A stretch of DNA of 64,000 bases from Patescibacteria group bacterium (GCA_024277435.1 JAJRVJ010000028.1:14114-78113); one strand, 5' to 3'. Positions 1-64,000 are shown, counted from the stretch's first letter. The notes: generated by a model from the letters alone, not told the origin. Numbers and translations: made by a program.

Positions 1-300
1 GAAGAACTTGGTGACGAAGCTGTTGCTGAGGATGGCGAAGAAGTTCCAGAACTTACAACAGAAACTCTTACCGTTACAGCAGATTACACAGTTGAATCTG
101 TAACTGATAACGTATATGTACTTGCACTTACAAACTTTGCTACAGAAGCAAGCGATAAAGAACTTACTGAAGGATTTTCCGCAGAAGAAATGGAAAAGGA
201 ATTAGGTAAGTTAGAAGTAACTCTTACTTCTGAAACTGAAATCAACGTGAAGCCAGAAGGTGGATCTGACACAGATGTATTAACTCTTACTAAAGAATAA
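1..300 (+). CDS. 3' end of an acidic hypothetical protein; partial gene running into the window from upstream
   Basis: Frame 1 is open from nt 1 to the TAA at 298-300 and reads EELGDEAVAEDGEEVPELTTETLTV...LTLTKE. A hairpin terminator follows. The minus-strand ORF 84-359 in the track has a junk-like composition. Confidence 0.4.
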   Translation, partial: EELGDEAVAEDGEEVPELTTETLTVTADYTVESVTDNVYVLALTNFATEASDKELTEGFSAEEMEKELGKLEVTLTSETEINVKPEGGSDTDVLTLTKE

Positions 301-336
301 TACAGCGGATAGCAAAAGCGTAGAGAAATAAAAAGA

Positions 337-373
337 GAAGATGCAGCAATGGGTTGCATCTTCTTTGATTTTT
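337..373 (+). terminator. Rho-independent terminator
   Basis: GAAGATGCA-(loop)-TGCATCTTC stem followed by TTTGATTTTT. Confidence 0.55.
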
Positions 374-427
374 AGCTACAGTGGGGCCCCATAAATAACC
401 ACGCAACGTGGTTGGAGGACGTCAGTC

Positions 428-544
428 ATGGAGATTTTCAGTAACTTGTCCGAGTGGCTCCAGATCATCCTGGTGCTCCTCCTCGGCCTCGGTGGCCCGC
501 TCGTCTTGGCTGGGATCATGATGCACAAGGCACTCACCGATCCG
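428..544 (+). CDS. 38-aa hydrophobic peptide (MEIFSNLSEWLQIILVLLLGLGGPLVLAGIMMHKALTDPIL)
   Basis: ATG is preceded by GGAGG at -9. There is a single transmembrane-like segment, a hairpin ACCACGCAACGTGGT upstream, and hairpin plus T-run downstream. Confidence 0.25.
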
Positions 545-740
545 ATCCTGTAGGAGCATGGTGGATCGCAGCATACCAACCCGGGCGACCGGGAGTGAAC
601 CTACAACCTAGATCTGGCGCTGGGAAGCCCACGAGCACATCTGTGTTCGTGGGTCGCGTTTTTTATTATGGAAATATCTCTATAAATGAAGCGGCCCCGC
701 GTCGAGATGTCTCGAACGCGGGGCGTGGGCTCCTCCTGAT

Positions 741-977
741 CTAGTGGTCGTGGTGGCTGGGGTAGTCCACGACCTCTTCCTCGAACCACTTCCAGCCGAG
801 GAAGTGGTTGCACAGGAGCGGGATGGCGCAGGTCACCGCGCCAATCCCCAGGCCCCTGAGAATCTGGCTCAGGGGCACGACTACGCCAGGCGGCTCTCCC
901 ACCGCGCCAATCATGATGATCGCTCCGAGGGCCAGCATGGCCCCCATGACCTTTTGCAGGATGGGATTCTTCTTCAT
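741..977 (-). CDS. 78-aa two-transmembrane small membrane protein (MKKNPILQKVMGAMLALGAIIMIGAVG...)
   Basis: An internal Met of ORF 741-1073 has GGAGG 7 nt upstream. There are two hydrophobic helices and the gene is high-GC. Confidence 0.35.
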   Translation of the reverse strand: MKKNPILQKVMGAMLALGAIIMIGAVGEPPGVVVPLSQILRGLGIGAVTCAIPLLCNHFLGWKWFEEEVVDYPSHHDH

Positions 978-1122
978 CGGCGCCTCCAGCGCGAGGGGGG
1001 GGTGCAACCTATTAGTCCACCACGGACTATAAAATTGTGGCAGCAGCCTATCGCTAAAACACCCTTTTGTCAACCCTTTATGTATGTTCTATATATGCTA
1101 TACTTCTTGTATGGGACATATT

Positions 1123-1680
1123 ATGGAAAATCAACGCGTTGGTGTATTTATCGATGTACAAAACATGTATTACTCGGCTAAGGCGTTATATGGTAAGAAA
1201 GTTGACTTTGGAAAGATACTAGAAATCGGTTTGGCCGACCGCACATTAGTACGGGCTCTTGCATATGTTATTCGATCAGAATCTGGCCAAGAAAAATCAT
1301 TTTTTGAAGCGCTGGAAGAGCGCGGATTAGAGCTTCGAGCTAAGGATTTGCAAACATTCCATGACGGTAATAAAAAAGGCGATTGGGATATCGGTATTGC
1401 CATGGATGTGATGCGTATCGCAAGTAAACTAGATGTCGTGGTATTAGTATCTGGTGATGGCGATTTTGCAGATCTTATGAAGCATGTTAAAGCATTAGGT
1501 TGTCGGTCTGAAGCTATGGCATTTGGTGAATCATCTTCTATACTATTACGTGAAGAAGCTGATGAATTTGTTGATTTATCGAAGTTTACAAAAGATATCC
1601 TCATTAATAACCCGAAAAAGCGAACTACGAGAGCTCCGCGAACACCGCGTAAAGCTTCTATCAAAAAACCGCGCGCTTGA
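1123..1680 (+). CDS. NYN-domain (LabA-like/PIN-like, PF01936) protein
   Basis: Motifs VGVFIDVQNMYY and DVVVLVSGDGDFADLMKHVKALG are typical of the NYN/LabA family. The C-terminal tail is basic. The start was chosen at MENQRVGVF. Confidence 0.7.
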   Translation: MENQRVGVFIDVQNMYYSAKALYGKKVDFGKILEIGLADRTLVRALAYVIRSESGQEKSFFEALEERGLELRAKDLQTFHDGNKKGDWDIGIAMDVMRIASKLDVVVLVSGDGDFADLMKHVKALGCRSEAMAFGESSSILLREEADEFVDLSKFTKDILINNPKKRTTRAPRTPRKASIKKPRA

Positions 1681-1839
1681 AATTGGTTCCATTTTGTGCT
1701 ATCATAAGAAGCACAATGAATTGGAGGCGAAACAACCTATACGGTTTTACTAATCCAACGTGTATCGTAAATACTATTATACGCCGCTCTTAACCGAGCG
1801 GCTTTTTTAATATCTAAGATAATTTTAAGCTTTCGCATT

Positions 1840-4809
1840 ATGTTATCACTATCAAGATACATTCGCATATTAGGGCTATTTTTCACCAGTGTACTATTAA
1901 GCGTGGCTTTAGTTCAGCCAACCATGGCATCAATTGAGAATGATTCTCATATTTCTTCAGCAACCGTAAGTGTTGCTAGTAACGACCTTGGTGAAACTAC
2001 TACGTATACAGTAGAATTCACGAATTCATCGGCTATCAGCTCTGGCGAGGAAGTTAGTATTGATATTTATGCTACAACTGGTTGTTTAGAAGGAGATTGG
2101 TCGGATTGTAATGCTAATTTTGATGTAGCTACCGTTAGTGGAATTTCTGGTACTGTTGCAACTGAAGATTCGGCAGTATCAAGTTATTCATCATCTGATG
2201 ATAAGGGGTATTATGCAATATATACCAACTATAATGATAGCGGGTATTGGGCATCAGATTTGTATAGCGTTACAGCGTACCCAGGAGATGAGTATTCCGA
2301 CTACATGAACACTAAAGAAAAAGTAGAATATAGTGGTAGTTCATTAAGTCAGGATATTGAGCTCACTCGCTCAGCCTACTTTTTTGGAGGAACCATTACG
2401 TATGGTGCGAATAGTACAACAACTATCAGCGCAGAAGGCGAAAAGTATAGTTATTCAGGTGTTGTTCGCAATCGCTGCGCTCCTTGCGAACAATGGCTCC
2501 GGGATTCGCCCGTGTCATCCGTAGTCGCTACGCGACTCCGTACAACACGGGTTATACGCCATTTTACTTCACCGACTTCGTCGGTTTCGTAAAACATCGT
2601 ATAACCCGGAGCCATTATAACAGTTGATAAGGGTAATAATGATATAAGTCTTACAGCGGACCTATTAGGTTCATCTGTAAATTTCACAGTTATTGATACC
2701 AATGGAGATCCGGTAGAAAATGTATCCGCTCAGGTGTGGGGTGAAGATTTCTATCGTGGAGTAAATACCAATGCAGCTGGTGAGGCTACAATTTTTGTTC
2801 CTGCGAACATTAAGTTGGAGGCTAGCGTATGGCACAATCAATATCTCTATGGGGGAGAAACACAATCTCTGGAATTAGAAGCCGATAAATCGATTAATGT
2901 TGAATTCACTGTTGAAGCGCCAGATGCCAGCATTGATGTAACATTGCAACTGGAAGATGGTAGCGTGCCAGATAGTTTATATGGGTATGCCTGGTGTGAA
3001 ACTAATGACTATTCCGAAAATTATGGTAATGATTTCTATAACGGCACTACTACTATTTCAGTATTAGTAGACGATGAAACAGGTAAATTTAAAGGTAATT
3101 GTAGTGTATGGATGTCCGATGATACTTATAGCATTGATAGTCAGCAAGAGGTCTCTGTAGGTAATGGAGAAACTACGGAAGTTACATTTACATTAAAAGA
3201 TCGTGACGCTGCGGTAGTAGTGAACGTTAAGAATTTTTCTACAGGAGAGCTCATTGGCGCTAACGAGGAGATTAATGTGTACTTATGGAATGAAGATAAT
3301 GTGTGGTATGATGCTCGACTATCAGAAAATCCAACAGAAATTCCTGTAACATCAGGTAAAGATTGGTATGGTGGCGTGTGGTCTGAAGATGCTGGACTCA
3401 TTCCATTATGGAGTTTAAATGATAAATCGGTTGCGCCAGATAGCGGTGAAACAGCAACACTTGTTCTTAATGTGCTTGAACAAGATGGTGTTGTTACTAT
3501 GAATGTATCGGGACCAAATAATGAAACGGTTGAATATGGTTGGGCATGGTGTGGTAACTGGAGCGATGAGTTTATCGATTCGCAAAGTGCAGTAGTAGAT
3601 TCTGGAGCAGAAATTATTAACGGTGTAGCTGAAGTGCCATTAGTAGCTGGGTATACATATAACTGTGGGGTTGGTTTGCCACCAGAATATGTAGATCTTG
3701 GCTGGATGTCTCCATTAGAGCAACAGGTTGAGTACACTGATGTGAGCCAAGAGATAAACACTCTTTCATATCAATTCACAGAAGCTGATGCAATCCTAGT
3801 TGGTACAGTGAATGGTACTGATGTTAATCATATCTGGTGTTGGTCCTGGAGCGAGAATGGCGGTCATTCATATACAGAAACTGAGCCAGGTGAAGAATAT
3901 CGATTGAACGTACAAAGTGATCGTAAATGGTTTGCTGGTTGTGATGCTCATCAGGGTAGTACGTGGTATTGGACAGACGAATATGAATTTACCGCTCAGG
4001 AAGGTGAACAATCGCCATGGACAGCCTACGAAGATTCCATTAATGAAACTTTTGATGCTACAGAAAGTAAGGTAATTACAGCGCCAGATAGCACAATGCT
4101 TACAATTCCGTCTAGTACTTTAGCGGATTCTGGTAATGTAACTGTTACTGGAACGCAGGTACGAGAGATGTATCATACTGATGATAATCCGGTAATGCCG
4201 GCTTGGGATTGGGAAGCTACAGATGCTAATGGTCGTCTCATTGAAACATTTAATGGACAAGTTACCATGGAAATTCCATATTCAACTGAAGCGCTAGATG
4301 CAATTGGTACCACAGAAGATGCACTATTCGCCAAATACTACGATACGACATTGGGTGAGTGGCGCTTACCAGATAACTACTCTATTGATAAAGGAAATAA
4401 CATATTAATTGTTAATACCAATCATTTCTCCCAATATGGCATAGTATATAATGGTCGCTTGGCTGAAGCGGTAAGTAAGCCGAAGCAGGCTAAGAAAATT
4501 AATATTAACAAACGCGCTAAAAAACTGCTGAAATATACTGTAGTGTTAAAGGGTGCTTCGGATCGTCCAACTAAGCTACAGCGTCAAATCCGTTGGAAGA
4601 AGAACGGTAAAAAAGGTAAATATACCAAATGGAAACGTAAGAAAAAGAAGAGTATTAACTCAACAAGCAGTAGAACCAAATGGAGATTTACCGAAAAGAA
4701 ACTTCGTAAAGGAACTAAATATCAAATCCGATCTCGTTTCTGCAACTCAGCTGGTTGTGGTAAATGGAAGAGAAGAACGGTTACTACGAAGGGTAGATAC
4801 GTAAGATAG
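1840..4809 (+). pseudogene. Large secreted protein gene interrupted by a 153-bp repeat element. N-terminal fragment 1840-2592, C-terminal fragment 2620(2734)-4809.
   Basis: There is a signal peptide (MLSLSRYIRILGLFFTSVLLSVALVQP). Both ORFs are in the same frame. Removing 2467-2619 (153 bp, 51 codons) joins ...YSGVV to TVDKGNNDISL... without any stop. The element supplies the stops at 2590 and 2602. The last 110 residues are strongly basic (K/R-rich). Confidence 0.6.
2467..2619. repeat. 153-nt structured repeat element (MITE-like), copy 1
   Basis: It is near-identical to 51567-51719: 4 substitutions within the first 40 nt, the remaining about 113 nt identical. It has nested inverted repeats (ATGGCTCCGGG/CCCGGAGCCAT, CCCGTGT/ACACGGG, TTATACG/CGTATAA) and an ACCGAC-TTCG-GTCGGT hairpin. 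Confidence 0.85.
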
Positions 4810-4818
4810 ATGACGTAA

Positions 4819-4848
4819 GTAGTAGGCGCGATTAATCGCGCCTACTAC
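4819..4848. terminator. 30-nt perfect GC-rich palindrome GTAGTAGGCGCG-ATTAAT-CGCGCCTACTAC, a terminator/operator-like element
   Basis: It is a perfect palindrome immediately 3' of the large secreted-protein gene. Its core GGCGCGATTAATCGCGCC is shared with the palindrome at 13513-13552. Confidence 0.5.
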
Positions 4849-4871
4849 AACAATACAATGCCCAAAATAAA

Positions 4872-4901
4872 GCCCGGAACGATCATGTGCCGGGTTTTAT
4901 T
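4872..4901 (+). terminator. Rho-independent terminator
   Basis: GCCCGG...CCGGG stem followed by TTTTATT. Confidence 0.4.
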
Positions 4902-4908
4902 GCTTATC

Positions 4909-4937
4909 TTGACTGGATAGCCCTGCATTGGTATACT
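4909..4937 (+). promoter_or_regulatory. Sigma70-type promoter (TTGACT-N17-TATACT) for rpsO, with about 140-nt leader
   Basis: Near-consensus -35 and -10 hexamers with a 17-nt spacer. The long structured leader before rpsO is consistent with S15 autoregulation. Confidence 0.5.
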
Positions 4938-5080
4938 CTCCACTACATTGAGCTATAGGCAGTCTATCTGCAACTAGTTCTTTGGAAGACAATTTAATTC
5001 ATTTGATGTCGATTTTCTCGGTTCGATACGCATTAATAAGCGTTCTTACTCGGAATATCGCTAAGTTAAGTAGAAAGAAC

Positions 5081-5353
5081 ATGATTACCAAGGAGCAAAA
5101 GGATAAAATTATCCAAAAATACGCAACAAAAAAGGGCGATACTGGTTCACCGCAGGTACAGATCGCTATTTTAACGTATGAGATTAATGATTTATCAGCT
5201 CATCTTAAAACACATAAGAAGGATTTTTCTTCTCGACGTGGTCTTCTTAAAAAAGTAGGTCAACGTCGTCGTTTAATGCGATATTTAAAAAAAGAGAACC
5301 TAGCTGAATATGAAGCGCTAATTAAGCCTCTTAAAGTAAAGGATAGTGTCTAA
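5081..5353 (+). CDS. rpsO: 30S ribosomal protein S15
   Basis: [69 protein letters not shown] is canonical S15. The start is at the internal ATG at 5081 rather than the ORF-track start. Confidence 0.9.
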
Positions 5354-5918
5354 CCGTCCTGCCGTTAAAGATAATGTGTTCTCAGTATTCATTATCCTAG
5401 CGGGATTAGTTGTTGTAGGGACGGTTATTATGCTCAATCAAGCGCCGCAGGTTCGTGAAAGTGATACTATTTTGGCTCACGGCGGGGTAGGTGATATCGA
5501 AGAAGCTGAAATTACAGCAGCCTTAAACAATATAAATAAAGTAGCTCCAGATGAAGAAGCCGAGGAGATAGCAGAAGTTATTGCTGGGGACTTAGTTGAG
5601 CCTATTACATTTACAATCAATACTAGTGCTACAGTGAATGATGAGGGTGATATTACATCATATCGTTTTGGCGAAGATGATGTAATTAATGTTATGCCAC
5701 TTGATTTTCAAGATATGGTATTGAACGAAAACTCAGTAATTGGAGAAGAAGAGGTAGTAATTGATGGTGTTACTGGAAAGCGTATCACTATTTCAAGTGC
5801 TAAAGATGGTAGTTCAGTAGAGATTATTCACGTGGAGCATGGTCGTCAATTATTCGATATTCGTGGTACGGAAGATTTTCTAGACGACATAGATCAATAC
5901 GTTACATTTACTAATTAA
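5346..5918 (+). CDS. Hypothetical N-terminally membrane-anchored acidic protein, inserted between rpsO and pnp
   Basis: ORF with one N-terminal transmembrane segment ([20 protein letters not shown]) and an acidic extracytoplasmic part. The GTG start overlaps the end of rpsO. Confidence 0.5.
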
Positions 5919-5943
5919 TATAAGAATTTACTAATTAATCTTG

Positions 5944-5997
5944 TCTGTAGATAATTAGATTCTCACACACAGTATCCGAGAGTCTGTAATCTACAGA
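5944..5997 (+). promoter_or_regulatory. Leader hairpin that sequesters the pnp start codon
   Basis: TCTGTAGAT (5944-5952) pairs with ATCTACAGA (5989-5997). The right arm ends on the A of the pnp ATG. This resembles RNase III/PNPase autoregulatory leader hairpins. Confidence 0.3.
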
Positions 5998-8225
5998 TGA
6001 GTAACAAAATACTTATGCAACAAATCAAAGAATACTCCATGGAATGGGGGGGTCGCACACTAACGATTGAATTTAATCGTTATGCTGGGCAAGCTAACGC
6101 TTCCTGTACCGTACGCTATGGCGATACAATGGCGCTTGTAACGGCAGTAATGTCCGATCAAGTACGTCCAGACGTAAGCTATTTTCCACTGATGGTGGAA
6201 TTTAGTGAAAAAATGTATGCAGCTGGAAAAATTTCTGGTTCACGTTTCATTAAACGAGAAGGTCGACCTTCCGATGATGCAGTATTATCATCACGTTTAA
6301 TTGATCGAGCAATTCGGCCATTATTCACTGAAAGTATTAGTAACGACATCCAAATCCTCATTAGTATGCTGGCTTATGATGAAGAGTCTGATCCTGATGT
6401 AGTTGGAATGGTTGGTGCAGCAGCAGCGTTAATGGTTTCTGATATCCCTTGGGATGGCCCACTAGCTGGTTGTAGTGTAGCTGTGAAAGATGGAGAAATG
6501 ACAATGAATCCTGGAAAAACAGCTCGCACCGAATCTGACTTCAACGTATTTGTTGCTGGTCGTGATGAGTTAACCGTAATGGTTGAAGCTGACGGAGCTG
6601 AAGCATCGGAAGATGAAACATACAAAGCTATTGAGTTTGGCGTAAAAGAAATGCAGCCAGTAGTTGAGTTCTTAAAGAAGATTCAATCAGAAATTGGTCT
6701 AGAAAAAATAGTAATTAAAGCTCCAGAGTTGTCTGACGAAGACAAGAAGTTAAAAGAATTAGGTGAAGCTAAGGGTGCTGAGCATTATGCCGAGCATGGT
6801 GCCGCGTTATTCGGGCCTACAACTAAACGTGAACGTCGCATCAAGCAAGACGTTATCATGGACGCACTTAAGGCTAAATTTGCTGATGAAGAAGCGGTAG
6901 CGGCTAAATTTGCTGCGAAGAAATTTGCCACATTATTTCAGGAAGAAATGATTACTCGCATCTTTACTGATGGAAAACGCGTTGATGATCGTAAGTTAGA
7001 TGAACTTCGTGAGTTGAGTGCAGAAGTTGATTTAATCCCTCGTGTCCATGGTTCTGGATTATTTAATCGTGGTGATACACAAATTTTGTCTATTACTACA
7101 CTAAGTTCTCCAAGTGCAGAACAAATTATTGATACCATGCGCATAGATGAAAAGCGTCGGTATTTTCATCACTATAATTTCCCACCGTTCTCTGTTGGTG
7201 AAGCAAAGCCAATGCGTAGTGCAGGACGTCGTGAAATCGGTCATGGAATTTTAGCAGAGAAAGCAATCATTCCTGTACTTCCTTCAAAAGAAGAGTTCCC
7301 ATATACAATTAGGGTTGTTTCCGAAGTACTTTCTTCAAATGGTTCATCATCACAAGGTTCTATTTGTGGATCTAGCCTATCTCTTATGGCCGCAGGTGTA
7401 CCTATTACATCAGCTGTAGCTGGTATTGCTATGGGTATTGCATTTAAAGATGCCGAAGCTCAGGATGAGTATGTATTACTAACAGATATGAAAGACGTTG
7501 AGGATTATGAAGCTTCAATGGACTTTAAGGTTGCTGGAACTCGCAAGGGTATTACCGCTATTCAATTGGACATGAAGTTTGGTGGCATGACTCTAGAGAT
7601 GGTAGAAAAAACTCTTGAAGGTGCTAAAGTAGCCCGTGGAAAGATTCTCGATCAAATGGATAAAGCAATTTCTACTCCACGTGAAGAATTATCTGATTAC
7701 GCTCCACGTGTTCAAACAATGAAAATTGATCCAGAACGCATTGGTGAACTCATCGGACCTGGTGGAAAAATCATTAACGCTATTATCGATAAAACTGGCG
7801 CTTCAATTGATATTGAAGATGACGGTACAGTATTCATCGCTTCTGAAGATGGTGAGGCTATGAAACAAACAATCGCTATTATCGAAGATATCTTTCGCAC
7901 TGTAGAAGTTGGAGAAGTATATAACGGTAAGGTTGTAAAAATTCTTACAGATCGTAACGATACTAATAAAGAAATTGGAGCCATTGTACAACTTACAAAT
8001 AGTAAGGATGGTATGGTGCATATTTCTGAAATCGCACATGATCGTATCAATAAAGTATCCGACGTGATTAAAGAAGGTGAAATTATTAAGGTAAAAGTAA
8101 TTGCCGTAGATAAAATGAAGGGTCGTATCTCTCTATCTCGTCGTGAGGTGTTGGATGCTACAGATTCCGCAGCAACGCAATCATCAAAACCCACTAACAA
8201 AAATCCGTATGCCGGAGACCTCTAA
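5997..8225 (+). CDS. pnp: Polynucleotide phosphorylase (PNPase)
   Basis: N-terminal RNase PH-like domains (GGRTLTIEFNRYAGQANASCTVRYGDT) and C-terminal KH and S1 domains. Conserved rpsO-pnp synteny. Confidence 0.95.
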   Translation: MSNKILMQQIKEYSMEWGGRTLTIEFNRYAGQANASCTVRYGDTMALVTAVMSDQVRPDVSYFPLMVEFSEKMYAAGKISGSRFIKREGRPSDDAVLSSRLIDRAIRPLFTESISNDIQILISMLAYDEESDPDVVGMVGAAAALMVSDIPWDGPLAGCSVAVKDGEMTMNPGKTARTESDFNVFVAGRDELTVMVEADGAEASEDETYKAIEFGVKEMQPVVEFLKKIQSEIGLEKIVIKAPELSDEDKKLKELGEAKGAEHYAEHGAALFGPTTKRERRIKQDVIMDALKAKFADEEAVAAKFAAKKFATLFQEEMITRIFTDGKRVDDRKLDELRELSAEVDLIPRVHGSGLFNRGDTQILSITTLSSPSAEQIIDTMRIDEKRRYFHHYNFPPFSVGEAKPMRSAGRREIGHGILAEKAIIPVLPSKEEFPYTIRVVSEVLSSNGSSSQGSICGSSLSLMAAGVPITSAVAGIAMGIAFKDAEAQDEYVLLTDMKDVEDYEASMDFKVAGTRKGITAIQLDMKFGGMTLEMVEKTLEGAKVARGKILDQMDKAISTPREELSDYAPRVQTMKIDPERIGELIGPGGKIINAIIDKTGASIDIEDDGTVFIASEDGEAMKQTIAIIEDIFRTVEVGEVYNGKVVKILTDRNDTNKEIGAIVQLTNSKDGMVHISEIAHDRINKVSDVIKEGEIIKVKVIAVDKMKGRISLSRREVLDATDSAATQSSKPTNKNPYAGDL

Positions 8226-8784
8226 TACACAAGGAAAATTATTTGTTGTTACCGGTCCGTCAGGGGCCGGCAAGGATTCAGTGATTAACTCTGTAAAAGA
8301 GCTTGGTCTTGAATTTGGACAAGTAACTACAACTAGCACGCGGCCGATGCGCCATAATGAATCCGAAGGGAATCCCTATTACTTCATAAATGAGGCTGAT
8401 TTTAAGGAAAAAGTTAAGGGTGGCGATATGATCGAATGGGCTAAAGTGTATGGTAACCTTTATGGGTGCACAAAACAGGAGGTGCACGCCAAATTAGCTG
8501 AAAATAAGGTGGTTATCGTAAAGGTAGACCCTCAAGGTGCTCGATCGTACAAAAACATGATTCCAGACGCTGTAACTATTTTTATTATGCCTCCATCCTA
8601 CGAATACCTTGAAAGTAGGCTTGTAAATCGCGAAACAGATAGCAGAGAAGTGATTAAACAACGTCTAGAAACAGCCCAAAGAGAGCTGGAAAACCTATTA
8701 GATTGGGATCATTTAGTGGTAAATGAAGAGGGTAAGCTAGATGAAGCCGCTGATGAGGTTTTGAGTATTATCCACAGCATGTGA
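8209..8784 (+). CDS. gmk: Guanylate kinase
   Basis: GKLFVVTGPSGAGKDS P-loop, TTSTRPMR, NPYYFI and WAKVYGNLYG motifs. The start is at MPETS, overlapping the pnp 3' end. Confidence 0.9.
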   Translation: MPETSNTQGKLFVVTGPSGAGKDSVINSVKELGLEFGQVTTTSTRPMRHNESEGNPYYFINEADFKEKVKGGDMIEWAKVYGNLYGCTKQEVHAKLAENKVVIVKVDPQGARSYKNMIPDAVTIFIMPPSYEYLESRLVNRETDSREVIKQRLETAQRELENLLDWDHLVVNEEGKLDEAADEVLSIIHSM

Positions 8785-8842
8785 ATAACTATTGTGGATA
8801 ATACACGTACTTATTCACAGTAAAATGACACAAAATAATCAT

Positions 8843-8870
8843 AAAAAATAGCTAGAGTTAGCTATTTTTT
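8843..8870 (+). terminator. Rho-independent terminator after gmk
   Basis: AAAAAATAGCTA-GAGT-TAGCTATTTTTT. Confidence 0.6.
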
Positions 8871-8881
8871 AGTACCAATAC

Positions 8882-8910
8882 TTGACTTGGCCTTTTTTTT
8901 AGTGTATACT
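8882..8910 (+). promoter_or_regulatory. Sigma70-type promoter TTGACT-N17-TATACT
   Basis: Same architecture as the rpsO promoter. It drives the about 420-nt noncoding unit that precedes the next ORFs. Confidence 0.45.
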
Positions 8911-8916
8911 TATTAA

Positions 8917-9338
8917 CATAAGTCGCTCTTTAAGAACTCAACTTGTTACGTTCACTACGATATCTCATATGGATTGTAGATAACTGGAGCAGAGAAAATT
9001 CTGATACAAAATCCTTTTGTGGCAGAGTTTTCTCTGGTCTGACCTCGGGCAATAAAACAAAAAACAAAAAGTTTACCCCTTCGCCAGCCCGCAATTATGT
9101 TTTACTTCGGTAGAATCGCGGGGCAGCGACAGATCTGAGAGTCCCTAACGGGAGATCCTATGAAAGCCTGATACGTAGGAACGAACATTCTTAATTCTCG
9201 AATAGAAATCCTTTGCTTAGCTTCCTCAAGGGAGGTTAGACAAGGTCTACTTGAGGATATAGGGGTGTTCGCACCGATAGAAAAATACGGCCTTTGCGCC
9301 GTTGCTGTTGGGGGAACACCCCTCATTTTTTTCCAAAA
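8917..9338 (+). ncRNA. Candidate structured noncoding RNA, or a long leader of unknown class
   Basis: Promoter upstream, no credible ORF, multiple local hairpins including a TAC-TTCG-GTA tetraloop hairpin, and a strong terminator-like hairpin GGGGTGTTCGCACCG...GGGGAACACCCC plus T7 at 9262-9338. No RNase P, tmRNA or SRP consensus was recognised by eye. Confidence 0.25.
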
Positions 9339-9342
9339 AATT

Positions 9343-9561
9343 ATGAGCCTATATAATAACAATTTAACTAATCCAGAATCTACGCCAGAGCCAGATGAAG
9401 AACTGCAATCTGATGGTATTAGTGATGAGAAAGTGAGTGCTGGTGAAAAAGCGCGCGCCGATGATGTTACGGATGTTATTGCCACAATTCGAGCAATGCA
9501 GGATGCGCAGCGCAAACAGGATGCAGAAGCTAGCGAGGCAACCGACTTGGAAAAACAATAA
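9343..9561 (+). CDS. Small acidic hypothetical protein (73 aa)
   Basis: Starts at the first ATG after the terminator-like hairpin. The longer track ORF 9265-9561 would include the hairpin. No strong RBS. Confidence 0.3.
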   Translation: MSLYNNNLTNPESTPEPDEELQSDGISDEKVSAGEKARADDVTDVIATIRAMQDAQRKQDAEASEATDLEKQ

Positions 9562-9584
9562 TAGTACGCTATAGTATTACTCAT

Positions 9585-9971
9585 ATGAAACATATTGATA
9601 CAAACGTTCTCGAAGAACTAAAACAACAATTACTTGATCTCAAAAAACAATTAGAACAGGAGCTAGCTACCGTAGCTGACCCTGATGTTGGGGAGCATGT
9701 TCCTGGCGATTATGCTGCAAAGTTTCCAAATTTTGGAGACGATAATTATCTTGACGGAGGATCAGATTCTCCAGATGAAGTGCAAGCATATGAAGTGAAT
9801 CTATCTGTGACGAAACAACTTGAAAAATATCTGCAGCAAGTAAATAGTGCCCTTGCTCGCATGGAAGATGGTAGTTACGGATTTGATATAAACACTGGGG
9901 AAGAAATCTCCATCGAGCGTTTACAAGCAAATCCTTCTGCTGCAACCGCAATTCCAAAACCAACTAAATAA
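9585..9971 (+). CDS. DksA/TraR (YteA-like) family regulator without the Cys4 zinc finger
   Basis: N-terminal coiled coil (LEELKQQLLDLKKQLEQEL). C-terminal GSYGFDINTGEEISIERLQANPSA matches the DksA/TraR C-terminal motif but lacks the cysteines. Confidence 0.5.
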   Translation: MKHIDTNVLEELKQQLLDLKKQLEQELATVADPDVGEHVPGDYAAKFPNFGDDNYLDGGSDSPDEVQAYEVNLSVTKQLEKYLQQVNSALARMEDGSYGFDINTGEEISIERLQANPSAATAIPKPTK

Positions 9972-9977
9972 TAGTAC

Positions 9978-10445
9978 ATGAAACGTCACGTTGTCTGGTA
10001 TGGCATTCCCGCCTTAGCTGCACTGGCGTTTTTTTGTGACCAAGCTACTAAGTGGTGGTTCATTGATAATCCCACAATGACATGGTCATATTTGAATGAT
10101 GCGCTAGTGTTTTCATATCGTCTTAATACCGATATGGCGCTAAGTTTACCACTGGTGCCATGGATGTATTATCCACTAGTAGCTCTAGTAATAGGTATTT
10201 TGATATATAGCATGGTGGTGGTTATTCGCAATGCACAGGTGTGGGAGTATTTGGTAATTTGGGTTATTATTGCAGGCGCTATCAGTAACTTAGTTGATCG
10301 TTGGTTATACGGAGGAGTTGTAGATTTTATTAATATTTCTATCGGCAGTGTATTTAATATTGCCGATGTATACATTGTAGGTGGAGCTATTATGTGGTTT
10401 ATACTATCATTACGACATGGGAAAAAGATTTCAAAAAGTAACTGA
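9978..10445 (+). CDS. lspA: Lipoprotein signal peptidase (signal peptidase II)
   Basis: Four transmembrane segments and the catalytic region motifs NLVDR and SVFNIADVYIVGGAI. Confidence 0.85.
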   Translation: MKRHVVWYGIPALAALAFFCDQATKWWFIDNPTMTWSYLNDALVFSYRLNTDMALSLPLVPWMYYPLVALVIGILIYSMVVVIRNAQVWEYLVIWVIIAGAISNLVDRWLYGGVVDFINISIGSVFNIADVYIVGGAIMWFILSLRHGKKISKSN

Positions 10446-10737
10446 GTTTTTTATCTGCGAACGCTGCGGCAATGAAGTAGAGGGTCGTGGTTACACAAAT
10501 CATTGCACTCAATGTTTTACATCTAAACATGTAGATGTTGATCCAGGAGATCGAGCGGCAGATTGTGGCGGTTTAATGAATGTGAAGGATATTTATTTAC
10601 ATGAAGGTCACTGGGTTATTCAACATAAGTGTGAAGTATGTGGACATGTGCGAAATAATAAAGTACAAGCTGAAGATAACATGGAGAAACTAGCAGAACG
10701 TAAACGTGAATTAAATCAGCAGGCTACTCAGCGATAG
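10417..10737 (+). CDS. RNHCP-domain protein (Cys-rich zinc-ribbon-like)
   Basis: FICERCG, RGYTNHCTQC (RNHCP motif) and CEVCGH cysteine pairs. The start at MGKRF overlaps the lspA end. Confidence 0.6.
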   Translation: MGKRFQKVTEFFICERCGNEVEGRGYTNHCTQCFTSKHVDVDPGDRAADCGGLMNVKDIYLHEGHWVIQHKCEVCGHVRNNKVQAEDNMEKLAERKRELNQQATQR

Positions 10738-10865
10738 CTCTTAAGAGCTAGACAAAACCGGTATTTTCTGATAGATTACATGTAGAGCGTCCGTTGGTTC
10801 ACCCGGCGGTTTTTTTATTAGCCTTTTTTGGGTGAACAGTATTCACAGTGGTGGCATAATCATTT

Positions 10866-12401
10866 ATGCTTGCAACCATTCATTCAGCAGCCGTGCGCGG
10901 TTTACAATCGCATGTAGTAAACGTAGAGGTAGATGTTAGTCCGGGCTTTCCTAGCTTTACTATTGTTGGCCTTCCTGATACAGCAATTCAAGAATCGCGG
11001 GAACGAATTCGGTCTGCCATTAAACATTTTGAAATCAGTTTTCCTGAAATTAAAGTAGTGGTGAATTTAGCGCCAGCCGATCTTAGTAAGTCTGGGCCAT
11101 GTTATGATTTACCGATTGCGTTGGCTATTCTTGCTTCCAGTGGACATATCACATTACCAGAACATACAGTGCTATGTGTTGGAGAATTAGCGCTTAATGG
11201 AGATGTGCGTTCAATACAAGGAGCGTTATCTATAACCATGATGGCAAAACAAGAAGGCTTTAAAACAGTTATTGTACCAGCTGGAAATGCTGCAGAAGCT
11301 GCACTAGTTTCAGACATTACAATATTGCCCGCAAAATCTATTAACGATGTGATAGAGCATTATTCGAATAGAAGAAAAATTACACCACAGCCACATGTAC
11401 CACCTAAGTTCACGGCAGCATCAAGCATCTATGATTTTTCGCATATTAAAGGACAATCAATGGTAAAGCGAGCGTTAGAGATTTCTGCAGCTGGGGGACA
11501 CCATACAATTTTATTCGGGCCACCCGGTTCAGGTAAAACCATATTAGCTAAAACGGTGCTTTCAATATTACCAGACATGTCCATCGATGAAATGCTAGAG
11601 GCCACAACGATGTACAGTATTTGCGGATTATTAGATTCTAACCAATCATATATCCAACAACGTCCATTTCGTAATCCACACCATTCAGCTTCAATGGCTG
11701 CTTTGGTTGGCGGTGGACGTTTGCCAAGGCCAGGTGAAATATCGTTAGCGCATCATGGCATACTGTATCTGGATGAGTTACCAGAGTTCTCGCGGACGGT
11801 ATTAGAATCGCTACGGCAGCCCTTGGAAGATCGCACAGTAACCGTTGCTCGAGTAGAACAAAGTGTTACGTACCCGGCGGAGTGCACATTAATTGGTAGC
11901 TTAAATCCGTGCCCCTGTGGTTTTTTTGGTGATTCCGAAAAAGAATGTATCTGTACGCCCACACAAATTGCAAAATATCAAAACAAATTATCTGGTCCGT
12001 TACTAGATAGAGTAGATCTATTTTGTTATGTTCCTCGAATCACATTTGATGTGCTATCTAGTGATAGTAGCCAAGAAGAAACGTCTCATGATATTCGTGA
12101 TAGAGTGAAGCGTGCCTATGCTGTACAGCGCAAGCGTGGCGAAGCGTATGGTGTACAGCGTAACGTATATATTCCCAATACAGTTATTGATGAGATTTGC
12201 ACGCTAGATAATGAGTGCAGGAAGATTATGAAAAGCGCCATGCAAACAATACAACTATCACCAAGGGGATACTATCGAGTTTTACGGGTAGCTCGCACGA
12301 TAGCTGATTTGGCGGAGGAGGAAACTATTCAAACAGTTCACTTACAGGAAGCGCTGCAATACAGGCAAACATTCCTTACAGCAGAAACGTCGTACATGTA
12401 G
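10866..12401 (+). CDS. comM: Mg-chelatase-like AAA+ ATPase, ComM/YifB family
   Basis: N-terminal Lon-like domain (AAVRGLQSHVVNVEVDVSPGFPSFTIVGLPD) and GPPGSGKT Walker A. Typical YifB length and architecture. Confidence 0.9.
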   Translation: MLATIHSAAVRGLQSHVVNVEVDVSPGFPSFTIVGLPDTAIQESRERIRSAIKHFEISFPEIKVVVNLAPADLSKSGPCYDLPIALAILASSGHITLPEHTVLCVGELALNGDVRSIQGALSITMMAKQEGFKTVIVPAGNAAEAALVSDITILPAKSINDVIEHYSNRRKITPQPHVPPKFTAASSIYDFSHIKGQSMVKRALEISAAGGHHTILFGPPGSGKTILAKTVLSILPDMSIDEMLEATTMYSICGLLDSNQSYIQQRPFRNPHHSASMAALVGGGRLPRPGEISLAHHGILYLDELPEFSRTVLESLRQPLEDRTVTVARVEQSVTYPAECTLIGSLNPCPCGFFGDSEKECICTPTQIAKYQNKLSGPLLDRVDLFCYVPRITFDVLSSDSSQEETSHDIRDRVKRAYAVQRKRGEAYGVQRNVYIPNTVIDEICTLDNECRKIMKSAMQTIQLSPRGYYRVLRVARTIADLAEEETIQTVHLQEALQYRQTFLTAETSYM

Positions 12402-12403
12402 TA

Positions 12404-13063
12404 TTAATTATGCACGATCACAACAAACTCACCACGAACCTGATCGCGAGATGAAAGGTCGTTATACAGTTCTTCAGCCGTACCGCGTAAGAATTCCTCA
12501 TGCAGCTTTGTGAGTTCACGCCCAATCACAATGGAGCGCTCGCAATCACGTAAGGCATCTAACGTTTTAAGAATGCGATGAGGTGATTCATAAAATATCA
12601 TCGTAGCATCACTGTCACTAATACGCTTCAGTAAAGTTTGCCTACCCTTCTTGTGCGGTATAAAACCTAAGAATGTAAAAGTATGCGTATCAACACCAGC
12701 AGCTTGTAGGGTAGTAATTAATGCACTTGGTCCTGGAATAGGAGTTACCGTGATGTTTTCAGCTACTGCTTTGCGAATAATGCGTGTACCGGGGTCAGAA
12801 ATGCCGGGTGTGCCAGCGTCAGTCACTAAAGCTATGTTTTCACCGCCTTGTAATCGTTCAATAATAGTGCTCATTTGCTTTTCATTCGAGTGTTGATGAT
12901 ATACAGCTGTAGGGGTTGTAATAGAGTACTTGTCCAAAAGTCGTTTAGTTATGCGGGTATCTTCACATAAAATAACATCTACCTTTTGTAGGGTAGATAC
13001 GGCTCGATAGGTAATATCTTGTAGGTTGCCAATTGGGGTGGCTACGATATACAGGGTACCCAT
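12404..13063 (-). CDS. rsmI: 16S rRNA (cytidine1402-2'-O)-methyltransferase
   Basis: MGTLYIVATPIGNLQDITYRAVSTLQKVDVILCEDTRITKRLL is the canonical RsmI N-terminus. Confidence 0.9.
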   Translation of the reverse strand: MGTLYIVATPIGNLQDITYRAVSTLQKVDVILCEDTRITKRLLDKYSITTPTAVYHQHSNEKQMSTIIERLQGGENIALVTDAGTPGISDPGTRIIRKAVAENITVTPIPGPSALITTLQAAGVDTHTFTFLGFIPHKKGRQTLLKRISDSDATMIFYESPHRILKTLDALRDCERSIVIGRELTKLHEEFLRGTAEELYNDLSSRDQVRGEFVVIVHN

Positions 13064-13126
13064 TTACAGCTTTGGTCAATATTTAGTATACTGAATCCAG
13101 TATAATACAATTAATATGTATAGGCT

Positions 13127-13498
13127 ATGGCAGATACGAAAGTGCTCATTGTAGAGGATGATAAATTCCTTAGCGAGTTAATTTCTACAAAATTAGATAA
13201 AGAAGGTTACGACATCGCCTTAGCTGGAGATGGAGAAACTGGTTTGAAGCAGGCTGATCAGTTTATGCCAGATATCATTCTATTAGATATCATGCTTCCA
13301 GGCATGGATGGTTTTGAGGTGTTAGCCAAGCTAAAAACCGATGAGAAGCTTAAGGAGATCCCTGTAATCATCCTTTCCAATTTTGGTCAGGAAAGTAAAG
13401 TAGAAAAAGGTTTGCAGCTAGGTGCTGTGGATTATTTAGTAAAGGCTAACTTTACAACAGGAGAAATTGTTGAAAAAATCAAAACAGTTCTCAAGTAA
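13127..13498 (+). CDS. Single-domain CheY-like response regulator receiver protein
   Basis: VLIVEDD...D(phospho-acceptor)IILLDIMLPGMDG...K motifs of the REC domain. No output domain. Confidence 0.85.
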   Translation: MADTKVLIVEDDKFLSELISTKLDKEGYDIALAGDGETGLKQADQFMPDIILLDIMLPGMDGFEVLAKLKTDEKLKEIPVIILSNFGQESKVEKGLQLGAVDYLVKANFTTGEIVEKIKTVLK

Positions 13499-13512
13499 AG
13501 TAATTCAAAAAC

Positions 13513-13552
13513 AAAACAGTAGCGGCGCGATTAATCGCGCCGCTACTGTTTT
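13513..13552. terminator. Bidirectional terminator; 40-nt perfect palindrome AAAACAGTAGCGGCGCG-ATTAAT-CGCGCCGCTACTGTTTT
   Basis: It lies between convergent genes with A-run and T-run flanks. Its core is related to the 4819-4848 palindrome by compensatory arm changes. Confidence 0.6.
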
Positions 13553-13572
13553 TACTACAGAACTTTTGTATT

Positions 13573-14949
13573 CTATCGAATGAAATTCAGTGGCTCCTGC
13601 TTCACTCCATTCACCGTTACTTCAAAATGGACATGTGGACCCGTAGACCGTCCGGTACTTCCTACAAATCCTATAACATCGCCACGTCCAACAGATTGGC
13701 CGCTAGATATATTAAAGGCAGACATATGTGCATAGCGTGTTGTCATTCCGTTAGGATGCACAACGTCAATATACAAACCATAGCCTCCACCCCAGCCATT
13801 ACTATTACGAATGTACGCAGTACCGCTTTCAGCTGCGTAGATTGGCGTTCCCGACGGACAAGCAATATCGCGGGCTAAGCCATGGCCATAATATGTTTTC
13901 GCTGCATTACGGCAGCCCACTGGCCAGTTAAGATTACCGCCAGTTACACTACCTGGTACGTTTCGTTGTTGAAATACATTTCCGCTTCCAGTATTTGAAG
14001 CAGTATATGTAGGTTTTGGAGGTGGTGGTGGAACATACGGTTCACCATCTACAATAATAATTTTAGAACCAACGGGAATAATATCTTCACCTTCAAGTGC
14101 GGCCAATGTAGCATCATAATCACCTGTATGTTTATCAACAAGTTTTTTTAATGTATCACCATCTTTTACTTCAACAACATAACCAGAGTATGGTGGAATG
14201 GATAGTGTATCCCCAGGCTTAATAAAGCTCTTCGATGTAAGGCTATTAGCCCACAGAATACTATTTACAGAAAGGCCGAATCTATCAGCGATAGAGCCAA
14301 TGCTATCACCTTCACGTACTTTATAATTAGTAAAGTCTGCCCGAACACCAACCTCGGTAGATAGTACAGTATTACTTGTTAGCGCTGAACCTGCTTCTAG
14401 TAGCTGTAGTTCTTCTTCAATAGTACGTAAACGTTGTGCTTGTGGATCAACTCGAGGAATATTCGCAATTAATACACCGTCAGTTTCAAAGTAAAAATCT
14501 GTACTACCACTACGTTGTGGTAAGCCTTTTTCTACAATTTCTTCACCAAGTTCTCCTTCACTTGCAATTTGGTATAATCCAGATTGTTTTCCAAAGTCTT
14601 CATCATATACAGTCTTTGCTTGAATTACATTATTCGATGCAACAAATACCGTAATTGTTACAACCATTACATGAATAAGATATTTATTACCAAAGATAAA
14701 GAAAAACTTATTATGAAAGAATTTCGATTTTTTCAATCGTGTAAATACAGAAATATAGCGCCGATATATAAATAGCGCTATTGGTTTTAAAATAAATTTA
14801 AGAGTTAACCAAAAGGGGTCGATTAACAACGCTAATAGCCACCATAAGGCACGAACGATTACTCTGGCCAAACGCAACATGCGTACGGCTAGCGAAACAG
14901 CAAATTGTTTTATTCGTAGAGACACGCCGGAAAGAATACCACTTTGCAT
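13573..14949 (-). CDS. LysM-domain M23 family metallopeptidase (peptidoglycan endopeptidase), N-terminally membrane-anchored
   Basis: C-terminal M23 motifs (HxxxD-like GHGLARDIACPSGTPIYAAESG, GPHVHFEV) and two LysM-like segments (YKVREGDSIGSIADRFG, YVVEVKDGDTLKKLV). The true start may be an internal Met. Confidence 0.8.
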   Translation of the reverse strand: MQSGILSGVSLRIKQFAVSLAVRMLRLARVIVRALWWLLALLIDPFWLTLKFILKPIALFIYRRYISVFTRLKKSKFFHNKFFFIFGNKYLIHVMVVTITVFVASNNVIQAKTVYDEDFGKQSGLYQIASEGELGEEIVEKGLPQRSGSTDFYFETDGVLIANIPRVDPQAQRLRTIEEELQLLEAGSALTSNTVLSTEVGVRADFTNYKVREGDSIGSIADRFGLSVNSILWANSLTSKSFIKPGDTLSIPPYSGYVVEVKDGDTLKKLVDKHTGDYDATLAALEGEDIIPVGSKIIIVDGEPYVPPPPPKPTYTASNTGSGNVFQQRNVPGSVTGGNLNWPVGCRNAAKTYYGHGLARDIACPSGTPIYAAESGTAYIRNSNGWGGGYGLYIDVVHPNGMTTRYAHMSAFNISSGQSVGRGDVIGFVGSTGRSTGPHVHFEVTVNGVKQEPLNFIR

Positions 14950-15074
14950 ATGCTATGTCAATGTAGATTATTGTTGAATTAATTGACAAATGGTTAAAAA
15001 AGTTGCCTTATAATAAGCGCTAGTTTTTTTGGCTAATTCTTGCAACAAACGCACACTGCCGCTACAATACGGCT

Positions 15075-17489
15075 ATGCAAATAAAAGATATAGAACCTAA
15101 GTGGCAAAAAGATTGGGAATCAAATAAACCTAATCGTGCTAATGATGAAAGCGCAGAGAAGAAGTATTATTGTTTAGATATGTTTCCATATCCGTCGGGT
15201 AGCGGCCTTCATGTTGGTCATCCAGAAGGATATACAGCTACCGATATTGTTTCACGGTATAAGCGGATGAACGGAATGAATGTATTACATCCAATGGGTT
15301 GGGATGCATTTGGATTGCCAGCAGAAAATTATGCTATTAAAACAGGTACTCATCCCGATAAGTCCACGCACGATAATATCAATAATTTCCGGCGCCAAAT
15401 TAAATCGCTGGGATTTAGTTACGATTGGGAACGGGAAATTGATACATCATCTCCAGAATACTATAAGTGGACGCAATGGATGTTCTTGCAAATGTACAAG
15501 AATGGTTTAGCGTATCGTAAGAAAGCTAAGGTGAATTGGTGTAATAGCTGCCAAACAGTATTGGCAAACGAGCAGGTGATCGATGGAAAATGTGAACGCA
15601 GTAATGATGAGGTGATTCAAAAAGATCTTGAACAATGGTTTTTTAAGATCACAGATTATGTCGAGGAGTTACTTGGTGATTTGGATGCTATCGATTGGCC
15701 AGAACCAATCAAGTTGATGCAGCGTAACTGGATTGGTAAACAAGAAGGGATAAATATTACGTATGACATTGATGGTGAAGTAGATCATAAAATAGAGTGT
15801 TTCACAAAATATCCAGAAACAAATTTTGGAGCAACATTTATTGTAGTTGCACCAGAGCATGACATTGTAGAAAGAATTGTCACAGAAGAACAACGAGCTG
15901 CTGTTCAAGAATATGTAAAATCCTGTGCCAATAAAGATGATAGAGACCGAACCGATGATACGAAAGAAAAAACCGGTGTATTCACTGGCCGTTACGCAAC
16001 CAATCCTCTTACAGGATTTAAGATGCCAATTTGGGTGGCTGACTTTGTATTAGCTAACTATGGTACGGGTATGGTGGTAGCTGTGCCAGCACACGATACG
16101 CGCGACTTTCAGTTTGCTACAAAATATGGTTTGGAAATTATCCGTGTGATGAAAACCCCAGATGGCGACACGTCTCCTGTGGAGCGCCTTGAGCAAATAG
16201 ATCATAATGGTGAGATGATGAAGTCAGAATTTTTGGATGGCTTAGATGCACAATCTGAAGCCAAGACAAAAATGATGAACCACATGGAAGAACAAGGTAT
16301 GGGTAAGCGCGTGGTATTTTATAATTTACGCGATTGGTTAATTTCTCGGCAACGCTACTGGGGGGCACCAATTCCTGTTGTGTACGATCCGGAGGGGAAT
16401 CCGCATCCAATAAAAGAAGAACATCTACCATTAACGTTACCAACGGATGTTGATTATACCCCTAAGGGAACCTCACCTCTAGGAAGTTCTGAAGCATATA
16501 AAAAACTTGCCGAAGAATTATATGGTAAGGGTTGGCATTTTGAAATTGATACGATGGATACATTTGTGTGTTCTTCTTGGTATTACTTACGCTACTGTGA
16601 TCCTCATAATGAAAAAGCTTTTGCTGCACCAGATAAATTAAAGCAGTGGTTACCAGTAGATATGTATGTGGGTGGAGCAGAGCACGCCGTATTACACTTA
16701 CTGTACGCTCGATTTTTTCACAAAGCGCTGCAAGATTTTGGACACATTCCTAAAGAAGTAGGGCGTGAACCATTTGCTGCGCTGCGTAATCAAGGAATGA
16801 TTCTAGGTGAAGATCATCAAAAGATGAGTAAGTCGCGCGGGAATGTAATTAACCCAGATGATGTAGTAGAAATGTATGGAGCCGATACGTTGCGGTTATA
16901 TGAAATGTTCATGGGGCCGTTTGAAGATGTGAAACCTTGGAACATGGATAGTATTAAAGGAGTGCATCGCTTTTTAGAGAAAACAGCTCGGTTAGTAGAT
17001 GTGGTAGGTGATGGTGAGCCAGATAAAAAAACCCAACAACTAACACATTCAACTATTAAATCCGTAACGGCTGATATTGAAAACTTTCGCTTTAATACAG
17101 CTATTTCAGCAATGATGATTTTAGTGAATCATTATAGCGATTTAACAACTGTTCCACGTGGAAATTATGAATCACTAGTATTATTACTAGCTCCACTAGC
17201 TCCACATGTTGCGGCAGAATTATGGAAGCAACTAGGTCATAAGGAAACAGTGCATGCGCAAACCTGGCCTACATATGATGAGGCCTTAACTAAAGCTGAA
17301 GAGGTAACAGTAGCAGTGCAAGTAAACGGCAAAGTGCGCGATAAACTTATTCTTGCCGTTGATGCTTCTGAAGAAGATGTAAAAGCTCAGGCGCAAACTA
17401 GTGAAAAAGTACAAAAACATATTAATGGTAAAGAGGTGGTAAAAGTTATTTACGTACCTGGTAGAATTGTGAATATCGTTGTGAAATAA
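15075..17489 (+). CDS. leuS: Leucyl-tRNA synthetase
   Basis: [39 protein letters not shown] (HIGH region) and KMSKSRGN (KMSKS). Possible promoter TTGCAA-N17-TACAAT at 15039-15067. Confidence 0.95.
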
Positions 17490-17492
17490 AGG

Positions 17493-18038
17493 TTGATGAC
17501 TATTTCTAGCAAGGAAATCTATACTGCAGCGCAACACATAAAGTCCGGTGGAATTGTAATTTATCCAACCGATACAGCATATGCTATTGGCTGTGCATTT
17601 GATAATATGCCAGCGATTCGTGCAATTATGAAGTTGAAGGGTCGTAAAGATGTAAAGTTTACAATTATTGCCTCATCATTACAGCAGGTTCAAAAGTATT
17701 TCTCTCTTAATGCCTAACAAAAAAAATTAGCCAAGCGACATTGGCCAGGCGCTCTCTCAATAGTAGTATCGTCAAAGTTTGCTGTGCGCGTGCCGAATTA
17801 TTATCCGGCTCGTAGTTTAGCCCGCCGAGCTGGTAAGCCACTCATTGCTACTAGTGTAAATATTTCAGGTCGAGCAGTACATTATAATTTGCGTAACCTC
17901 CATAAAAAATTTATCAGTAAAGATATTGCTATACTTAATGCCGGGATTCTTTCAAAAGATAAACCATCTACCGTTGTTGAATGCAAAGATAGTAAATTAA
18001 TAATTCACCGCCAAGGATCGGTAGATATATATGTATAA
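17493..18038 (+). pseudogene. tsaC: L-threonylcarbamoyladenylate synthase TsaC/YrdC interrupted by a single in-frame TAA (17715-17717)
   Basis: The two ORFs (17493-17717 and 17784-18038) are in the same frame. The N-terminal part has YPTDTAYAIGC and the C-terminal part has LAKRHWPGALS...GKPLIATSVNISG. The frame is continuous apart from the TAA, which sits next to an A8 run. Confidence 0.7.
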
Positions 18039-18906
18039 AGCACCAACTACACCGCAAGAAATTAAAGATACAACCAAATATTTCAAATTATCTGCTAACA
18101 AAGATATTGGCCAACATTTTTTGTTTGATCAAGATGTATTGCACGCAATCGTAGATGAGTATGCAGTATATAATAATAAACAGAGTACTGTATTAGAAGT
18201 GGGGCCTGGCTTAGGAGTATTAACCGAGAGATTAGTGCAGGTGGCTGATAAAGTAGTAAGTGTAGAGTTAGATAGGCGGCTGGAACCAGTATTGCATGCC
18301 TTGGAAACACAATATGATAATCTGGAAATCATTCGAAGTGATATTTTACGTACCCAACTAGGGGATTATGGTTTATCGAACGGTAATTTTACAGTTGTTG
18401 CTAACCTTCCATATCAAATAACCTCACATTTTATTCGCCAAATGCTTACGCAGGAGCCATATCCAGATAGATTAATACTACTTGTCCAAAAAGAAGTTGC
18501 GGAACGCATTGTGGCTGAGCCAGGTAAATTAAGTGTATTAGCTCTATCGGTTCAAGCATTTGCTGATCCAGAAATTATTGCAATGGTACCGCCAGAGGTA
18601 TTTTATCCGGCTCCAGCGATACAAAGTGCTATTTTAGCCATAAATAATGTTCGATCAAAGAAAGTATTTAAGGATAAACAAGAGGAAGATATGTTTTTTC
18701 GCATAGTTAAGGGTGGATTTGCTCAAAAGAGAAAGATGTTACGAAAGAATCTACAGAATATTCGTATTAATGAAAAAAGTCTTAGCGGAGACGATATAGA
18801 CATCATATATAATATGATTGGAATCAAAAAAACTGCTCGAGCCCAGGAAATTTCGCTAAAACAGTGGCTTTTGATGCTTGACAAAATTAAAACTTTCGTG
18901 ATATAA
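18031..18906 (+). CDS. rsmA: 16S rRNA (adenine1518/1519-N6)-dimethyltransferase
   Basis: QHFLFDQDVL, VLEVGPGLGVLTERL (SAM-binding) and VANLPYQITS motifs of KsgA/RsmA. Confidence 0.9.
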   Translation: MYKAPTTPQEIKDTTKYFKLSANKDIGQHFLFDQDVLHAIVDEYAVYNNKQSTVLEVGPGLGVLTERLVQVADKVVSVELDRRLEPVLHALETQYDNLEIIRSDILRTQLGDYGLSNGNFTVVANLPYQITSHFIRQMLTQEPYPDRLILLVQKEVAERIVAEPGKLSVLALSVQAFADPEIIAMVPPEVFYPAPAIQSAILAINNVRSKKVFKDKQEEDMFFRIVKGGFAQKRKMLRKNLQNIRINEKSLSGDDIDIIYNMIGIKKTARAQEISLKQWLLMLDKIKTFVI

Positions 18907-18913
18907 TATTTTT

Positions 18914-19777
18914 GTGGCTAATCACTTTTTCGCCAAGTGGCCAAAACAAACTAAGCGATTTTTTTGGTTATACGCCGGTTTTGGGGTGTTTACTATAATA
19001 TCTGGCCTATATATGTTTAATAACCGTATTAACGGACTAGCACCATATCTTGTTAGCTTGGATACTACTCCATTTGCAGCTAGCGAATCTCAAGACCAAC
19101 TAGAAGAGTTGGCTGCTATGCGTTCTACAGATACCGATGGTGATGGCCTTGATGATTTTAGTGAAGAATACATATATTACACTAGTAAATACCTTGTAGA
19201 TACTGATTCCGACGGGGTATCCGATGCGGATGAATTATCCGTTAATAACGACCCTAATTGTCCTACTGGTCAAGTTTGTGGGAGTACAGTTGATGCTGAA
19301 GAGGCAAGAGAGATCGCCGCAGCTGCAGATGAGGCAGCTAGTGATATTTTAAATGAGGATATTGAAAGTTTATCAGCAGACGAGGTAAAAGAGCGTTTGG
19401 CTCGATTAGGTATCCCAGAATCAGCCTTTGCTAGCGTAGCAGACGAGGATTTAGTTGAGGTATATAAGAGTGTTGTTTCTGAAACAAATAGCACCTCAGC
19501 TAGTGAAGATATTGATTATAATCCAAATACAGATGTACGAGTTGATCCAACTGGTAATCCAATAGATGATTTAGCGCCACAGGGTAGTGAAGGATTATCT
19601 GGGACAGCTGATTTTGAGGATTTCCAAAATTTACAAGCCGATGATATCAGAACCTTACTATTGCAAAGTGGTGTTTCTCAAGAAGAGTTGAATGTAATTA
19701 GTGATTCTGATTTGGAAATATTATATCAAGACGTATTAGATCAACAATTAGATGCCACCGCGCAAGGGGGTCTCTAA
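18914..19777 (+). CDS. Hypothetical membrane-anchored acidic protein with thrombospondin type-3-like Ca-binding repeats
   Basis: N-terminal transmembrane segment, DTDGDGLDDFSEEY and DTDSDGVSDADE motifs. GTG start. Confidence 0.5.
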   Translation: MANHFFAKWPKQTKRFFWLYAGFGVFTIISGLYMFNNRINGLAPYLVSLDTTPFAASESQDQLEELAAMRSTDTDGDGLDDFSEEYIYYTSKYLVDTDSDGVSDADELSVNNDPNCPTGQVCGSTVDAEEAREIAAAADEAASDILNEDIESLSADEVKERLARLGIPESAFASVADEDLVEVYKSVVSETNSTSASEDIDYNPNTDVRVDPTGNPIDDLAPQGSEGLSGTADFEDFQNLQADDIRTLLLQSGVSQEELNVISDSDLEILYQDVLDQQLDATAQGGL

Positions 19778-19786
19778 AAATATATT

Positions 19787-22700
19787 ATGAGCAAGGGTAA
19801 GCGTTTCCAACAATTCATTACTAGCCTCACAGTTGGGGTATTAATGCTAACAATGTTGGTACGTCCAATGCCGGCTCGTGCTCAGGGTATTCCGGTAATC
19901 GATGTTACACAGATTTCCCAGGAAACTGCTCAAACAGTAGGTCAGAAGATTCTAAAAGCCCTAGGAAATGCAGCGTTAGGCGCTATTCGTGGATCATTAA
20001 ATGCCTTTCTTCAAAAATTAGCCTACGATACAGCCACATGGATTGCTACTGGTGACCATGGTCAGGATAGTTTATTTGTTACCGAAGATGATGAGACATT
20101 TTGGTCGAATGCTGCTGATGTTGCTGCAGGCGGTGCTATTGAACAAGCTGCTACAGCAGCTGGATTAAATGCAGCTGGTATTTGTAATCCGGGTGGTGAT
20201 TTTGGTATTAATCTTACCCTTGGTTTAGATGTTACAGCACAGCAACCATATAAGCCGGCTTGTACGTTAAGTGAATTAAGTGGTAATTGGGAAGAAGCAT
20301 TTTCCGATCCAAATTTTGGTGACCTAGTGAATATGCAATGGGATTCCACTGCAAATCCACTAGGTGCATCATTAGAAGTGGAAAACTTACAAATTGTTGC
20401 TAGCGCTGAAGCGGTAGATGCAGCAAAATCAGAATCAGCGAGAGAATTTAAACAGGTTACAGAAACTGTTTCTGGCTACGTTAAAACTCCTAGCGCTACT
20501 GTAAAACAACAATTAGCAACCACGCAGTTAGCGCAAAATGAAGCCTGGCAGTTATTGGGCAATCCAGTTGTAGATGCTGTTGCGGTATTCTCTACCACAC
20601 TTACCTCAAAGCTTATGGAGCGCTTAATGACTGGTTTAGCGGATGCCAAAGCCGGTAACGGATTAAGCGCTATTATTTCTGGTGAAGGAACCGGCGCTGC
20701 TTCCGGTAGAGCTGCTGCGCAGGCACGGTTTGCAGAATTGCGCCAGCCAGTATTTGCATCTAGCGGCACCTTTGATATCATCGCTGAATTATCATCTTGT
20801 CCAGATGACGTTGGTTTACGTACTGTAAATAATTGTTCTATTGGTCCAACAACGGCCATTGCTATCCAGGAGGGTTGGACGACTCAAGAATTGGTTGATT
20901 ATTTTGAAGAGGTTGGAAATGATTTTCGTTTTGTCGATGAAACGCTTACCGCGCAAGAGGTAGCGCAAGACGCTGGTATTACCTATCAGGGTATTTTGGT
21001 ATTAAAAAAATACCGTATTATTCCTGTAGGTTGGGATTTAGCCGCCCAATATATTAATGATGATTCCAATCAAGAAAGCAAAACATTATCAGAATTAGTA
21101 GATGAATTTGATAATTGTGATTCGGGTGATGACTATTCCCCATACTGTAAATTAGTTGATCCGTATTGGGTATTAAAAGCGCATGCAAATTTTTGCCAGC
21201 GGGAAGCTCCTGGCCCAGACTTTGCATCAAAAGATAAAATTGATGATGATGTAAATGCTGCCACTCCAGAAGCTATTATTCTTAATCGTTTAAATTACTG
21301 TGCTGATAACCGCGGCTGCATTCAAGAGGAAGAAGAGGGCGTGTGTACTGCTTATGGATATTGTACAGAAGAAGAACGCACCTATCGTTTTGCTGGTGAT
21401 ACGTGCGATGAAGAATATGCAAGTTGTGAAACATTCACCAATGAAGATGATGAAGATATCTCCTACTTGAAGAGTAGTATTAATTACAATGATTGTGCAA
21501 CGGATCCTGGGTGCCAATGGTATTGCTTAAGCACTAATGAATCTGGTTTATATGATTGTGCTAGCCCAACCGAAACCTTCATTACCTGTAACGAAGACTA
21601 TGCAGATAGTGATGCAGTATATAGTTATGATGAGCAAGTATCATGCGCTTGTGAGGTGCAAGATACGTGTATTGTTCGGGCTGGTTCTGATTTAGGTGAC
21701 GATAGTGGTAGTTATGAATATATCGAGGAAGGTGATTCATCAGCATCCGATACGGTGGCTGATGGCATTTATGATTTTTACCAATGTCGAGTATATCCAG
21801 ATGCATCACAGCCAGATGCATATGCTATATGTGACTTAGGCGAAGCTTGTGGAGCTGGTAATCCAAATTATGATGATTCCTTGGGGTATTGTACGTGTAC
21901 AATTGATTACTCTTGTGATGCTGATAGCGGTGATAGCTCTTGTGAAGCAACTGTCACAGGTGATAATGATACCGATGGAGATGGAGTGGATGAAACACTA
22001 ACTATTGGTTGTGATTTAGATGATGAAGATGCTGATTCTTCAGCTGATTCTTGTACATCTGAATACTCAACATACAGTGATGCGCCAGTATGTTCACCAA
22101 GTGGATCTATTAATTGTGGTGACACGTGTATTGTTTCTGACGGCTCAAGTAGCTGTACGAATAGTTTAGGTAATACCTGTGAAGATGGTGGGGACTTAGA
22201 TAGCGATGGTTCCGTTAATGGGGAATGCACATTGGCAGATACCTGTGATATTAGCGATGGTCAGTTTAGTTGTTCTACTGACAACGGTAATTTATGTGTC
22301 ATTGGAACACAAGAAGAAGATCCAGCAGAGGAAAATGACACTATCTATTTTGATGCTAATGTTCAAGAATGTGACAGTGGTGATGCGGGATGTAGTAATT
22401 ATATTCGCACTCTAAGCGATACAAATATTCTACCAAACTCACAATTTAATTATTATGATGGTGATCTTGATGATTCGTCAACGGATTTTGTTGGCTTTTG
22501 CACACATGACGGTAGTGGTTGTTACACTGATGCAGATTGTTATGAAGATGTGAATGGTGATGGCCTAGCTGATACTTCAGACCCAGCAGAGCAGGTTGGT
22601 GAATGTAAGGGTTGGATTCAATCTGACGTTGCCGCGCAAGTAGTTACACAATCTACACTTGGATTAACTCCAATCTACGGAGAAAATGCCTTACAAGTTA

Positions 22701-25700
22701 TTGCTGATGGCGATGCCTCAACAACTGGTAACGTGTATGCAGAAGTTGATACCGGATATACATTAGCCGACCGTACGTTTAGTCTGGCGTATCGCGCATA
22801 TTCAGGAGAAGCTACATTATATGATTGTGATTACAGCTTTTCACTTGGTGGTATCGAAAGTGATGGTACAGAGTATGTATTAGATACCATTACATCTATT
22901 GAAGTTGACGACACAACAACTCTAGATGCGTATGAAAGTGATTGGAATGAGTACTACGGAACATTTACGTTTCCAGAAGATGGTGATTCAACCTATAGTA
23001 GCACTGGCTCTCCAGGAACAACGATTAAGCTGTCTATTCAAAATCATGATGATTGTAGTATTAATATTGATGCCGTTCAATTAGTTGAAGCTGAAGAATA
23101 CGATACGAGCTTCTCAGCTTACAATGATAACAATAGTATATACTTGAACTCTTCAAATAGTTGTGAACCGGAAGATGTTGGTTGTGAATTATATGTTGAA
23201 GATGGTCGCGACGAAGAAGATGGTATTCCGGGTAAGATTACTAATCCAGAATCAGATGTCTGTGTTGATGCTTCGGGTAATTATAACTACGACAATCCAT
23301 CATGTAATCAATGTGATGGTAACCCAGCTGAAGATCAGGATGATAATTATTACGCTGGTTGTGATTTTTACCAAGAAGTAAGCTTAGATCGTACTATTCC
23401 AATTACTACCGATTATGGATCATTATTAAGTACAGAAGAGCGCGACGGTATTATGCAGCGCTACGGTGGACGATGTTCATCCGATCCTTCCGAGAGTTGT
23501 TTCGAAGCCTCAGATTGTTCTACGAGTGGTGATGTATGTGAATTGCAAACATCAATCGTGCCATCTTCTGGCCAACAATGTCCGGCATCAGTAGTTGGCT
23601 GTGAAGAATACACAAATTTAGAAGCAGCTGCAGAAGGTGGTGAATCACTATCGTACTACAGTGAGTTGCAACAATGTGTGAAAGAAAATGACGATGACAC
23701 AGATACCTTCTTTACATTTGAAGGTAGTGATGATGGTGGTATTCAAATTACAGATCATTTCTTAAAGGTTGTTCACGATACAGGAACTGCTAATGATGGT
23801 GCTCCATGTACTACCCTAGATTGGGAAAACGAAAGTTACAATGCTGATTGTCAGGACTTTGTAACTGTTACACCAAATGATTGTGGCCCTAGTGGTGATG
23901 ATGTATATGGATCCGACCTAGATTGTCGCCAATATATTAATGATGAAGGTGATATATTCTATCGTTATGAATCGGAAGTAATTATAGCTACCGATGAATG
24001 TACAACACTGCGTAATACGCTTGATACACGAGTATACTTCGCAGTGCCAGGTGATAGCGCTAGTTGTTCAGCTTCGTACAATGGATGTCGTGAATATAAA
24101 GGTACCGATTCTGGATCGGCGCTAGATGTTGTTGATGAAGAGTTCGATAGTAATTCTACAGAAGAGTGGGTTGGTGCCGATACCACAAGTAATGAAGAGG
24201 TATTACAAGGTGGATATTCCTTAGCTCTACATACAGCAACTAGTTCAGCTTCTAGTGACTTTTCTGGCTATACTGAATATGAAGAAATTACCTACGATTT
24301 ATGGCAAGAGAATGATGGTGAAACCGTTGGTACACTTACTCCTGGTCAATCGTATGTACTATCTTTCTGGGCTAAGGTAACTGATGCAGATGCACAATTA
24401 TTAGCATCTATTGATCCACTAATGTCATCAGTAAATACATATTATTATTTTACTAACGATGGATCAGATGATACTCGAGCAGATTCGGCTATTGATCTTG
24501 ATCCAAACAGTGAAGGGGACTGGCAATTCTATCAACTTGGCCCTATCATTCTTGATGCCAGTGCGGAAGAAGATGATCAGAGCGTTACCTTCAACTTACA
24601 ATTCATGGATACAACTGGTTCAGCTGAAGGGTATATTGATAATATTTTACTTACGGAATCAGATAGTCAGTATCTTATTCAAGATTCCTACAATTATTGT
24701 TTAAATTTTGAGGGTTGTCGAGAGTATAAAGATCGTAATGATAATACACATTACCTAAAATCCTTTGATCGTTTATGTGAAGAGGGTGCCGTTGGTTGTG
24801 AGGCACTTATTAATACATATAATTCCTCCAATCCATTTACCGAAGGCTATAATTTTGATAATGAATATGATGAAGATGATGTGGTTGTACAATACGATCA
24901 GCCAATTACATTAGTATACGACGAGGAAAATGAATGCTCGTCTGAGGTAAGGGCTTGTAAAGCGGTTGGATTGCCAGAGGTAGATGAACGCACCGGATAT
25001 GTTGAGGAGTTTACTACTACATATTTACGTGACCTACCAGATGATTATACATCAACATTATGTGAACAGCCGCAATTAAGCTGCCAAGCCTATGAATCTA
25101 CGTATGATGGAACAGTATATTTCAAAGACCCTGGTGATAAGGTGTGTACGTTAGAGGAGTATACTACGGATGAAGGAACCTTGTTGGGATGGTTTAAGAA
25201 AGATAGTGATGCTACAGAGCCAGATTGTCCTGTACAGTACGATTATGCAGATAAGTCGTATCCATTAGGTGGGTTATGTAACAGTAATAGTGTGAGCTTT
25301 GATGAGGATGGTTCGGTAAATGATAGCTTGATTGGGGAATTATGTAATTCGGATAGTGATTGTTATCCAAGTGGCTGGTCTAGTAGTGATCCGCGACCAC
25401 GCTGTATTTCAAATCCAGAAGATGATGTTGATTTATTTGATGGCAGTGTTCATCAATACGCCATTCGTGCAAATGATGAATTATCACTAGATACTGATGA
25501 TTTTGGTTGGGTTGGTACATGTCCATCAAGTCAATCGGGTTGTACAGAATATATTGATCCGTATAGTCCAAATATCGAAGAAATTACTCGTAACTGGAGC
25601 TTTGAAAATGATGTGCGTAATCAACAGGATACGTATTATGCTAATGAAGAAACCGCTGATGGATTCCCAGACTACTGGTACGTAAATAGCAATGCTGGTG

Positions 25701-27517
25701 AGGAAGGTACTGGTGAATATGAAGATGCTGATGAGGATGGTTTTGCTGATGATGAAATCATGGTAAATACCACATTGGATCTAGATAATGATGGTACAGC
25801 TGATTTCCCAGCTGAGTGTCATTCATATTTACCAACCGAAGATACATATCCCGATGCATATGTGTATGCAACCTATGGTGCATCTACGAACACAGCTGCG
25901 ATGACTAACTCTAATGATTATTCAGATGTTGATGTAACTCCGGTGGATGGAGATTCTGCTCTATTTATTGAAGAATGTGCATTAGAGAATAATAAGCTCT
26001 TTTCATACGAGCGCGATAAATTATATACATTGTCTGCCTTTGTAAAATTACCTCTTATTCCTGAAGATGATCGTGAAACAATTTTACCAAACTATGAATT
26101 CAGCATTGGCTTACGTTACTATGATGAAGACTTTAATGAGGTAGAAGTAGATGATAGTGATCAAATGTTTATTGTGGCCGACCATGCCACTATCGAGCCT
26201 ACTTCATACGCTGTAGATGATTCTGATAATCAAAGTGAATGGTATAAATGGCAAGGGAATATCGGTATAGGATCAACCGTAGAATTTCCAGATCCAGATA
26301 CCAATGGTAATTGTAATGGTGGAGTAGGTCCATTTATAGATTTCAGTAGAACAAGTTGTGAAAATGGAGGTGGAGAATGGTATGAAATAAAATATGCATC
26401 TCCATTTGTGGCTAATCATTATAGTAGTCCAATCTGGTTTGATGCAGTATCGTTTAAGGAAAACGACAAGTATTATTATCTTGACTACACCGTTGATGGA
26501 ACTTCCGAGCATGATTCTGAATTTGATTTTACTACTTGTGAAGGCACTGATGGGGAAGGTGAAATTACATCCGATGGTGGTTGCGTAGGATTCCGTGACA
26601 CCACATATGATTCACAAATTATCTCGCAAGATAGCATTGAATGTGCAACCTGTTTATTAACGCCAAATTCAGATAGTTGCCGTAATGTGGTAGACGCCTG
26701 TGATACGAATGCAGTTATTAAAGTAAAACGAGATCGCGTATGTAGTGAGTGGCTGGCTTGTGAAACTGCTGCTGTAGTTACGGATGAAGAGGGTAATGAA
26801 GCAAGCCAATGCTTCTCAATTGGTCGTTGCGTTGGCCTTGATGAAGATGGAAATTGTATCGATTGGAAATTAAAACCAAGTACCGACGAGTTAACCACTC
26901 TTACCGATCTTCATTACACAACTGCTGGTGGTGATAATGATGAACTAAGTGCCATCCGTAACTTAACCGGATATAGTAAGGTAGGTATGACATGGCTTGA
27001 TACTCAGGTATGTGATGGTGGTGAATCAAGCGGTGAATCTTGTGAATACGATACCGATTGTGGACCAATTTATGGTAGTTGTTCTGGTGATGAATGTGTG
27101 AGTGGAGATAATCTGGGAGATATTGGTTGTCAGGCTGATGCGGATGATAATGGTGTGGCGGAATCTTGTGGTGAAACGGGTACGTACTATGAATGTAGAG
27201 CTCCAATTGAAGTGCAGGGTTATTTTCCATATGGCTGGATGGTAGAAATTGGTGGTGATGGCGCTGAGGCGGAGAATGACTTTATCGAGCACCGTTCTTT
27301 CGAGAATCTGTATTGTGCTGGTGAAGATGCCGATCCTACACAGGCTTGTATAGTGAATGCGAGTGGCTTCGGTGAAACTAGTCCTAGCCCTTCGGCGGGA
27401 AATTGCTTCCGTACCGAATTTGAAGATCGATTAACCAATGACGATACCGATGTTGGAACTACTGATAATCCATATACATATGTAGAGGGAACTGATCTTG
27501 ATGATTATCAAGGTTAA
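19787..27517 (+). CDS. Giant secreted cysteine-rich acidic protein, part 1 (2576 codons)
   Basis: Signal peptide MSKGKRFQQFITSLTVGVLMLTMLVRPMPARAQG. Very long open frame rich in Cys, Asp, Gly, Thr and Ser. It ends at a TAA that is in frame with the downstream ORF. Confidence 0.8.
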   Translation: MSKGKRFQQFITSLTVGVLMLTMLVRPMPARAQGIPVIDVTQISQETAQTVGQKILKALGNAALGAIRGSLNAFLQKLAYDTATWIATGDHGQDSLFVTEDDETFWSNAADVAAGGAIEQAATAAGLNAAGICNPGGDFGINLTLGLDVTAQQPYKPACTLSELSGNWEEAFSDPNFGDLVNMQWDSTANPLGASLEVENLQIVASAEAVDAAKSESAREFKQVTETVSGYVKTPSATVKQQLATTQLAQNEAWQLLGNPVVDAVAVFSTTLTSKLMERLMTGLADAKAGNGLSAIISGEGTGAASGRAAAQARFAELRQPVFASSGTFDIIAELSSCPDDVGLRTVNNCSIGPTTAIAIQEGWTTQELVDYFEEVGNDFRFVDETLTAQEVAQDAGITYQGILVLKKYRIIPVGWDLAAQYINDDSNQESKTLSELVDEFDNCDSGDDYSPYCKLVDPYWVLKAHANFCQREAPGPDFASKDKIDDDVNAATPEAIILNRLNYCADNRGCIQEEEEGVCTAYGYCTEEERTYRFAGDTCDEEYASCETFTNEDDEDISYLKSSINYNDCATDPGCQWYCLSTNESGLYDCASPTETFITCNEDYADSDAVYSYDEQVSCACEVQDTCIVRAGSDLGDDSGSYEYIEEGDSSASDTVADGIYDFYQCRVYPDASQPDAYAICDLGEACGAGNPNYDDSLGYCTCTIDYSCDADSGDSSCEATVTGDNDTDGDGVDETLTIGCDLDDEDADSSADSCTSEYSTYSDAPVCSPSGSINCGDTCIVSDGSSSCTNSLGNTCEDGGDLDSDGSVNGECTLADTCDISDGQFSCSTDNGNLCVIGTQEEDPAEENDTIYFDANVQECDSGDAGCSNYIRTLSDTNILPNSQFNYYDGDLDDSSTDFVGFCTHDGSGCYTDADCYEDVNGDGLADTSDPAEQVGECKGWIQSDVAAQVVTQSTLGLTPIYGENALQVIADGDASTTGNVYAEVDTGYTLADRTFSLAYRAYSGEATLYDCDYSFSLGGIESDGTEYVLDTITSIEVDDTTTLDAYESDWNEYYGTFTFPEDGDSTYSSTGSPGTTIKLSIQNHDDCSINIDAVQLVEAEEYDTSFSAYNDNNSIYLNSSNSCEPEDVGCELYVEDGRDEEDGIPGKITNPESDVCVDASGNYNYDNPSCNQCDGNPAEDQDDNYYAGCDFYQEVSLDRTIPITTDYGSLLSTEERDGIMQRYGGRCSSDPSESCFEASDCSTSGDVCELQTSIVPSSGQQCPASVVGCEEYTNLEAAAEGGESLSYYSELQQCVKENDDDTDTFFTFEGSDDGGIQITDHFLKVVHDTGTANDGAPCTTLDWENESYNADCQDFVTVTPNDCGPSGDDVYGSDLDCRQYINDEGDIFYRYESEVIIATDECTTLRNTLDTRVYFAVPGDSASCSASYNGCREYKGTDSGSALDVVDEEFDSNSTEEWVGADTTSNEEVLQGGYSLALHTATSSASSDFSGYTEYEEITYDLWQENDGETVGTLTPGQSYVLSFWAKVTDADAQLLASIDPLMSSVNTYYYFTNDGSDDTRADSAIDLDPNSEGDWQFYQLGPIILDASAEEDDQSVTFNLQFMDTTGSAEGYIDNILLTESDSQYLIQDSYNYCLNFEGCREYKDRNDNTHYLKSFDRLCEEGAVGCEALINTYNSSNPFTEGYNFDNEYDEDDVVVQYDQPITLVYDEENECSSEVRACKAVGLPEVDERTGYVEEFTTTYLRDLPDDYTSTLCEQPQLSCQAYESTYDGTVYFKDPGDKVCTLEEYTTDEGTLLGWFKKDSDATEPDCPVQYDYADKSYPLGGLCNSNSVSFDEDGSVNDSLIGELCNSDSDCYPSGWSSSDPRPRCISNPEDDVDLFDGSVHQYAIRANDELSLDTDDFGWVGTCPSSQSGCTEYIDPYSPNIEEITRNWSFENDVRNQQDTYYANEETADGFPDYWYVNSNAGEEGTGEYEDADEDGFADDEIMVNTTLDLDNDGTADFPAECHSYLPTEDTYPDAYVYATYGASTNTAAMTNSNDYSDVDVTPVDGDSALFIEECALENNKLFSYERDKLYTLSAFVKLPLIPEDDRETILPNYEFSIGLRYYDEDFNEVEVDDSDQMFIVADHATIEPTSYAVDDSDNQSEWYKWQGNIGIGSTVEFPDPDTNGNCNGGVGPFIDFSRTSCENGGGEWYEIKYASPFVANHYSSPIWFDAVSFKENDKYYYLDYTVDGTSEHDSEFDFTTCEGTDGEGEITSDGGCVGFRDTTYDSQIISQDSIECATCLLTPNSDSCRNVVDACDTNAVIKVKRDRVCSEWLACETAAVVTDEEGNEASQCFSIGRCVGLDEDGNCIDWKLKPSTDELTTLTDLHYTTAGGDNDELSAIRNLTGYSKVGMTWLDTQVCDGGESSGESCEYDTDCGPIYGSCSGDECVSGDNLGDIGCQADADDNGVAESCGETGTYYECRAPIEVQGYFPYGWMVEIGGDGAEAENDFIEHRSFENLYCAGEDADPTQACIVNASGFGETSPSPSAGNCFRTEFEDRLTNDDTDVGTTDNPYTYVEGTDLDDYQG

Positions 27518-27880
27518 TATTGGGGTGGAGCATCAGCTGTATATGAAGAGCCAAGTTATTATTGTCCAAATACTCCAGAATTTGGTTTATGGCCATTTGG
27601 TGGATTTGAAGATGGTACGGATACCGAATATACTCAACATGGTTGGCAACCAATTGGTGATACTTCTGTATTTGTAACACAATACGATTATAATTTTAAA
27701 ACTGTTCTTAATGAATTTTCAGGGCGTGATACCAGTGAATTCACTTGTGATGAAGATTGCCCTGAAATTGACGTAAACAATGTATTACAAGTTGAGCCAG
27801 TTGTTACTACAGGTGGTGATACAGGTGGCGTACAATATGATTTCTACGACACCTTTACGGATCCATCTACTGAATTAGCC

Positions 27881-30800
27881 TTGAGTTTTGATGCTCGTTT
27901 TGATGGTAACTTTGAAGAGATAGGTGAAAGTGATGACCCAAGTACAGTGTCGGCGTGCTTAAAACACAATAATATGGTATTTATTGGTGATTGTGATTCT
28001 AGCTCTCAGTGTACGAACGATTCTAGTATTTCTTGTACGGATGATCTAGATGGTGATGGCCGTGATTTTGAATGTGATGTTGCAGTTTCCCGCCAAGACT
28101 GTTGGTCGGAAGGGCGAAGTTCGGCGGACATTGTATTCATTATGGATACTTCCAGTTCTACTTCTACGTACTTAGAAAATACACGTACATCTATTCCTAA
28201 TCTAGTAGCAGAGTTAGAGCGTCGTGAAATAGCGGCGAAATATGCGGTGATTGATATGGATAGTGATGGCAGTTCTGCAATGACAACATTAGAATTACAA
28301 GTGACATCAGACGTTGAGGATATTTCAAATACCTTTGATAGTGATAGCTCTGTATGTTCTGGCGTAGATTTTTATAATACTGGCGTAAGTTGGCGTAATG
28401 ATGACCCATGTCTAAACTCTTCTGGTGCTAGCGTTGATCCGTATGCTGCTATTGCAGACGTACTTGAAAATAATATTCAGGCATATAACTCGAATAGTGA
28501 GGGCGGTACGTTATCATCCGCTGATCTTGCTATGCGCGGAAGTGCATTACCAATTATTATTCTTGTTACAGATACAGGTGATGAGTATAGCAGCAACATT
28601 TATGATGAAGCATACGTATTAGATTTATTTTACGAAACGGAAGCAATAATTATTGCAGTAACTCCAGATACGTTATATAGTTCGTATGGCGATGCTGCTT
28701 CTTACTATAGTGGAATTACAAGTGTATCTGGCGGTGAAGTAATTACAGCAATTAACGATGCAGATTGGACAGCCGATGGATCGGTAATTGATAGCCTTGT
28801 AACTATTATTGAAGAAGAGGTGGATCAGTTCCAGTTTGATAATATCATGCAGAACTATGCACTTGGTCCTATTACACTAGATAATCGATCACTTGAGGAT
28901 GGTGAATTAGGGGCAGCGGAAGGTAAGTTAATTACTTCAGAATTAGAACTTCGTGCATCTGATAATTCTGTATTTCAAATCGATAACGTATCATTAAAAC
29001 CTGTATTATTAGCTTCTCAAGAAGTGGAAGTAGATCCTATCGGTCGTACCTGTCGTGCATGGCCAGCTAGTGATTCATTGCAGTGTGAATATACCGATAC
29101 AAGTGGAGCACAGTATCAAGGTTGGCGTGGATATTGTTTAGAGTCTGATCCATTCAACCGTCGTCGTTGTATTACGTGGTGGCCACTGGATTACTTATCT
29201 GGTGAAGCATCCATTACTAAACGTGAATCAGCTGGATACGATGGTCGCACTGAATTACAGTATTGTTTAGTAGCTAAAGGATATGAAGATCCTGGGTTTT
29301 GTGATCAAGCCGAGTGGGATGATAGCGGTGATACCATCACTTATGGCGATGGCCAGATATGTACTGACGATTCTCAATGTTCATCTGGTACATGCGTGAA
29401 GAGTGTGCGTCACACCGTGGATGATCCAACAAGTTCATCTTCTAAGCCAAACTTTTCTACGCCACTTACTACAAATGCCCCTGAAGATGGCTATACATAT
29501 CGCATGCGTTGGCAAACTAACGATCCAAACGCCATGGAGCATGGAACATTGTATGAGCAATATTTAGCCAACGGTTTTGATCTTGATGATTTGGTAGAGT
29601 CCTTCTTCTTAAGTCCATTCACACTGCTAGATAGTAGCGATGATATTAAAGTAGATGCGGCTACTGTAGTGCGTTTGCCAGCTAGTGAAGTATTACGTAA
29701 TGTACATGTGAGTGAAATTGAATCGATTATTTTCAATACCGGTTCCGCAGGATTTGGCGATGAATCCGTCAGTAACGGACCGGAATGGACATATTGGGGG
29801 CAATTAGGTAAAACAGGGGATACCGGCCTTACTGGTGCTACAGCTGACGTTACAGAAACGTATGTAGATGGTGACGGTAATGCAATTAATCCGGAAGATA
29901 ATGATAACGAATGTGGTACCAATGGGTTTGATTGTAATAAATATGGTAATTGGGTAATTTCTGATTTTGCAGAAGGTAGTATTAATCAAAATGATGATGG
30001 GTCTCAGAAGCCATGGGAAGATTGTTATGCGTATCGTGCAAATGATGGATTGGATATTGATACAATGGGAATTGGTTGTAGAGTATGGGGTGCTTATGAT
30101 AGTAATTATGAACTAGATTACTATGATGATGCAGAAAATTTTGATTACTATGATACTAGTGGAAATTCAACTGAGATGGATATTGTATATACCTGGGCTT
30201 GGAGTAATTTTGATTATGGCTTAGGTACGGCTGATGATGCTGATGCAACTGATTATAATTGTAATACAGGTAGCTCAACAAATGAAGATAAGTATCCATA
30301 CCGCTGGGAGAATTTGGAGGACAGAGAAGATCTATGGTTTGATTCGCCATGTATTGGCGATGCTGTAAAACAGGTGATGGGAGTGGAAGGTTCTGGTAGC
30401 CAGAACCCATGGAAGCGTTTAGGTAATGCTGATAATCTTAATAACTGTATTGAATCATACGAAGGTGAATTTAGTTCTGAGGAGGTCAAGATATGTGTAG
30501 AGGAAGATCCTGGCGATAACTGGTCGGCCTGGACAAGCTGGACAGAACGTTTAGCTATTGAAGATGAAGACTGGGGAGCGTTTGAACAGCATAGTTCTGG
30601 CGGTAATAATATTTTCTCGCTATGGATTGATGTAAATAGCGATGGATATATTTCTGCCGTATATTATCTTATCTATACTGGAGCTATGGGTACGTACGAT
30701 TTTGCTACTTCAGTGGATGCTGCAAACTTCAACTTAACCTTCGATAACGACATGAGCCTTGATTTTCAATTACGTGAAAGTTGTGCGCTAGTAGTAGAGG

Positions 30801-32011
30801 CAGTGGATTCATCTGGTGATAACGTGGCTTGGGCAGAACGAGCTAGTACAGGTAGTGATTATAATATGGATCATGCCGCAGATGATAGTGGTTACGAGTA
30901 TTCCACAGAATATGATACGTATGGTGCAATTGCTCCAATTCCATCTACCGATAGCATATTCTTATATGATACGTTGTTAGAAGCACCAGATAATATCTAT
31001 AAGTGGGGTAGCTATAGTTATCAACCATTTGTATTTGTGGATTATGCTGATACTTTCACCGCTGGTAGACCACTATCGTGTATTGGTGAGTGTGAGCAAA
31101 AATGGTGTGTAAGTGATTTTGGTGAAGGTTCCTTTTATGATCAAGGTGATGGAATCTGTTCAACGAGTGATGATTGTAGCGATGGCGGAGTATGTGTAGG
31201 TGTAGGCCGTGAGGAGATTAGCGGTGAAGGCTTGAGTAGTGTAAGTAGTTATGAGGACCAAATAGTGCAAACCGCTGTTGCAGGCCGCGATCGCTTAAAG
31301 CATGTGTTTGCGGATGTAGTGGGTAGTTATTATCGACCAGCGTATCGGGTAGATTCAGCTTCTCGCATGTATAATACTGATACTATCTATGGAGCAGATG
31401 GTTACTGGTTGAATGATCCAACAGATTCTTCCTCGGGAAATATCTTTGATGACATGGTAGTATGTGATGGCAATGAGCGTGATGATAACGATAAAGGGCT
31501 TGATGCAGAATATTGTGGTGTGCGCCCAGTAATCGATGATCCTGAAGATCCTATTGCCTTCGATGATCAAACTGCTTATACGGAAAATAAATATACCATT
31601 ACTAATGGTAAAACCGTTACGCTTAGCTTTACTTCAGATGTAGATCCAGAACAAAAGCCATTGAAATCAATCTATATCGATTGGGGAGATGGTAAAACAA
31701 CTAGCGATCCATGGGATGCTGATACCACAACGCATTATTATACACATTCATATCAATGTGGCCCAGAGTACCAGCAGTATACTGAAGAATATTCAGCAGC
31801 TGATGGTGGCACCTGTGTATATAAGCCAAAGATTACCGTTGTAGATAACTGGTTATGGTGCTCTGGTAATATCACCGATGCAACAGCATTGCCTACTAGT
31901 GGTAATCAGTATCGGTCGGCGGAGAATGTGGGTAATGCACTAGAAAGCTGTAATAGTTGGGATACACCTAATTTTGATATCGAAGTAGTATCTGGTAGTG
32001 GTTCAAGCTAA
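27881..32011 (+). CDS. Giant secreted protein, part 2 (vWA-domain-containing), probably continuous with part 1
   Basis: The frame is open from 27518, directly after the TAA of part 1, with no ATG before the TTG at 27881. vWA MIDAS motif DIVFIMDTSSS at about 28130-28160 and IILVTDTGDEY. Same amino acid composition as part 1. Confidence 0.75.
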   Translation: MSFDARFDGNFEEIGESDDPSTVSACLKHNNMVFIGDCDSSSQCTNDSSISCTDDLDGDGRDFECDVAVSRQDCWSEGRSSADIVFIMDTSSSTSTYLENTRTSIPNLVAELERREIAAKYAVIDMDSDGSSAMTTLELQVTSDVEDISNTFDSDSSVCSGVDFYNTGVSWRNDDPCLNSSGASVDPYAAIADVLENNIQAYNSNSEGGTLSSADLAMRGSALPIIILVTDTGDEYSSNIYDEAYVLDLFYETEAIIIAVTPDTLYSSYGDAASYYSGITSVSGGEVITAINDADWTADGSVIDSLVTIIEEEVDQFQFDNIMQNYALGPITLDNRSLEDGELGAAEGKLITSELELRASDNSVFQIDNVSLKPVLLASQEVEVDPIGRTCRAWPASDSLQCEYTDTSGAQYQGWRGYCLESDPFNRRRCITWWPLDYLSGEASITKRESAGYDGRTELQYCLVAKGYEDPGFCDQAEWDDSGDTITYGDGQICTDDSQCSSGTCVKSVRHTVDDPTSSSSKPNFSTPLTTNAPEDGYTYRMRWQTNDPNAMEHGTLYEQYLANGFDLDDLVESFFLSPFTLLDSSDDIKVDAATVVRLPASEVLRNVHVSEIESIIFNTGSAGFGDESVSNGPEWTYWGQLGKTGDTGLTGATADVTETYVDGDGNAINPEDNDNECGTNGFDCNKYGNWVISDFAEGSINQNDDGSQKPWEDCYAYRANDGLDIDTMGIGCRVWGAYDSNYELDYYDDAENFDYYDTSGNSTEMDIVYTWAWSNFDYGLGTADDADATDYNCNTGSSTNEDKYPYRWENLEDREDLWFDSPCIGDAVKQVMGVEGSGSQNPWKRLGNADNLNNCIESYEGEFSSEEVKICVEEDPGDNWSAWTSWTERLAIEDEDWGAFEQHSSGGNNIFSLWIDVNSDGYISAVYYLIYTGAMGTYDFATSVDAANFNLTFDNDMSLDFQLRESCALVVEAVDSSGDNVAWAERASTGSDYNMDHAADDSGYEYSTEYDTYGAIAPIPSTDSIFLYDTLLEAPDNIYKWGSYSYQPFVFVDYADTFTAGRPLSCIGECEQKWCVSDFGEGSFYDQGDGICSTSDDCSDGGVCVGVGREEISGEGLSSVSSYEDQIVQTAVAGRDRLKHVFADVVGSYYRPAYRVDSASRMYNTDTIYGADGYWLNDPTDSSSGNIFDDMVVCDGNERDDNDKGLDAEYCGVRPVIDDPEDPIAFDDQTAYTENKYTITNGKTVTLSFTSDVDPEQKPLKSIYIDWGDGKTTSDPWDADTTTHYYTHSYQCGPEYQQYTEEYSAADGGTCVYKPKITVVDNWLWCSGNITDATALPTSGNQYRSAENVGNALESCNSWDTPNFDIEVVSGSGSS

Positions 32012-32020
32012 TATATAAGT

Positions 32021-34825
32021 ATGATGAAACGTATTCTTGCACAATTCAAGCCAAATTTTCTAGCGGTAATTGCTATTGGGTGTATTGTTGCATTCACTAC
32101 AGTAATGCCTACTTTAGGGGAGGCTGGTCTTCTAGAATTTTCTAAAGATACAGTATTATATCTTGTGTCAGCTATTGCGTACTTCTTCTTGATATACATC
32201 ATGGGTAAATTAGCTACCCTTGGAACAAAGTTAGTGGTTACCACAGCGTATTTTAAGAATTTTACAGATTTACCAGCTGTTATTGAAGGTTGGCAAGTGG
32301 TGCGAGATCTTTCCAATATGTTCTTTATAGTAATTCTTCTAGCTATAGCGTTTGGTACGTTATTTAGAATTGAAGCCTATTCTTGGAAAAAGCTCTTACC
32401 AAAAATGGTATTAGCCGCTGTACTCATTAATTACTCTCGTGCAATTGTAGGTGTAGTTGTGGATGCGTCTCAAATTATCATGCTTACATTTGCTGAGGCA
32501 GTAGCAGCAGCAGCCGACAAAGGAATTGCTAAAGCCTTTAACTTAGGTGATTTATTATCATTTGGTACCAGCGTGTTGCCGGATGGGTCAGCATCAAATA
32601 ACCCGGCGGTAGCTTCTCCCGAGCAGCGTTTATTAGGTATTGTAGCTGCCGGATTAATGTTATCGGTATTAGTAGCTGTACAATTTACCTACGCCGCTGT
32701 ATTAGCTGGCCGTTTAGCGATGATTTGGTTTTTAACAGTGCTGTCTCCGTTGGCATTCGTTATGATGGTATTACCATCTACCGAGAAGTATTATAAACAG
32801 TGGATGGAAATGTTAGGGCGGTATGTAACGGTAGGTCCAATGATATTATTTTATCTCTGGTTATCCATGTTCATTGGCTCCAAGGCTGGAGAAAATTTAG
32901 CAACACAAGCTACAAGTAAAAACCTTGGTGAATTTGTAGATCTTAGCAATGGAGGGTCTGCCGCTGATGCTGTACGTCCAGATATTGTGGTGTCATTTCT
33001 TATTTCCACCATGATGTTATTAGCTGGTTTGAAAATGGCAAATGATAACGCATCCGAAATGGGTACTATTACTAGTAAGGCATCTTCGGTTGGCCAGTTT
33101 GTGGCTAAAGCTCCGCTAAAGTATGGTGCCAAACCAGTAGCAGGGTATGCCGCAGATAAGGTATACGAGGGTACTGGTTTAGATATGAACTTGGTGCGGG
33201 TGGCTAACCGTTGGAAGGAAGGCTTAGATGAGTCACGTAAGAAACGTGAACTACGTGGCCGTACTAAGGCTGGTGAGGCGTATCGAAATGGTAGCTTGTT
33301 ACATGGTGCGTTGGGAGCTGGTGATGAAGTTGTAGAAAAAGGCTTAACTGTAGATCAATTTCGTGGTGGTATTCAAGGGAATTTGGGAATTACAGCTGCT
33401 TTAAATGCAATTAGTGGAGATGCAAAGATTGGAGATAGAATCTCTATGAGTAAGCAGGGGCGTTATAATAGAGCCAGAGAGCGTGAGCAAAATCTACGGG
33501 ACGCTCATATAGCAGCTAGTGGAAAATTAGCATCTGATAAAGCGGATTTGGAAAAGAAGCATATGACGGTGCGTGATTTTGAGGCTGAAAAAGCTCGTCG
33601 TGAAAATGGAGTAACGCGGGCGGATGATCAGGCTGCAGCGTTTGCTGCTGGTGGAGGATCCATTAAATTAAATATGGAAAAGGCGGATGATAGAGCGTTA
33701 CTTGAAGCGCGCAAGAGTCACTTAGAATTATTACCAACCAGTCCAGCTATTCAGGCTGAGTTAGGGCGCCTTGATAAGGCAATGGGTACCTCAGGAGAGT
33801 TTACGCTTACCGATGCAGATGTGCAGTTAAGCGGAGCTGATGGAGCATTAGATTTATTGAAGAAGGAAAGAGAAAGTCATCGTGATCGTTGGAATGCAGA
33901 TAGAGGTACTATCACAGACGGTGATCGTATACACACTGGCTCTGATCTGGAATCATTTATTAGCGGTAAGCTATCTGGCCAGCAAGATGATGTTAATAAA
34001 TTAAAATCATCACTAGATGCCGCTACTAATGCCCGTCGCGATCTGGCGCCAGCCCTAACCATGAATACTGAATTGCAGCAACGTTCCGTTATTGGTGAGG
34101 CTAAGAAAAAGATTGTTACTAACGATTCCTCAGAATTATCCTCCAACTTTTTAAATGCCATGCTGCAAGGCAGCTCTCGCGGCCCGGAGGCTTTAGCGCT
34201 CCTAGAGCGATTAGCAGAAACTGGTAACTATAATGATGCACTTGGTGCTATGCGAGATTTTTACTCTTCCCAGGGAGATGACGCTAAGGCTAGTACTTTT
34301 TCCTACGGGTATCAAGGTATTCAAGCTTTATATAAAGAATTACAAGCTCGCACTGGCATGAATGATCAAGCTATTTTGAGTTCTATCCATTATGCTGGGC
34401 AGAAAGCTAAGGATTCTAACCACACCCCACTAACCGAAATTACTGAAGTGGTTGATGGAAGAATTCAGATGCGTCCACAGGAATTGGCAGAAGCTATTGC
34501 TATTGGTGAGGAGAATAAGAAAGATGCTATGTCTGTATCTAAATCAACTCGCCTACGGATACTTGATGGTGATTTTCATAAAGGTGAGATGGGGTATTTA
34601 GATAATATGGCAGCCAACATTATGGATCAAACAGATACCCGTGGGCGCATTCGTATGACAAGAAATCTTCTTGAGGAGCTAATAAAAGGCGATACAAAAA
34701 CCCTCATTGATGGCATGACGCGCTGGCAGCATTTTGCAAAAATGACCATTGATAAACATGGCAAAGAGGGGCGTGCAAAAATGAACGAGTTATTAGATCG
34801 TATGAATTATAGTGAACGAATTTAA
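32021..34825 (+). CDS. VirB6/TrbL-like polytopic membrane protein with a long coiled-coil C-terminal domain (T4SS inner-membrane component candidate)
   Basis: Six to seven transmembrane helices in the first about 330 aa, then a hydrophilic coiled-coil region of about 550 aa. Its position before PrgI-like and VirB4 genes mirrors Gram-positive T4SS order (PrgH-PrgI-PrgJ). Confidence 0.45.
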   Translation: MMKRILAQFKPNFLAVIAIGCIVAFTTVMPTLGEAGLLEFSKDTVLYLVSAIAYFFLIYIMGKLATLGTKLVVTTAYFKNFTDLPAVIEGWQVVRDLSNMFFIVILLAIAFGTLFRIEAYSWKKLLPKMVLAAVLINYSRAIVGVVVDASQIIMLTFAEAVAAAADKGIAKAFNLGDLLSFGTSVLPDGSASNNPAVASPEQRLLGIVAAGLMLSVLVAVQFTYAAVLAGRLAMIWFLTVLSPLAFVMMVLPSTEKYYKQWMEMLGRYVTVGPMILFYLWLSMFIGSKAGENLATQATSKNLGEFVDLSNGGSAADAVRPDIVVSFLISTMMLLAGLKMANDNASEMGTITSKASSVGQFVAKAPLKYGAKPVAGYAADKVYEGTGLDMNLVRVANRWKEGLDESRKKRELRGRTKAGEAYRNGSLLHGALGAGDEVVEKGLTVDQFRGGIQGNLGITAALNAISGDAKIGDRISMSKQGRYNRAREREQNLRDAHIAASGKLASDKADLEKKHMTVRDFEAEKARRENGVTRADDQAAAFAAGGGSIKLNMEKADDRALLEARKSHLELLPTSPAIQAELGRLDKAMGTSGEFTLTDADVQLSGADGALDLLKKERESHRDRWNADRGTITDGDRIHTGSDLESFISGKLSGQQDDVNKLKSSLDAATNARRDLAPALTMNTELQQRSVIGEAKKKIVTNDSSELSSNFLNAMLQGSSRGPEALALLERLAETGNYNDALGAMRDFYSSQGDDAKASTFSYGYQGIQALYKELQARTGMNDQAILSSIHYAGQKAKDSNHTPLTEITEVVDGRIQMRPQELAEAIAIGEENKKDAMSVSKSTRLRILDGDFHKGEMGYLDNMAANIMDQTDTRGRIRMTRNLLEELIKGDTKTLIDGMTRWQHFAKMTIDKHGKEGRAKMNELLDRMNYSERI

Positions 34826-34833
34826 TAGTATAT

Positions 34834-36666
34834 ATGGTGGAGTTAACAACAATAATTAAAGCAGAATTCGACTTATCAGACAGTAAGCAGTTTGATGAGC
34901 ATATTGGGTTTCTTAAGGAAAATGTAAGCTGGGAGCGAGCGTATGAAGCGTTGCGTGTAATTCCTATTTATGAACAATGGCTAGAAAAGCACCCTTCTTT
35001 TATTACTGGGCATCCCGAAAAAACTGAAATTATTCGTACATTACTTGTAGATAATCGTTGGATTGCCTTGCGTATGATAAGCCATGATGAGGTGTTGGAA
35101 TTATACAAGCAACACATTCTTAATGTGTTCACCATAGAAGATCGCTATGATGAAATGGATGGCTATAGTGATCTACCAAAAATGATCTTACACGAGTATC
35201 TTCGAGCTCACTTGTTAACAATCCGTATACTCGATGACCGTGATGAATTTAAACACGCTATTATTAACGCACTTACTCGTAATCAAGAACCTATTACATC
35301 GGCTCCATATTTTGCTGATATTAAAGAAACTACACCTACATTAGCCAATTGGTTTGCTGAATATATAGAGTTCATGGTGCCAGATGTTAGATACTCACAG
35401 TTTCAGCAATCAAAATTTTTCAAAACAAATGAAAACATATTGCGCCTTTCTAATAAAGAATTACATCGTCTCCGGTTGTTATTTGACCTCTACGAACGTT
35501 TACGAATTTCTTCTTGGCGCCCTACTGGTATGGAAGAAAGTTTATTCTATGATGGAGAGCAAGGAGTTGGTGTGGTACAATATGAAGAGATCATTCCTTA
35601 TGCAAAGGAAGATCAAGAACGAATTAAAAAAGCTATGCAACATATTCAACAACAACAAGCTAAAAAAGATGCGGCTAACCCTCCTGCAGCTCGTCCACCT
35701 GTAGATCAGGTGCGGGCGCGTCCTACGGTGCATCCAGATATTGAAGGGTTAGATATGGATTCTACAGAAGGTCCGGATCATTTTAGTAAGCAAGATGATG
35801 AAGAAATATTCCGTCATGAAGAAAAAAGTAATATTCTTACAAAAGTAGATCCACAATACGAAAATCGGGCTCATGCACTAAAGGATCATCTGCAAGTTTC
35901 ATTTCAAACTCCCGAGGTAGAAAAGAAGTTTACCGCATTACTAGTGTCTGTATTGCGTGGCTTACGTGATGTTATGGAGTTACGCAGTTATCTAGAAGAG
36001 TTGAAATATAGTAAAAAGCAAATTGAACATATTGTAGACGGTGTAAAAGCAGAGATCAAGGGTGATATTGTTCCAGCTAAGCAAAGGGAATCCGCTACAG
36101 CGGAACGTAAAACAGAACGTAGTAGGCCAACATTCAGTCAATTACAACAACAGGTAAAAACTGTACAGAAGCGTTATAGTGCAAGCCAGGATGATGTAGA
36201 TGATGCAGCGGTAGAATCAACAACAGTTAAACCACAACCAGTTGCAGCAGTGAATGAACGTAAACATTTATTACCTAAGTTGCGCCGGCCACGTCGTCAG
36301 AAAAAGCAATTAATTGACGATGTAAAGATCCAAGAATCTATGGTAATGAGCCCAATTGATGAATTGCGGGCAATGGATTTAATTGAATATCGTCGTTTAT
36401 CACCAAATCCAGCTGAGGCAGCTATGAAGTTGCGAGATAAAATATTTTTATTAGGAGATGATTCAGTTGCGAAGCAAGCAGAGGGCGTTCAGGCATTTAA
36501 AACATCATCACTCAATAAGCAATTTCTTGATATCGGCAACCGATCAATGAGTGAGGGCCGTAGTGTAACTGATGTTATTGTAGAAATGCAAAAAAGCGGA
36601 ATTCCTGTATTGAGTGTGGAAGAATTTAATGCAGTAGCCGACCTTAATAAGCAATTGCGCTTTTAA
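34834..36666 (+). CDS. Hypothetical 610-aa soluble protein within the T4SS-like cluster
   Basis: Long ORF, no recognisable motifs, with charged low-complexity central region. Confidence 0.6.
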   Translation: MVELTTIIKAEFDLSDSKQFDEHIGFLKENVSWERAYEALRVIPIYEQWLEKHPSFITGHPEKTEIIRTLLVDNRWIALRMISHDEVLELYKQHILNVFTIEDRYDEMDGYSDLPKMILHEYLRAHLLTIRILDDRDEFKHAIINALTRNQEPITSAPYFADIKETTPTLANWFAEYIEFMVPDVRYSQFQQSKFFKTNENILRLSNKELHRLRLLFDLYERLRISSWRPTGMEESLFYDGEQGVGVVQYEEIIPYAKEDQERIKKAMQHIQQQQAKKDAANPPAARPPVDQVRARPTVHPDIEGLDMDSTEGPDHFSKQDDEEIFRHEEKSNILTKVDPQYENRAHALKDHLQVSFQTPEVEKKFTALLVSVLRGLRDVMELRSYLEELKYSKKQIEHIVDGVKAEIKGDIVPAKQRESATAERKTERSRPTFSQLQQQVKTVQKRYSASQDDVDDAAVESTTVKPQPVAAVNERKHLLPKLRRPRRQKKQLIDDVKIQESMVMSPIDELRAMDLIEYRRLSPNPAEAAMKLRDKIFLLGDDSVAKQAEGVQAFKTSSLNKQFLDIGNRSMSEGRSVTDVIVEMQKSGIPVLSVEEFNAVADLNKQLRF

Positions 36667-36677
36667 CTATATAGCAC

Positions 36678-37241
36678 ATGCAGCAATTTGTTGTACCACA
36701 ATTTATTGAGGTGGAGTCCAAGGTAATTGGTCCAATTTCGGTACGGCAATTTATCATTCTTCTTGTTACCGCGGGTATCATTTATATATGGTTTGAATTA
36801 TTTAGCTTAGTTGTTTTTGCTATACTAGGAGTGGTGACGTTAGCAATTGGTGGTGTATTTGCTTTTGCAAAGGTAAATAGTCAGTCATTCCATGTATTTC
36901 TATTGAGTTTTATTCAAACAATGAAGCGACCAAAGCTTTCTGTTTGGCGAAGAGAGCATCCGATAAAGGCAATTGAAAAGAAGGGTCGTAAAGATAAGAA
37001 GGATAAGAAGGACGATACAGAATTTACACCAAAGCCTGATGTATCGCAATCACATCTAGCAGAGCTGGCACTTATCATGGATACTGAAGGACAGTACTCT
37101 CCACAAGACATAGAGCAATTACGCAAGGAGCAGCACGCAGAGGTACCAGCTCCAGTGCAATTACCAAAGGATGACCTTGTAGATCTTAATGCTGAGCAAC
37201 CAAGCCCTCAAAATTCTAATGAACGAGAACAGCAACAATAA
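36678..37241 (+). CDS. PrgI/VirB3-like small two-transmembrane protein
   Basis: VPQFIEVESKVIGPISVRQFIILLVTAGIIYIWF followed by a second transmembrane segment matches the PrgI (PF12666)/VirB3-like pattern. It sits immediately upstream of VirB4. Confidence 0.5.
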   Translation: MQQFVVPQFIEVESKVIGPISVRQFIILLVTAGIIYIWFELFSLVVFAILGVVTLAIGGVFAFAKVNSQSFHVFLLSFIQTMKRPKLSVWRREHPIKAIEKKGRKDKKDKKDDTEFTPKPDVSQSHLAELALIMDTEGQYSPQDIEQLRKEQHAEVPAPVQLPKDDLVDLNAEQPSPQNSNEREQQQ

Positions 37242-37258
37242 TTGTTGTATAACTGTAT

Positions 37259-38011
37259 ATGGCTAAAAAGAAAAAGCAAACAACTTCAAAAAAGGCAAAG
37301 GCCGAGGAGCTTAAAGCTCGGCAAGCTGGTGGCGGAATGAAAAAGAAGCGTAAGTCTGCACCAAATTCTCAGAGTAATATGCCTATTGCTGAGGTTAAGC
37401 AAGATACGGTTCTTTTAAAGGATGGTACGTTGCGATCTGTATTAGAAGTATCTTCAATTAACTTTGCGTTGAAGAGTGCAGATGAACAACAAGCTATTAT
37501 TCAAGGATATATTCAGTTTTTGAATTCTATTGATTTTGAACTACAAATTGTCATTCAGTCCCGCAAGCTTGATATTTCAAAATATCTTGAACAGCTCGAT
37601 AAATTAGCTAAGGAGCAAACGAACGAACTATTAAAAGTGCAAACTGTTGAATATCGTCAATATATCGATGAGTTAGTAACCTTATCGGAGATTATGGAGA
37701 AACGTTTTTTTGTAGTAGTTCCGTATTCACCATTTTCTAAAAAACGTAAAAGTTTTTTTACTCGAGCGCAAGAAGTATTATTTCCCAGCCGTGTAATTAA
37801 ATTGGCCGATAATAAATTTGCAAAATATAAGAAAGAACTCGATCGTAGAGTGGGAATTACCGCTGGGGGATTATCTTCAATTGGTTTAAAAATTGATATG
37901 TTAAGCACACAACGTTTAATTGAGTTATACTATCAAATATACAACCCAACTCGTGGAACTAGTAAAAAATTACCAGACCTAAATGATTTGCGAGTTGAGC
38001 AAGCAGGATAA
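37259..38011 (+). CDS. VirB4/TrbE/PrgJ N-terminal domain (CagE_TrbE_VirB-like)
   Basis: VLLKDGTLRSVLEVSSINFALKSADEQQAIIQGYIQFLNSIDFELQIVIQSR matches the VirB4 N-terminal motif pattern. It ends at TAA 38009-38011, in the same frame as the next ORF. Confidence 0.55.
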   Translation: MAKKKKQTTSKKAKAEELKARQAGGGMKKKRKSAPNSQSNMPIAEVKQDTVLLKDGTLRSVLEVSSINFALKSADEQQAIIQGYIQFLNSIDFELQIVIQSRKLDISKYLEQLDKLAKEQTNELLKVQTVEYRQYIDELVTLSEIMEKRFFVVVPYSPFSKKRKSFFTRAQEVLFPSRVIKLADNKFAKYKKELDRRVGITAGGLSSIGLKIDMLSTQRLIELYYQIYNPTRGTSKKLPDLNDLRVEQAG

Positions 38012-38014
38012 TAT

Positions 38015-39913
38015 ATGATTGATTTAAAGCGTGCAGCCGCGCAACAAGGCCAAACTACTAACGTAAGCCCTTTGAAGCCATCTTCTAAGGAGGACATAGA
38101 GGACCGCAAAAAAAAGCGTGCCAAAGAACAGCATGAATCACGTGAGTTATTAGAAGCTGCAAAATCATATGAAGAAGGGGTGCGCTCCATATTAGATTTG
38201 GTTGCGCCAGCAGCATTTAGAGCTAAACCACGGTTAGTGGATGTGGGTGGTAGATTTGTTTCAACGATGTTTGTGGTTACATATCCTCGTTATATTGCTG
38301 TGGGATGGTTTGCTCCAATTGTTACGTTAAACATCTCATTGGATGTGGCAATGTATTTTTATCCGGTAAAGCCTGCGATTATTCTGAAGCAACTAAAGAA
38401 AAAAGTAGGTTCACTAGAAGCCGAGCTTATTTCAGATGCAGAAAAAGGAGCGCCACGCGATCCGGTAAAAGAAACGGCTTTAAAAGATATTGAGGGATTG
38501 CGTGATAGCTTAACTCAGGGAACCGAAAAGTTTTTTCAATTCGCTTTATACATCAGCGCATACGCCGACACAGAAAAAGAACTTGAGGACCTTATGGAAA
38601 AATTAGATTCGGAATTTGGCTCTAAATTAGTTATTGCTAAACGCGTATTCTATCAGGCTGAACAAGGCTTTAATTCAACAATGCCTTTAGCGAATGATGA
38701 GTTGCAGGTGTATTTCAACATGAATTCATCACCCTGTGCTTCTTCATTCCCATTTATTTCAGCTGAGCTTACTAGTGATAATGGTATTTTATATGGTGTG
38801 AATCGGCATAATAATAGCCTGATTTTATTTGATCGCTTTGCTCTTCAGAATGCTAACTCTGTAGTATTTGCTACATCTGGTGCTGGTAAGAGTTATACGG
38901 TGAAATTAGAAGTATTACGTAGTTTAATGATGGGTACCGATGTAATTATTATTGATCCAGAAAATGAGTATAAGTTTTTATCTGATGCTGTAGGTGGAAC
39001 ATTTGTGAATGTATCGTTAAATTCCGAAGCAAAGATTAATCCGTTTGATTTACCTCGTCCGGTTGGCGGGGCTGATCGACCGGCCGATATTATTCGTTCA
39101 GCAGTTATTACTATCAAAGGTTTACTGCGCATCATGCTTGGTAAAATTACTCCAGGGGAAGATTCAATTATCGATCGAGCGCTTATTGAAACGTATGCAA
39201 AAAAAGATATTACACCAGACGCCGATCTCACAACTATAGAGCCACCAATAATGAAAGACTTCCAAGAAATTTTAGAAGGCTTTGATGGCAGTCATGATTT
39301 AGTATTACGCTTAAAGAAATACACTGAAGGTACATTCGCAGGTATGTTTGAAAGCCCTACAAATATTGATATGACGAATCAGTTAGTAGTATTTTCCGTA
39401 CGTGATTTAGAAGATGAATTACGCCCGATTGGTGTGTATACGGTAGTAAATTATATTTGGAATGTTGTACGATCGCAATTAAAGCGCCGTATTCTTATTA
39501 TTGATGAAGCCTGGTGGTTAATGCAAAATGAGGATTCGGCCAAGTTTATTTTTGCGCTGGTTAAACGATGTCGTAAATATTATCTTGGTGTAACTACTAT
39601 CACTCAGGATGTGAACGATTTCTTACTCTCTCCATATGGTAGAGCAATTGTAACTAACTCTCAATTGCAAATTCTACTAAAACAGTCCTCAGCCGCTATT
39701 GATAACATTCAAAAAACATTCTTACTTACAGAAGGTGAAAAATTCTTACTGCTAGAGGGTAATGTGGGCGAGGGGATATTCTTTGCTGGCTCACGTCACG
39801 CGGCTATTAAAGTGGTAGCATCGTATACAGAAGATCAAATTGTTACGTCCGATCCAAAGCAATTATTAGAAATCGATGATGCGAAAAAAGAATTCGCAAA
39901 CCAAAATCAATAG
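38015..39913 (+). CDS. VirB4-family T4SS ATPase (C-terminal ATPase domain)
   Basis: Walker A FATSGAGKSYTV, Walker B ILIIDEAWWLM. Typical VirB4/TraE C-terminal organisation. Confidence 0.85.
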   Translation: MIDLKRAAAQQGQTTNVSPLKPSSKEDIEDRKKKRAKEQHESRELLEAAKSYEEGVRSILDLVAPAAFRAKPRLVDVGGRFVSTMFVVTYPRYIAVGWFAPIVTLNISLDVAMYFYPVKPAIILKQLKKKVGSLEAELISDAEKGAPRDPVKETALKDIEGLRDSLTQGTEKFFQFALYISAYADTEKELEDLMEKLDSEFGSKLVIAKRVFYQAEQGFNSTMPLANDELQVYFNMNSSPCASSFPFISAELTSDNGILYGVNRHNNSLILFDRFALQNANSVVFATSGAGKSYTVKLEVLRSLMMGTDVIIIDPENEYKFLSDAVGGTFVNVSLNSEAKINPFDLPRPVGGADRPADIIRSAVITIKGLLRIMLGKITPGEDSIIDRALIETYAKKDITPDADLTTIEPPIMKDFQEILEGFDGSHDLVLRLKKYTEGTFAGMFESPTNIDMTNQLVVFSVRDLEDELRPIGVYTVVNYIWNVVRSQLKRRILIIDEAWWLMQNEDSAKFIFALVKRCRKYYLGVTTITQDVNDFLLSPYGRAIVTNSQLQILLKQSSAAIDNIQKTFLLTEGEKFLLLEGNVGEGIFFAGSRHAAIKVVASYTEDQIVTSDPKQLLEIDDAKKEFANQNQ

Positions 39914-39947
39914 TTATATTAATCGCCCAGTTTAATTACATAGAATT

Positions 39948-40568
39948 ATGAATAGAAAATTACTTATCGCTATCGTTGGATCTGCCGCAACACTACTACT
40001 TATTGTAATTGGTGTTGCCATTTGGGCTACAATGAGCAATGTTGCAACTAAAGATGGTGAACAAACTAATGAAGTGAATGCTAATCAAGGCGTTACCACT
40101 AAGAATACCAATAGTACATCTACCTCTTCTGGTAATGAGGGAGTAGATATAAATAGTTCTGGAAGTACTTTGTCTGGTAATAGTTTGGCTGAAGCGAGTA
40201 CGGATGAAGAATCGATTATTCGATTAGCAAAGAGTTTTACTCAGCGCTTTGGTTCTTTTTCTAATGATACGGATTATGAGAATATAGAGTTGTCCAGGCC
40301 ATTCATGACGGAAGACATGATAAATCGCACAAATGCACTCATCATTCCACAGGATGATAATGCTGAATTTTATAGTATTTCTACGCAATCTATTGATGTA
40401 GATATTGTTGATTTTGGAGAAGGGGCAACTGGTGCTACCATAGAAGTAGGCACTCGCCGAACGGAGCGTAAGGGCTTAGATAATCCGGTGAAATTTTCTC
40501 AAACAGCTCGGCTGGAATTAAAGAAAATTAGTAATCAATGGAAGGTTGATAAATTTACTTGGAAATAA
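39948..40568 (+). CDS. Membrane-anchored 206-aa protein (possible VirB8/PrgL-like component)
   Basis: N-terminal transmembrane segment plus about 120-aa extracytoplasmic domain of the size expected for an NTF2-like VirB8 fold. Position immediately after VirB4. No sequence motif was recognised. Confidence 0.45.
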   Translation: MNRKLLIAIVGSAATLLLIVIGVAIWATMSNVATKDGEQTNEVNANQGVTTKNTNSTSTSSGNEGVDINSSGSTLSGNSLAEASTDEESIIRLAKSFTQRFGSFSNDTDYENIELSRPFMTEDMINRTNALIIPQDDNAEFYSISTQSIDVDIVDFGEGATGATIEVGTRRTERKGLDNPVKFSQTARLELKKISNQWKVDKFTWK

Positions 40569-40585
40569 ATAATCGAAAGTCTCTT

Positions 40586-41623
40586 ATGCGGCCATCACTA
40601 AAACGCATTATATTTACAGTTACTTCAGGCCTCGGTTTTGTTGTGCCGTCGTTAGTGTTGGCAGCAAAGCGTATTGATGAGATTAGTTACACGCTAGAGC
40701 AACCATTTGGTAATGTTTCAACTGTAACAAGTTTTGGCCAGTATTTGCAGCTGGCATACGAATACACCGCTGGACTCATTGGCATTATTGCTGTAGTAGT
40801 AATTATGGCTGGCGGCTTAATGTGGGTTTCGGCTGCTGGTAACGAGCAAAAAATTAGTACTGCTAAAGAAATTATCATTGGTGCCGTTACCGCTGTTGTG
40901 ATTATTGTACTTTCGTATGCAATATTAGTATTTATTAATCCAAGATTGGTTCAGAATACATTTTCTTTAGAGCGTATTAGTTTCGTGCCATCAGATGTAG
41001 ATATTAACACACTCCCACTTTGTACATCTAAAAATTTTACTGGACAAACCTGTGTAGGTGAGGATTCTCGTGACATTGAGTGTGATTTATTGCAGTGCGG
41101 AGAGATAGGTACGCTACCAAGCGTGGGAGAGTGTCGTGGTGCTGGTAATGAATGTGGATCTGGCAGCTACAAGTGCTACCCTGATTCAGATATTCCGCGC
41201 GAAGATATGCAGTGTCAATTAGATGCCTGTGGTACTTGGATTAGTAGTTGCTATCAAAAATATATGAAAGGCGCTGCCGATGAGACTAATGAGACAGCGT
41301 ATAATAACTGCATATGTCAGTACTACGAAAGCGAAGCTATGGATTATTTTGGCGGTGTCAACGCATACGATGCAACTCGCGCAGGAATTTTTGAAGATAT
41401 GTGTAATGAAACAATAGAAAATATTGATTGGAGCACATATATTGGTAATGATAGCGCTATAGCTGCTAAGTATACAGGCGCTACTACTGGACAAGCTTCT
41501 GTATTAGGATTGAATTGTGGCTTAGGATGTAATTTTGAAAAAGGTGAAGAAACCTATAGAGATACGGATGAGTTTGGCGTAACAATAACAACAACGCTTG
41601 ACACTGTTACTTGCGTACCATAA
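40586..41623 (+). CDS. Secreted fusion protein: VirB2/TrbC-like pilin module plus Cys-rich C-terminal domain (paralog A)
   Basis: Signal peptide, then helix-loop-helix hydrophobic hairpin AGLIGIIAVVVIMAGGLMWVSAAGNEQKISTAKEIIIGAVTAVVIIVLSYAILVFINP (VirB2-like topology), then about 200 aa with about 17 Cys. Confidence 0.5.
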   Translation: MRPSLKRIIFTVTSGLGFVVPSLVLAAKRIDEISYTLEQPFGNVSTVTSFGQYLQLAYEYTAGLIGIIAVVVIMAGGLMWVSAAGNEQKISTAKEIIIGAVTAVVIIVLSYAILVFINPRLVQNTFSLERISFVPSDVDINTLPLCTSKNFTGQTCVGEDSRDIECDLLQCGEIGTLPSVGECRGAGNECGSGSYKCYPDSDIPREDMQCQLDACGTWISSCYQKYMKGAADETNETAYNNCICQYYESEAMDYFGGVNAYDATRAGIFEDMCNETIENIDWSTYIGNDSAIAAKYTGATTGQASVLGLNCGLGCNFEKGEETYRDTDEFGVTITTTLDTVTCVP

Positions 41624-41687
41624 ATATTCCTTATCAATAAAACACGAATAACTTGTTTTATCGTAGGTATTATGGTATAATTATCCC

Positions 41688-42974
41688 ATGAATTGGTTGC
41701 GTGATTTTATAGAGCGAGTAACAAATTGGGCAGAAGATCTTAATGAGGGCCAGCGCCGTATTTTTTTGGCAGGCCTACTTTTAGTTGGAGCCGCTTTTAT
41801 GGGCTTCCTTATTTACTGGGTATTTTTCCGAGATTTTTTTGGAGAAGAACAAGTAAGTATCAATGGTGAATTAGTAAATGTAAGCCAATTACCAGATATT
41901 ATTCCGGTAACTGCTGATATTGATTTAGTTAATGTAAATGAAGCAGTTGGGTTGCCAGATATCGACGTTGTAGCTAAGGGCGGTAATACACTTTCACAGG
42001 TTATCCGCTATGGTGAATCAAAAAATGTGGTATTGAGTGGCGATGGAAAAACGCTGCAATACTATGATCCTGAAACTGGGAAATTTTATCGTATTGATGA
42101 AAATGGAAATGTTATTGAATTAAGCGATAAAGTATTTCAGGGTGTAGAGGAAGCTACTTGGTCTAACGATGGAGATAAAGCCGTTATTGAGTTAGAAGAT
42201 GGCTTTAACATTGTGTATGATTTTGATATTGAAGAACAGTACACATTACACGAGGATATGGCAGATTTTGATTTTTCTCCAAACGATAATCAAATCAGTT
42301 TCAAATTTGAACCAGGTAATCCCGATGATAACTTCTTAGGTATTTCTAGCTATGATGGATCTGGAGCAGTCGCAATTGAGCATCTTGGTAATAATGGTGA
42401 TCAAGTGAATCCGCAGTGGTCTCCATCAGGGCAATCGATTGGTACATTTGAAGAATATGTTGATGGCATCAATAAATCGGTTCTACCACTTGGATTTAAG
42501 GGTGAAAATTTCAAAGATTTTATAGTTGAGGGAAGAGGCTTTGATTATGAATGGTCACCAAGTGGTAGACAAATGCTATACAGTACGTATACCCCAGCAA
42601 ATAACTATAATCCTACCATTCATATAGTAAATGCGTATGGTGATGAGATTGGCTCTGGTAACCATTCATTAAATTTAAATACATCAGTTGATAAATGCAC
42701 CTTTACCGCCAGCGGAAATTCAGTATACTGTTCTGTTCCAACTGAACAGCCAATTGGTTTAGGAATTAATCCTGATAATGCTAATGATATTCCACATGAT
42801 ATTTATAAAGTGGATATAGAATCTGGATTCATAGAAAAAATAGCTACACCAGTAGATCAACAATTAGGGAGTAGTCTTAAAGGGGCAACATCTATAATAG
42901 TAAGTAAAGATGAGAGTATTCTCTATTATACCGAGGCTGATACTGGAAATATTCGTCGAATCCTTTTAAAATAA
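41688..42974 (+). CDS. Membrane-anchored TolB-like beta-propeller (PD40-repeat) protein
   Basis: N-terminal transmembrane segment; repeated WSNDGDKAV, FSPNDNQISF, WSPSGQSIG and WSPSGRQMLY motifs typical of PD40/TolB-like blades. Confidence 0.5.
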   Translation: MNWLRDFIERVTNWAEDLNEGQRRIFLAGLLLVGAAFMGFLIYWVFFRDFFGEEQVSINGELVNVSQLPDIIPVTADIDLVNVNEAVGLPDIDVVAKGGNTLSQVIRYGESKNVVLSGDGKTLQYYDPETGKFYRIDENGNVIELSDKVFQGVEEATWSNDGDKAVIELEDGFNIVYDFDIEEQYTLHEDMADFDFSPNDNQISFKFEPGNPDDNFLGISSYDGSGAVAIEHLGNNGDQVNPQWSPSGQSIGTFEEYVDGINKSVLPLGFKGENFKDFIVEGRGFDYEWSPSGRQMLYSTYTPANNYNPTIHIVNAYGDEIGSGNHSLNLNTSVDKCTFTASGNSVYCSVPTEQPIGLGINPDNANDIPHDIYKVDIESGFIEKIATPVDQQLGSSLKGATSIIVSKDESILYYTEADTGNIRRILLK

Positions 42975-42979
42975 TTTAT

Positions 42980-43747
42980 ATGAGTAAATCAAATTCACAG
43001 TACAAATATTACGCAATTATTACCCTGGCAATCTTTGGATTACTTTTTTTGATTAGTACGTGGTTTTTTATTCGAGTTGCTATTTTAGGATCCGCTGATA
43101 CTATTCTCATTAATAATGAATCATTAACCAGTGAGGACGTAATAAAAATCCAAATGCAGAGTCCGGAATTTAAAGACCCGCTTATTACTGTTGTGCCAGA
43201 GGATCAACAGAGTATCAGCAGTAAATCTAAGGTATTTATTTCAAATATCGATCCATCACTTGGCTCAGATGAATCCAGGGCCTTTGTTATCATTTATGGT
43301 AATTTTGCAGATCCACAAGTAAGTGATTATATACTTTGGGCAACTAACATTGTTGAGGATTATGATGGCAATGTAACTGTTGTATGGAAAGATTATGTTT
43401 CACCAGATGATGAGCGGGCTACAGCTATGGCAGTGCGAGCACATTGTGCAGCTGAGCAAAATCGTTTTTGGCAATTTGCTGATGCATTGCAGAATCGTGA
43501 GTCAGATGATGATGCTACATTGCTATCACTTACTCTAGCGCTTGGTATGGATGAGTTAACGTTTAATGAGTGTTTGGATTCCGGAGGATATGAAGCGATA
43601 GTTGAGCAGAACTACTTTGCTGGGAATAATTATAGCGTATCAAATGGTCATACGCTATTTGTGAATGACCGGCAATACAATGAATTGATTTCTGAAGAAG
43701 AACTAAGAACAAGTATTGACGAAGTTCTCGTTGAATTTAGCGAATAA
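42980..43747 (+). CDS. DsbA-like thioredoxin-fold protein (Thioredoxin_4-like) with a degenerate CxxC site, membrane-anchored
   Basis: C-terminal AHCAAEQNRFWQFADAL matches the DsbA/BdbD signature A..C..EQ.KFW.FHD.LF. The position where CxxC is expected reads FADPQ. Confidence 0.45.
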   Translation: MSKSNSQYKYYAIITLAIFGLLFLISTWFFIRVAILGSADTILINNESLTSEDVIKIQMQSPEFKDPLITVVPEDQQSISSKSKVFISNIDPSLGSDESRAFVIIYGNFADPQVSDYILWATNIVEDYDGNVTVVWKDYVSPDDERATAMAVRAHCAAEQNRFWQFADALQNRESDDDATLLSLTLALGMDELTFNECLDSGGYEAIVEQNYFAGNNYSVSNGHTLFVNDRQYNELISEEELRTSIDEVLVEFSE

Positions 43748-43757
43748 TAAAAGAAGC

Positions 43758-45056
43758 ATGCGCTTAGTAAAATTATCCCTATACTGCATTATACTTGCAT
43801 CAGCGGTATTTGGATTTGCACAAAGTGTACAGGCTGAACCTGCTCCAGACTATGTGCCCGGACCAGATCAACTATATACACTAGAGCAAAAATTTGGGAA
43901 TATAAGCCAAGTTGCTGATATTGGAGAATACATTCAGTTAGTATATTCGTATGCCGTCGGTATCGTTGGAATTATAGCGGTAGTATTAATTATGGGTGGA
44001 GGTATTATGTGGGTTTCCGCTGCTGGTAATGAGCAAAAAATTAGTACTGCCAAAGAAGTTATTGTTTCTGCGGTTACAGCGGTGATAATAATGGTCCTTT
44101 CATATGGTATATTAGTATTTATTAACCCACAGCTCACTAAAGTGCAAATAAGTGTGCCAGTTATTCCGGTGCTTGATAGTTGCCCAGAAGTTCCATTACA
44201 ATCATTTCCATCTATCGATGGCCTTGAATCTAATGGTTCCCAAGCTTGCCCTGGTATGGTGGCTGAAATTACTTCGATTGTTTCTAGTATGAGAGCTACT
44301 GGTGGTTTATGTGAAGATTGTACACTGGCCATTGGTAACGCTTGGCGGTCAAGTGAATCTCAAGCTACATTGTATCAGTGTTTTACGCAAGCAGTAGAAG
44401 AAGGGTATCGTACAAGTGGAGGAATACCTATTAAAGATGGTTGCCCCAGCGGCTGTAGTGGTTGTAATAAAGCTCGCGAGGTGAGTGAAACAACTTGCGC
44501 TTCTGGCCATTTACGAGGAGCGGCAATGGACGCCTACCTTATGGTAGGTGCAACGAGTGATAAAAATACCGCGGCAGGAGTGACTGCACAAGGCCCTGAC
44601 GGAAGTGCATATATTGCAAATAGCCGATGGTATTTAAATCAAAAATATAATTTAGGCAATGGAGTAGAGAGTACCTTAAAAGATCCATTAAAGAATAATC
44701 AAGATTTATTGGCAACTATAGCAACGAGCACCGGAAAGTTCACACCGTTCACACCAACAGCATCGGGGGGTGAATGGTGGCATTTTGATTTTTCTGCAGC
44801 ACAATGTGATTCATTTGACGCTCCCTGTACTATAAATACTACTACAGGATTTGCTGATAATGGATATTGCCGTTTAACTACTCCTGGCAGTGTGACATAT
44901 ACATTAGCGAGCTGCACTGCAGGGGAGCCTACATGTCCTACAGGCACAACCGGATCTATTTATACTACCTTAGATGACACTAGTTGCGGATTATGGAATG
45001 GAACGCATTTGGAGATGGATAATGTAATTCTTCCACCTAATTGTGTATCTGATTAA
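43758..45056 (+). CDS. Secreted fusion protein: VirB2/TrbC-like pilin module plus Cys-rich C-terminal domain (paralog B)
   Basis: Signal peptide MRLVKLSLYCIILASAVFGFAQSVQA. The core VGIVGIIAVVLIMGGGIMWVSAAGNEQKISTAKEVIVSAVTAVIIMVLSYGILVFINP is near-identical to paralog A. The C-terminal Cys-rich domain is divergent. Confidence 0.6.
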   Translation: MRLVKLSLYCIILASAVFGFAQSVQAEPAPDYVPGPDQLYTLEQKFGNISQVADIGEYIQLVYSYAVGIVGIIAVVLIMGGGIMWVSAAGNEQKISTAKEVIVSAVTAVIIMVLSYGILVFINPQLTKVQISVPVIPVLDSCPEVPLQSFPSIDGLESNGSQACPGMVAEITSIVSSMRATGGLCEDCTLAIGNAWRSSESQATLYQCFTQAVEEGYRTSGGIPIKDGCPSGCSGCNKAREVSETTCASGHLRGAAMDAYLMVGATSDKNTAAGVTAQGPDGSAYIANSRWYLNQKYNLGNGVESTLKDPLKNNQDLLATIATSTGKFTPFTPTASGGEWWHFDFSAAQCDSFDAPCTINTTTGFADNGYCRLTTPGSVTYTLASCTAGEPTCPTGTTGSIYTTLDDTSCGLWNGTHLEMDNVILPPNCVSD

Positions 45057-45058
45057 TT

Positions 45059-47155
45059 TTATTCCAGATGCACTTGTTTGATAAAATGATCTAGCCGGGT
45101 TTTAATATCTGGATAATGAGTAATATTTTCAAAAATAGTATCGGCAGCCTCGCGAGTAGCTTTAACCAAAACTTTATCGGTAAGTTTTGCCATTTTAAAA
45201 TGGCTGAGAAATCCGGATTGCTGCCTACCAAATACATCACCTGGTCCGCGTGATTCTAAATCAAATTCAGCTAATGCAAAACCATCAGAGGTATTTGTAA
45301 AAAAATCTAGACGCTCTTTACTGCGCTCAGCTTCACCATCTGTACAGACATAGCAAAATGATTGCTTATCCGATCTTCCTACCCTACCTCGTAATTGATG
45401 TAGTTGGGCTAAGCCAAAGCGGTCGGCATTTTCTATGATCATCATTGTGGCATTTGGCACATCGATACCTACCTCAATAACCGTTGTAGCAACGAGTATA
45501 TGAATTTTTCCTGAAACAAATTCTTGCATGATACGTTGTTTTTCAGCGGCCTTCAGTTTGCCATGTAATTCTGCAATAGTTGCTTCGGGAAACTTCTTGG
45601 ATATGCGCTCATATTCTGAGGTGATGGACGCCATAGTATCTTTAGATTCAGCTTTATCATTACCCTCATCCTCAATACGTGGAACCACAATGTATATTTG
45701 GTCGCCGGCTAGCAAGCGTTCATTGATATGGGAGTACATCGCACTGCGCTGAGGAGTTGCGCTAACCATCTGCGTAGTAATTGGTTTGCGTCCAGCTGGT
45801 AATTCATTGAGAATTGATAATTCTAAATCACCATACACAGTTAGCGCTAGCGAGCGAGGGATAGGCGTTGCCGTCATAGATAATAAGTGAGGTGTGGTAG
45901 AGTTATTATCTGAATGCTCACGCAAACGCTTGCGATGACGCACTCCAAAACGATGTTGTTCATCAATAACTGCTAACCCTAATTTTTTTAGTGAAATAGA
46001 TTCTTGTATTAATGCGTGCGTGCCAATAATAATATCGCATTGCATTATACTATGCTGAGAATCACTATTTACAACTCCCATCGCATGTTGCTTTCCGTTT
46101 GATGTACGCAGGGAGCGAGTCCATAAGCCAATGCTTACATCTGTATAATTAAACACTTGTAGGAGTGTTTTATAATGCTGCTCAGCAAGAATTTCTGTTG
46201 GCGCCATTAATACCGATTGTAATCCAGCATGATATACAGAATACATACCAATAGCTGCCACTACTGTTTTTCCAGAGCCCACATCACCCTCAAGTAAGCG
46301 ATTCATTGGATGGTCTGATTGCATGTCTTTAATAATATCCCAGGCCGCTTTACGTTGAGCTTGTGTAAGTGTAAATGGTAATGCAGCAACAAAATCTTTA
46401 ATTAACTGCCCTTTGAATGGCACGGAAGTAGCTTGTTGACTGGCTATGTCATCGCGTGTAGCTCGAGAAAATAATTGCACCAATAATAATTCATCAAAAC
46501 CTAAACGGTATTGAGCTTTTTCTACATCTTGCCAAGTATCGGGAAAATGGATTAATTGTACGGCGGAGGTCATTGTTTGTAAATCATATGTATCAAGCAT
46601 GTCTTCTGGAAGCCAATCAGGTAGTGTTTCCTCACCAAGGATATCGAGGGCTTGTCGCATGTAGTACCGTAATTGTTTTTGTGTAATACCTTTAGTTAAT
46701 GAATATTGTGGAACAATACGAGCTGTATGAGTGGTAGTTTGCTTATATTTCTCAAACATCGGATTGTTCATCTGTTGGCCATACTTTTTGGAGTTTGATA
46801 CTTTACCAGAAGCATATATACGATCACCTTTTTTTAACTGATTGGCAATATAGGGCTGATTGAACCAGATAATGTTTAATGATCCTGAGTCATCGCGCAG
46901 TGTAATTTCCGTTAATGAAAAACGTCGCTTCCAACTTTGGCGCTTGCGAACTGCTGTAACCTCACCACATACAGTAATAGCGGAGCCGGGGCTGGCATCA
47001 GTAATGTTTATAACATCGGAATAATCATCGTGCTTTTTTGGAAAATAAAACAATAATTCCAGAATAGTTGAAATGTCTAAACGTTGTAATCGTTTATGTA
47101 TAGCCGGACCAACACCATGAAGTTGATCAACTTTTGAAGATAGTGATAGCGCCAT
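45059..47155 (-). CDS. recG: ATP-dependent DNA helicase RecG
   Basis: Wedge/OB N-terminal domain; helicase motifs GDVGSGKT and DEQHRFG; TRG motif region. Length 698 aa. Confidence 0.9.
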   Translation of the reverse strand: MALSLSSKVDQLHGVGPAIHKRLQRLDISTILELLFYFPKKHDDYSDVINITDASPGSAITVCGEVTAVRKRQSWKRRFSLTEITLRDDSGSLNIIWFNQPYIANQLKKGDRIYASGKVSNSKKYGQQMNNPMFEKYKQTTTHTARIVPQYSLTKGITQKQLRYYMRQALDILGEETLPDWLPEDMLDTYDLQTMTSAVQLIHFPDTWQDVEKAQYRLGFDELLLVQLFSRATRDDIASQQATSVPFKGQLIKDFVAALPFTLTQAQRKAAWDIIKDMQSDHPMNRLLEGDVGSGKTVVAAIGMYSVYHAGLQSVLMAPTEILAEQHYKTLLQVFNYTDVSIGLWTRSLRTSNGKQHAMGVVNSDSQHSIMQCDIIIGTHALIQESISLKKLGLAVIDEQHRFGVRHRKRLREHSDNNSTTPHLLSMTATPIPRSLALTVYGDLELSILNELPAGRKPITTQMVSATPQRSAMYSHINERLLAGDQIYIVVPRIEDEGNDKAESKDTMASITSEYERISKKFPEATIAELHGKLKAAEKQRIMQEFVSGKIHILVATTVIEVGIDVPNATMMIIENADRFGLAQLHQLRGRVGRSDKQSFCYVCTDGEAERSKERLDFFTNTSDGFALAEFDLESRGPGDVFGRQQSGFLSHFKMAKLTDKVLVKATREAADTIFENITHYPDIKTRLDHFIKQVHLE

Positions 47156-47160
47156 GATAT

Positions 47161-48564
47161 CTACGTTAATCGTTGACGACCAAGAATTTTCTTCATACGA
47201 GAAGTTTCTGATTGTACAATATTGTACTGTTTTTTTATTTTCTTAGTACGCTCATCGGCCATTTTTTTCATTAACAATATACCAATAGTATACGTAGGGA
47301 AAAGATTAAAGCCAGGGATAAATTCGGCAATTACCCCAATGACGAGTTTACCAACAGTTCTCTTAATAAGCATGCGCTTAAAGAATGTACCCTCACCTAA
47401 CAAGATGGCTGTTAGTGCACCGCCTAAGAATAGGCTAGCCAGTGTAGTAATAATTCCAAAGTCTGCACCGCCGCCAACCATCCAGTCTATTAAATCTTTA
47501 GCGATTGCAATTGCTAAGGCTGCGGCAAATCCTTTAAACTCGCCACTTTTCATACTAGCTTTAATTTGTTGACCAACTCGATCACCAGCTTTGATTACAC
47601 CGCGTTCAGTTAACTTTCCTTTGGCAGATTTAGCTCCAGCCTCTCCGGCTACAGCGCCACCACCAGCCTGTGCTGCTTCAGCAATTTCTGACTGCTCAGC
47701 TGCCTGACTAATCCGTTGTTGTGACTGCTGTATTTGCATGCTCCGTTGTTGTCTAGAGCGCGCTTGCTGCTTCTCTTTGTTTAAGGCAGCTATTTGACCA
47801 GCTTGACCAATGCCCTCACCATCAGTATCTTGCTCTCCATCCCCATCTTCTTCAGCTAATTGTTTTTCTTGCTCTGCTTGAGAAAATCGGGCTAATTGTT
47901 GCTTGCGTTTTTCAGAGTCATCACCCGCTAAATTTACCATACCTTGCTGAGCAAGTGCTTCCTCATCAGCCGACGATGGTAAGCTCACTGCACTTTGAGG
48001 AGGCGCTATACTTTCTGGTTCACCAGGCGCTTCAGGTTCTTGCTCTGCTGTAGCGGCCTCTGCCTCTCGTTCTTCACCAGCTCCTTCACTGCCAAGTTCC
48101 TCAATCATACGGGCGGCTTCTTCGCGCTCTTCCGTAGAGACTTCCTGTATACCACCAGAAGGAGTGTAGTTATGCATATCTGCTAGTGATGCTAACGTGG
48201 CATTTTGCATCCCATTATTTAGGGCCTGCTGCATAATTTTTAGTATCTCACCAGAATGTTCTTGTAAGGCACTTTCTAGTGCCTTAGGACTTAGCCCATC
48301 TGTAGGATCCTCTAAGTTAACCGCAGCCATTATTTGCTCATTCTGCATAAGCTCAGCAGCAATTTTTGGTATCAACGCAAAAAGTTTTTGCGGAGTCATG
48401 GAATCTCCACCCTGTGCTTTAATTTTAATATCTTGTGGAACCGCTGAAAGGCGAGCGAGTCCCTCACTAATACCTTCTTTCAAAATATCCGGCTCATTAA
48501 CAACCCGGTCTCGATATGAGCCTAATTGTGGAGTAGGATTTTCAGTCATCGGTAGGTGTTTCAA
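47161..48564 (-). CDS. Hypothetical protein, acidic/Q-rich with C-terminal transmembrane helices
   Basis: Long ORF co-directional with and 5 nt downstream of recG. C-terminal hydrophobic segments. Confidence 0.55.
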   Translation of the reverse strand: MKHLPMTENPTPQLGSYRDRVVNEPDILKEGISEGLARLSAVPQDIKIKAQGGDSMTPQKLFALIPKIAAELMQNEQIMAAVNLEDPTDGLSPKALESALQEHSGEILKIMQQALNNGMQNATLASLADMHNYTPSGGIQEVSTEEREEAARMIEELGSEGAGEEREAEAATAEQEPEAPGEPESIAPPQSAVSLPSSADEEALAQQGMVNLAGDDSEKRKQQLARFSQAEQEKQLAEEDGDGEQDTDGEGIGQAGQIAALNKEKQQARSRQQRSMQIQQSQQRISQAAEQSEIAEAAQAGGGAVAGEAGAKSAKGKLTERGVIKAGDRVGQQIKASMKSGEFKGFAAALAIAIAKDLIDWMVGGGADFGIITTLASLFLGGALTAILLGEGTFFKRMLIKRTVGKLVIGVIAEFIPGFNLFPTYTIGILLMKKMADERTKKIKKQYNIVQSETSRMKKILGRQRLT

Positions 48565-48979
48565 TTTCGTATGATCCCATTAGGGTAGCAACATCAAGTA
48601 ATCGAGTATTGCGTTCCTCAATTAATTTATCAACTTCCTGTTGTTTTTGGACATCACTTAATCGCGTATCATTTTCAATGATATTCACTAATGCACAATA
48701 GAGTATTCCAAACTCTGCAACTATTTGTTTATAGTAATCATCTTTGATGGTAAGGTCGGTAGCTTGTGCCACAATTGGTAATTGCTGGAGTAGAGGAGTA
48801 AGGTTCCCCATTAATCCATGAACTCGTGGATCTGTATCGGATTCTTGCGTAACATCATTCATCCAGGCAGGGGTATCAAATGCAGCCTCAGGCTCATCAA
48901 GCTCACCTAAGCGTTTTTGGTGCTTTAATTTAGATAGCTCCAATTGCAATGAGTGCTCCTTAGGAGTAGGTACTGTCAT
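48542..48979 (-). CDS. Hypothetical 145-aa protein
   Basis: The ORF overlaps the downstream gene start, and there is a terminator-free operon-like arrangement with recG. Confidence 0.45.
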   Translation of the reverse strand: MTVPTPKEHSLQLELSKLKHQKRLGELDEPEAAFDTPAWMNDVTQESDTDPRVHGLMGNLTPLLQQLPIVAQATDLTIKDDYYKQIVAEFGILYCALVNIIENDTRLSDVQKQQEVDKLIEERNTRLLDVATLMGSYEIETPTDD

Positions 48980-49080
48980 AGGAACATATTATACCAAAAT
49001 ATAAGCAAAATTACAAGCTACTAAATTACAAAAAAACCGACTATTATAGCTGGTTTTTTTGTAATTTGAATTAATACAAA

Positions 49081-49620
49081 TTATAGTTCAAATCCAATAA
49101 TATAGTCATAGTCAGCAACGGCCTGCCCATTAATAGCCGGTCCAGCGCATGCATGCTTTACCAATTGGTCGTTAAATTTATCGTCTTCAGTTTTATAGAA
49201 TGCTAGTAGAGGCCCAATAAAATCATCTCCAGCATCTGCATTACAACGGTCAATCGGTCGAGTAGGAGAGTAATAATAGAAGTAATTAGTACCATCATTA
49301 CTTGGATCAGCTGGTACAGGATTCATATATGGATCCAAAACTGAATCAATAGCGCTGCCAGTGCCAATTACTTCACCGATTGCAGTAATTCCATCATCAG
49401 CATTATTTGGAAATCGGCCATTTTCCGAATAAAATGCGCCTAACGCAACTGTAATGGCCTGCATATCAGATATGCGAGTTGCGTCACGGGCTTGTGTTCT
49501 GGCCGTGCTAATACGGATAATAATGATAGTTGCCAGAAGGCCAATAATGCCAATTACAAGAAGTAGCTCGATAATAGTAAAGCCTTCTTGACTATTATGC
49601 TGGTTATTTATGATATGCAT
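49081..49620 (-). CDS. Type IV pilin-like protein (prepilin-type N-terminal cleavage/methylation domain)
   Basis: GFTIIELLLVIGIIGLLATIII matches the class III signal peptide / N-methylation motif (G-F-T-x-x-E). Confidence 0.75.
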   Translation of the reverse strand: MHIINNQHNSQEGFTIIELLLVIGIIGLLATIIIIRISTARTQARDATRISDMQAITVALGAFYSENGRFPNNADDGITAIGEVIGTGSAIDSVLDPYMNPVPADPSNDGTNYFYYYSPTRPIDRCNADAGDDFIGPLLAFYKTEDDKFNDQLVKHACAGPAINGQAVADYDYIIGFEL

Positions 49621-49656
49621 AATTAGGTGTTTTAATTTTTTATTTTAACTCTAATG

Positions 49657-49729
49657 TGTCCTGGGTAGGAGTTGAACCTACGACCTCTCGGACCGCAACC
49701 GAACGCTCTATCCACTGAGCTACCAGGAC
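49657..49729 (-). tRNA. tRNA-Arg (anticodon read as GCG)
   Basis: Hand-folded cloverleaf: acceptor GTCCTGG/CCAGGAC, D-arm GCTC-AGTGGATA-GAGC, anticodon stem TTCGG/CCGAG with loop TTGCGGT, T-arm GTAGG-TTCAACT-CCTAC. 73 nt, no encoded CCA. Confidence 0.7.
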
Positions 49730-49779
49730 TGATAATTATGCTCGTTGAATTATACAGGAACGTAATAGATCGTCAATCC

Positions 49780-50292
49780 CTAAACACGTAACAAACGAGA
49801 TAATGCCTCTTCGGTAGCTTCATCTTCTCGCTCTAAATCTTCGTACAAATAATCTAATAGAATACGGCGTATTTGAACAGGATTTTGATCCTCTAGATGA
49901 ATAGGAATTTCTTTTCGTAATGATCCTTGCACCCCAAAATAGAGCAATTTAACAGCTGGTGGTTCATACACAACCCAAAAAGAAGAGAGCTCTTTGTAGG
50001 AATAAAATTTATCACCTAGTGCAATGCCGGTTTCCATAATAAGGAAATCAATCATATCTGGATGTCGCCGTTCATGAATGAATAGAATTGATCCAATCAG
50101 CAGAATAATAATAGCAAACAGGAAATTTGCCGTAAGTAGTGCGTGAACTAAGAAAAATGCTCCAAAACCAATAGTGGAAATATACCACGCAAAAGAGCGC
50201 TCATACTTAATGTATTCTGGAATTTGCCATTCGGCAAGAATTCGTCCGTACTTTGTTAAATCACCTGTGGCCATATAGTGTACATTATACAA
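49780..50292 (-). CDS. Hypothetical two-transmembrane membrane protein (170 aa)
   Basis: ORF with two central hydrophobic helices; no recognised family. Confidence 0.5.
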   Translation of the reverse strand: MYNVHYMATGDLTKYGRILAEWQIPEYIKYERSFAWYISTIGFGAFFLVHALLTANFLFAIIILLIGSILFIHERRHPDMIDFLIMETGIALGDKFYSYKELSSFWVVYEPPAVKLLYFGVQGSLRKEIPIHLEDQNPVQIRRILLDYLYEDLEREDEATEEALSRLLRV

Positions 50293-50376
50293 TATTTGTA
50301 CGAGATAGTAAACTTTCTGGGCTTGCCATTATTAGTTGATTTCATTATACTAATCAGGCTTGTTTTAATACATTAT

Positions 50377-50467
50377 GGAGAGGTGGCTGAGTGGTTGAAA
50401 GCGGCAGATTGCTAATCTGTTATACGGGTTTTTTCCCGTATCGAGGGTTCAAATCCCTTCCTCTCCT
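50377..50467 (+). tRNA. tRNA-Ser (anticodon GCT)
   Basis: Acceptor GGAGAGG/CCTCTCC, anticodon stem GCAGA/TCTGT with loop TTGCTAA, long variable arm TACGGG-TTTTTT-CCCGTA, T-loop GTTCAAATCC. Confidence 0.75.
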
Positions 50468-50540
50468 CCCGTGCACTATATATGACGGAACTTCTTACTT
50501 AATGAGTAGGTAAGTAGTTGTTAGGTAGCAGAATACATCC

Positions 50541-50627
50541 GGAGAGATGGCAGAGCGGTTGAATGCATTAGTCTTGAAAACTAAAGTGCCCTAACGGGTA
50601 CCGGGGGTTCAAATCCCCCTCTCTCCT
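50541..50627 (+). tRNA. tRNA-Ser (anticodon TGA)
   Basis: Acceptor GGAGAGA/TCTCTCC, anticodon stem TTAGT/ACTAA with loop CTTGAAA, long variable arm, T-arm GGGGG-TTCAAAT-CCCCC. Confidence 0.75.
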
Positions 50628-50631
50628 CATA

Positions 50632-50668
50632 AAAGCAAACACACCTCTCGTGGGTGTGTTTGCTTTTT
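50632..50668. terminator. Strong hairpin terminator (bidirectional) between tRNA-Ser and the integrase 3' end
   Basis: AAAGCAAACACACC-TCTCGT-GGGTGTGTTTGCTTTTT. Confidence 0.6.
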
Positions 50669-50670
50669 AA

Positions 50671-51520
50671 TCATAACGGACTTTTAATGTTTTTCAGACT
50701 GGGATTTGTTACTTTAGTGTATATTTGAGTTGTTCTAATGTTCGCGTGCCCAAGCAATTCTTGTACATAGCGCACATCTGTTCCATTTTCTAATAAATGC
50801 GTTGCGAACGAGTGTCGTAGAGAATGAAAAGTTGCTGGTTTTTTGATTTCTGTTTTTGATAAGCTTTTACGAAACATTTTTTGAAGAGAAGTGGTTGTGA
50901 TTTTTCCTCCGCGGTTTGATGCAAAAACATAATCATCTGCATTTTTTCCAGCGACTATATTTCTCAAATCGTTTTGCAACTTTTCTGGTAATACACTAAT
51001 TCTATCTTTCTTACCCTTCCCCCCCTTTTATATGTACAACAAGCTCATCAATACCTAAATCTGCAACGTGTAGTGCAACCACTTCACTCACTCTTAGGCC
51101 ACAAGCATAACCAAGAGAAATCATCAGCTTATATTTTGCGTTATCAGTAGCGTTAATGATTTTTTCAATCTCTACTTTCGATAATACTATTGGTAATTTC
51201 TTATCTCTCTTTGCCAATTTCAAATTAATCTTTTGTGGATCTTTCAAGACTTCCGCATACAAAAACTTTACCGCATTAAGTGCTAGATTGATGGTTTGTG
51301 GAGATTGTTTTCGTTTGTGTTTATCAAGTAAAAACTCTTCTATAGCTTTTTGCTTGTTTATTATTTCGTTCTCCTTTGAAAATGTGATGTAATCTTTAAT
51401 GTATCCTAAATAGACTCTTTGTGTTTTAGGAGAATAGTTTCTTAAACGTAATATTCGTTCTGTTTTATCTAAAACACTCTTCATATTTTGGATTGTAACA
51501 AGAGTTTGTATAACATACAA
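50671..51520 (-). pseudogene. Tyrosine recombinase/phage-type integrase with a +1 frameshift in a G7 homopolymer (51019-51025)
   Basis: N-terminal SAM-like domain ORF (51011-51520, ends ...VHIKGGEG*) and C-terminal catalytic ORF (50671-50979, [39 protein letters not shown] with R..H..R..Y). Removing one G restores ...[23 protein letters not shown]..., the canonical integrase box. Confidence 0.8.
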
Positions 51521-51566
51521 ATATTTGATATTATTAAGTTAATAAATTTAGATAAACACTAGTTAC

Positions 51567-51719
51567 TCGCAATCGCTACGCTCCTTGCGCACAACGGCTC
51601 CGGGCTTCGCCCGTGTCATCCGTAGTCGCTACGCGACTCCGTACAACACGGGTTATACGCCATTTTACTTCACCGACTTCGTCGGTTTCGTAAAACATCG
51701 TATAACCCGGAGCCATTAT
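51567..51719. repeat. 153-nt structured repeat element (MITE-like), copy 2
   Basis: Near-identical to 2467-2619. It lies 46 nt upstream of the integrase start, in an intergenic region. Confidence 0.85.
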
Positions 51720-51897
51720 ATGACCTACATTTAGGATGATAGAACGATAAATTTATAATAATGCAACTATGAAAATAAGAAATATTATAACAGTATCGGT
51801 AGCAATTCTGTTATTTATTACAGCAATTTTACACAAAGAACAATTAGATTTAAACTAGCCCTCAGCCTATACAGGAAGTATATATATTCCAATAGAA

Positions 51898-52083
51898 ATG
51901 GTGCTGGCAATAGTAACCATAATTATGCTGTGCATAGGTATGGTTTTTTTAATTGTCTATCTTTTAAAAAAGGATTGGAAAAAATTGCTATATACAGTAA
52001 TTGTAGTATTTATATCAGTAGTAGTATTTGTATTGTCAGTACAAATTGATGCTCCAACATATACTATACATGACATAATGTGA
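51898..52083 (+). CDS. Small hydrophobic protein (61 aa, two transmembrane segments)
   Basis: Short ORF consisting almost entirely of two hydrophobic helices. A 28-aa hydrophobic ORF also lies at 51768-51854. Weak evidence. Confidence 0.3.
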   Translation: MVLAIVTIIMLCIGMVFLIVYLLKKDWKKLLYTVIVVFISVVVFVLSVQIDAPTYTIHDIM

Positions 52084-52171
52084 AGAGCCTTATATTAGTT
52101 AAATATAAGGGATGGGTATATACTTAAATGAGGTAGTAACTTTACAAGTAAAGTATTAAATACCCAAAATT

Positions 52172-52867
52172 ATGGAAAAAGAAAATATCCTATTAGAAAA
52201 GCAGCAGCATGCAATGCATGAAACTAAGGATTGGATTTATGCGCTTAAGCTTGCTTTTGGTATTTTTATTATCGTAGTGTATTACCATTACATGCGAAGA
52301 GGGGTATTCTTACCATTTTTTTCAGAAAACACCGTTAGCTTTTTAGATATGGCTAATAAAGGATTTGCTATTACAGCAGTTTTTATGATTACCATTTCCA
52401 TCCTCATTGGTCCATTAGCTCAGTTTCTTCCTTCTTGTGGTAAGAAAATAGGATATCGCAAAGAAATAGGTATTGTGGGTGTTTTTTCAGCTATTATTCA
52501 TTTAATTATATCGTTGTTATTTTTACCTTGGAAGTATGATGTTGCTTGGTACCAAGATCATCGAGCTTCAATTATTTGGGCGATTTTATCAATTATTGTT
52601 TTAATTGTAATAACAGTTACTTCTACTAAATATCACTTGGTTACTTTTGGATATAAAAAGTGGAAAAGAATACAAAGATTAGTATATCTTGGTTTACTGT
52701 TTGCTATTTTGCATATCATGGTATTAGGCAAGATTGCTGGATGGAAAAAATGGTTCGCCGATCCCTCCGTTACTTATTATTTACCCCCAGGAACTTTAGT
52801 AACTATTAGTTTTGTTGCTTTAGCATTATTAGTTCGATTCATTGTGCTATTTAAAAATAAAAAGTAA
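52172..52867 (+). CDS. Polytopic membrane protein, possibly ferric-reductase-like transmembrane (MsrQ/YedZ-like) heme-binding domain
   Basis: About six transmembrane helices with conserved His in the helices (AIIHLIISLLF, AILHIMVLGK), as in PF01794. Confidence 0.4.
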   Translation: MEKENILLEKQQHAMHETKDWIYALKLAFGIFIIVVYYHYMRRGVFLPFFSENTVSFLDMANKGFAITAVFMITISILIGPLAQFLPSCGKKIGYRKEIGIVGVFSAIIHLIISLLFLPWKYDVAWYQDHRASIIWAILSIIVLIVITVTSTKYHLVTFGYKKWKRIQRLVYLGLLFAILHIMVLGKIAGWKKWFADPSVTYYLPPGTLVTISFVALALLVRFIVLFKNKK

Positions 52868-52896
52868 TCAGTAACAAACTTACCACAAGTGAGCGC

Positions 52897-53556
52897 TTAA
52901 TCTAAGGCAATAACAGCGGCATCAACATTATTGCAGCCAGCTATTCGTAATATACGAGCGCAGTGTTGCAGGGTAGAGCCAGTGGTGCACACATCATCAA
53001 TAAGTAGTACATTAGCTTCTGGCAGTAGGGAGTCGTTCGTATCACGTAACTGAATGGCTCGTATAATATTTGTTAAACGTTCAGCTCTACCCAGTTCGGC
53101 TTGCGGCTTAGTATATAGCATTCTTTTAAGCGGTTGATATAGTTGTATGGGTAGCTGCTGTGCAATAATTTCACTTTGATTAAAGCCACGTTCGCGCTTA
53201 CGTTTATTATGTAGCGGCACCGGAATGACGTAATTATAAGAGTCTAGATAAAAAGATTCAGCTAGTAGTATCCCAAATATGTTTCCTATATGCGATATAG
53301 AATCATATTTCATTGTACGAATACTTTCCTGTAATACTGGATGCTCATAGCGCGCAAGATAGTGTAATGTGGTAATATCTTCTGCGATAACACCTGGCAT
53401 ACTACTCGGCGGAACAGATTGTGGTGAAATGATCTTGAATGAACAGCTGGTACACAGCCAAATATCCCATGTCCCACAACCAATGCAGCGAATAGGGAAG
53501 ATGGTATTAAGAAAAGATTGTAACATAAAAGCGCACCCAACCACGGGTGCGCTCAA
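52897..53556 (-). CDS. comF: ComF family protein (phosphoribosyltransferase domain, ComFC-like)
   Basis: N-terminal Cys4 cluster (CIGCGTWDIWLCTSCS) and C-terminal PRTase motif LLIDDVCTTGSTL. Confidence 0.8.
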   Translation of the reverse strand: MSAPVVGCAFMLQSFLNTIFPIRCIGCGTWDIWLCTSCSFKIISPQSVPPSSMPGVIAEDITTLHYLARYEHPVLQESIRTMKYDSISHIGNIFGILLAESFYLDSYNYVIPVPLHNKRKRERGFNQSEIIAQQLPIQLYQPLKRMLYTKPQAELGRAERLTNIIRAIQLRDTNDSLLPEANVLLIDDVCTTGSTLQHCARILRIAGCNNVDAAVIALD

Positions 53557-53574
53557 TACAAAAACTATACAGTG

Positions 53575-56091
53575 TTATTTACGTTTTGTAAAGGTTATTT
53601 CTTTATTTTTATAACCTATCGATATTTTATCTCCGGTGAGAAACTCATCGCTGAGTATTTTTTCTGCTAGTGGATTTTCAATTGCGTCTTGAATAGCACG
53701 TTGTAGTGCGCGGGCACCTTCATCTGGCGTGTAGCCAATTTTAGCAATATGCTTTTTCAGCGCTTTAGTAGCGTTTAATGTAATTCCGCGTTCCTTTGCA
53801 CGTTCATAAAGATCTTGCAGACGTAGATCAACGATAGCTAAGATATCATCTTCAAGGAGTGGTTTAAATACTACTAACTTATCAATGCGATTTAAGAATT
53901 CTGGACGAAATTGTTCACGTAATTCTTTTAATACATCATCTTTTACAGTTTCATAATCTGGAGCGCTATCACGTGTATCGTCATGAGCAAACCCAAGTTT
54001 AGCTTGATCGCGGAATTGTTTTAGCCCAACATTAGATGTCATGATAATGATGGTATTCTTGAAGTTTATTTTCTTACCAGTAGAATCTGTAAGATGACCT
54101 TCGTCAAGAATTTGCAGCAGAAGGTTAAATACATCGCGATGAGCCTTTTCAATTTCATCAAACAATACAATTGAATACGGTCGATGTTTTACTTGGTCGG
54201 TGAGCTTAGCGCCTTCTTTGTATCCAACATAGCCGGCAGGGGCACCAATAAGTTTTGAAGTAGTAAAGCCTTCAGAAAATTCTGACATATCAATGCGAAT
54301 GATATTGTCCTCGCTGCCAAATACTGTACGGGCCAGTGTTTTAGCTAATTCAGTTTTACCAACCCCAGATGGGCCAAGAAAAATGAATGATCCTGTTGGA
54401 CGGTTTTCAACATTTAATCCTGCACGTGAGCGCCGCACTACATCAGCTACTGCTTTCGTAGCTTCCGGCTGGCCGATTACATTTGCGTCAAGGGCCTCTT
54501 GGAGATTAACTAGTCGCTTTTTCTCTGAATCAATAAGTTCTTCAATAGGTATTTTGGTCATGCGTGCTACTACTGCGGCAACATCCTCAGCGGAAATAGT
54601 ACCAAGATGCTTTTGATGCATTTTTGATACCTGCTTAGTAAGGCTTTCTAGCTGTCCTTTTATTTCGCGTTCTTTCTTTTTTAAATCAATGGCTTCTTCA
54701 AACTTTTCATCACGCACCAGTGTAAGTTTTTGAGATTGAATAACACGGAGCTTCTTTTCTAAATCGAACATACTTTGTTCTAGGGGATTGGTAGATTTTC
54801 GTACACGATGGCGAGCAGCCGCTTCATCAATTAAATCAATCGCTTTGTCTGGCAGGAATTTATCTTGATTGTACCGTACAGATAATTTTACCGCTTCCTC
54901 AATTGCGTGATCCGAAATATTCACTCTGTGGAACTGCTCATAGTTCTTACGAATGCCCTTCAATATTTCAATGGCATCTTCAATACTTGGCTCTTCAACA
55001 TGAATAGGTTGAAAGCGTCGCTCTAGAGCAGAATCAGATTCTATATGCTTGCGATATTCTTGCAGAGTAGTAGCACCGATACAGCGGATTTCACCACGCG
55101 CTAAGCCGGGCTTAAGAATATTCGCTGCATCCATAGCGTTGCCACCGGTTCCGCCAGCACCAATTAATGTATGAATCTCATCGATAAATAAAATAATATC
55201 TTTATTCTCTTTCAGTTCATCGGTAATTTGTTTGAAGCGCGCCTCAAATTCACCACGGTACATTGTGCCGGCAACAACCAGGCCAAGATCTAATCGAAAG
55301 ATTTTCTTGTGTAGCAATACATCAGGTACTTTTCCTGTGATAATACGCTTAGCTAAGCCTTCAGCTATCGCTGTTTTACCAACTCCGGGCTCACCAAGTA
55401 GGATAGGATTATTTTTTGTGCGGCGCGATAAAATATGAATGAGTCGTTCTACTTCTTCCTCGCGACCAATGACAGGATCAATATCTTTTTGAATCTTTGT
55501 ATCGGTAAGGTTAGTGCTAAAGAAATCAAGTGCCGGAGTATTTGACGTTGGCTCTTTATCAAAATCTGGCTTCTCAGTAGTGATCACTTCTTCACTGTCT
55601 TCAGATTCATCAGTAAAAATTGATCCTAAATCAGGGAAGCGGGAAGTACTTTTCAACACATTCACAACCTGCTTACGAATATTGTCGCTAGATACATTGT
55701 TAGCTTTAAACACCTTTTGTAATTGCCGATCTGGCATTTCAATAATACTCAGCAAGAGGTGTTCTGTGCCAATATATTTATGTTGATGTTCAAAAGCTAC
55801 AACTGCTGCGTGCTCAAGAACCTGAACAGCTTCTGCGGATAATTGAGGAAGTGCAAAAGATCGTTCGCCTTGAGGCCATTGAATTGAGTGCAAATATTTT
55901 TCTAGTAACTCTGGATGTAATTTGTACTTATGAATAATTTCATTAGCAATGCTACCATTTTGCTTACTGAGACTAATAAGCAAATGGAGGGGGAGTACTT
56001 TAGGGTGCTTTAATTGAATAGACGAGTTAATAGCACGTACTAATGTATGTTTTAAATTTGTTGTAAATTTGTTAAGAATATCTAGAGCCAT
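53575..56091 (-). CDS. clpC: Clp/Hsp100 AAA+ chaperone ATPase (ClpC/ClpB family, two AAA modules)
   Basis: Clp_N repeats at the N-terminus; AAA-1 GEPGVGKTAIAEGLA; AAA-2 LGPSGVGKTELAKTLA; sensor motifs. 838 aa. Confidence 0.9.
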   Translation of the reverse strand: MALDILNKFTTNLKHTLVRAINSSIQLKHPKVLPLHLLISLSKQNGSIANEIIHKYKLHPELLEKYLHSIQWPQGERSFALPQLSAEAVQVLEHAAVVAFEHQHKYIGTEHLLLSIIEMPDRQLQKVFKANNVSSDNIRKQVVNVLKSTSRFPDLGSIFTDESEDSEEVITTEKPDFDKEPTSNTPALDFFSTNLTDTKIQKDIDPVIGREEEVERLIHILSRRTKNNPILLGEPGVGKTAIAEGLAKRIITGKVPDVLLHKKIFRLDLGLVVAGTMYRGEFEARFKQITDELKENKDIILFIDEIHTLIGAGGTGGNAMDAANILKPGLARGEIRCIGATTLQEYRKHIESDSALERRFQPIHVEEPSIEDAIEILKGIRKNYEQFHRVNISDHAIEEAVKLSVRYNQDKFLPDKAIDLIDEAAARHRVRKSTNPLEQSMFDLEKKLRVIQSQKLTLVRDEKFEEAIDLKKKEREIKGQLESLTKQVSKMHQKHLGTISAEDVAAVVARMTKIPIEELIDSEKKRLVNLQEALDANVIGQPEATKAVADVVRRSRAGLNVENRPTGSFIFLGPSGVGKTELAKTLARTVFGSEDNIIRIDMSEFSEGFTTSKLIGAPAGYVGYKEGAKLTDQVKHRPYSIVLFDEIEKAHRDVFNLLLQILDEGHLTDSTGKKINFKNTIIIMTSNVGLKQFRDQAKLGFAHDDTRDSAPDYETVKDDVLKELREQFRPEFLNRIDKLVVFKPLLEDDILAIVDLRLQDLYERAKERGITLNATKALKKHIAKIGYTPDEGARALQRAIQDAIENPLAEKILSDEFLTGDKISIGYKNKEITFTKRK

Positions 56092-56105
56092 AATAGAAAT
56101 GAATA

Positions 56106-56909
56106 TTATTTGATATCGTTATACAATACGTAGTTATAGGTTATAACGAGGATACTACTAATAAGGGCAGCTAGCGGATAACCAACAATTGGAACGAATT
56201 GAATGATGAATGAGATTACAAATAAGTTGATTAATAAAATAGCTTCACGTATGAGTAATCCCCAGAAATGTTTTTTTACCAACCCAATACTTCCAGTAAT
56301 AGCTTGCCACGCATTAGTATCCTTATTAAGTAACATATACGGTGAGAACATAAAGAAGAGTGTGAGTAGTGCGATGATAATTGTAGGCATCACATTACTT
56401 AGCGCTTCTGCCCAGGTATTTACCAATGAAATATCGAAGAGACCAATAACCAGAATTGCAACAAAAATGGCAATGTAGGTAAGTATGGTTAATAGTAAAT
56501 AAATAGTACCCATTATAATAATCATCCAAACATACTGACCAAGATATTTTATGGCGCTTGGGAAAATAGTACTAATAGTAATGGTTTTATGTTTTACAAG
56601 TACCAACGGAGCAGCGATGAACGCTAAAATATCTACAAATAGTACAGTTATGATAGCTACTAATGCGAATACAAATGTACGATTACCTAGTTTGAATAAC
56701 TGAATAAAATCATCGTATGAGGTAACGGTATTAATATCATTTACAAATAATCCAAGTGATGTCCAAAAGAATATGTATGAAATAACCATTGGTACTGCTA
56801 TAGCAAATAGCAGTTCGAGAAAATGTTTTTCTAGCAAGGTAAGTGTTGCCCGGATTAAATCGCTAAATGATAGCATTTGCGAATGATTTTTGTTGGTTTG
56901 TGCTGTCAT
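56106..56909 (-). CDS. Hypothetical polytopic membrane protein (267 aa)
   Basis: Six or more hydrophobic helices; no motif recognised. Confidence 0.55.
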   Translation of the reverse strand: MTAQTNKNHSQMLSFSDLIRATLTLLEKHFLELLFAIAVPMVISYIFFWTSLGLFVNDINTVTSYDDFIQLFKLGNRTFVFALVAIITVLFVDILAFIAAPLVLVKHKTITISTIFPSAIKYLGQYVWMIIIMGTIYLLLTILTYIAIFVAILVIGLFDISLVNTWAEALSNVMPTIIIALLTLFFMFSPYMLLNKDTNAWQAITGSIGLVKKHFWGLLIREAILLINLFVISFIIQFVPIVGYPLAALISSILVITYNYVLYNDIK

Positions 56910-56920
56910 AAGTTATGGTA

Positions 56921-57814
56921 TTAAGCAATAGATCGTAACGCCGCGATGCGTTCTGCAGCTGGCGGATGGGTTGAAAATAGATTGCGCCATTTTCGTTGTT
57001 TCCCAAACGGATTAGAGATAAATAAATGTGCAGTGGCAGAGTTGGCTCGCTTCATTGGAGCAGCGTACATATTGATTTTTTCCAAAGCTCTGGCTAGTCC
57101 TTCCGGATAGCGGGTGAGGAGCACTCCAGATGCATCTGCTAGGTACTCACGTTTACGAGATACTGCAAATTGAATGAGCTTAGAGATGATTGGTGAAAAG
57201 ATAATAAGTACAATACCTATTATAGCCAATATGAGGCCTACATTACCAGCTCGTGAACTACGGTTATTATTTCCAAAGAAACTAAAGCGAAGAAACCAAT
57301 TTGCTAGCAGGCTCACAATGCCAACACAGATAATCACAATCGTCATAACTCGAATGTCATAGTTTTGAATATGTGATAACTCGTGTGCGGCCACACCTTC
57401 TAATTCTTCATTTTCAAGCACTTGTAATAGGCCGGTAGTAAATGCTACTGAAGCGTGTTCAGGATCACGACCGGTAGCAAAGGCATTTGGTACAGAATCT
57501 TCAATAATATATACCTTTGGCATTGGCATGCCGGCAGTAATCGTAAGATTTTCAATGATACGATACAGTTGCGGATTATCTTCCTTAGCAATCGGACCGC
57601 GAGCACCTGAAGTGAGGAGTGCAACTTTATCACCACCGTAATAGCTAAATAGCGACATGCCTGTTGCAATACCTACAGCGAGCACAAGTGCGCCTGGTCC
57701 TGCATCAGAGAGGTAGGCGAAGGCAGCTCCGATGAACAAGATAATAATCATGAAGCCAATGATGAGTAGAACTGACCTCCGCTTATTTGAACGAATATGC
57801 TGGTATGCGGTCAT
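56921..57814 (-). CDS. htpX: Zn-dependent membrane protease HtpX (M48 family)
   Basis: HEXXH zinc motif in GVAAHELSHIQNYD; N-terminal transmembrane helices. Adjacent to lemA, a common pairing. Confidence 0.9.
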   Translation of the reverse strand: MTAYQHIRSNKRRSVLLIIGFMIIILFIGAAFAYLSDAGPGALVLAVGIATGMSLFSYYGGDKVALLTSGARGPIAKEDNPQLYRIIENLTITAGMPMPKVYIIEDSVPNAFATGRDPEHASVAFTTGLLQVLENEELEGVAAHELSHIQNYDIRVMTIVIICVGIVSLLANWFLRFSFFGNNNRSSRAGNVGLILAIIGIVLIIFSPIISKLIQFAVSRKREYLADASGVLLTRYPEGLARALEKINMYAAPMKRANSATAHLFISNPFGKQRKWRNLFSTHPPAAERIAALRSIA

Positions 57815-58389
57815 TAAAACTTCACTTCAACGTTTTCACGTTCTTTCGGATCTTCTACTTCAAAGAATTCACGCGCTTTAAAGCCAAGCATTCCAGCAAT
57901 AATACTATTTGGAAACATTTGTATTTTTGTATTGAAGTCTCGTACTACGCCATTGTAGAAGCGACGAGCAGCTTGAATTTTATTTTCAGTATCAGATAAT
58001 TCATCCATTAATTGCATCATTGGCTGATTACCTTTTAAGTCTGGATAATTTTCAAATGCAATTCGTAAGTTACCTAATAATCCACCCAATGCGTTTTCGG
58101 CTTTAGCTAGGCCGGATTGATCTCCAGCGTCTTGAGCCGCCATTGCCTGTGATCGTGTTTTGGTAATGTTTTCAAGTAAGTCTTTTTCATGTGTGAGGTA
58201 TCCTTTGGCGGTATTTACCAAATTTGGAATTAAGTCATGACGACGTTTTAGCTGAACGTCAATATCAGACCAACCTTCTTCAACTTGATTTTTTAAACGG
58301 ATTAATCCGTTATAAAGAACAACTGCCCATAATGCAGCTAATATAACTAAGCCGCCGGCTATGAGCAAAACGATAAGTGCAATTCCCAT
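57814..58389 (-). CDS. lemA: LemA family protein
   Basis: N-terminal transmembrane segment plus the conserved LemA region (VLYNGLIRLKNQVEEGWSDIDVQLKRRHDLIPNLV). Confidence 0.85.
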   Translation of the reverse strand: MGIALIVLLIAGGLVILAALWAVVLYNGLIRLKNQVEEGWSDIDVQLKRRHDLIPNLVNTAKGYLTHEKDLLENITKTRSQAMAAQDAGDQSGLAKAENALGGLLGNLRIAFENYPDLKGNQPMMQLMDELSDTENKIQAARRFYNGVVRDFNTKIQMFPNSIIAGMLGFKAREFFEVEDPKERENVEVKF

Positions 58390-58429
58390 AAGTGTTTCTA
58401 TAAATATTAATTAACTCGAATTGATTATA

Positions 58430-58987
58430 TTATTCAACGAGATCTGTAATTTCTTCAGGAGCAGCTGTGATTCGTTGCACGGTTGTAATAAATTTACGAT
58501 CGGCTGTAAGAATATCTTCTCGTGTATACGCTGTAATAATATCACCGGTAACTATATCTTCTCGTGCAAGTGTCGTGCTAAGTAGATCGCGCTTGCCATT
58601 CTCTATAATAACCTGATTTTCTTGGTAGATAGTTTCTTGCTGCAAATCAAACTGTACTATATGTGAATCGTTAATCGTTTTTTTAGGGTTTTCAAGTGTA
58701 ATTGAGCTGGCATCAATTGAACGAACATACCCGGTGAATGAATGAACAGCATTTTCTGAGTTGGGTGCATATTCGGAAGCGCTATCATTGGTAGGTGTAG
58801 CGGGTTCATTGATTTGTTGTTCAAACACATCGTTGGCTATATTGGGTTGCTCGTACACATACTCTCGATCAGGCACTTTTTGCATCCCAATCCACCTACC
58901 AAGTACATAGGCAAAGATGCCTACAGTACAAATTGTAATTATCGTAAATGTCCAATATGTTGCTGACACTTTTGAACCTGACATCAT
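58430..58987 (-). CDS. Hypothetical membrane-anchored protein (185 aa)
   Basis: N-terminal transmembrane segment; no motif recognised. Confidence 0.5.
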   Translation of the reverse strand: MMSGSKVSATYWTFTIITICTVGIFAYVLGRWIGMQKVPDREYVYEQPNIANDVFEQQINEPATPTNDSASEYAPNSENAVHSFTGYVRSIDASSITLENPKKTINDSHIVQFDLQQETIYQENQVIIENGKRDLLSTTLAREDIVTGDIITAYTREDILTADRKFITTVQRITAAPEEITDLVE

Positions 58988-59074
58988 TGATATTATAGTG
59001 AATTTTACCCCTAATTGTCAATTAATATCATCATTAACGCTTTTGTGCGATTTATGGTATAATTTGAAGGTCAC

Positions 59075-61321
59075 ATGAAACAAAAACTGTATAAAATATT
59101 AAGCGTTGTTTCGCTGAGCTTGGCTGTTATGGTGTTTGCTGGAGAGGTTTTTGCGCAGGCAACTTGGGCTGAGCCAGATTGCAATCCATCAGATGATCCA
59201 ACTATTTGTAATATTTCGGCTCCGATTAACGTTTCAGATTCTGATCAAACAAAAACTGGCGGACTTAGTATAAATGGCACTCTTGAGGCTACTTCATCAT
59301 TCCAATATACAGGTGCAACAGGTAGTTTTTCTGTAACACCTGATTCTATTACCGATTCAATGGTAGAGGATGATCTTACAGCCAATATATTTATTCGTGA
59401 TGGAGATTATTCCTCCCCTGGCTATCAGGCAGTTAATTTAGGTTCGTGGAACACTGTGTTTACTTCTAGTGATGAAGTAACTGGCATGCTTGACGCAGCT
59501 GCCATTGAGCCAACTTCTGAATATTGGGTAAATGAAACTGGCGATACTATGACTGGGCAACTATCCATCCAGCCTCCTGATACAGCATTAGATATTACTC
59601 ATTCCACAGCTAATACAAGCCATGCAATTGATATTTATGTTTCTTCATCCGTAGATGACGGTAATTCTCTTACTGGCGCTAAAGCGTTGTATATTGAATC
59701 AGATAGTCCGGATATAAATGCTATTCCTATTTACGTTGATGTGAATGGTTCTGCAAAAACTGGCATTTATGTCGAAACGAACGCTAGTAATAGTACGGGT
59801 ATTTATGTGAATCAAAGCGGTGTTAATGCTCCTGGCATTTATGTTGCGGCCGATGATAACGGTGTAGAAAGTTATAGTAGTTCTGCTGCTGGTGTACGTG
59901 GTGAAACAAATAGTGCATATCAAGCGGGTGTAATTGGTTATACAGGCGCTGCAAGCTCTTACGGTATATTAGGTGAATCAGCACAAGCTGAAGGGGTATA
60001 TGGAAATACCTATAATGGTAGTGGTGCGTATGGAACAGTTGGTTGTGCGAATAATGCAAATTGCGGACGTTGGGGAGGTAGTGAATATGCAGGACTCTTT
60101 GATAATGGCACGCTAACATTTGGTCGTGTTATTGGTAATGACTTCTTACCAACAGACGATGAGACGTATGGATTATATTCGTATGCAGCTGGAGCAAATC
60201 TGGGATCCATTAAATTAAGTGGCGTAGACTGGGGCGATGTTACATTATTTGCAAGTGACGGAAGTGAATTATGGGTACATCATAATCATTCTAGTAATCC
60301 AGCGCATTGGCGTATAGATGGTTCTACAATGCAGGAAAATATTAATCGACCATTTGGTTCAGCGGGATATACTGGCGCTACTCTGGCTCCTAAAGGATTA
60401 GTAGCTGTACACGACAGCGATGGTGAAGTTTGTGAATGGGAAAAGCGAGCTGATAGATTCCAATGTCCGTATGGTGCTGGTGATCCAGGATTTATTGATG
60501 GTACGCGCGCTGGAATCGTAAAATTATATTTTGATGGAAAATATTTTTGGGGAGGTAAAGATGTTAGTAAAGGTATGGTACGATTTGATGCAGATTATAG
60601 TAATAATGTAGCTACACCAGCAACCGCGGGGTGGGGGCCGAATTCAAAAATCCGTGATATTATTTTGGCCGATAATGATATCTATTATATTGAAGATAGA
60701 GATCCAGTTACAAATGAATCCCGCATTGTTAAGTTAGATAGAAATGGCAATTCTATTATTCGGGACTGGACATTTACATCATATGATTTGGATTCTTTAG
60801 TATTTGATGGAAAGTATTTATGGGCCTCAGCTAGTGATGGACCCGTAAGTGCCGGAGGTGTTTTTCAGGGGCTTATGCGCATCGATGTTGAAACCGAAGT
60901 TACGGATAAGTTTGATTTTAACTCATCTTATCCAACAGATTTTGATTCCCCAACTGATATGGTATTCGATGGAACATATATTTGGGTATTATTGAAGGGT
61001 TCTAGTAAAGCTGCCCGGGTTAGTCCATTTATTAAAGATGGTGCGAGTCTTGCCGTGGTGAATGATGAATTTATAGATTTTGCAATTCCTCCACATATGA
61101 TTACGTACGATGGGAATTCAATTTTTATTATTGGTGATAATGGTACCGCTGGTAGTACCAAGATATATAAATTAGCTGCTGGTAAGGGGTATGGCCAAGA
61201 TTGGAGTGGCGTATTGCCACGAGAGGGTATTTCTCTATGGGATTATAATACCGGTAATGGTGCGTGCATTAGGGTTGAATCGGGAACTTTGGCCGTCTAT
61301 ACAGGCGCATTATGCAATTAA
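59075..61321 (+). CDS. Secreted hypothetical protein (748 aa) with repeated FDGKY(F/L)W-type motifs
   Basis: Signal peptide MKQKLYKILSVVSLSLAVMVFAGEVFAQA. C-terminal repeats VFDGKYLW, YFDGKYFW, VFDGTYIWV suggest beta-propeller-like blades. Confidence 0.7.
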   Translation: MKQKLYKILSVVSLSLAVMVFAGEVFAQATWAEPDCNPSDDPTICNISAPINVSDSDQTKTGGLSINGTLEATSSFQYTGATGSFSVTPDSITDSMVEDDLTANIFIRDGDYSSPGYQAVNLGSWNTVFTSSDEVTGMLDAAAIEPTSEYWVNETGDTMTGQLSIQPPDTALDITHSTANTSHAIDIYVSSSVDDGNSLTGAKALYIESDSPDINAIPIYVDVNGSAKTGIYVETNASNSTGIYVNQSGVNAPGIYVAADDNGVESYSSSAAGVRGETNSAYQAGVIGYTGAASSYGILGESAQAEGVYGNTYNGSGAYGTVGCANNANCGRWGGSEYAGLFDNGTLTFGRVIGNDFLPTDDETYGLYSYAAGANLGSIKLSGVDWGDVTLFASDGSELWVHHNHSSNPAHWRIDGSTMQENINRPFGSAGYTGATLAPKGLVAVHDSDGEVCEWEKRADRFQCPYGAGDPGFIDGTRAGIVKLYFDGKYFWGGKDVSKGMVRFDADYSNNVATPATAGWGPNSKIRDIILADNDIYYIEDRDPVTNESRIVKLDRNGNSIIRDWTFTSYDLDSLVFDGKYLWASASDGPVSAGGVFQGLMRIDVETEVTDKFDFNSSYPTDFDSPTDMVFDGTYIWVLLKGSSKAARVSPFIKDGASLAVVNDEFIDFAIPPHMITYDGNSIFIIGDNGTAGSTKIYKLAAGKGYGQDWSGVLPREGISLWDYNTGNGACIRVESGTLAVYTGALCN

Positions 61322-63942
61322 GAGTAGTTATATTAATAGTATCGGTATTAGCGATATTCCCGCAGGTAGTAAGTGCTGCAGTGAATTGGTCGGAGTGTCG
61401 TACAGAAGTGTATACGGATACATTGCCAGTTGGAACAACTGCTCAAAATTTTGATTTCCAACAACCGCCAGTTGATAATAGTAAGGCATTTGTATTAGTA
61501 TCGGCTACTGGCGCCAGTATAGTGAGACCGGGTAGCGAGCACATGGTGAGCGGGCAAATCACTAGCGGAAATCGTTTACGGATTACTCGTGAATCATCAG
61601 CGGGTGATATAGAGTTTTCAGCGCAACTTATAGAATGCTTTAATAATGAAATTTTTGTTCAGCGCAATATAGTAACGTTAAATCCTGGTCAGGATACAGT
61701 AACTGATATATTAACTACGTCTATCGACGTAAGTAAGTCTATTGTACTGGTAAGTGCTCGAACAGATGATTCGGCGAACGCTGAGTACACGGCATTAGTG
61801 ACGGGTGAGTTACTTAGCGACACAGAAGTACAAATCCAGCGCGATAGCAGCGCTGTTAGTAGCACAACAAATATACGATATGTAGTTGTAACATTTTCCG
61901 ATGAATCTGGTGCTTCAGTGCAAACAAATTCAATTGAATTACCCAGTGGGGCAGCTGATATAAGTGAATCGCTAGCTACGGAAGTGGATACCGAGCGAAC
62001 TTGGTTGTATTGTAGTTATGATGCGGATGATCCTGCGGTGCGGGCCTCAGCCGTTGGATGTGAGTTAACCGATTCTACAACGGCAACATTTTATCGTTAT
62101 GCAAGTGGAGCATATACGAACACTATTCGTTATTATGCAATCGAATTTCCGCCAAATACAGTTACCATTACGCGTGGTTCATATAGCGATAACCCGTCTG
62201 GAACGGATGACACATTATATTATGAGAACGTAACTATTGATAATATTGGAGATCCACAACGAGCCTTTGTCTATCAAACAAATACAACTGATAATCAGCT
62301 TACAGGATTTCCTAAAAATCGTTGGTTAGCATATTTAACAAGTGCTACAAGTATCTATCAAGAATTTTGGCGGCCAGGTAGCAGCTCAAGTGATGCTTTT
62401 ACAAAATATTATCAAGTTATTCGATTTCCACATTATGAAGCTACTGGATTTGGCTGGATTGGAAATACACCAGATGATACTTCCTCTGGGGGTGTAGGGT
62501 TAATTAGTTTTAATTGTGATAATTTTACAGGAACATATTTAGGAACGTTGTGTAGTGATGGTAGTGGTAGTTCACGCTATGATTATGCAGTGCAGTTAGA
62601 AACGGGGGGTTGCGGAGCGGCTTGTGATGTTACCGGACAGGCATGGCTTGGATCTGCCTGCGCAGGATCTGGTTGTGTATCAGCAACTGGCGATTATTAT
62701 CCAATAGGCATTGTTGATTTCGATCCAGCCATCGATCCCGGTAGCTTACCCACAGTAGTTGGTGATGATCCTGCTACCGTAGGTGAAGATGAATCACTTG
62801 ATGCACACTGGAATGAAGAAACAGAAGAGCTTTACGGCTGGGCGCGTTTTCAGGTATTGCGTGATTATGAAGATAATGTTGTATTAGGGCCAAATGATGA
62901 TTGGGGATGGATAAAATTGCGAGGAGATGTTAATGATGGGGTATGCACTTTGTATTCAGGTGATTGTGATGAATATGGAGTGTTGTTTGATAGAGATACA
63001 AGTACATTTTCTGGTTGGTCATGGAATGATAACGGTACAGATGCTAGCAGTATAGAAGTTGAAGGAAGTGGCTTTGGTTGGATTAAATTTGACCTTTCAG
63101 AAACAACCACAGGAACACTTACGCCATGGTTACGTACAGTGCAGGGCGATGTATATGTTAATGATGATGTTGATATAACGCCTGCGCCGGGCTCACAATT
63201 TAATGGTACCTTTCTTATTGAATCCACTGGATTGGTTAAGGATTTTACTAGTGAGTATGCAACGCTTGATCCAGAATTTGCATTTCGACATTACGTAGAT
63301 GTCATTGGTTTTCCTGAGGATAATACCACCGATGTGTATCGTGGAGATATTGGAAGTGTGAATGTTGCTGAACTTATTCGGCAAGCCACAGAAGATGGAA
63401 ATGCATATACTGGTACGAACTGTGATGAAAGCATTTTTGGTGGGTCATCGGTATTGTTAGATAACCAAACCTATTATTGTGAAGGTGATCTTACTATCTC
63501 TAGCAATATCTCATTTGTAAACGGAATAAATTTAGAAATTGGTAGCGGTACCATTGTAGTAGGTGGTGACTTGATATTAGAAGATAATATTACGTACGCG
63601 GATAATAATTATAATTATTTTGATCATATTGCGAATATCGCATCAGTAGGTTGGGTGATTGAAGGTTCTGTAGAGGTGAATCCAACAGTAAATAACTTAG
63701 CTGGAGCCTTTATTGTATTGGGCGACGCTGGCGTAGATCCAGATTTTGTTACAGGTGTTGGATCAGAACAATTGAATATTTCAGGATTAGTAATGGCGCG
63801 TGGATTTGAGTTTGGTCGCACTCATGTGGGAACTAGTGGTAATGAAGAGCCAGCTGAAGATATTGTATATGATGGAAGGACGCTTGCGAATCCACCAAAA
63901 GGACTTGAAGATTTGTCCAAGATATTGCCTAGTATACAATAA
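61312..63942 (+). CDS. Secreted hypothetical protein (876 aa)
   Basis: Signal peptide MQLRVVILIVSVLAIFPQVVSA. The long ORF overlaps the upstream gene end by 10 nt. Confidence 0.7.
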   Translation: MQLRVVILIVSVLAIFPQVVSAAVNWSECRTEVYTDTLPVGTTAQNFDFQQPPVDNSKAFVLVSATGASIVRPGSEHMVSGQITSGNRLRITRESSAGDIEFSAQLIECFNNEIFVQRNIVTLNPGQDTVTDILTTSIDVSKSIVLVSARTDDSANAEYTALVTGELLSDTEVQIQRDSSAVSSTTNIRYVVVTFSDESGASVQTNSIELPSGAADISESLATEVDTERTWLYCSYDADDPAVRASAVGCELTDSTTATFYRYASGAYTNTIRYYAIEFPPNTVTITRGSYSDNPSGTDDTLYYENVTIDNIGDPQRAFVYQTNTTDNQLTGFPKNRWLAYLTSATSIYQEFWRPGSSSSDAFTKYYQVIRFPHYEATGFGWIGNTPDDTSSGGVGLISFNCDNFTGTYLGTLCSDGSGSSRYDYAVQLETGGCGAACDVTGQAWLGSACAGSGCVSATGDYYPIGIVDFDPAIDPGSLPTVVGDDPATVGEDESLDAHWNEETEELYGWARFQVLRDYEDNVVLGPNDDWGWIKLRGDVNDGVCTLYSGDCDEYGVLFDRDTSTFSGWSWNDNGTDASSIEVEGSGFGWIKFDLSETTTGTLTPWLRTVQGDVYVNDDVDITPAPGSQFNGTFLIESTGLVKDFTSEYATLDPEFAFRHYVDVIGFPEDNTTDVYRGDIGSVNVAELIRQATEDGNAYTGTNCDESIFGGSSVLLDNQTYYCEGDLTISSNISFVNGINLEIGSGTIVVGGDLILEDNITYADNNYNYFDHIANIASVGWVIEGSVEVNPTVNNLAGAFIVLGDAGVDPDFVTGVGSEQLNISGLVMARGFEFGRTHVGTSGNEEPAEDIVYDGRTLANPPKGLEDLSKILPSIQ

Positions 63943-64000
63943 TTTGTTTACTAGGAGATTTGATTTTACTTGGAAAACGTGCTATAATTCGTAACATACA

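Follow-up and report, generated by a model that had tools for sequence, protein, structure and literature searches.

Gene content of the locus

The stretch of DNA analysed here (the window) is a 64-kb part of a 188.7-kb contig. It contains two genes, ORF A and ORF B, which lie on the + strand at the positions given in the original prediction. Both have an ATG start (40586 for A, 43758 for B), with an alternative TTG upstream (40559 and 43716, respectively). The genes of the locus, up to and including B, are as follows.

32021-34825, + strand: g934, polytopic membrane protein and candidate extended VirB6 (multiple hydrophobic segments within residues 1-340, large hydrophilic C-terminus; hydropathy, synteny)
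34834-36666, + strand: g610, conserved soluble protein upstream of PrgI (profile search, synteny, hydropathy)
36678-37241, + strand: PrgI (VirB3-like; PF12666, E 8e-8)
37259-38011, + strand: TrsD/TraC-like ORF, resembling the N-terminal region of VirB4 (PMC12102498)
38015-39913, + strand: VirB4-like ATPase (P-loop_TraG, E 4.7e-28)
39948-40568, + strand: g206, bitopic membrane protein directly 3' of VirB4, in a conserved position
40586-41623, + strand: ORF A, 345 aa; signal peptide, T4SS_pilin module, orphan Cys-rich ectodomain
41688-42974, + strand: g428, bitopic, its ectodomain a beta-propeller that weakly resembles PD40/TolB; invariably lies between A and the thioredoxin-fold gene
42980-43747, + strand: thioredoxin-fold (DsbA-like) membrane-anchored protein between A and B (Thioredoxin_4, E 1e-14)
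43758-45056, + strand: ORF B, 432 aa; signal peptide, T4SS_pilin module, predicted M15 zinc peptidase domain, C-terminal Cys-rich beta domain

A starts 673 bp beyond the stop codon of VirB4, an arrangement that is conserved in at least seven genomes. The order g934-g610-PrgI-TrsD-VirB4-g206-A-g428-thioredoxin fold-B, followed by RecG on the opposite strand, recurs in at least seven divergent Kerfeldbacteria-type genomes; it is complete in L001, L005 and L008, partial in L004, L009 and L012, and distributed between L010 and L006, two loci of a single genome. Across these loci RecG is only 48-57% identical. Identity across these genomes reaches 84-93% for VirB4 and 49-79% for the module shared by A and B, and falls to 27-42% for their ectodomains, which evolve faster than any other part of the locus; in the neighbouring genes, single TM anchors often do not align at all across the same genomes. 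No stand-alone short pilin was found in the 64-kb window, nor within about 10 kb of seven related loci, which leaves A and B as the sole proteins of pilin type encoded there.

In the alignment of the thioredoxin-fold protein with all seven of its orthologues, the CxxC active site is absent and YGNFADPQVSDY stands at that position, so this neighbour is not citable as the oxidase for the disulfides of A and B. The TraF protein of the F plasmid, which is needed for F-pilus assembly, may offer a parallel, as it too has a thioredoxin fold without CxxC and is encoded among genes for the pilus and the T4SS; unlike TraF, the protein of the window is DsbA/Thioredoxin_4-like and membrane-anchored.

A pilin-like module shared by A and B

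Hydropathy gives A an N-terminal signal-peptide-like stretch followed by hydrophobic helices at residues 54-86 and 89-123, and B a similar stretch followed by helices at 58-91 and 95-127; AF2 places the helices at 50-82 and 87-117 in A and at 55-87 and 92-122 in B. The proposed succession of signal peptide, hydrophobic helix, polar loop and hydrophobic helix was thus seen in both proteins, with the same loop in each. BLASTP of A against B returned one significant segment, a 112-aa N-terminal module (A 35-144 against B 40-151; 61% identity, 77% positives, E 1e-41), and judged by this alignment the likeness is far beyond chance. Outside the module nothing aligns, the next segment having an E of 5.4, which bears out the claim that the C-terminal extensions are unrelated. 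The shared stretch is real, as had been proposed, although it extends over about 100 aa instead of about 60, from a YTLEQxFG motif ahead of TM1 to some 15 residues beyond TM2 (...INPxL......I[PS]). This last linker of about 15 residues (INPxL...KIP) is conserved in A-, B- and SLT-type proteins, and AF2 models it with low confidence (pLDDT < 50 for residues 124-131 of A and 126-139 of B). When all six frames of the 64-kb window were searched by hmmsearch, the module profile recovered exactly two copies, those of A and B (E 1e-40 and 4.5e-42), and no third one, the next match being an M48 peptidase at E 0.006.

40685-40978, + strand: pilin module of A, residues 34-131; YTLEQPFG motif, TM1, loop SAAGNEQKISTAKE, TM2, INPRL linker; module profile 132.8 bits
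43872-44168, + strand: pilin module of B, residues 39-137; module profile 136.4 bits

On family-level evidence, the module is a member of the Patescibacteria VirB2-like T4SS_pilin family (PF18895). It is this evidence that carries the assignments, because the proteins of the window themselves score below the curated Pfam cut-offs (for PF18895, A 23.8 bits, E 4.7e-5, and B 21.5 bits, E 2.5e-4, with a gathering cut-off of 26.6). PF18895 matches at E < 0.01 were obtained for each of the 16 relatives of B type and for 18 of the 20 of A type (best E 1e-9), and orthologues exceed the gathering score, the M15-type protein of L002, for example, with 38.8 bits. The hallmark residues of short PF18895 pilins are all kept in A and B, as is the architecture of signal peptide, two TM helices and short charged loop (SAAGNEQKISTAKE); unlike stand-alone pilins of about 110-150 aa, the two proteins measure 345 and 432 aa and carry ectodomains of 200-300 aa. 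The module profile (A4, E <= 1e-5) finds more than 4200 proteins; the best 120 of these are 92-154 aa long, their source names include 'pilin' and 'VirB2 component', 119 contain PF18895, and 10 contain PF04956 (TrbC/VirB2) together with PF18895. PF04956 has no match to A or B at E <= 0.1, and the VirB2/TrbC-like nature originally proposed for the module holds through PF18895, whereas its link to VirB2 is transitive only, through the short pilins that have both domains. NF045849, a mycoplasma ICE pilin-like family, weakly matches the whole hairpin (24 bits in A and 20 in B, cut-off 40). The original prediction had set a generic membrane anchor, with no match to any pilin family, against its own reading; what we found is a PF18895 match in both proteins.

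The ectodomains of A and B

Both C-terminal extensions are rich in cysteines, as first described: A has 16, all beyond residue 145, and B has 17, 16 of them beyond residue 141.

41003-41620, + strand: A ectodomain, residues 140-345 (alignment of 20 relatives; AF2)
44235-44795, + strand: predicted M15/LAS peptidase domain of B, residues ~160-346, with motifs WRSSESQ, SGHLRGAAMD and EWWH
44805-45053, + strand: residues 350-432 of B, a beta-rich C-terminal subdomain; 6 Cys are conserved, and no family matches

By its profile and motif matches, the B ectodomain is an M15 (VanY/VanX-like) zinc peptidase. VanY matches 12 of the 16 members of the B family (best 2.1e-6) and Peptidase_M15 matches 6 (best 3.7e-8), the match of VanY to the B protein of the window alone being sub-threshold (E 0.012-0.023). 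Searched against the PDB, the B family profile finds VanX (1r44, E 4.4e-5, with H/D/E/H aligned) and also Ply500, VanXY and LdcB, and the top PDB match of B in Foldseek is a phage L-alanoyl-D-glutamate peptidase. The zinc ligands H-x6-D and the C-terminal H, as well as the catalytic Glu in ExxH, are present in B; they align to H116, D123, E181 and H184 of VanX, which we take to be its zinc ligands and catalytic Glu. R197, Q202, H251, D258, E339 and H342 are invariant across the 16 B homologues (codons of R197 at 44346, H251 at 44508, D258 at 44529, E339 at 44772 and H342 at 44781). WRSSESQ fits (Y/W)RSxxxQ, a motif that Ply500 has as well in the alignment. B has YRSxxxQ, SxHxxGxAxD and ExxH in common with known M15 enzymes (VanX, VanY, LdcB, Ply500 and the T5/RB49 L-alanoyl-D-glutamate peptidase), to which it adds several conserved disulfides, a long insertion between HxxxxxxD and ExxH, a further beta domain at the C-terminus and, as anchor, the pilin module. 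Because the C-terminal domain of B would be an M15 enzyme of the peptidoglycan-cutting kind, the adhesin or pilus-tip variant suggested at first is not the best reading for B.

The A ectodomain is, as modelled by AF2 (pLDDT about 85-94), a confidently predicted orphan fold without a recognisable catalytic fold. No family or fold matched it in Pfam, the PDB or BFVD, and it shows no profile similarity to SLT. A search of 1.84 billion proteins brought up only 14 cluster representatives, and two of these are spurious repeat-protein matches. In the alignment of 20 relatives, 12 Cys are invariant and R184, Y247, E275 and N310 nearly so. To call this ectodomain a hydrolase is guesswork. In profile searches, domains of the SLT, CHAP or NlpC/P60 type (as in VirB1, TrsG or CD419) were absent from both A and B.

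Module fusions in related genomes

The fusion of a pilin module to a large Cys-rich domain, thought to be unusual, recurs in Patescibacteria, where the domain behind the module is exchanged for SLT, C39-like or Ig-like domains. Fusions of the module to an SLT lytic transglycosylase, a gene of the T4SS locus itself in related lineages, occur in L002 (P0020, with ES, GIMQ and AAYNGG motifs) and L017 (55 bits), and a module-Peptidase_C39_2 fusion in L018; the organism of L002 and L016 has the pilin-SLT gene and lacks an A-type gene. In our literature search we found no published description of such fusions. At L013, L018 and L019, no VirB4 is present within the fetched flanks, and the fusion at L013 has uvrA and a thioredoxin gene as neighbours, without a T4SS gene in sight; in the wider family, not every fusion is thus coupled to a T4SS.

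Module pairs from the same genome consist of exactly two copies that are 61-98% identical. Between the two copies, whose C-terminal domains are unrelated, the longest identical nucleotide run is 180 nt in L008, 131 nt in L002 and 68 nt in L001, and only 20 nt between A and B in this window. In the other genomes the near-identity of the modules is due, at least partly, to gene conversion. The idea of a constant module carrying varied surface domains was right about the domains, which do differ; the likeness of the modules reflects gene conversion at least in part, as the identical tracts indicate, and not only selection. Within a genome, recurrent gene conversion keeps the modules alike, and shared partners probably do so too.

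Discussion

In this study, we consider it probable, taking the explanation as a whole, that A and B are conserved components of a chromosomal monoderm-type (MPF_FATA-like) T4SS locus in an uncultivated, ultra-small Patescibacterium of the Kerfeldbacteria/ABY1 type, and that they act as T4SS-associated peptidoglycan hydrolases, counterparts of VirB1 and PrgK, docked via their pilin hairpin. A predicted peptidoglycan hydrolase domain inside the T4SS locus is present for B. After a cleavable signal peptide, the hairpin would run from an outer N-terminus through TM1, a short cytoplasmic loop and TM2 to an outer C-terminus, leaving the disulfide-rich ectodomains of A and B outside the membrane, where that of B would cut peptidoglycan stem peptides. 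Furthermore, the hairpin would not be passive: it could dock the enzymes at the VirB3/VirB4/VirB6 machine, or feed them into it, and peptidoglycan, whether of the bacterium's own wall or of a host's, would be opened only at the site of T4SS assembly or of host-cell contact. Other T4SSs would fill this role with VirB1, PrgK, TraG or CwlT, and Southlakia apparently does so with an M15-fold and a lysozyme protein, separate and essential, beside virB4. As B appears to be a zinc enzyme from a group that cleaves wall peptides, the T4SS machine therefore appears to carry wall-cutting tools on pilin anchors.

It is rather unlikely, in our view, that A and B function as genuine pilins, extracted by VirB4 and assembled in a T4SS pilus or stalk, with ectodomains that serve as adhesins or host-specificity determinants; this is the reading first proposed, to which B would add a predicted enzyme activity. 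Such subunits would be expected to keep the hallmark residues of short PF18895 pilins, as the module does, and A and B are the sole pilin-type proteins within the range searched; the divergence of their ectodomains next to a conserved VirB4 is expected of host-contacting surfaces, homogenisation of the module would suit co-assembly in one polymer, and the pilin array of Southlakia epibionticum (SEML1_0014-0019) is essential. However, known VirB2/TraA pili have a tight helical packing, with which 200-300 folded residues attached to each subunit are hard to combine, the domain of B is predicted to be an enzyme and not an adhesin fold, and short pilins could be encoded in the genome outside the window. 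In addition, no T4SS pilus has been shown in a Patescibacterium to date (review PMC12857230).

We give little credence to the duplication of a generic anchor, in which the hairpin would have been reused for two extracytoplasmic housekeeping enzymes of own-wall turnover, functionally unconnected with the T4SS and adjacent to it through inherited order. CPR genomes are indeed compact and syntenic, the fusions at L013 lie beside genes other than those of a T4SS, and LdcB, VanY and similar M15 enzymes are ordinary wall-maturation enzymes; but the module belongs, by significant matches, to a T4SS pilin family and is no arbitrary hairpin, its conservation far exceeds that of the true single-pass anchors in neighbouring genes, the order beside VirB4 persists where RecG is only about 50% identical, and an essential M15-fold protein occupies the equivalent position in Southlakia. 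It also seems improbable that A and B are pro-proteins cleaved in the linker after TM2 to yield a short mature pilin as well as an enzyme or effector that is secreted in free form and directed at the host wall. The conservation of this linker in the three protein types and its low modelled confidence would agree with cleavage, and the RP4 propilin TrbC, which is trimmed C-terminally, offers a precedent; yet no protease was identified in the locus, the linker may equally be a structural strand, and nothing in our data points to cleavage.

The reading of A and B as wall hydrolases on pilin anchors can be set beside known systems. In Southlakia epibionticum, one CPR bacterium tested experimentally, the genes immediately 3' of virB4 are scored as essential by Tn-seq (PMC10633639). 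SEML1_0007 is described as having an M15B-like Hedgehog/DD-peptidase fold and SEML1_0006 as having two lysozyme-like domains and a Cys proteinase domain, the pair measuring 1113 and 643 aa. The likeness to our locus lies in the described M15-fold protein and glycosidase directly 3' of virB4 in a CPR T4SS locus; both proteins are large, unlike A and B, and the annotations consulted record no PF18895 for them, the Pfam entries being none for SEML1_0007 and only PF18013 and PF01832 for SEML1_0006. The PF18895 pilins of Southlakia are separate short proteins.

With the PF18895 pilins of Patescibacteria, A and B have in common a homologous signal peptide/TM/loop/TM module with a W..AGNE....AK core and a place, in more than one copy, in a VirB4/PrgI/TrsD locus. 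Those pilins stand alone, measure about 110-150 aa and form arrays of 2-11 with about 25% mutual identity (PMC12102498); in contrast, there are exactly two copies here, each with a disulfide-rich ectodomain of 200-300 aa and with two genes between them. The Mbov_0395 family pilin-like conjugal transfer protein (NF045849), from a monoderm (MPF_FATA) system, is weakly matched over the whole hairpin, but its members are short and the scores lie far under the 40-bit cut-off. Most CPR genomes with VirB2 homologues are without a recognisable VirB1 (Quinonero-Coronel et al., PMC12102498). PrgK (pCF10), TraG (pIP501), CwlT (ICEBs1) and VirB1 resemble the proposed system as membrane-held wall hydrolases of a T4SS locus near virB4, and the combination of glycosidase and peptidase found in monoderm T4SS hydrolases is also seen in the sister lineage L002 (SLT and M15). 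These proteins have a single N-terminal TM or a signal peptide and SLT, CHAP, NlpC/P60 or LytM domains, whereas the A/B system would use a pilin hairpin as anchor and an M15 peptidase, with the activities split over separate pilin-fused proteins.

The T4SS locus and its surroundings

Both ORFs of the original prediction are present on the forward strand, A encoding 345 aa and B 432 aa, and they belong to a run of genes that leads from KsgA to RecG.

Genes in order from KsgA to RecG
19787-27517 (+), giant Cys-rich ORF, 2576 aa, signal peptide, 109 Cys
27881-32011 (+), giant Cys-rich ORF, 1376 aa, 38 Cys
32021-34825 (+), g934, 934 aa, several hydrophobic segments in the first 340 aa and a large hydrophilic C-terminus
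after g934, g610
between g610 and the TrsD/TraC-like ORF, PrgI (VirB3-like)
37259-38011 (+), TrsD/TraC-like ORF, 250 aa, Lys-rich N-terminus, directly preceding the VirB4 ATPase gene
38015-39913 (+), VirB4 ATPase, 632 aa
right after VirB4, g206, a bitopic protein
40586-41623 (+), A
between A and the thioredoxin-fold gene, g428, a bitopic protein with a weakly TolB/PD40-like domain
42980-43747 (+), membrane-anchored DsbA/Thioredoxin_4-like protein, between A and B
43758-45056 (+), B

The arrangement is that of the monoderm-type T4SS locus known from Patescibacteria (PMC12102498), with the VirB4 function split into a TrsD/TraC-like ORF and an ATPase, as the published description reports for most Patescibacteria; association of the locus with recG has been reported for the class ABY1 (PMC12102498). 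The DNA is chromosomal, from a low-GC (about 40%) organism, and also encodes PNPase, guanylate kinase, LeuRS, KsgA, RecG, ClpB and tRNAs. The gene g934 keeps its place ahead of g610 and PrgI; its polytopic product, a candidate "extended VirB6", gave no Pfam match, and the two giant ORFs directly upstream of the T4SS genes gave none either. Partial homologues of the giant ORFs adjoin KsgA in one related locus (L019) and lie upstream of g934 in another (L010).

Several neighbouring genes were recorded alongside. In all related loci recG is followed by a gene for a conserved protein whose N-terminal part is acidic and Gln-rich and whose C-terminal region is hydrophobic (467 aa, 47161-48564 (-) in the window) and then by one for a conserved 145-aa protein (48542-48979 (-)), next to which the window has a type IV (N_methyl) pilin-like gene (49081-49620 (-)). 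Two tRNA-Ser genes adjoin a truncated tyrosine-integrase ORF of 168 aa (50377-50628 (+), 51011-51520 (-)), in which a SAM-like N-domain is followed by the beginning of a catalytic domain; this may be what is left of an integrated element. A separate wall hydrolase with LysM and Peptidase_M23 domains (13573-14949 (-)) lies some 23 kb upstream of VirB4; proteins containing M23/LysM are counted among VirB1-like matches in CPR by the published census (PMC12102498).

A pilin module shared by two proteins

BLASTP aligns residues 35-144 of A with residues 40-151 of B at 61% identity (E 1e-41) and aligns nothing outside this segment, in agreement with the proposal that the C-terminal parts are unrelated. 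The shared module is therefore real, but it spans about 100 aa rather than the 60 aa originally proposed, taking in a conserved YxLEQPFG segment before TM1 and some 15 residues past TM2. The signal-peptide-like N-terminal segment reads MRPSLKRIIFTVTSGLGFVVPSLVLA / AK in A and ...FGFAQSVQA / EP in B, and is followed in both by two long hydrophobic helices joined by the loop SAAGNEQKISTAKE. Once the signal peptide is removed, the N-terminus and the C-terminal domain are expected outside and the loop inside; the predicted outside part holds all 16 Cys of A and 16 of the 17 of B. A six-frame profile search of the 64-kb window found the module in A and B only.

A direct search with TrbC/VirB2 (PF04956), the family named in the original prediction, gave no match of A or B at E <= 0.1. 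Both match PF18895 (T4SS_pilin) over essentially the whole model, at scores below the gathering score, so that each falls under the curated Pfam cut-offs. The same model is matched by 16 of 16 B-type and 18 of 20 A-type relatives (best E about 1e-9), one orthologue reaching 38.8 bits. The 92-aa module alone returned no homologues as a query, apparently owing to a word-index limit for short queries, and an alignment of 20 sequences succeeded, its profile retrieving more than 4200 proteins at E <= 1e-5. The best 120 of these are 92-154 aa long, with PF18895 in 119 and PF04956 also in 10, and some of them bear the source names "pilin" or "VirB2 component". The individual scores are sub-threshold, yet the evidence from the family dispels the doubt: in sequence, topology and location alike the module belongs to the VirB2-like pilins of CPR, as its proposed pilin type implied, and is atypical in bearing a large C-terminal domain. 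There is also a weak match to a mycoplasma ICE pilin-like family, which fits the monoderm ancestry of the system.

Ectodomains and the thioredoxin-fold neighbour

The C-terminus of B had been labelled a Cys-rich domain; what we found there instead are the motifs and profile matches of an M15 peptidase. In an alignment of sixteen full-length homologues (37-46% identical), the invariant residues include R197 and Q202 (WRSxxxQ), H251 and D258 (SxHxxGxAxD), and E339 and H342 (EWWH), a set that marks LAS/M15 zinc peptidases. Against VanX (1r44) the family profile reaches E 4.4e-5, with precisely these motifs in register, and it matches Ply500, VanXY and LdcB more weakly; Pfam VanY matches 12 of the 16 members and Peptidase_M15 six. 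The AF2 model of the peptidase region has pLDDT 85-92, and Foldseek ranks a phage L-alanoyl-D-glutamate peptidase first among PDB matches to it, at a weak E of 0.11. Motifs, profiles and model together lead us to predict, with high confidence, that B bears a peptidoglycan stem-peptide peptidase domain. Residues 350-432, a beta-rich subdomain with six Cys, gave no family match.

The ectodomain of A remains an orphan domain. Scanned exhaustively with HMMER, 1.84 billion cluster representatives yielded only 14 matches. Two hits (P0039 and P0040) were set aside as spurious, both being long repeat proteins with many matches to one short stretch; most of the remaining matches are 330-360 aa long, with the domain beginning near residue 125-145, downstream of the pilin module. 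Twelve Cys are invariant in the alignment, and R184, Y247, E275 and N310 nearly so. AF2 predicts a compact fold (pLDDT 85-94) that combines a beta part knotted by disulfides with a helical part and a terminal beta hairpin; for this fold Foldseek gave a best E of 0.74 against PDB and of 0.11, with rmsd above 19 A, against BFVD. Searches of the profiles A1 and A5 against PDB sequences, and of the ectodomain against Pfam, gave nothing at E <= 10. A cryptic SLT domain was considered and rejected: the stretch IAAKYTGATTG resembles the AYNxG motif but is not conserved in the family, and hhalign against the SLT domain of the pilin-SLT protein P0020 gave a probability of 0.4%.

The DsbA-like protein encoded between A and B might have served as the oxidase of these Cys-rich ectodomains, a role that was rejected because the CxxC active site is lost in all eight aligned proteins (the window protein, where the position reads YGNFADPQVSDY, and the orthologues in L001, L002, L004, L005, L006, L008 and L009). 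The seven orthologues retain just two other Cys, and the equivalent gene in the more distant locus L018 encodes a DsbA with an intact CPYC. What appears from the alignment to be a redox-dead thioredoxin fold is conserved inside a T4SS locus, and presumably recalls F-plasmid TraF.

Conservation of the locus and module fusions elsewhere

The full gene order recurs in three related loci (L001, L005, L008) and part of it in three more (L004, L009, L012); in one further genome it is split over L010 and L006. The relatives that bear organism names are Candidatus Kerfeldbacteria MAGs.

Identity of related proteins to the window proteins
VirB4, 84-93%
TrsD, 70-81%
PrgI, 60-70%
Pilin module, 49-79%
g428, 48-64%
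RecG, 48-57%
Thioredoxin-fold protein, 32-44%
B ectodomain, 31-42%
A ectodomain, 27-35%

Judging from these identities, the hairpin is constrained like a part of the machine, and it is the ectodomains that evolve fastest.

One organism (L002/L015/L016) lacks an A-type gene and has, ahead of its pilin-M15 gene, a pilin-SLT gene whose product shows the ES, GIMQ and AAYNGG motifs. Among more distant loci, L017 encodes a pilin-SLT (55 bits) and a further pilin whose fused domain has no assigned family, and L018 (4372-7672) has three tandem module fusions after the DsbA with CPYC, the middle one a pilin-Peptidase_C39_2 and both flanking pilins fused to domains of no assigned family. Fusions to Ig-like domains (Big_5, Big_7) also exist, and in L013 (Uhrbacteria, 7755-9311) a 518-aa protein has Cys-rich domains on both sides of the module. 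Beside the L013 fusion are uvrA and a thioredoxin gene but no visible T4SS gene, and no VirB4 lies within the fetched flanks of the distant loci L013, L018 and L019. The recurrence of SLT, C39-like and Ig-like fusions argues that the module serves as a portable N-terminal unit to which extracytoplasmic domains, including several predicted wall hydrolases, are joined. L014 (9425-11734), in contrast to the two fusions of the window, has at least five short pilin modules in a classical tandem array.

Gene conversion between the two modules

At the nucleotide level the modules of A and B are 68-69% identical in the window, with a 54-nt core around the loop in which 50 of 54 nt agree and a longest identical run of 20 nt. 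In the relatives we found perfectly identical tracts of 180 nt (L008, module regions 6975-7235 and 10031-10291), 131 nt (L002, module regions 3812-4081 and 5261-5530) and 68 nt (L001, module regions 6985-7254 and 10169-10432), which join the module regions of genes up to 3 kb apart with unrelated 3' parts. Lineage-specific substitutions in the loop and TM2 are, moreover, common to both paralogues of a genome. That whole modules cluster by genome rather than by type proved only partly true: A-B identity is higher within a genome (0.72-0.85) than across genomes (0.66-0.79), but orthologues are often closer still; the clear signal of conversion is in the local identical tracts. These tracts and the shared substitutions indicate that recurrent gene conversion, limited to the module, homogenises the two cores; as both modules must fit the same partners, such homogenisation would be tolerated and is perhaps favoured.

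Discussion

The T4SS is essential in the only member of the Patescibacteria tested (PMC10633639), T4SS pilins are among the highly expressed unknowns of Paceibacteria (PMC10936435), and reviews single out VirB2-like pilins as the oddity of a monoderm system. CPR T4SS loci and their VirB2-like pilins have already been published (PMC10633639, PMC12102498, PMC12857230). In the literature that we searched, we found no description of pilin modules fused to M15, SLT or C39-like domains in CPR, nor of the conserved A/B pair and its gene conversion; database annotations do show these Pfam domains next to each other in some homologues. Our analysis documents gene conversion homogenising a membrane module between otherwise unrelated genes, and defines an orphan domain, that of A, in a place taken by a lytic transglycosylase in another lineage.

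The published census found no recognisable VirB1 in most CPR genomes that have VirB2 homologues, and concluded that pilus biogenesis may not need it (PMC12102498). The fusions suggest an alternative, namely that in at least some lineages the wall-cutting activities (M15 peptidase, SLT, C39-like) are built onto the pilin module; such proteins escape searches for VirB1 homologues, or counts of pilins by PF18895 match alone. According to references cited in the census, monoderm T4SSs depend on hydrolases anchored in the membrane, PrgK and TraG among them (PMC12102498). Most likely the hairpin docks the enzymes at the VirB3/VirB4/VirB6 platform, or lets VirB4 extract them, and wall cleavage would thereby be confined to the machine or to the site of host contact. 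The wall attacked may be the cell's own or that of the host, and in rival or variant explanations the proteins would polymerise or their linker would be cleaved.

No stand-alone short pilin was found in the 64-kb window or within about 10 kb in the relatives, which keeps alive a bolder and rather improbable reading, an "armed pilus". The enzyme-bearing fusions would then be the machine's only pilins in this clade, polymerised by VirB4 into a heteromeric T4SS filament or stalk lined on its outside with peptidoglycan-cleaving domains that bore through the wall of the host or of the cell itself, and conversion would keep the cores compatible while the ectodomains diversify against hosts.

A simple model, in which wall-cleaving enzymes are carried on pilin hairpins, can be compared with Southlakia, where the T4SS locus is essential, including short PF18895 pilins (PMC10633639). 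The genes right after virB4 there also scored essential, one encoding a protein of 1113 aa whose C-terminal domain is of the Hedgehog/DD-peptidase (M15-type) kind and the other a protein with two lysozyme-like domains and a Cys proteinase domain (PMC10633639). The arrangement of the window fits this simple model, in which the same two activities, M15-type peptidase and lysozyme-like, would be attached to pilin hairpins.
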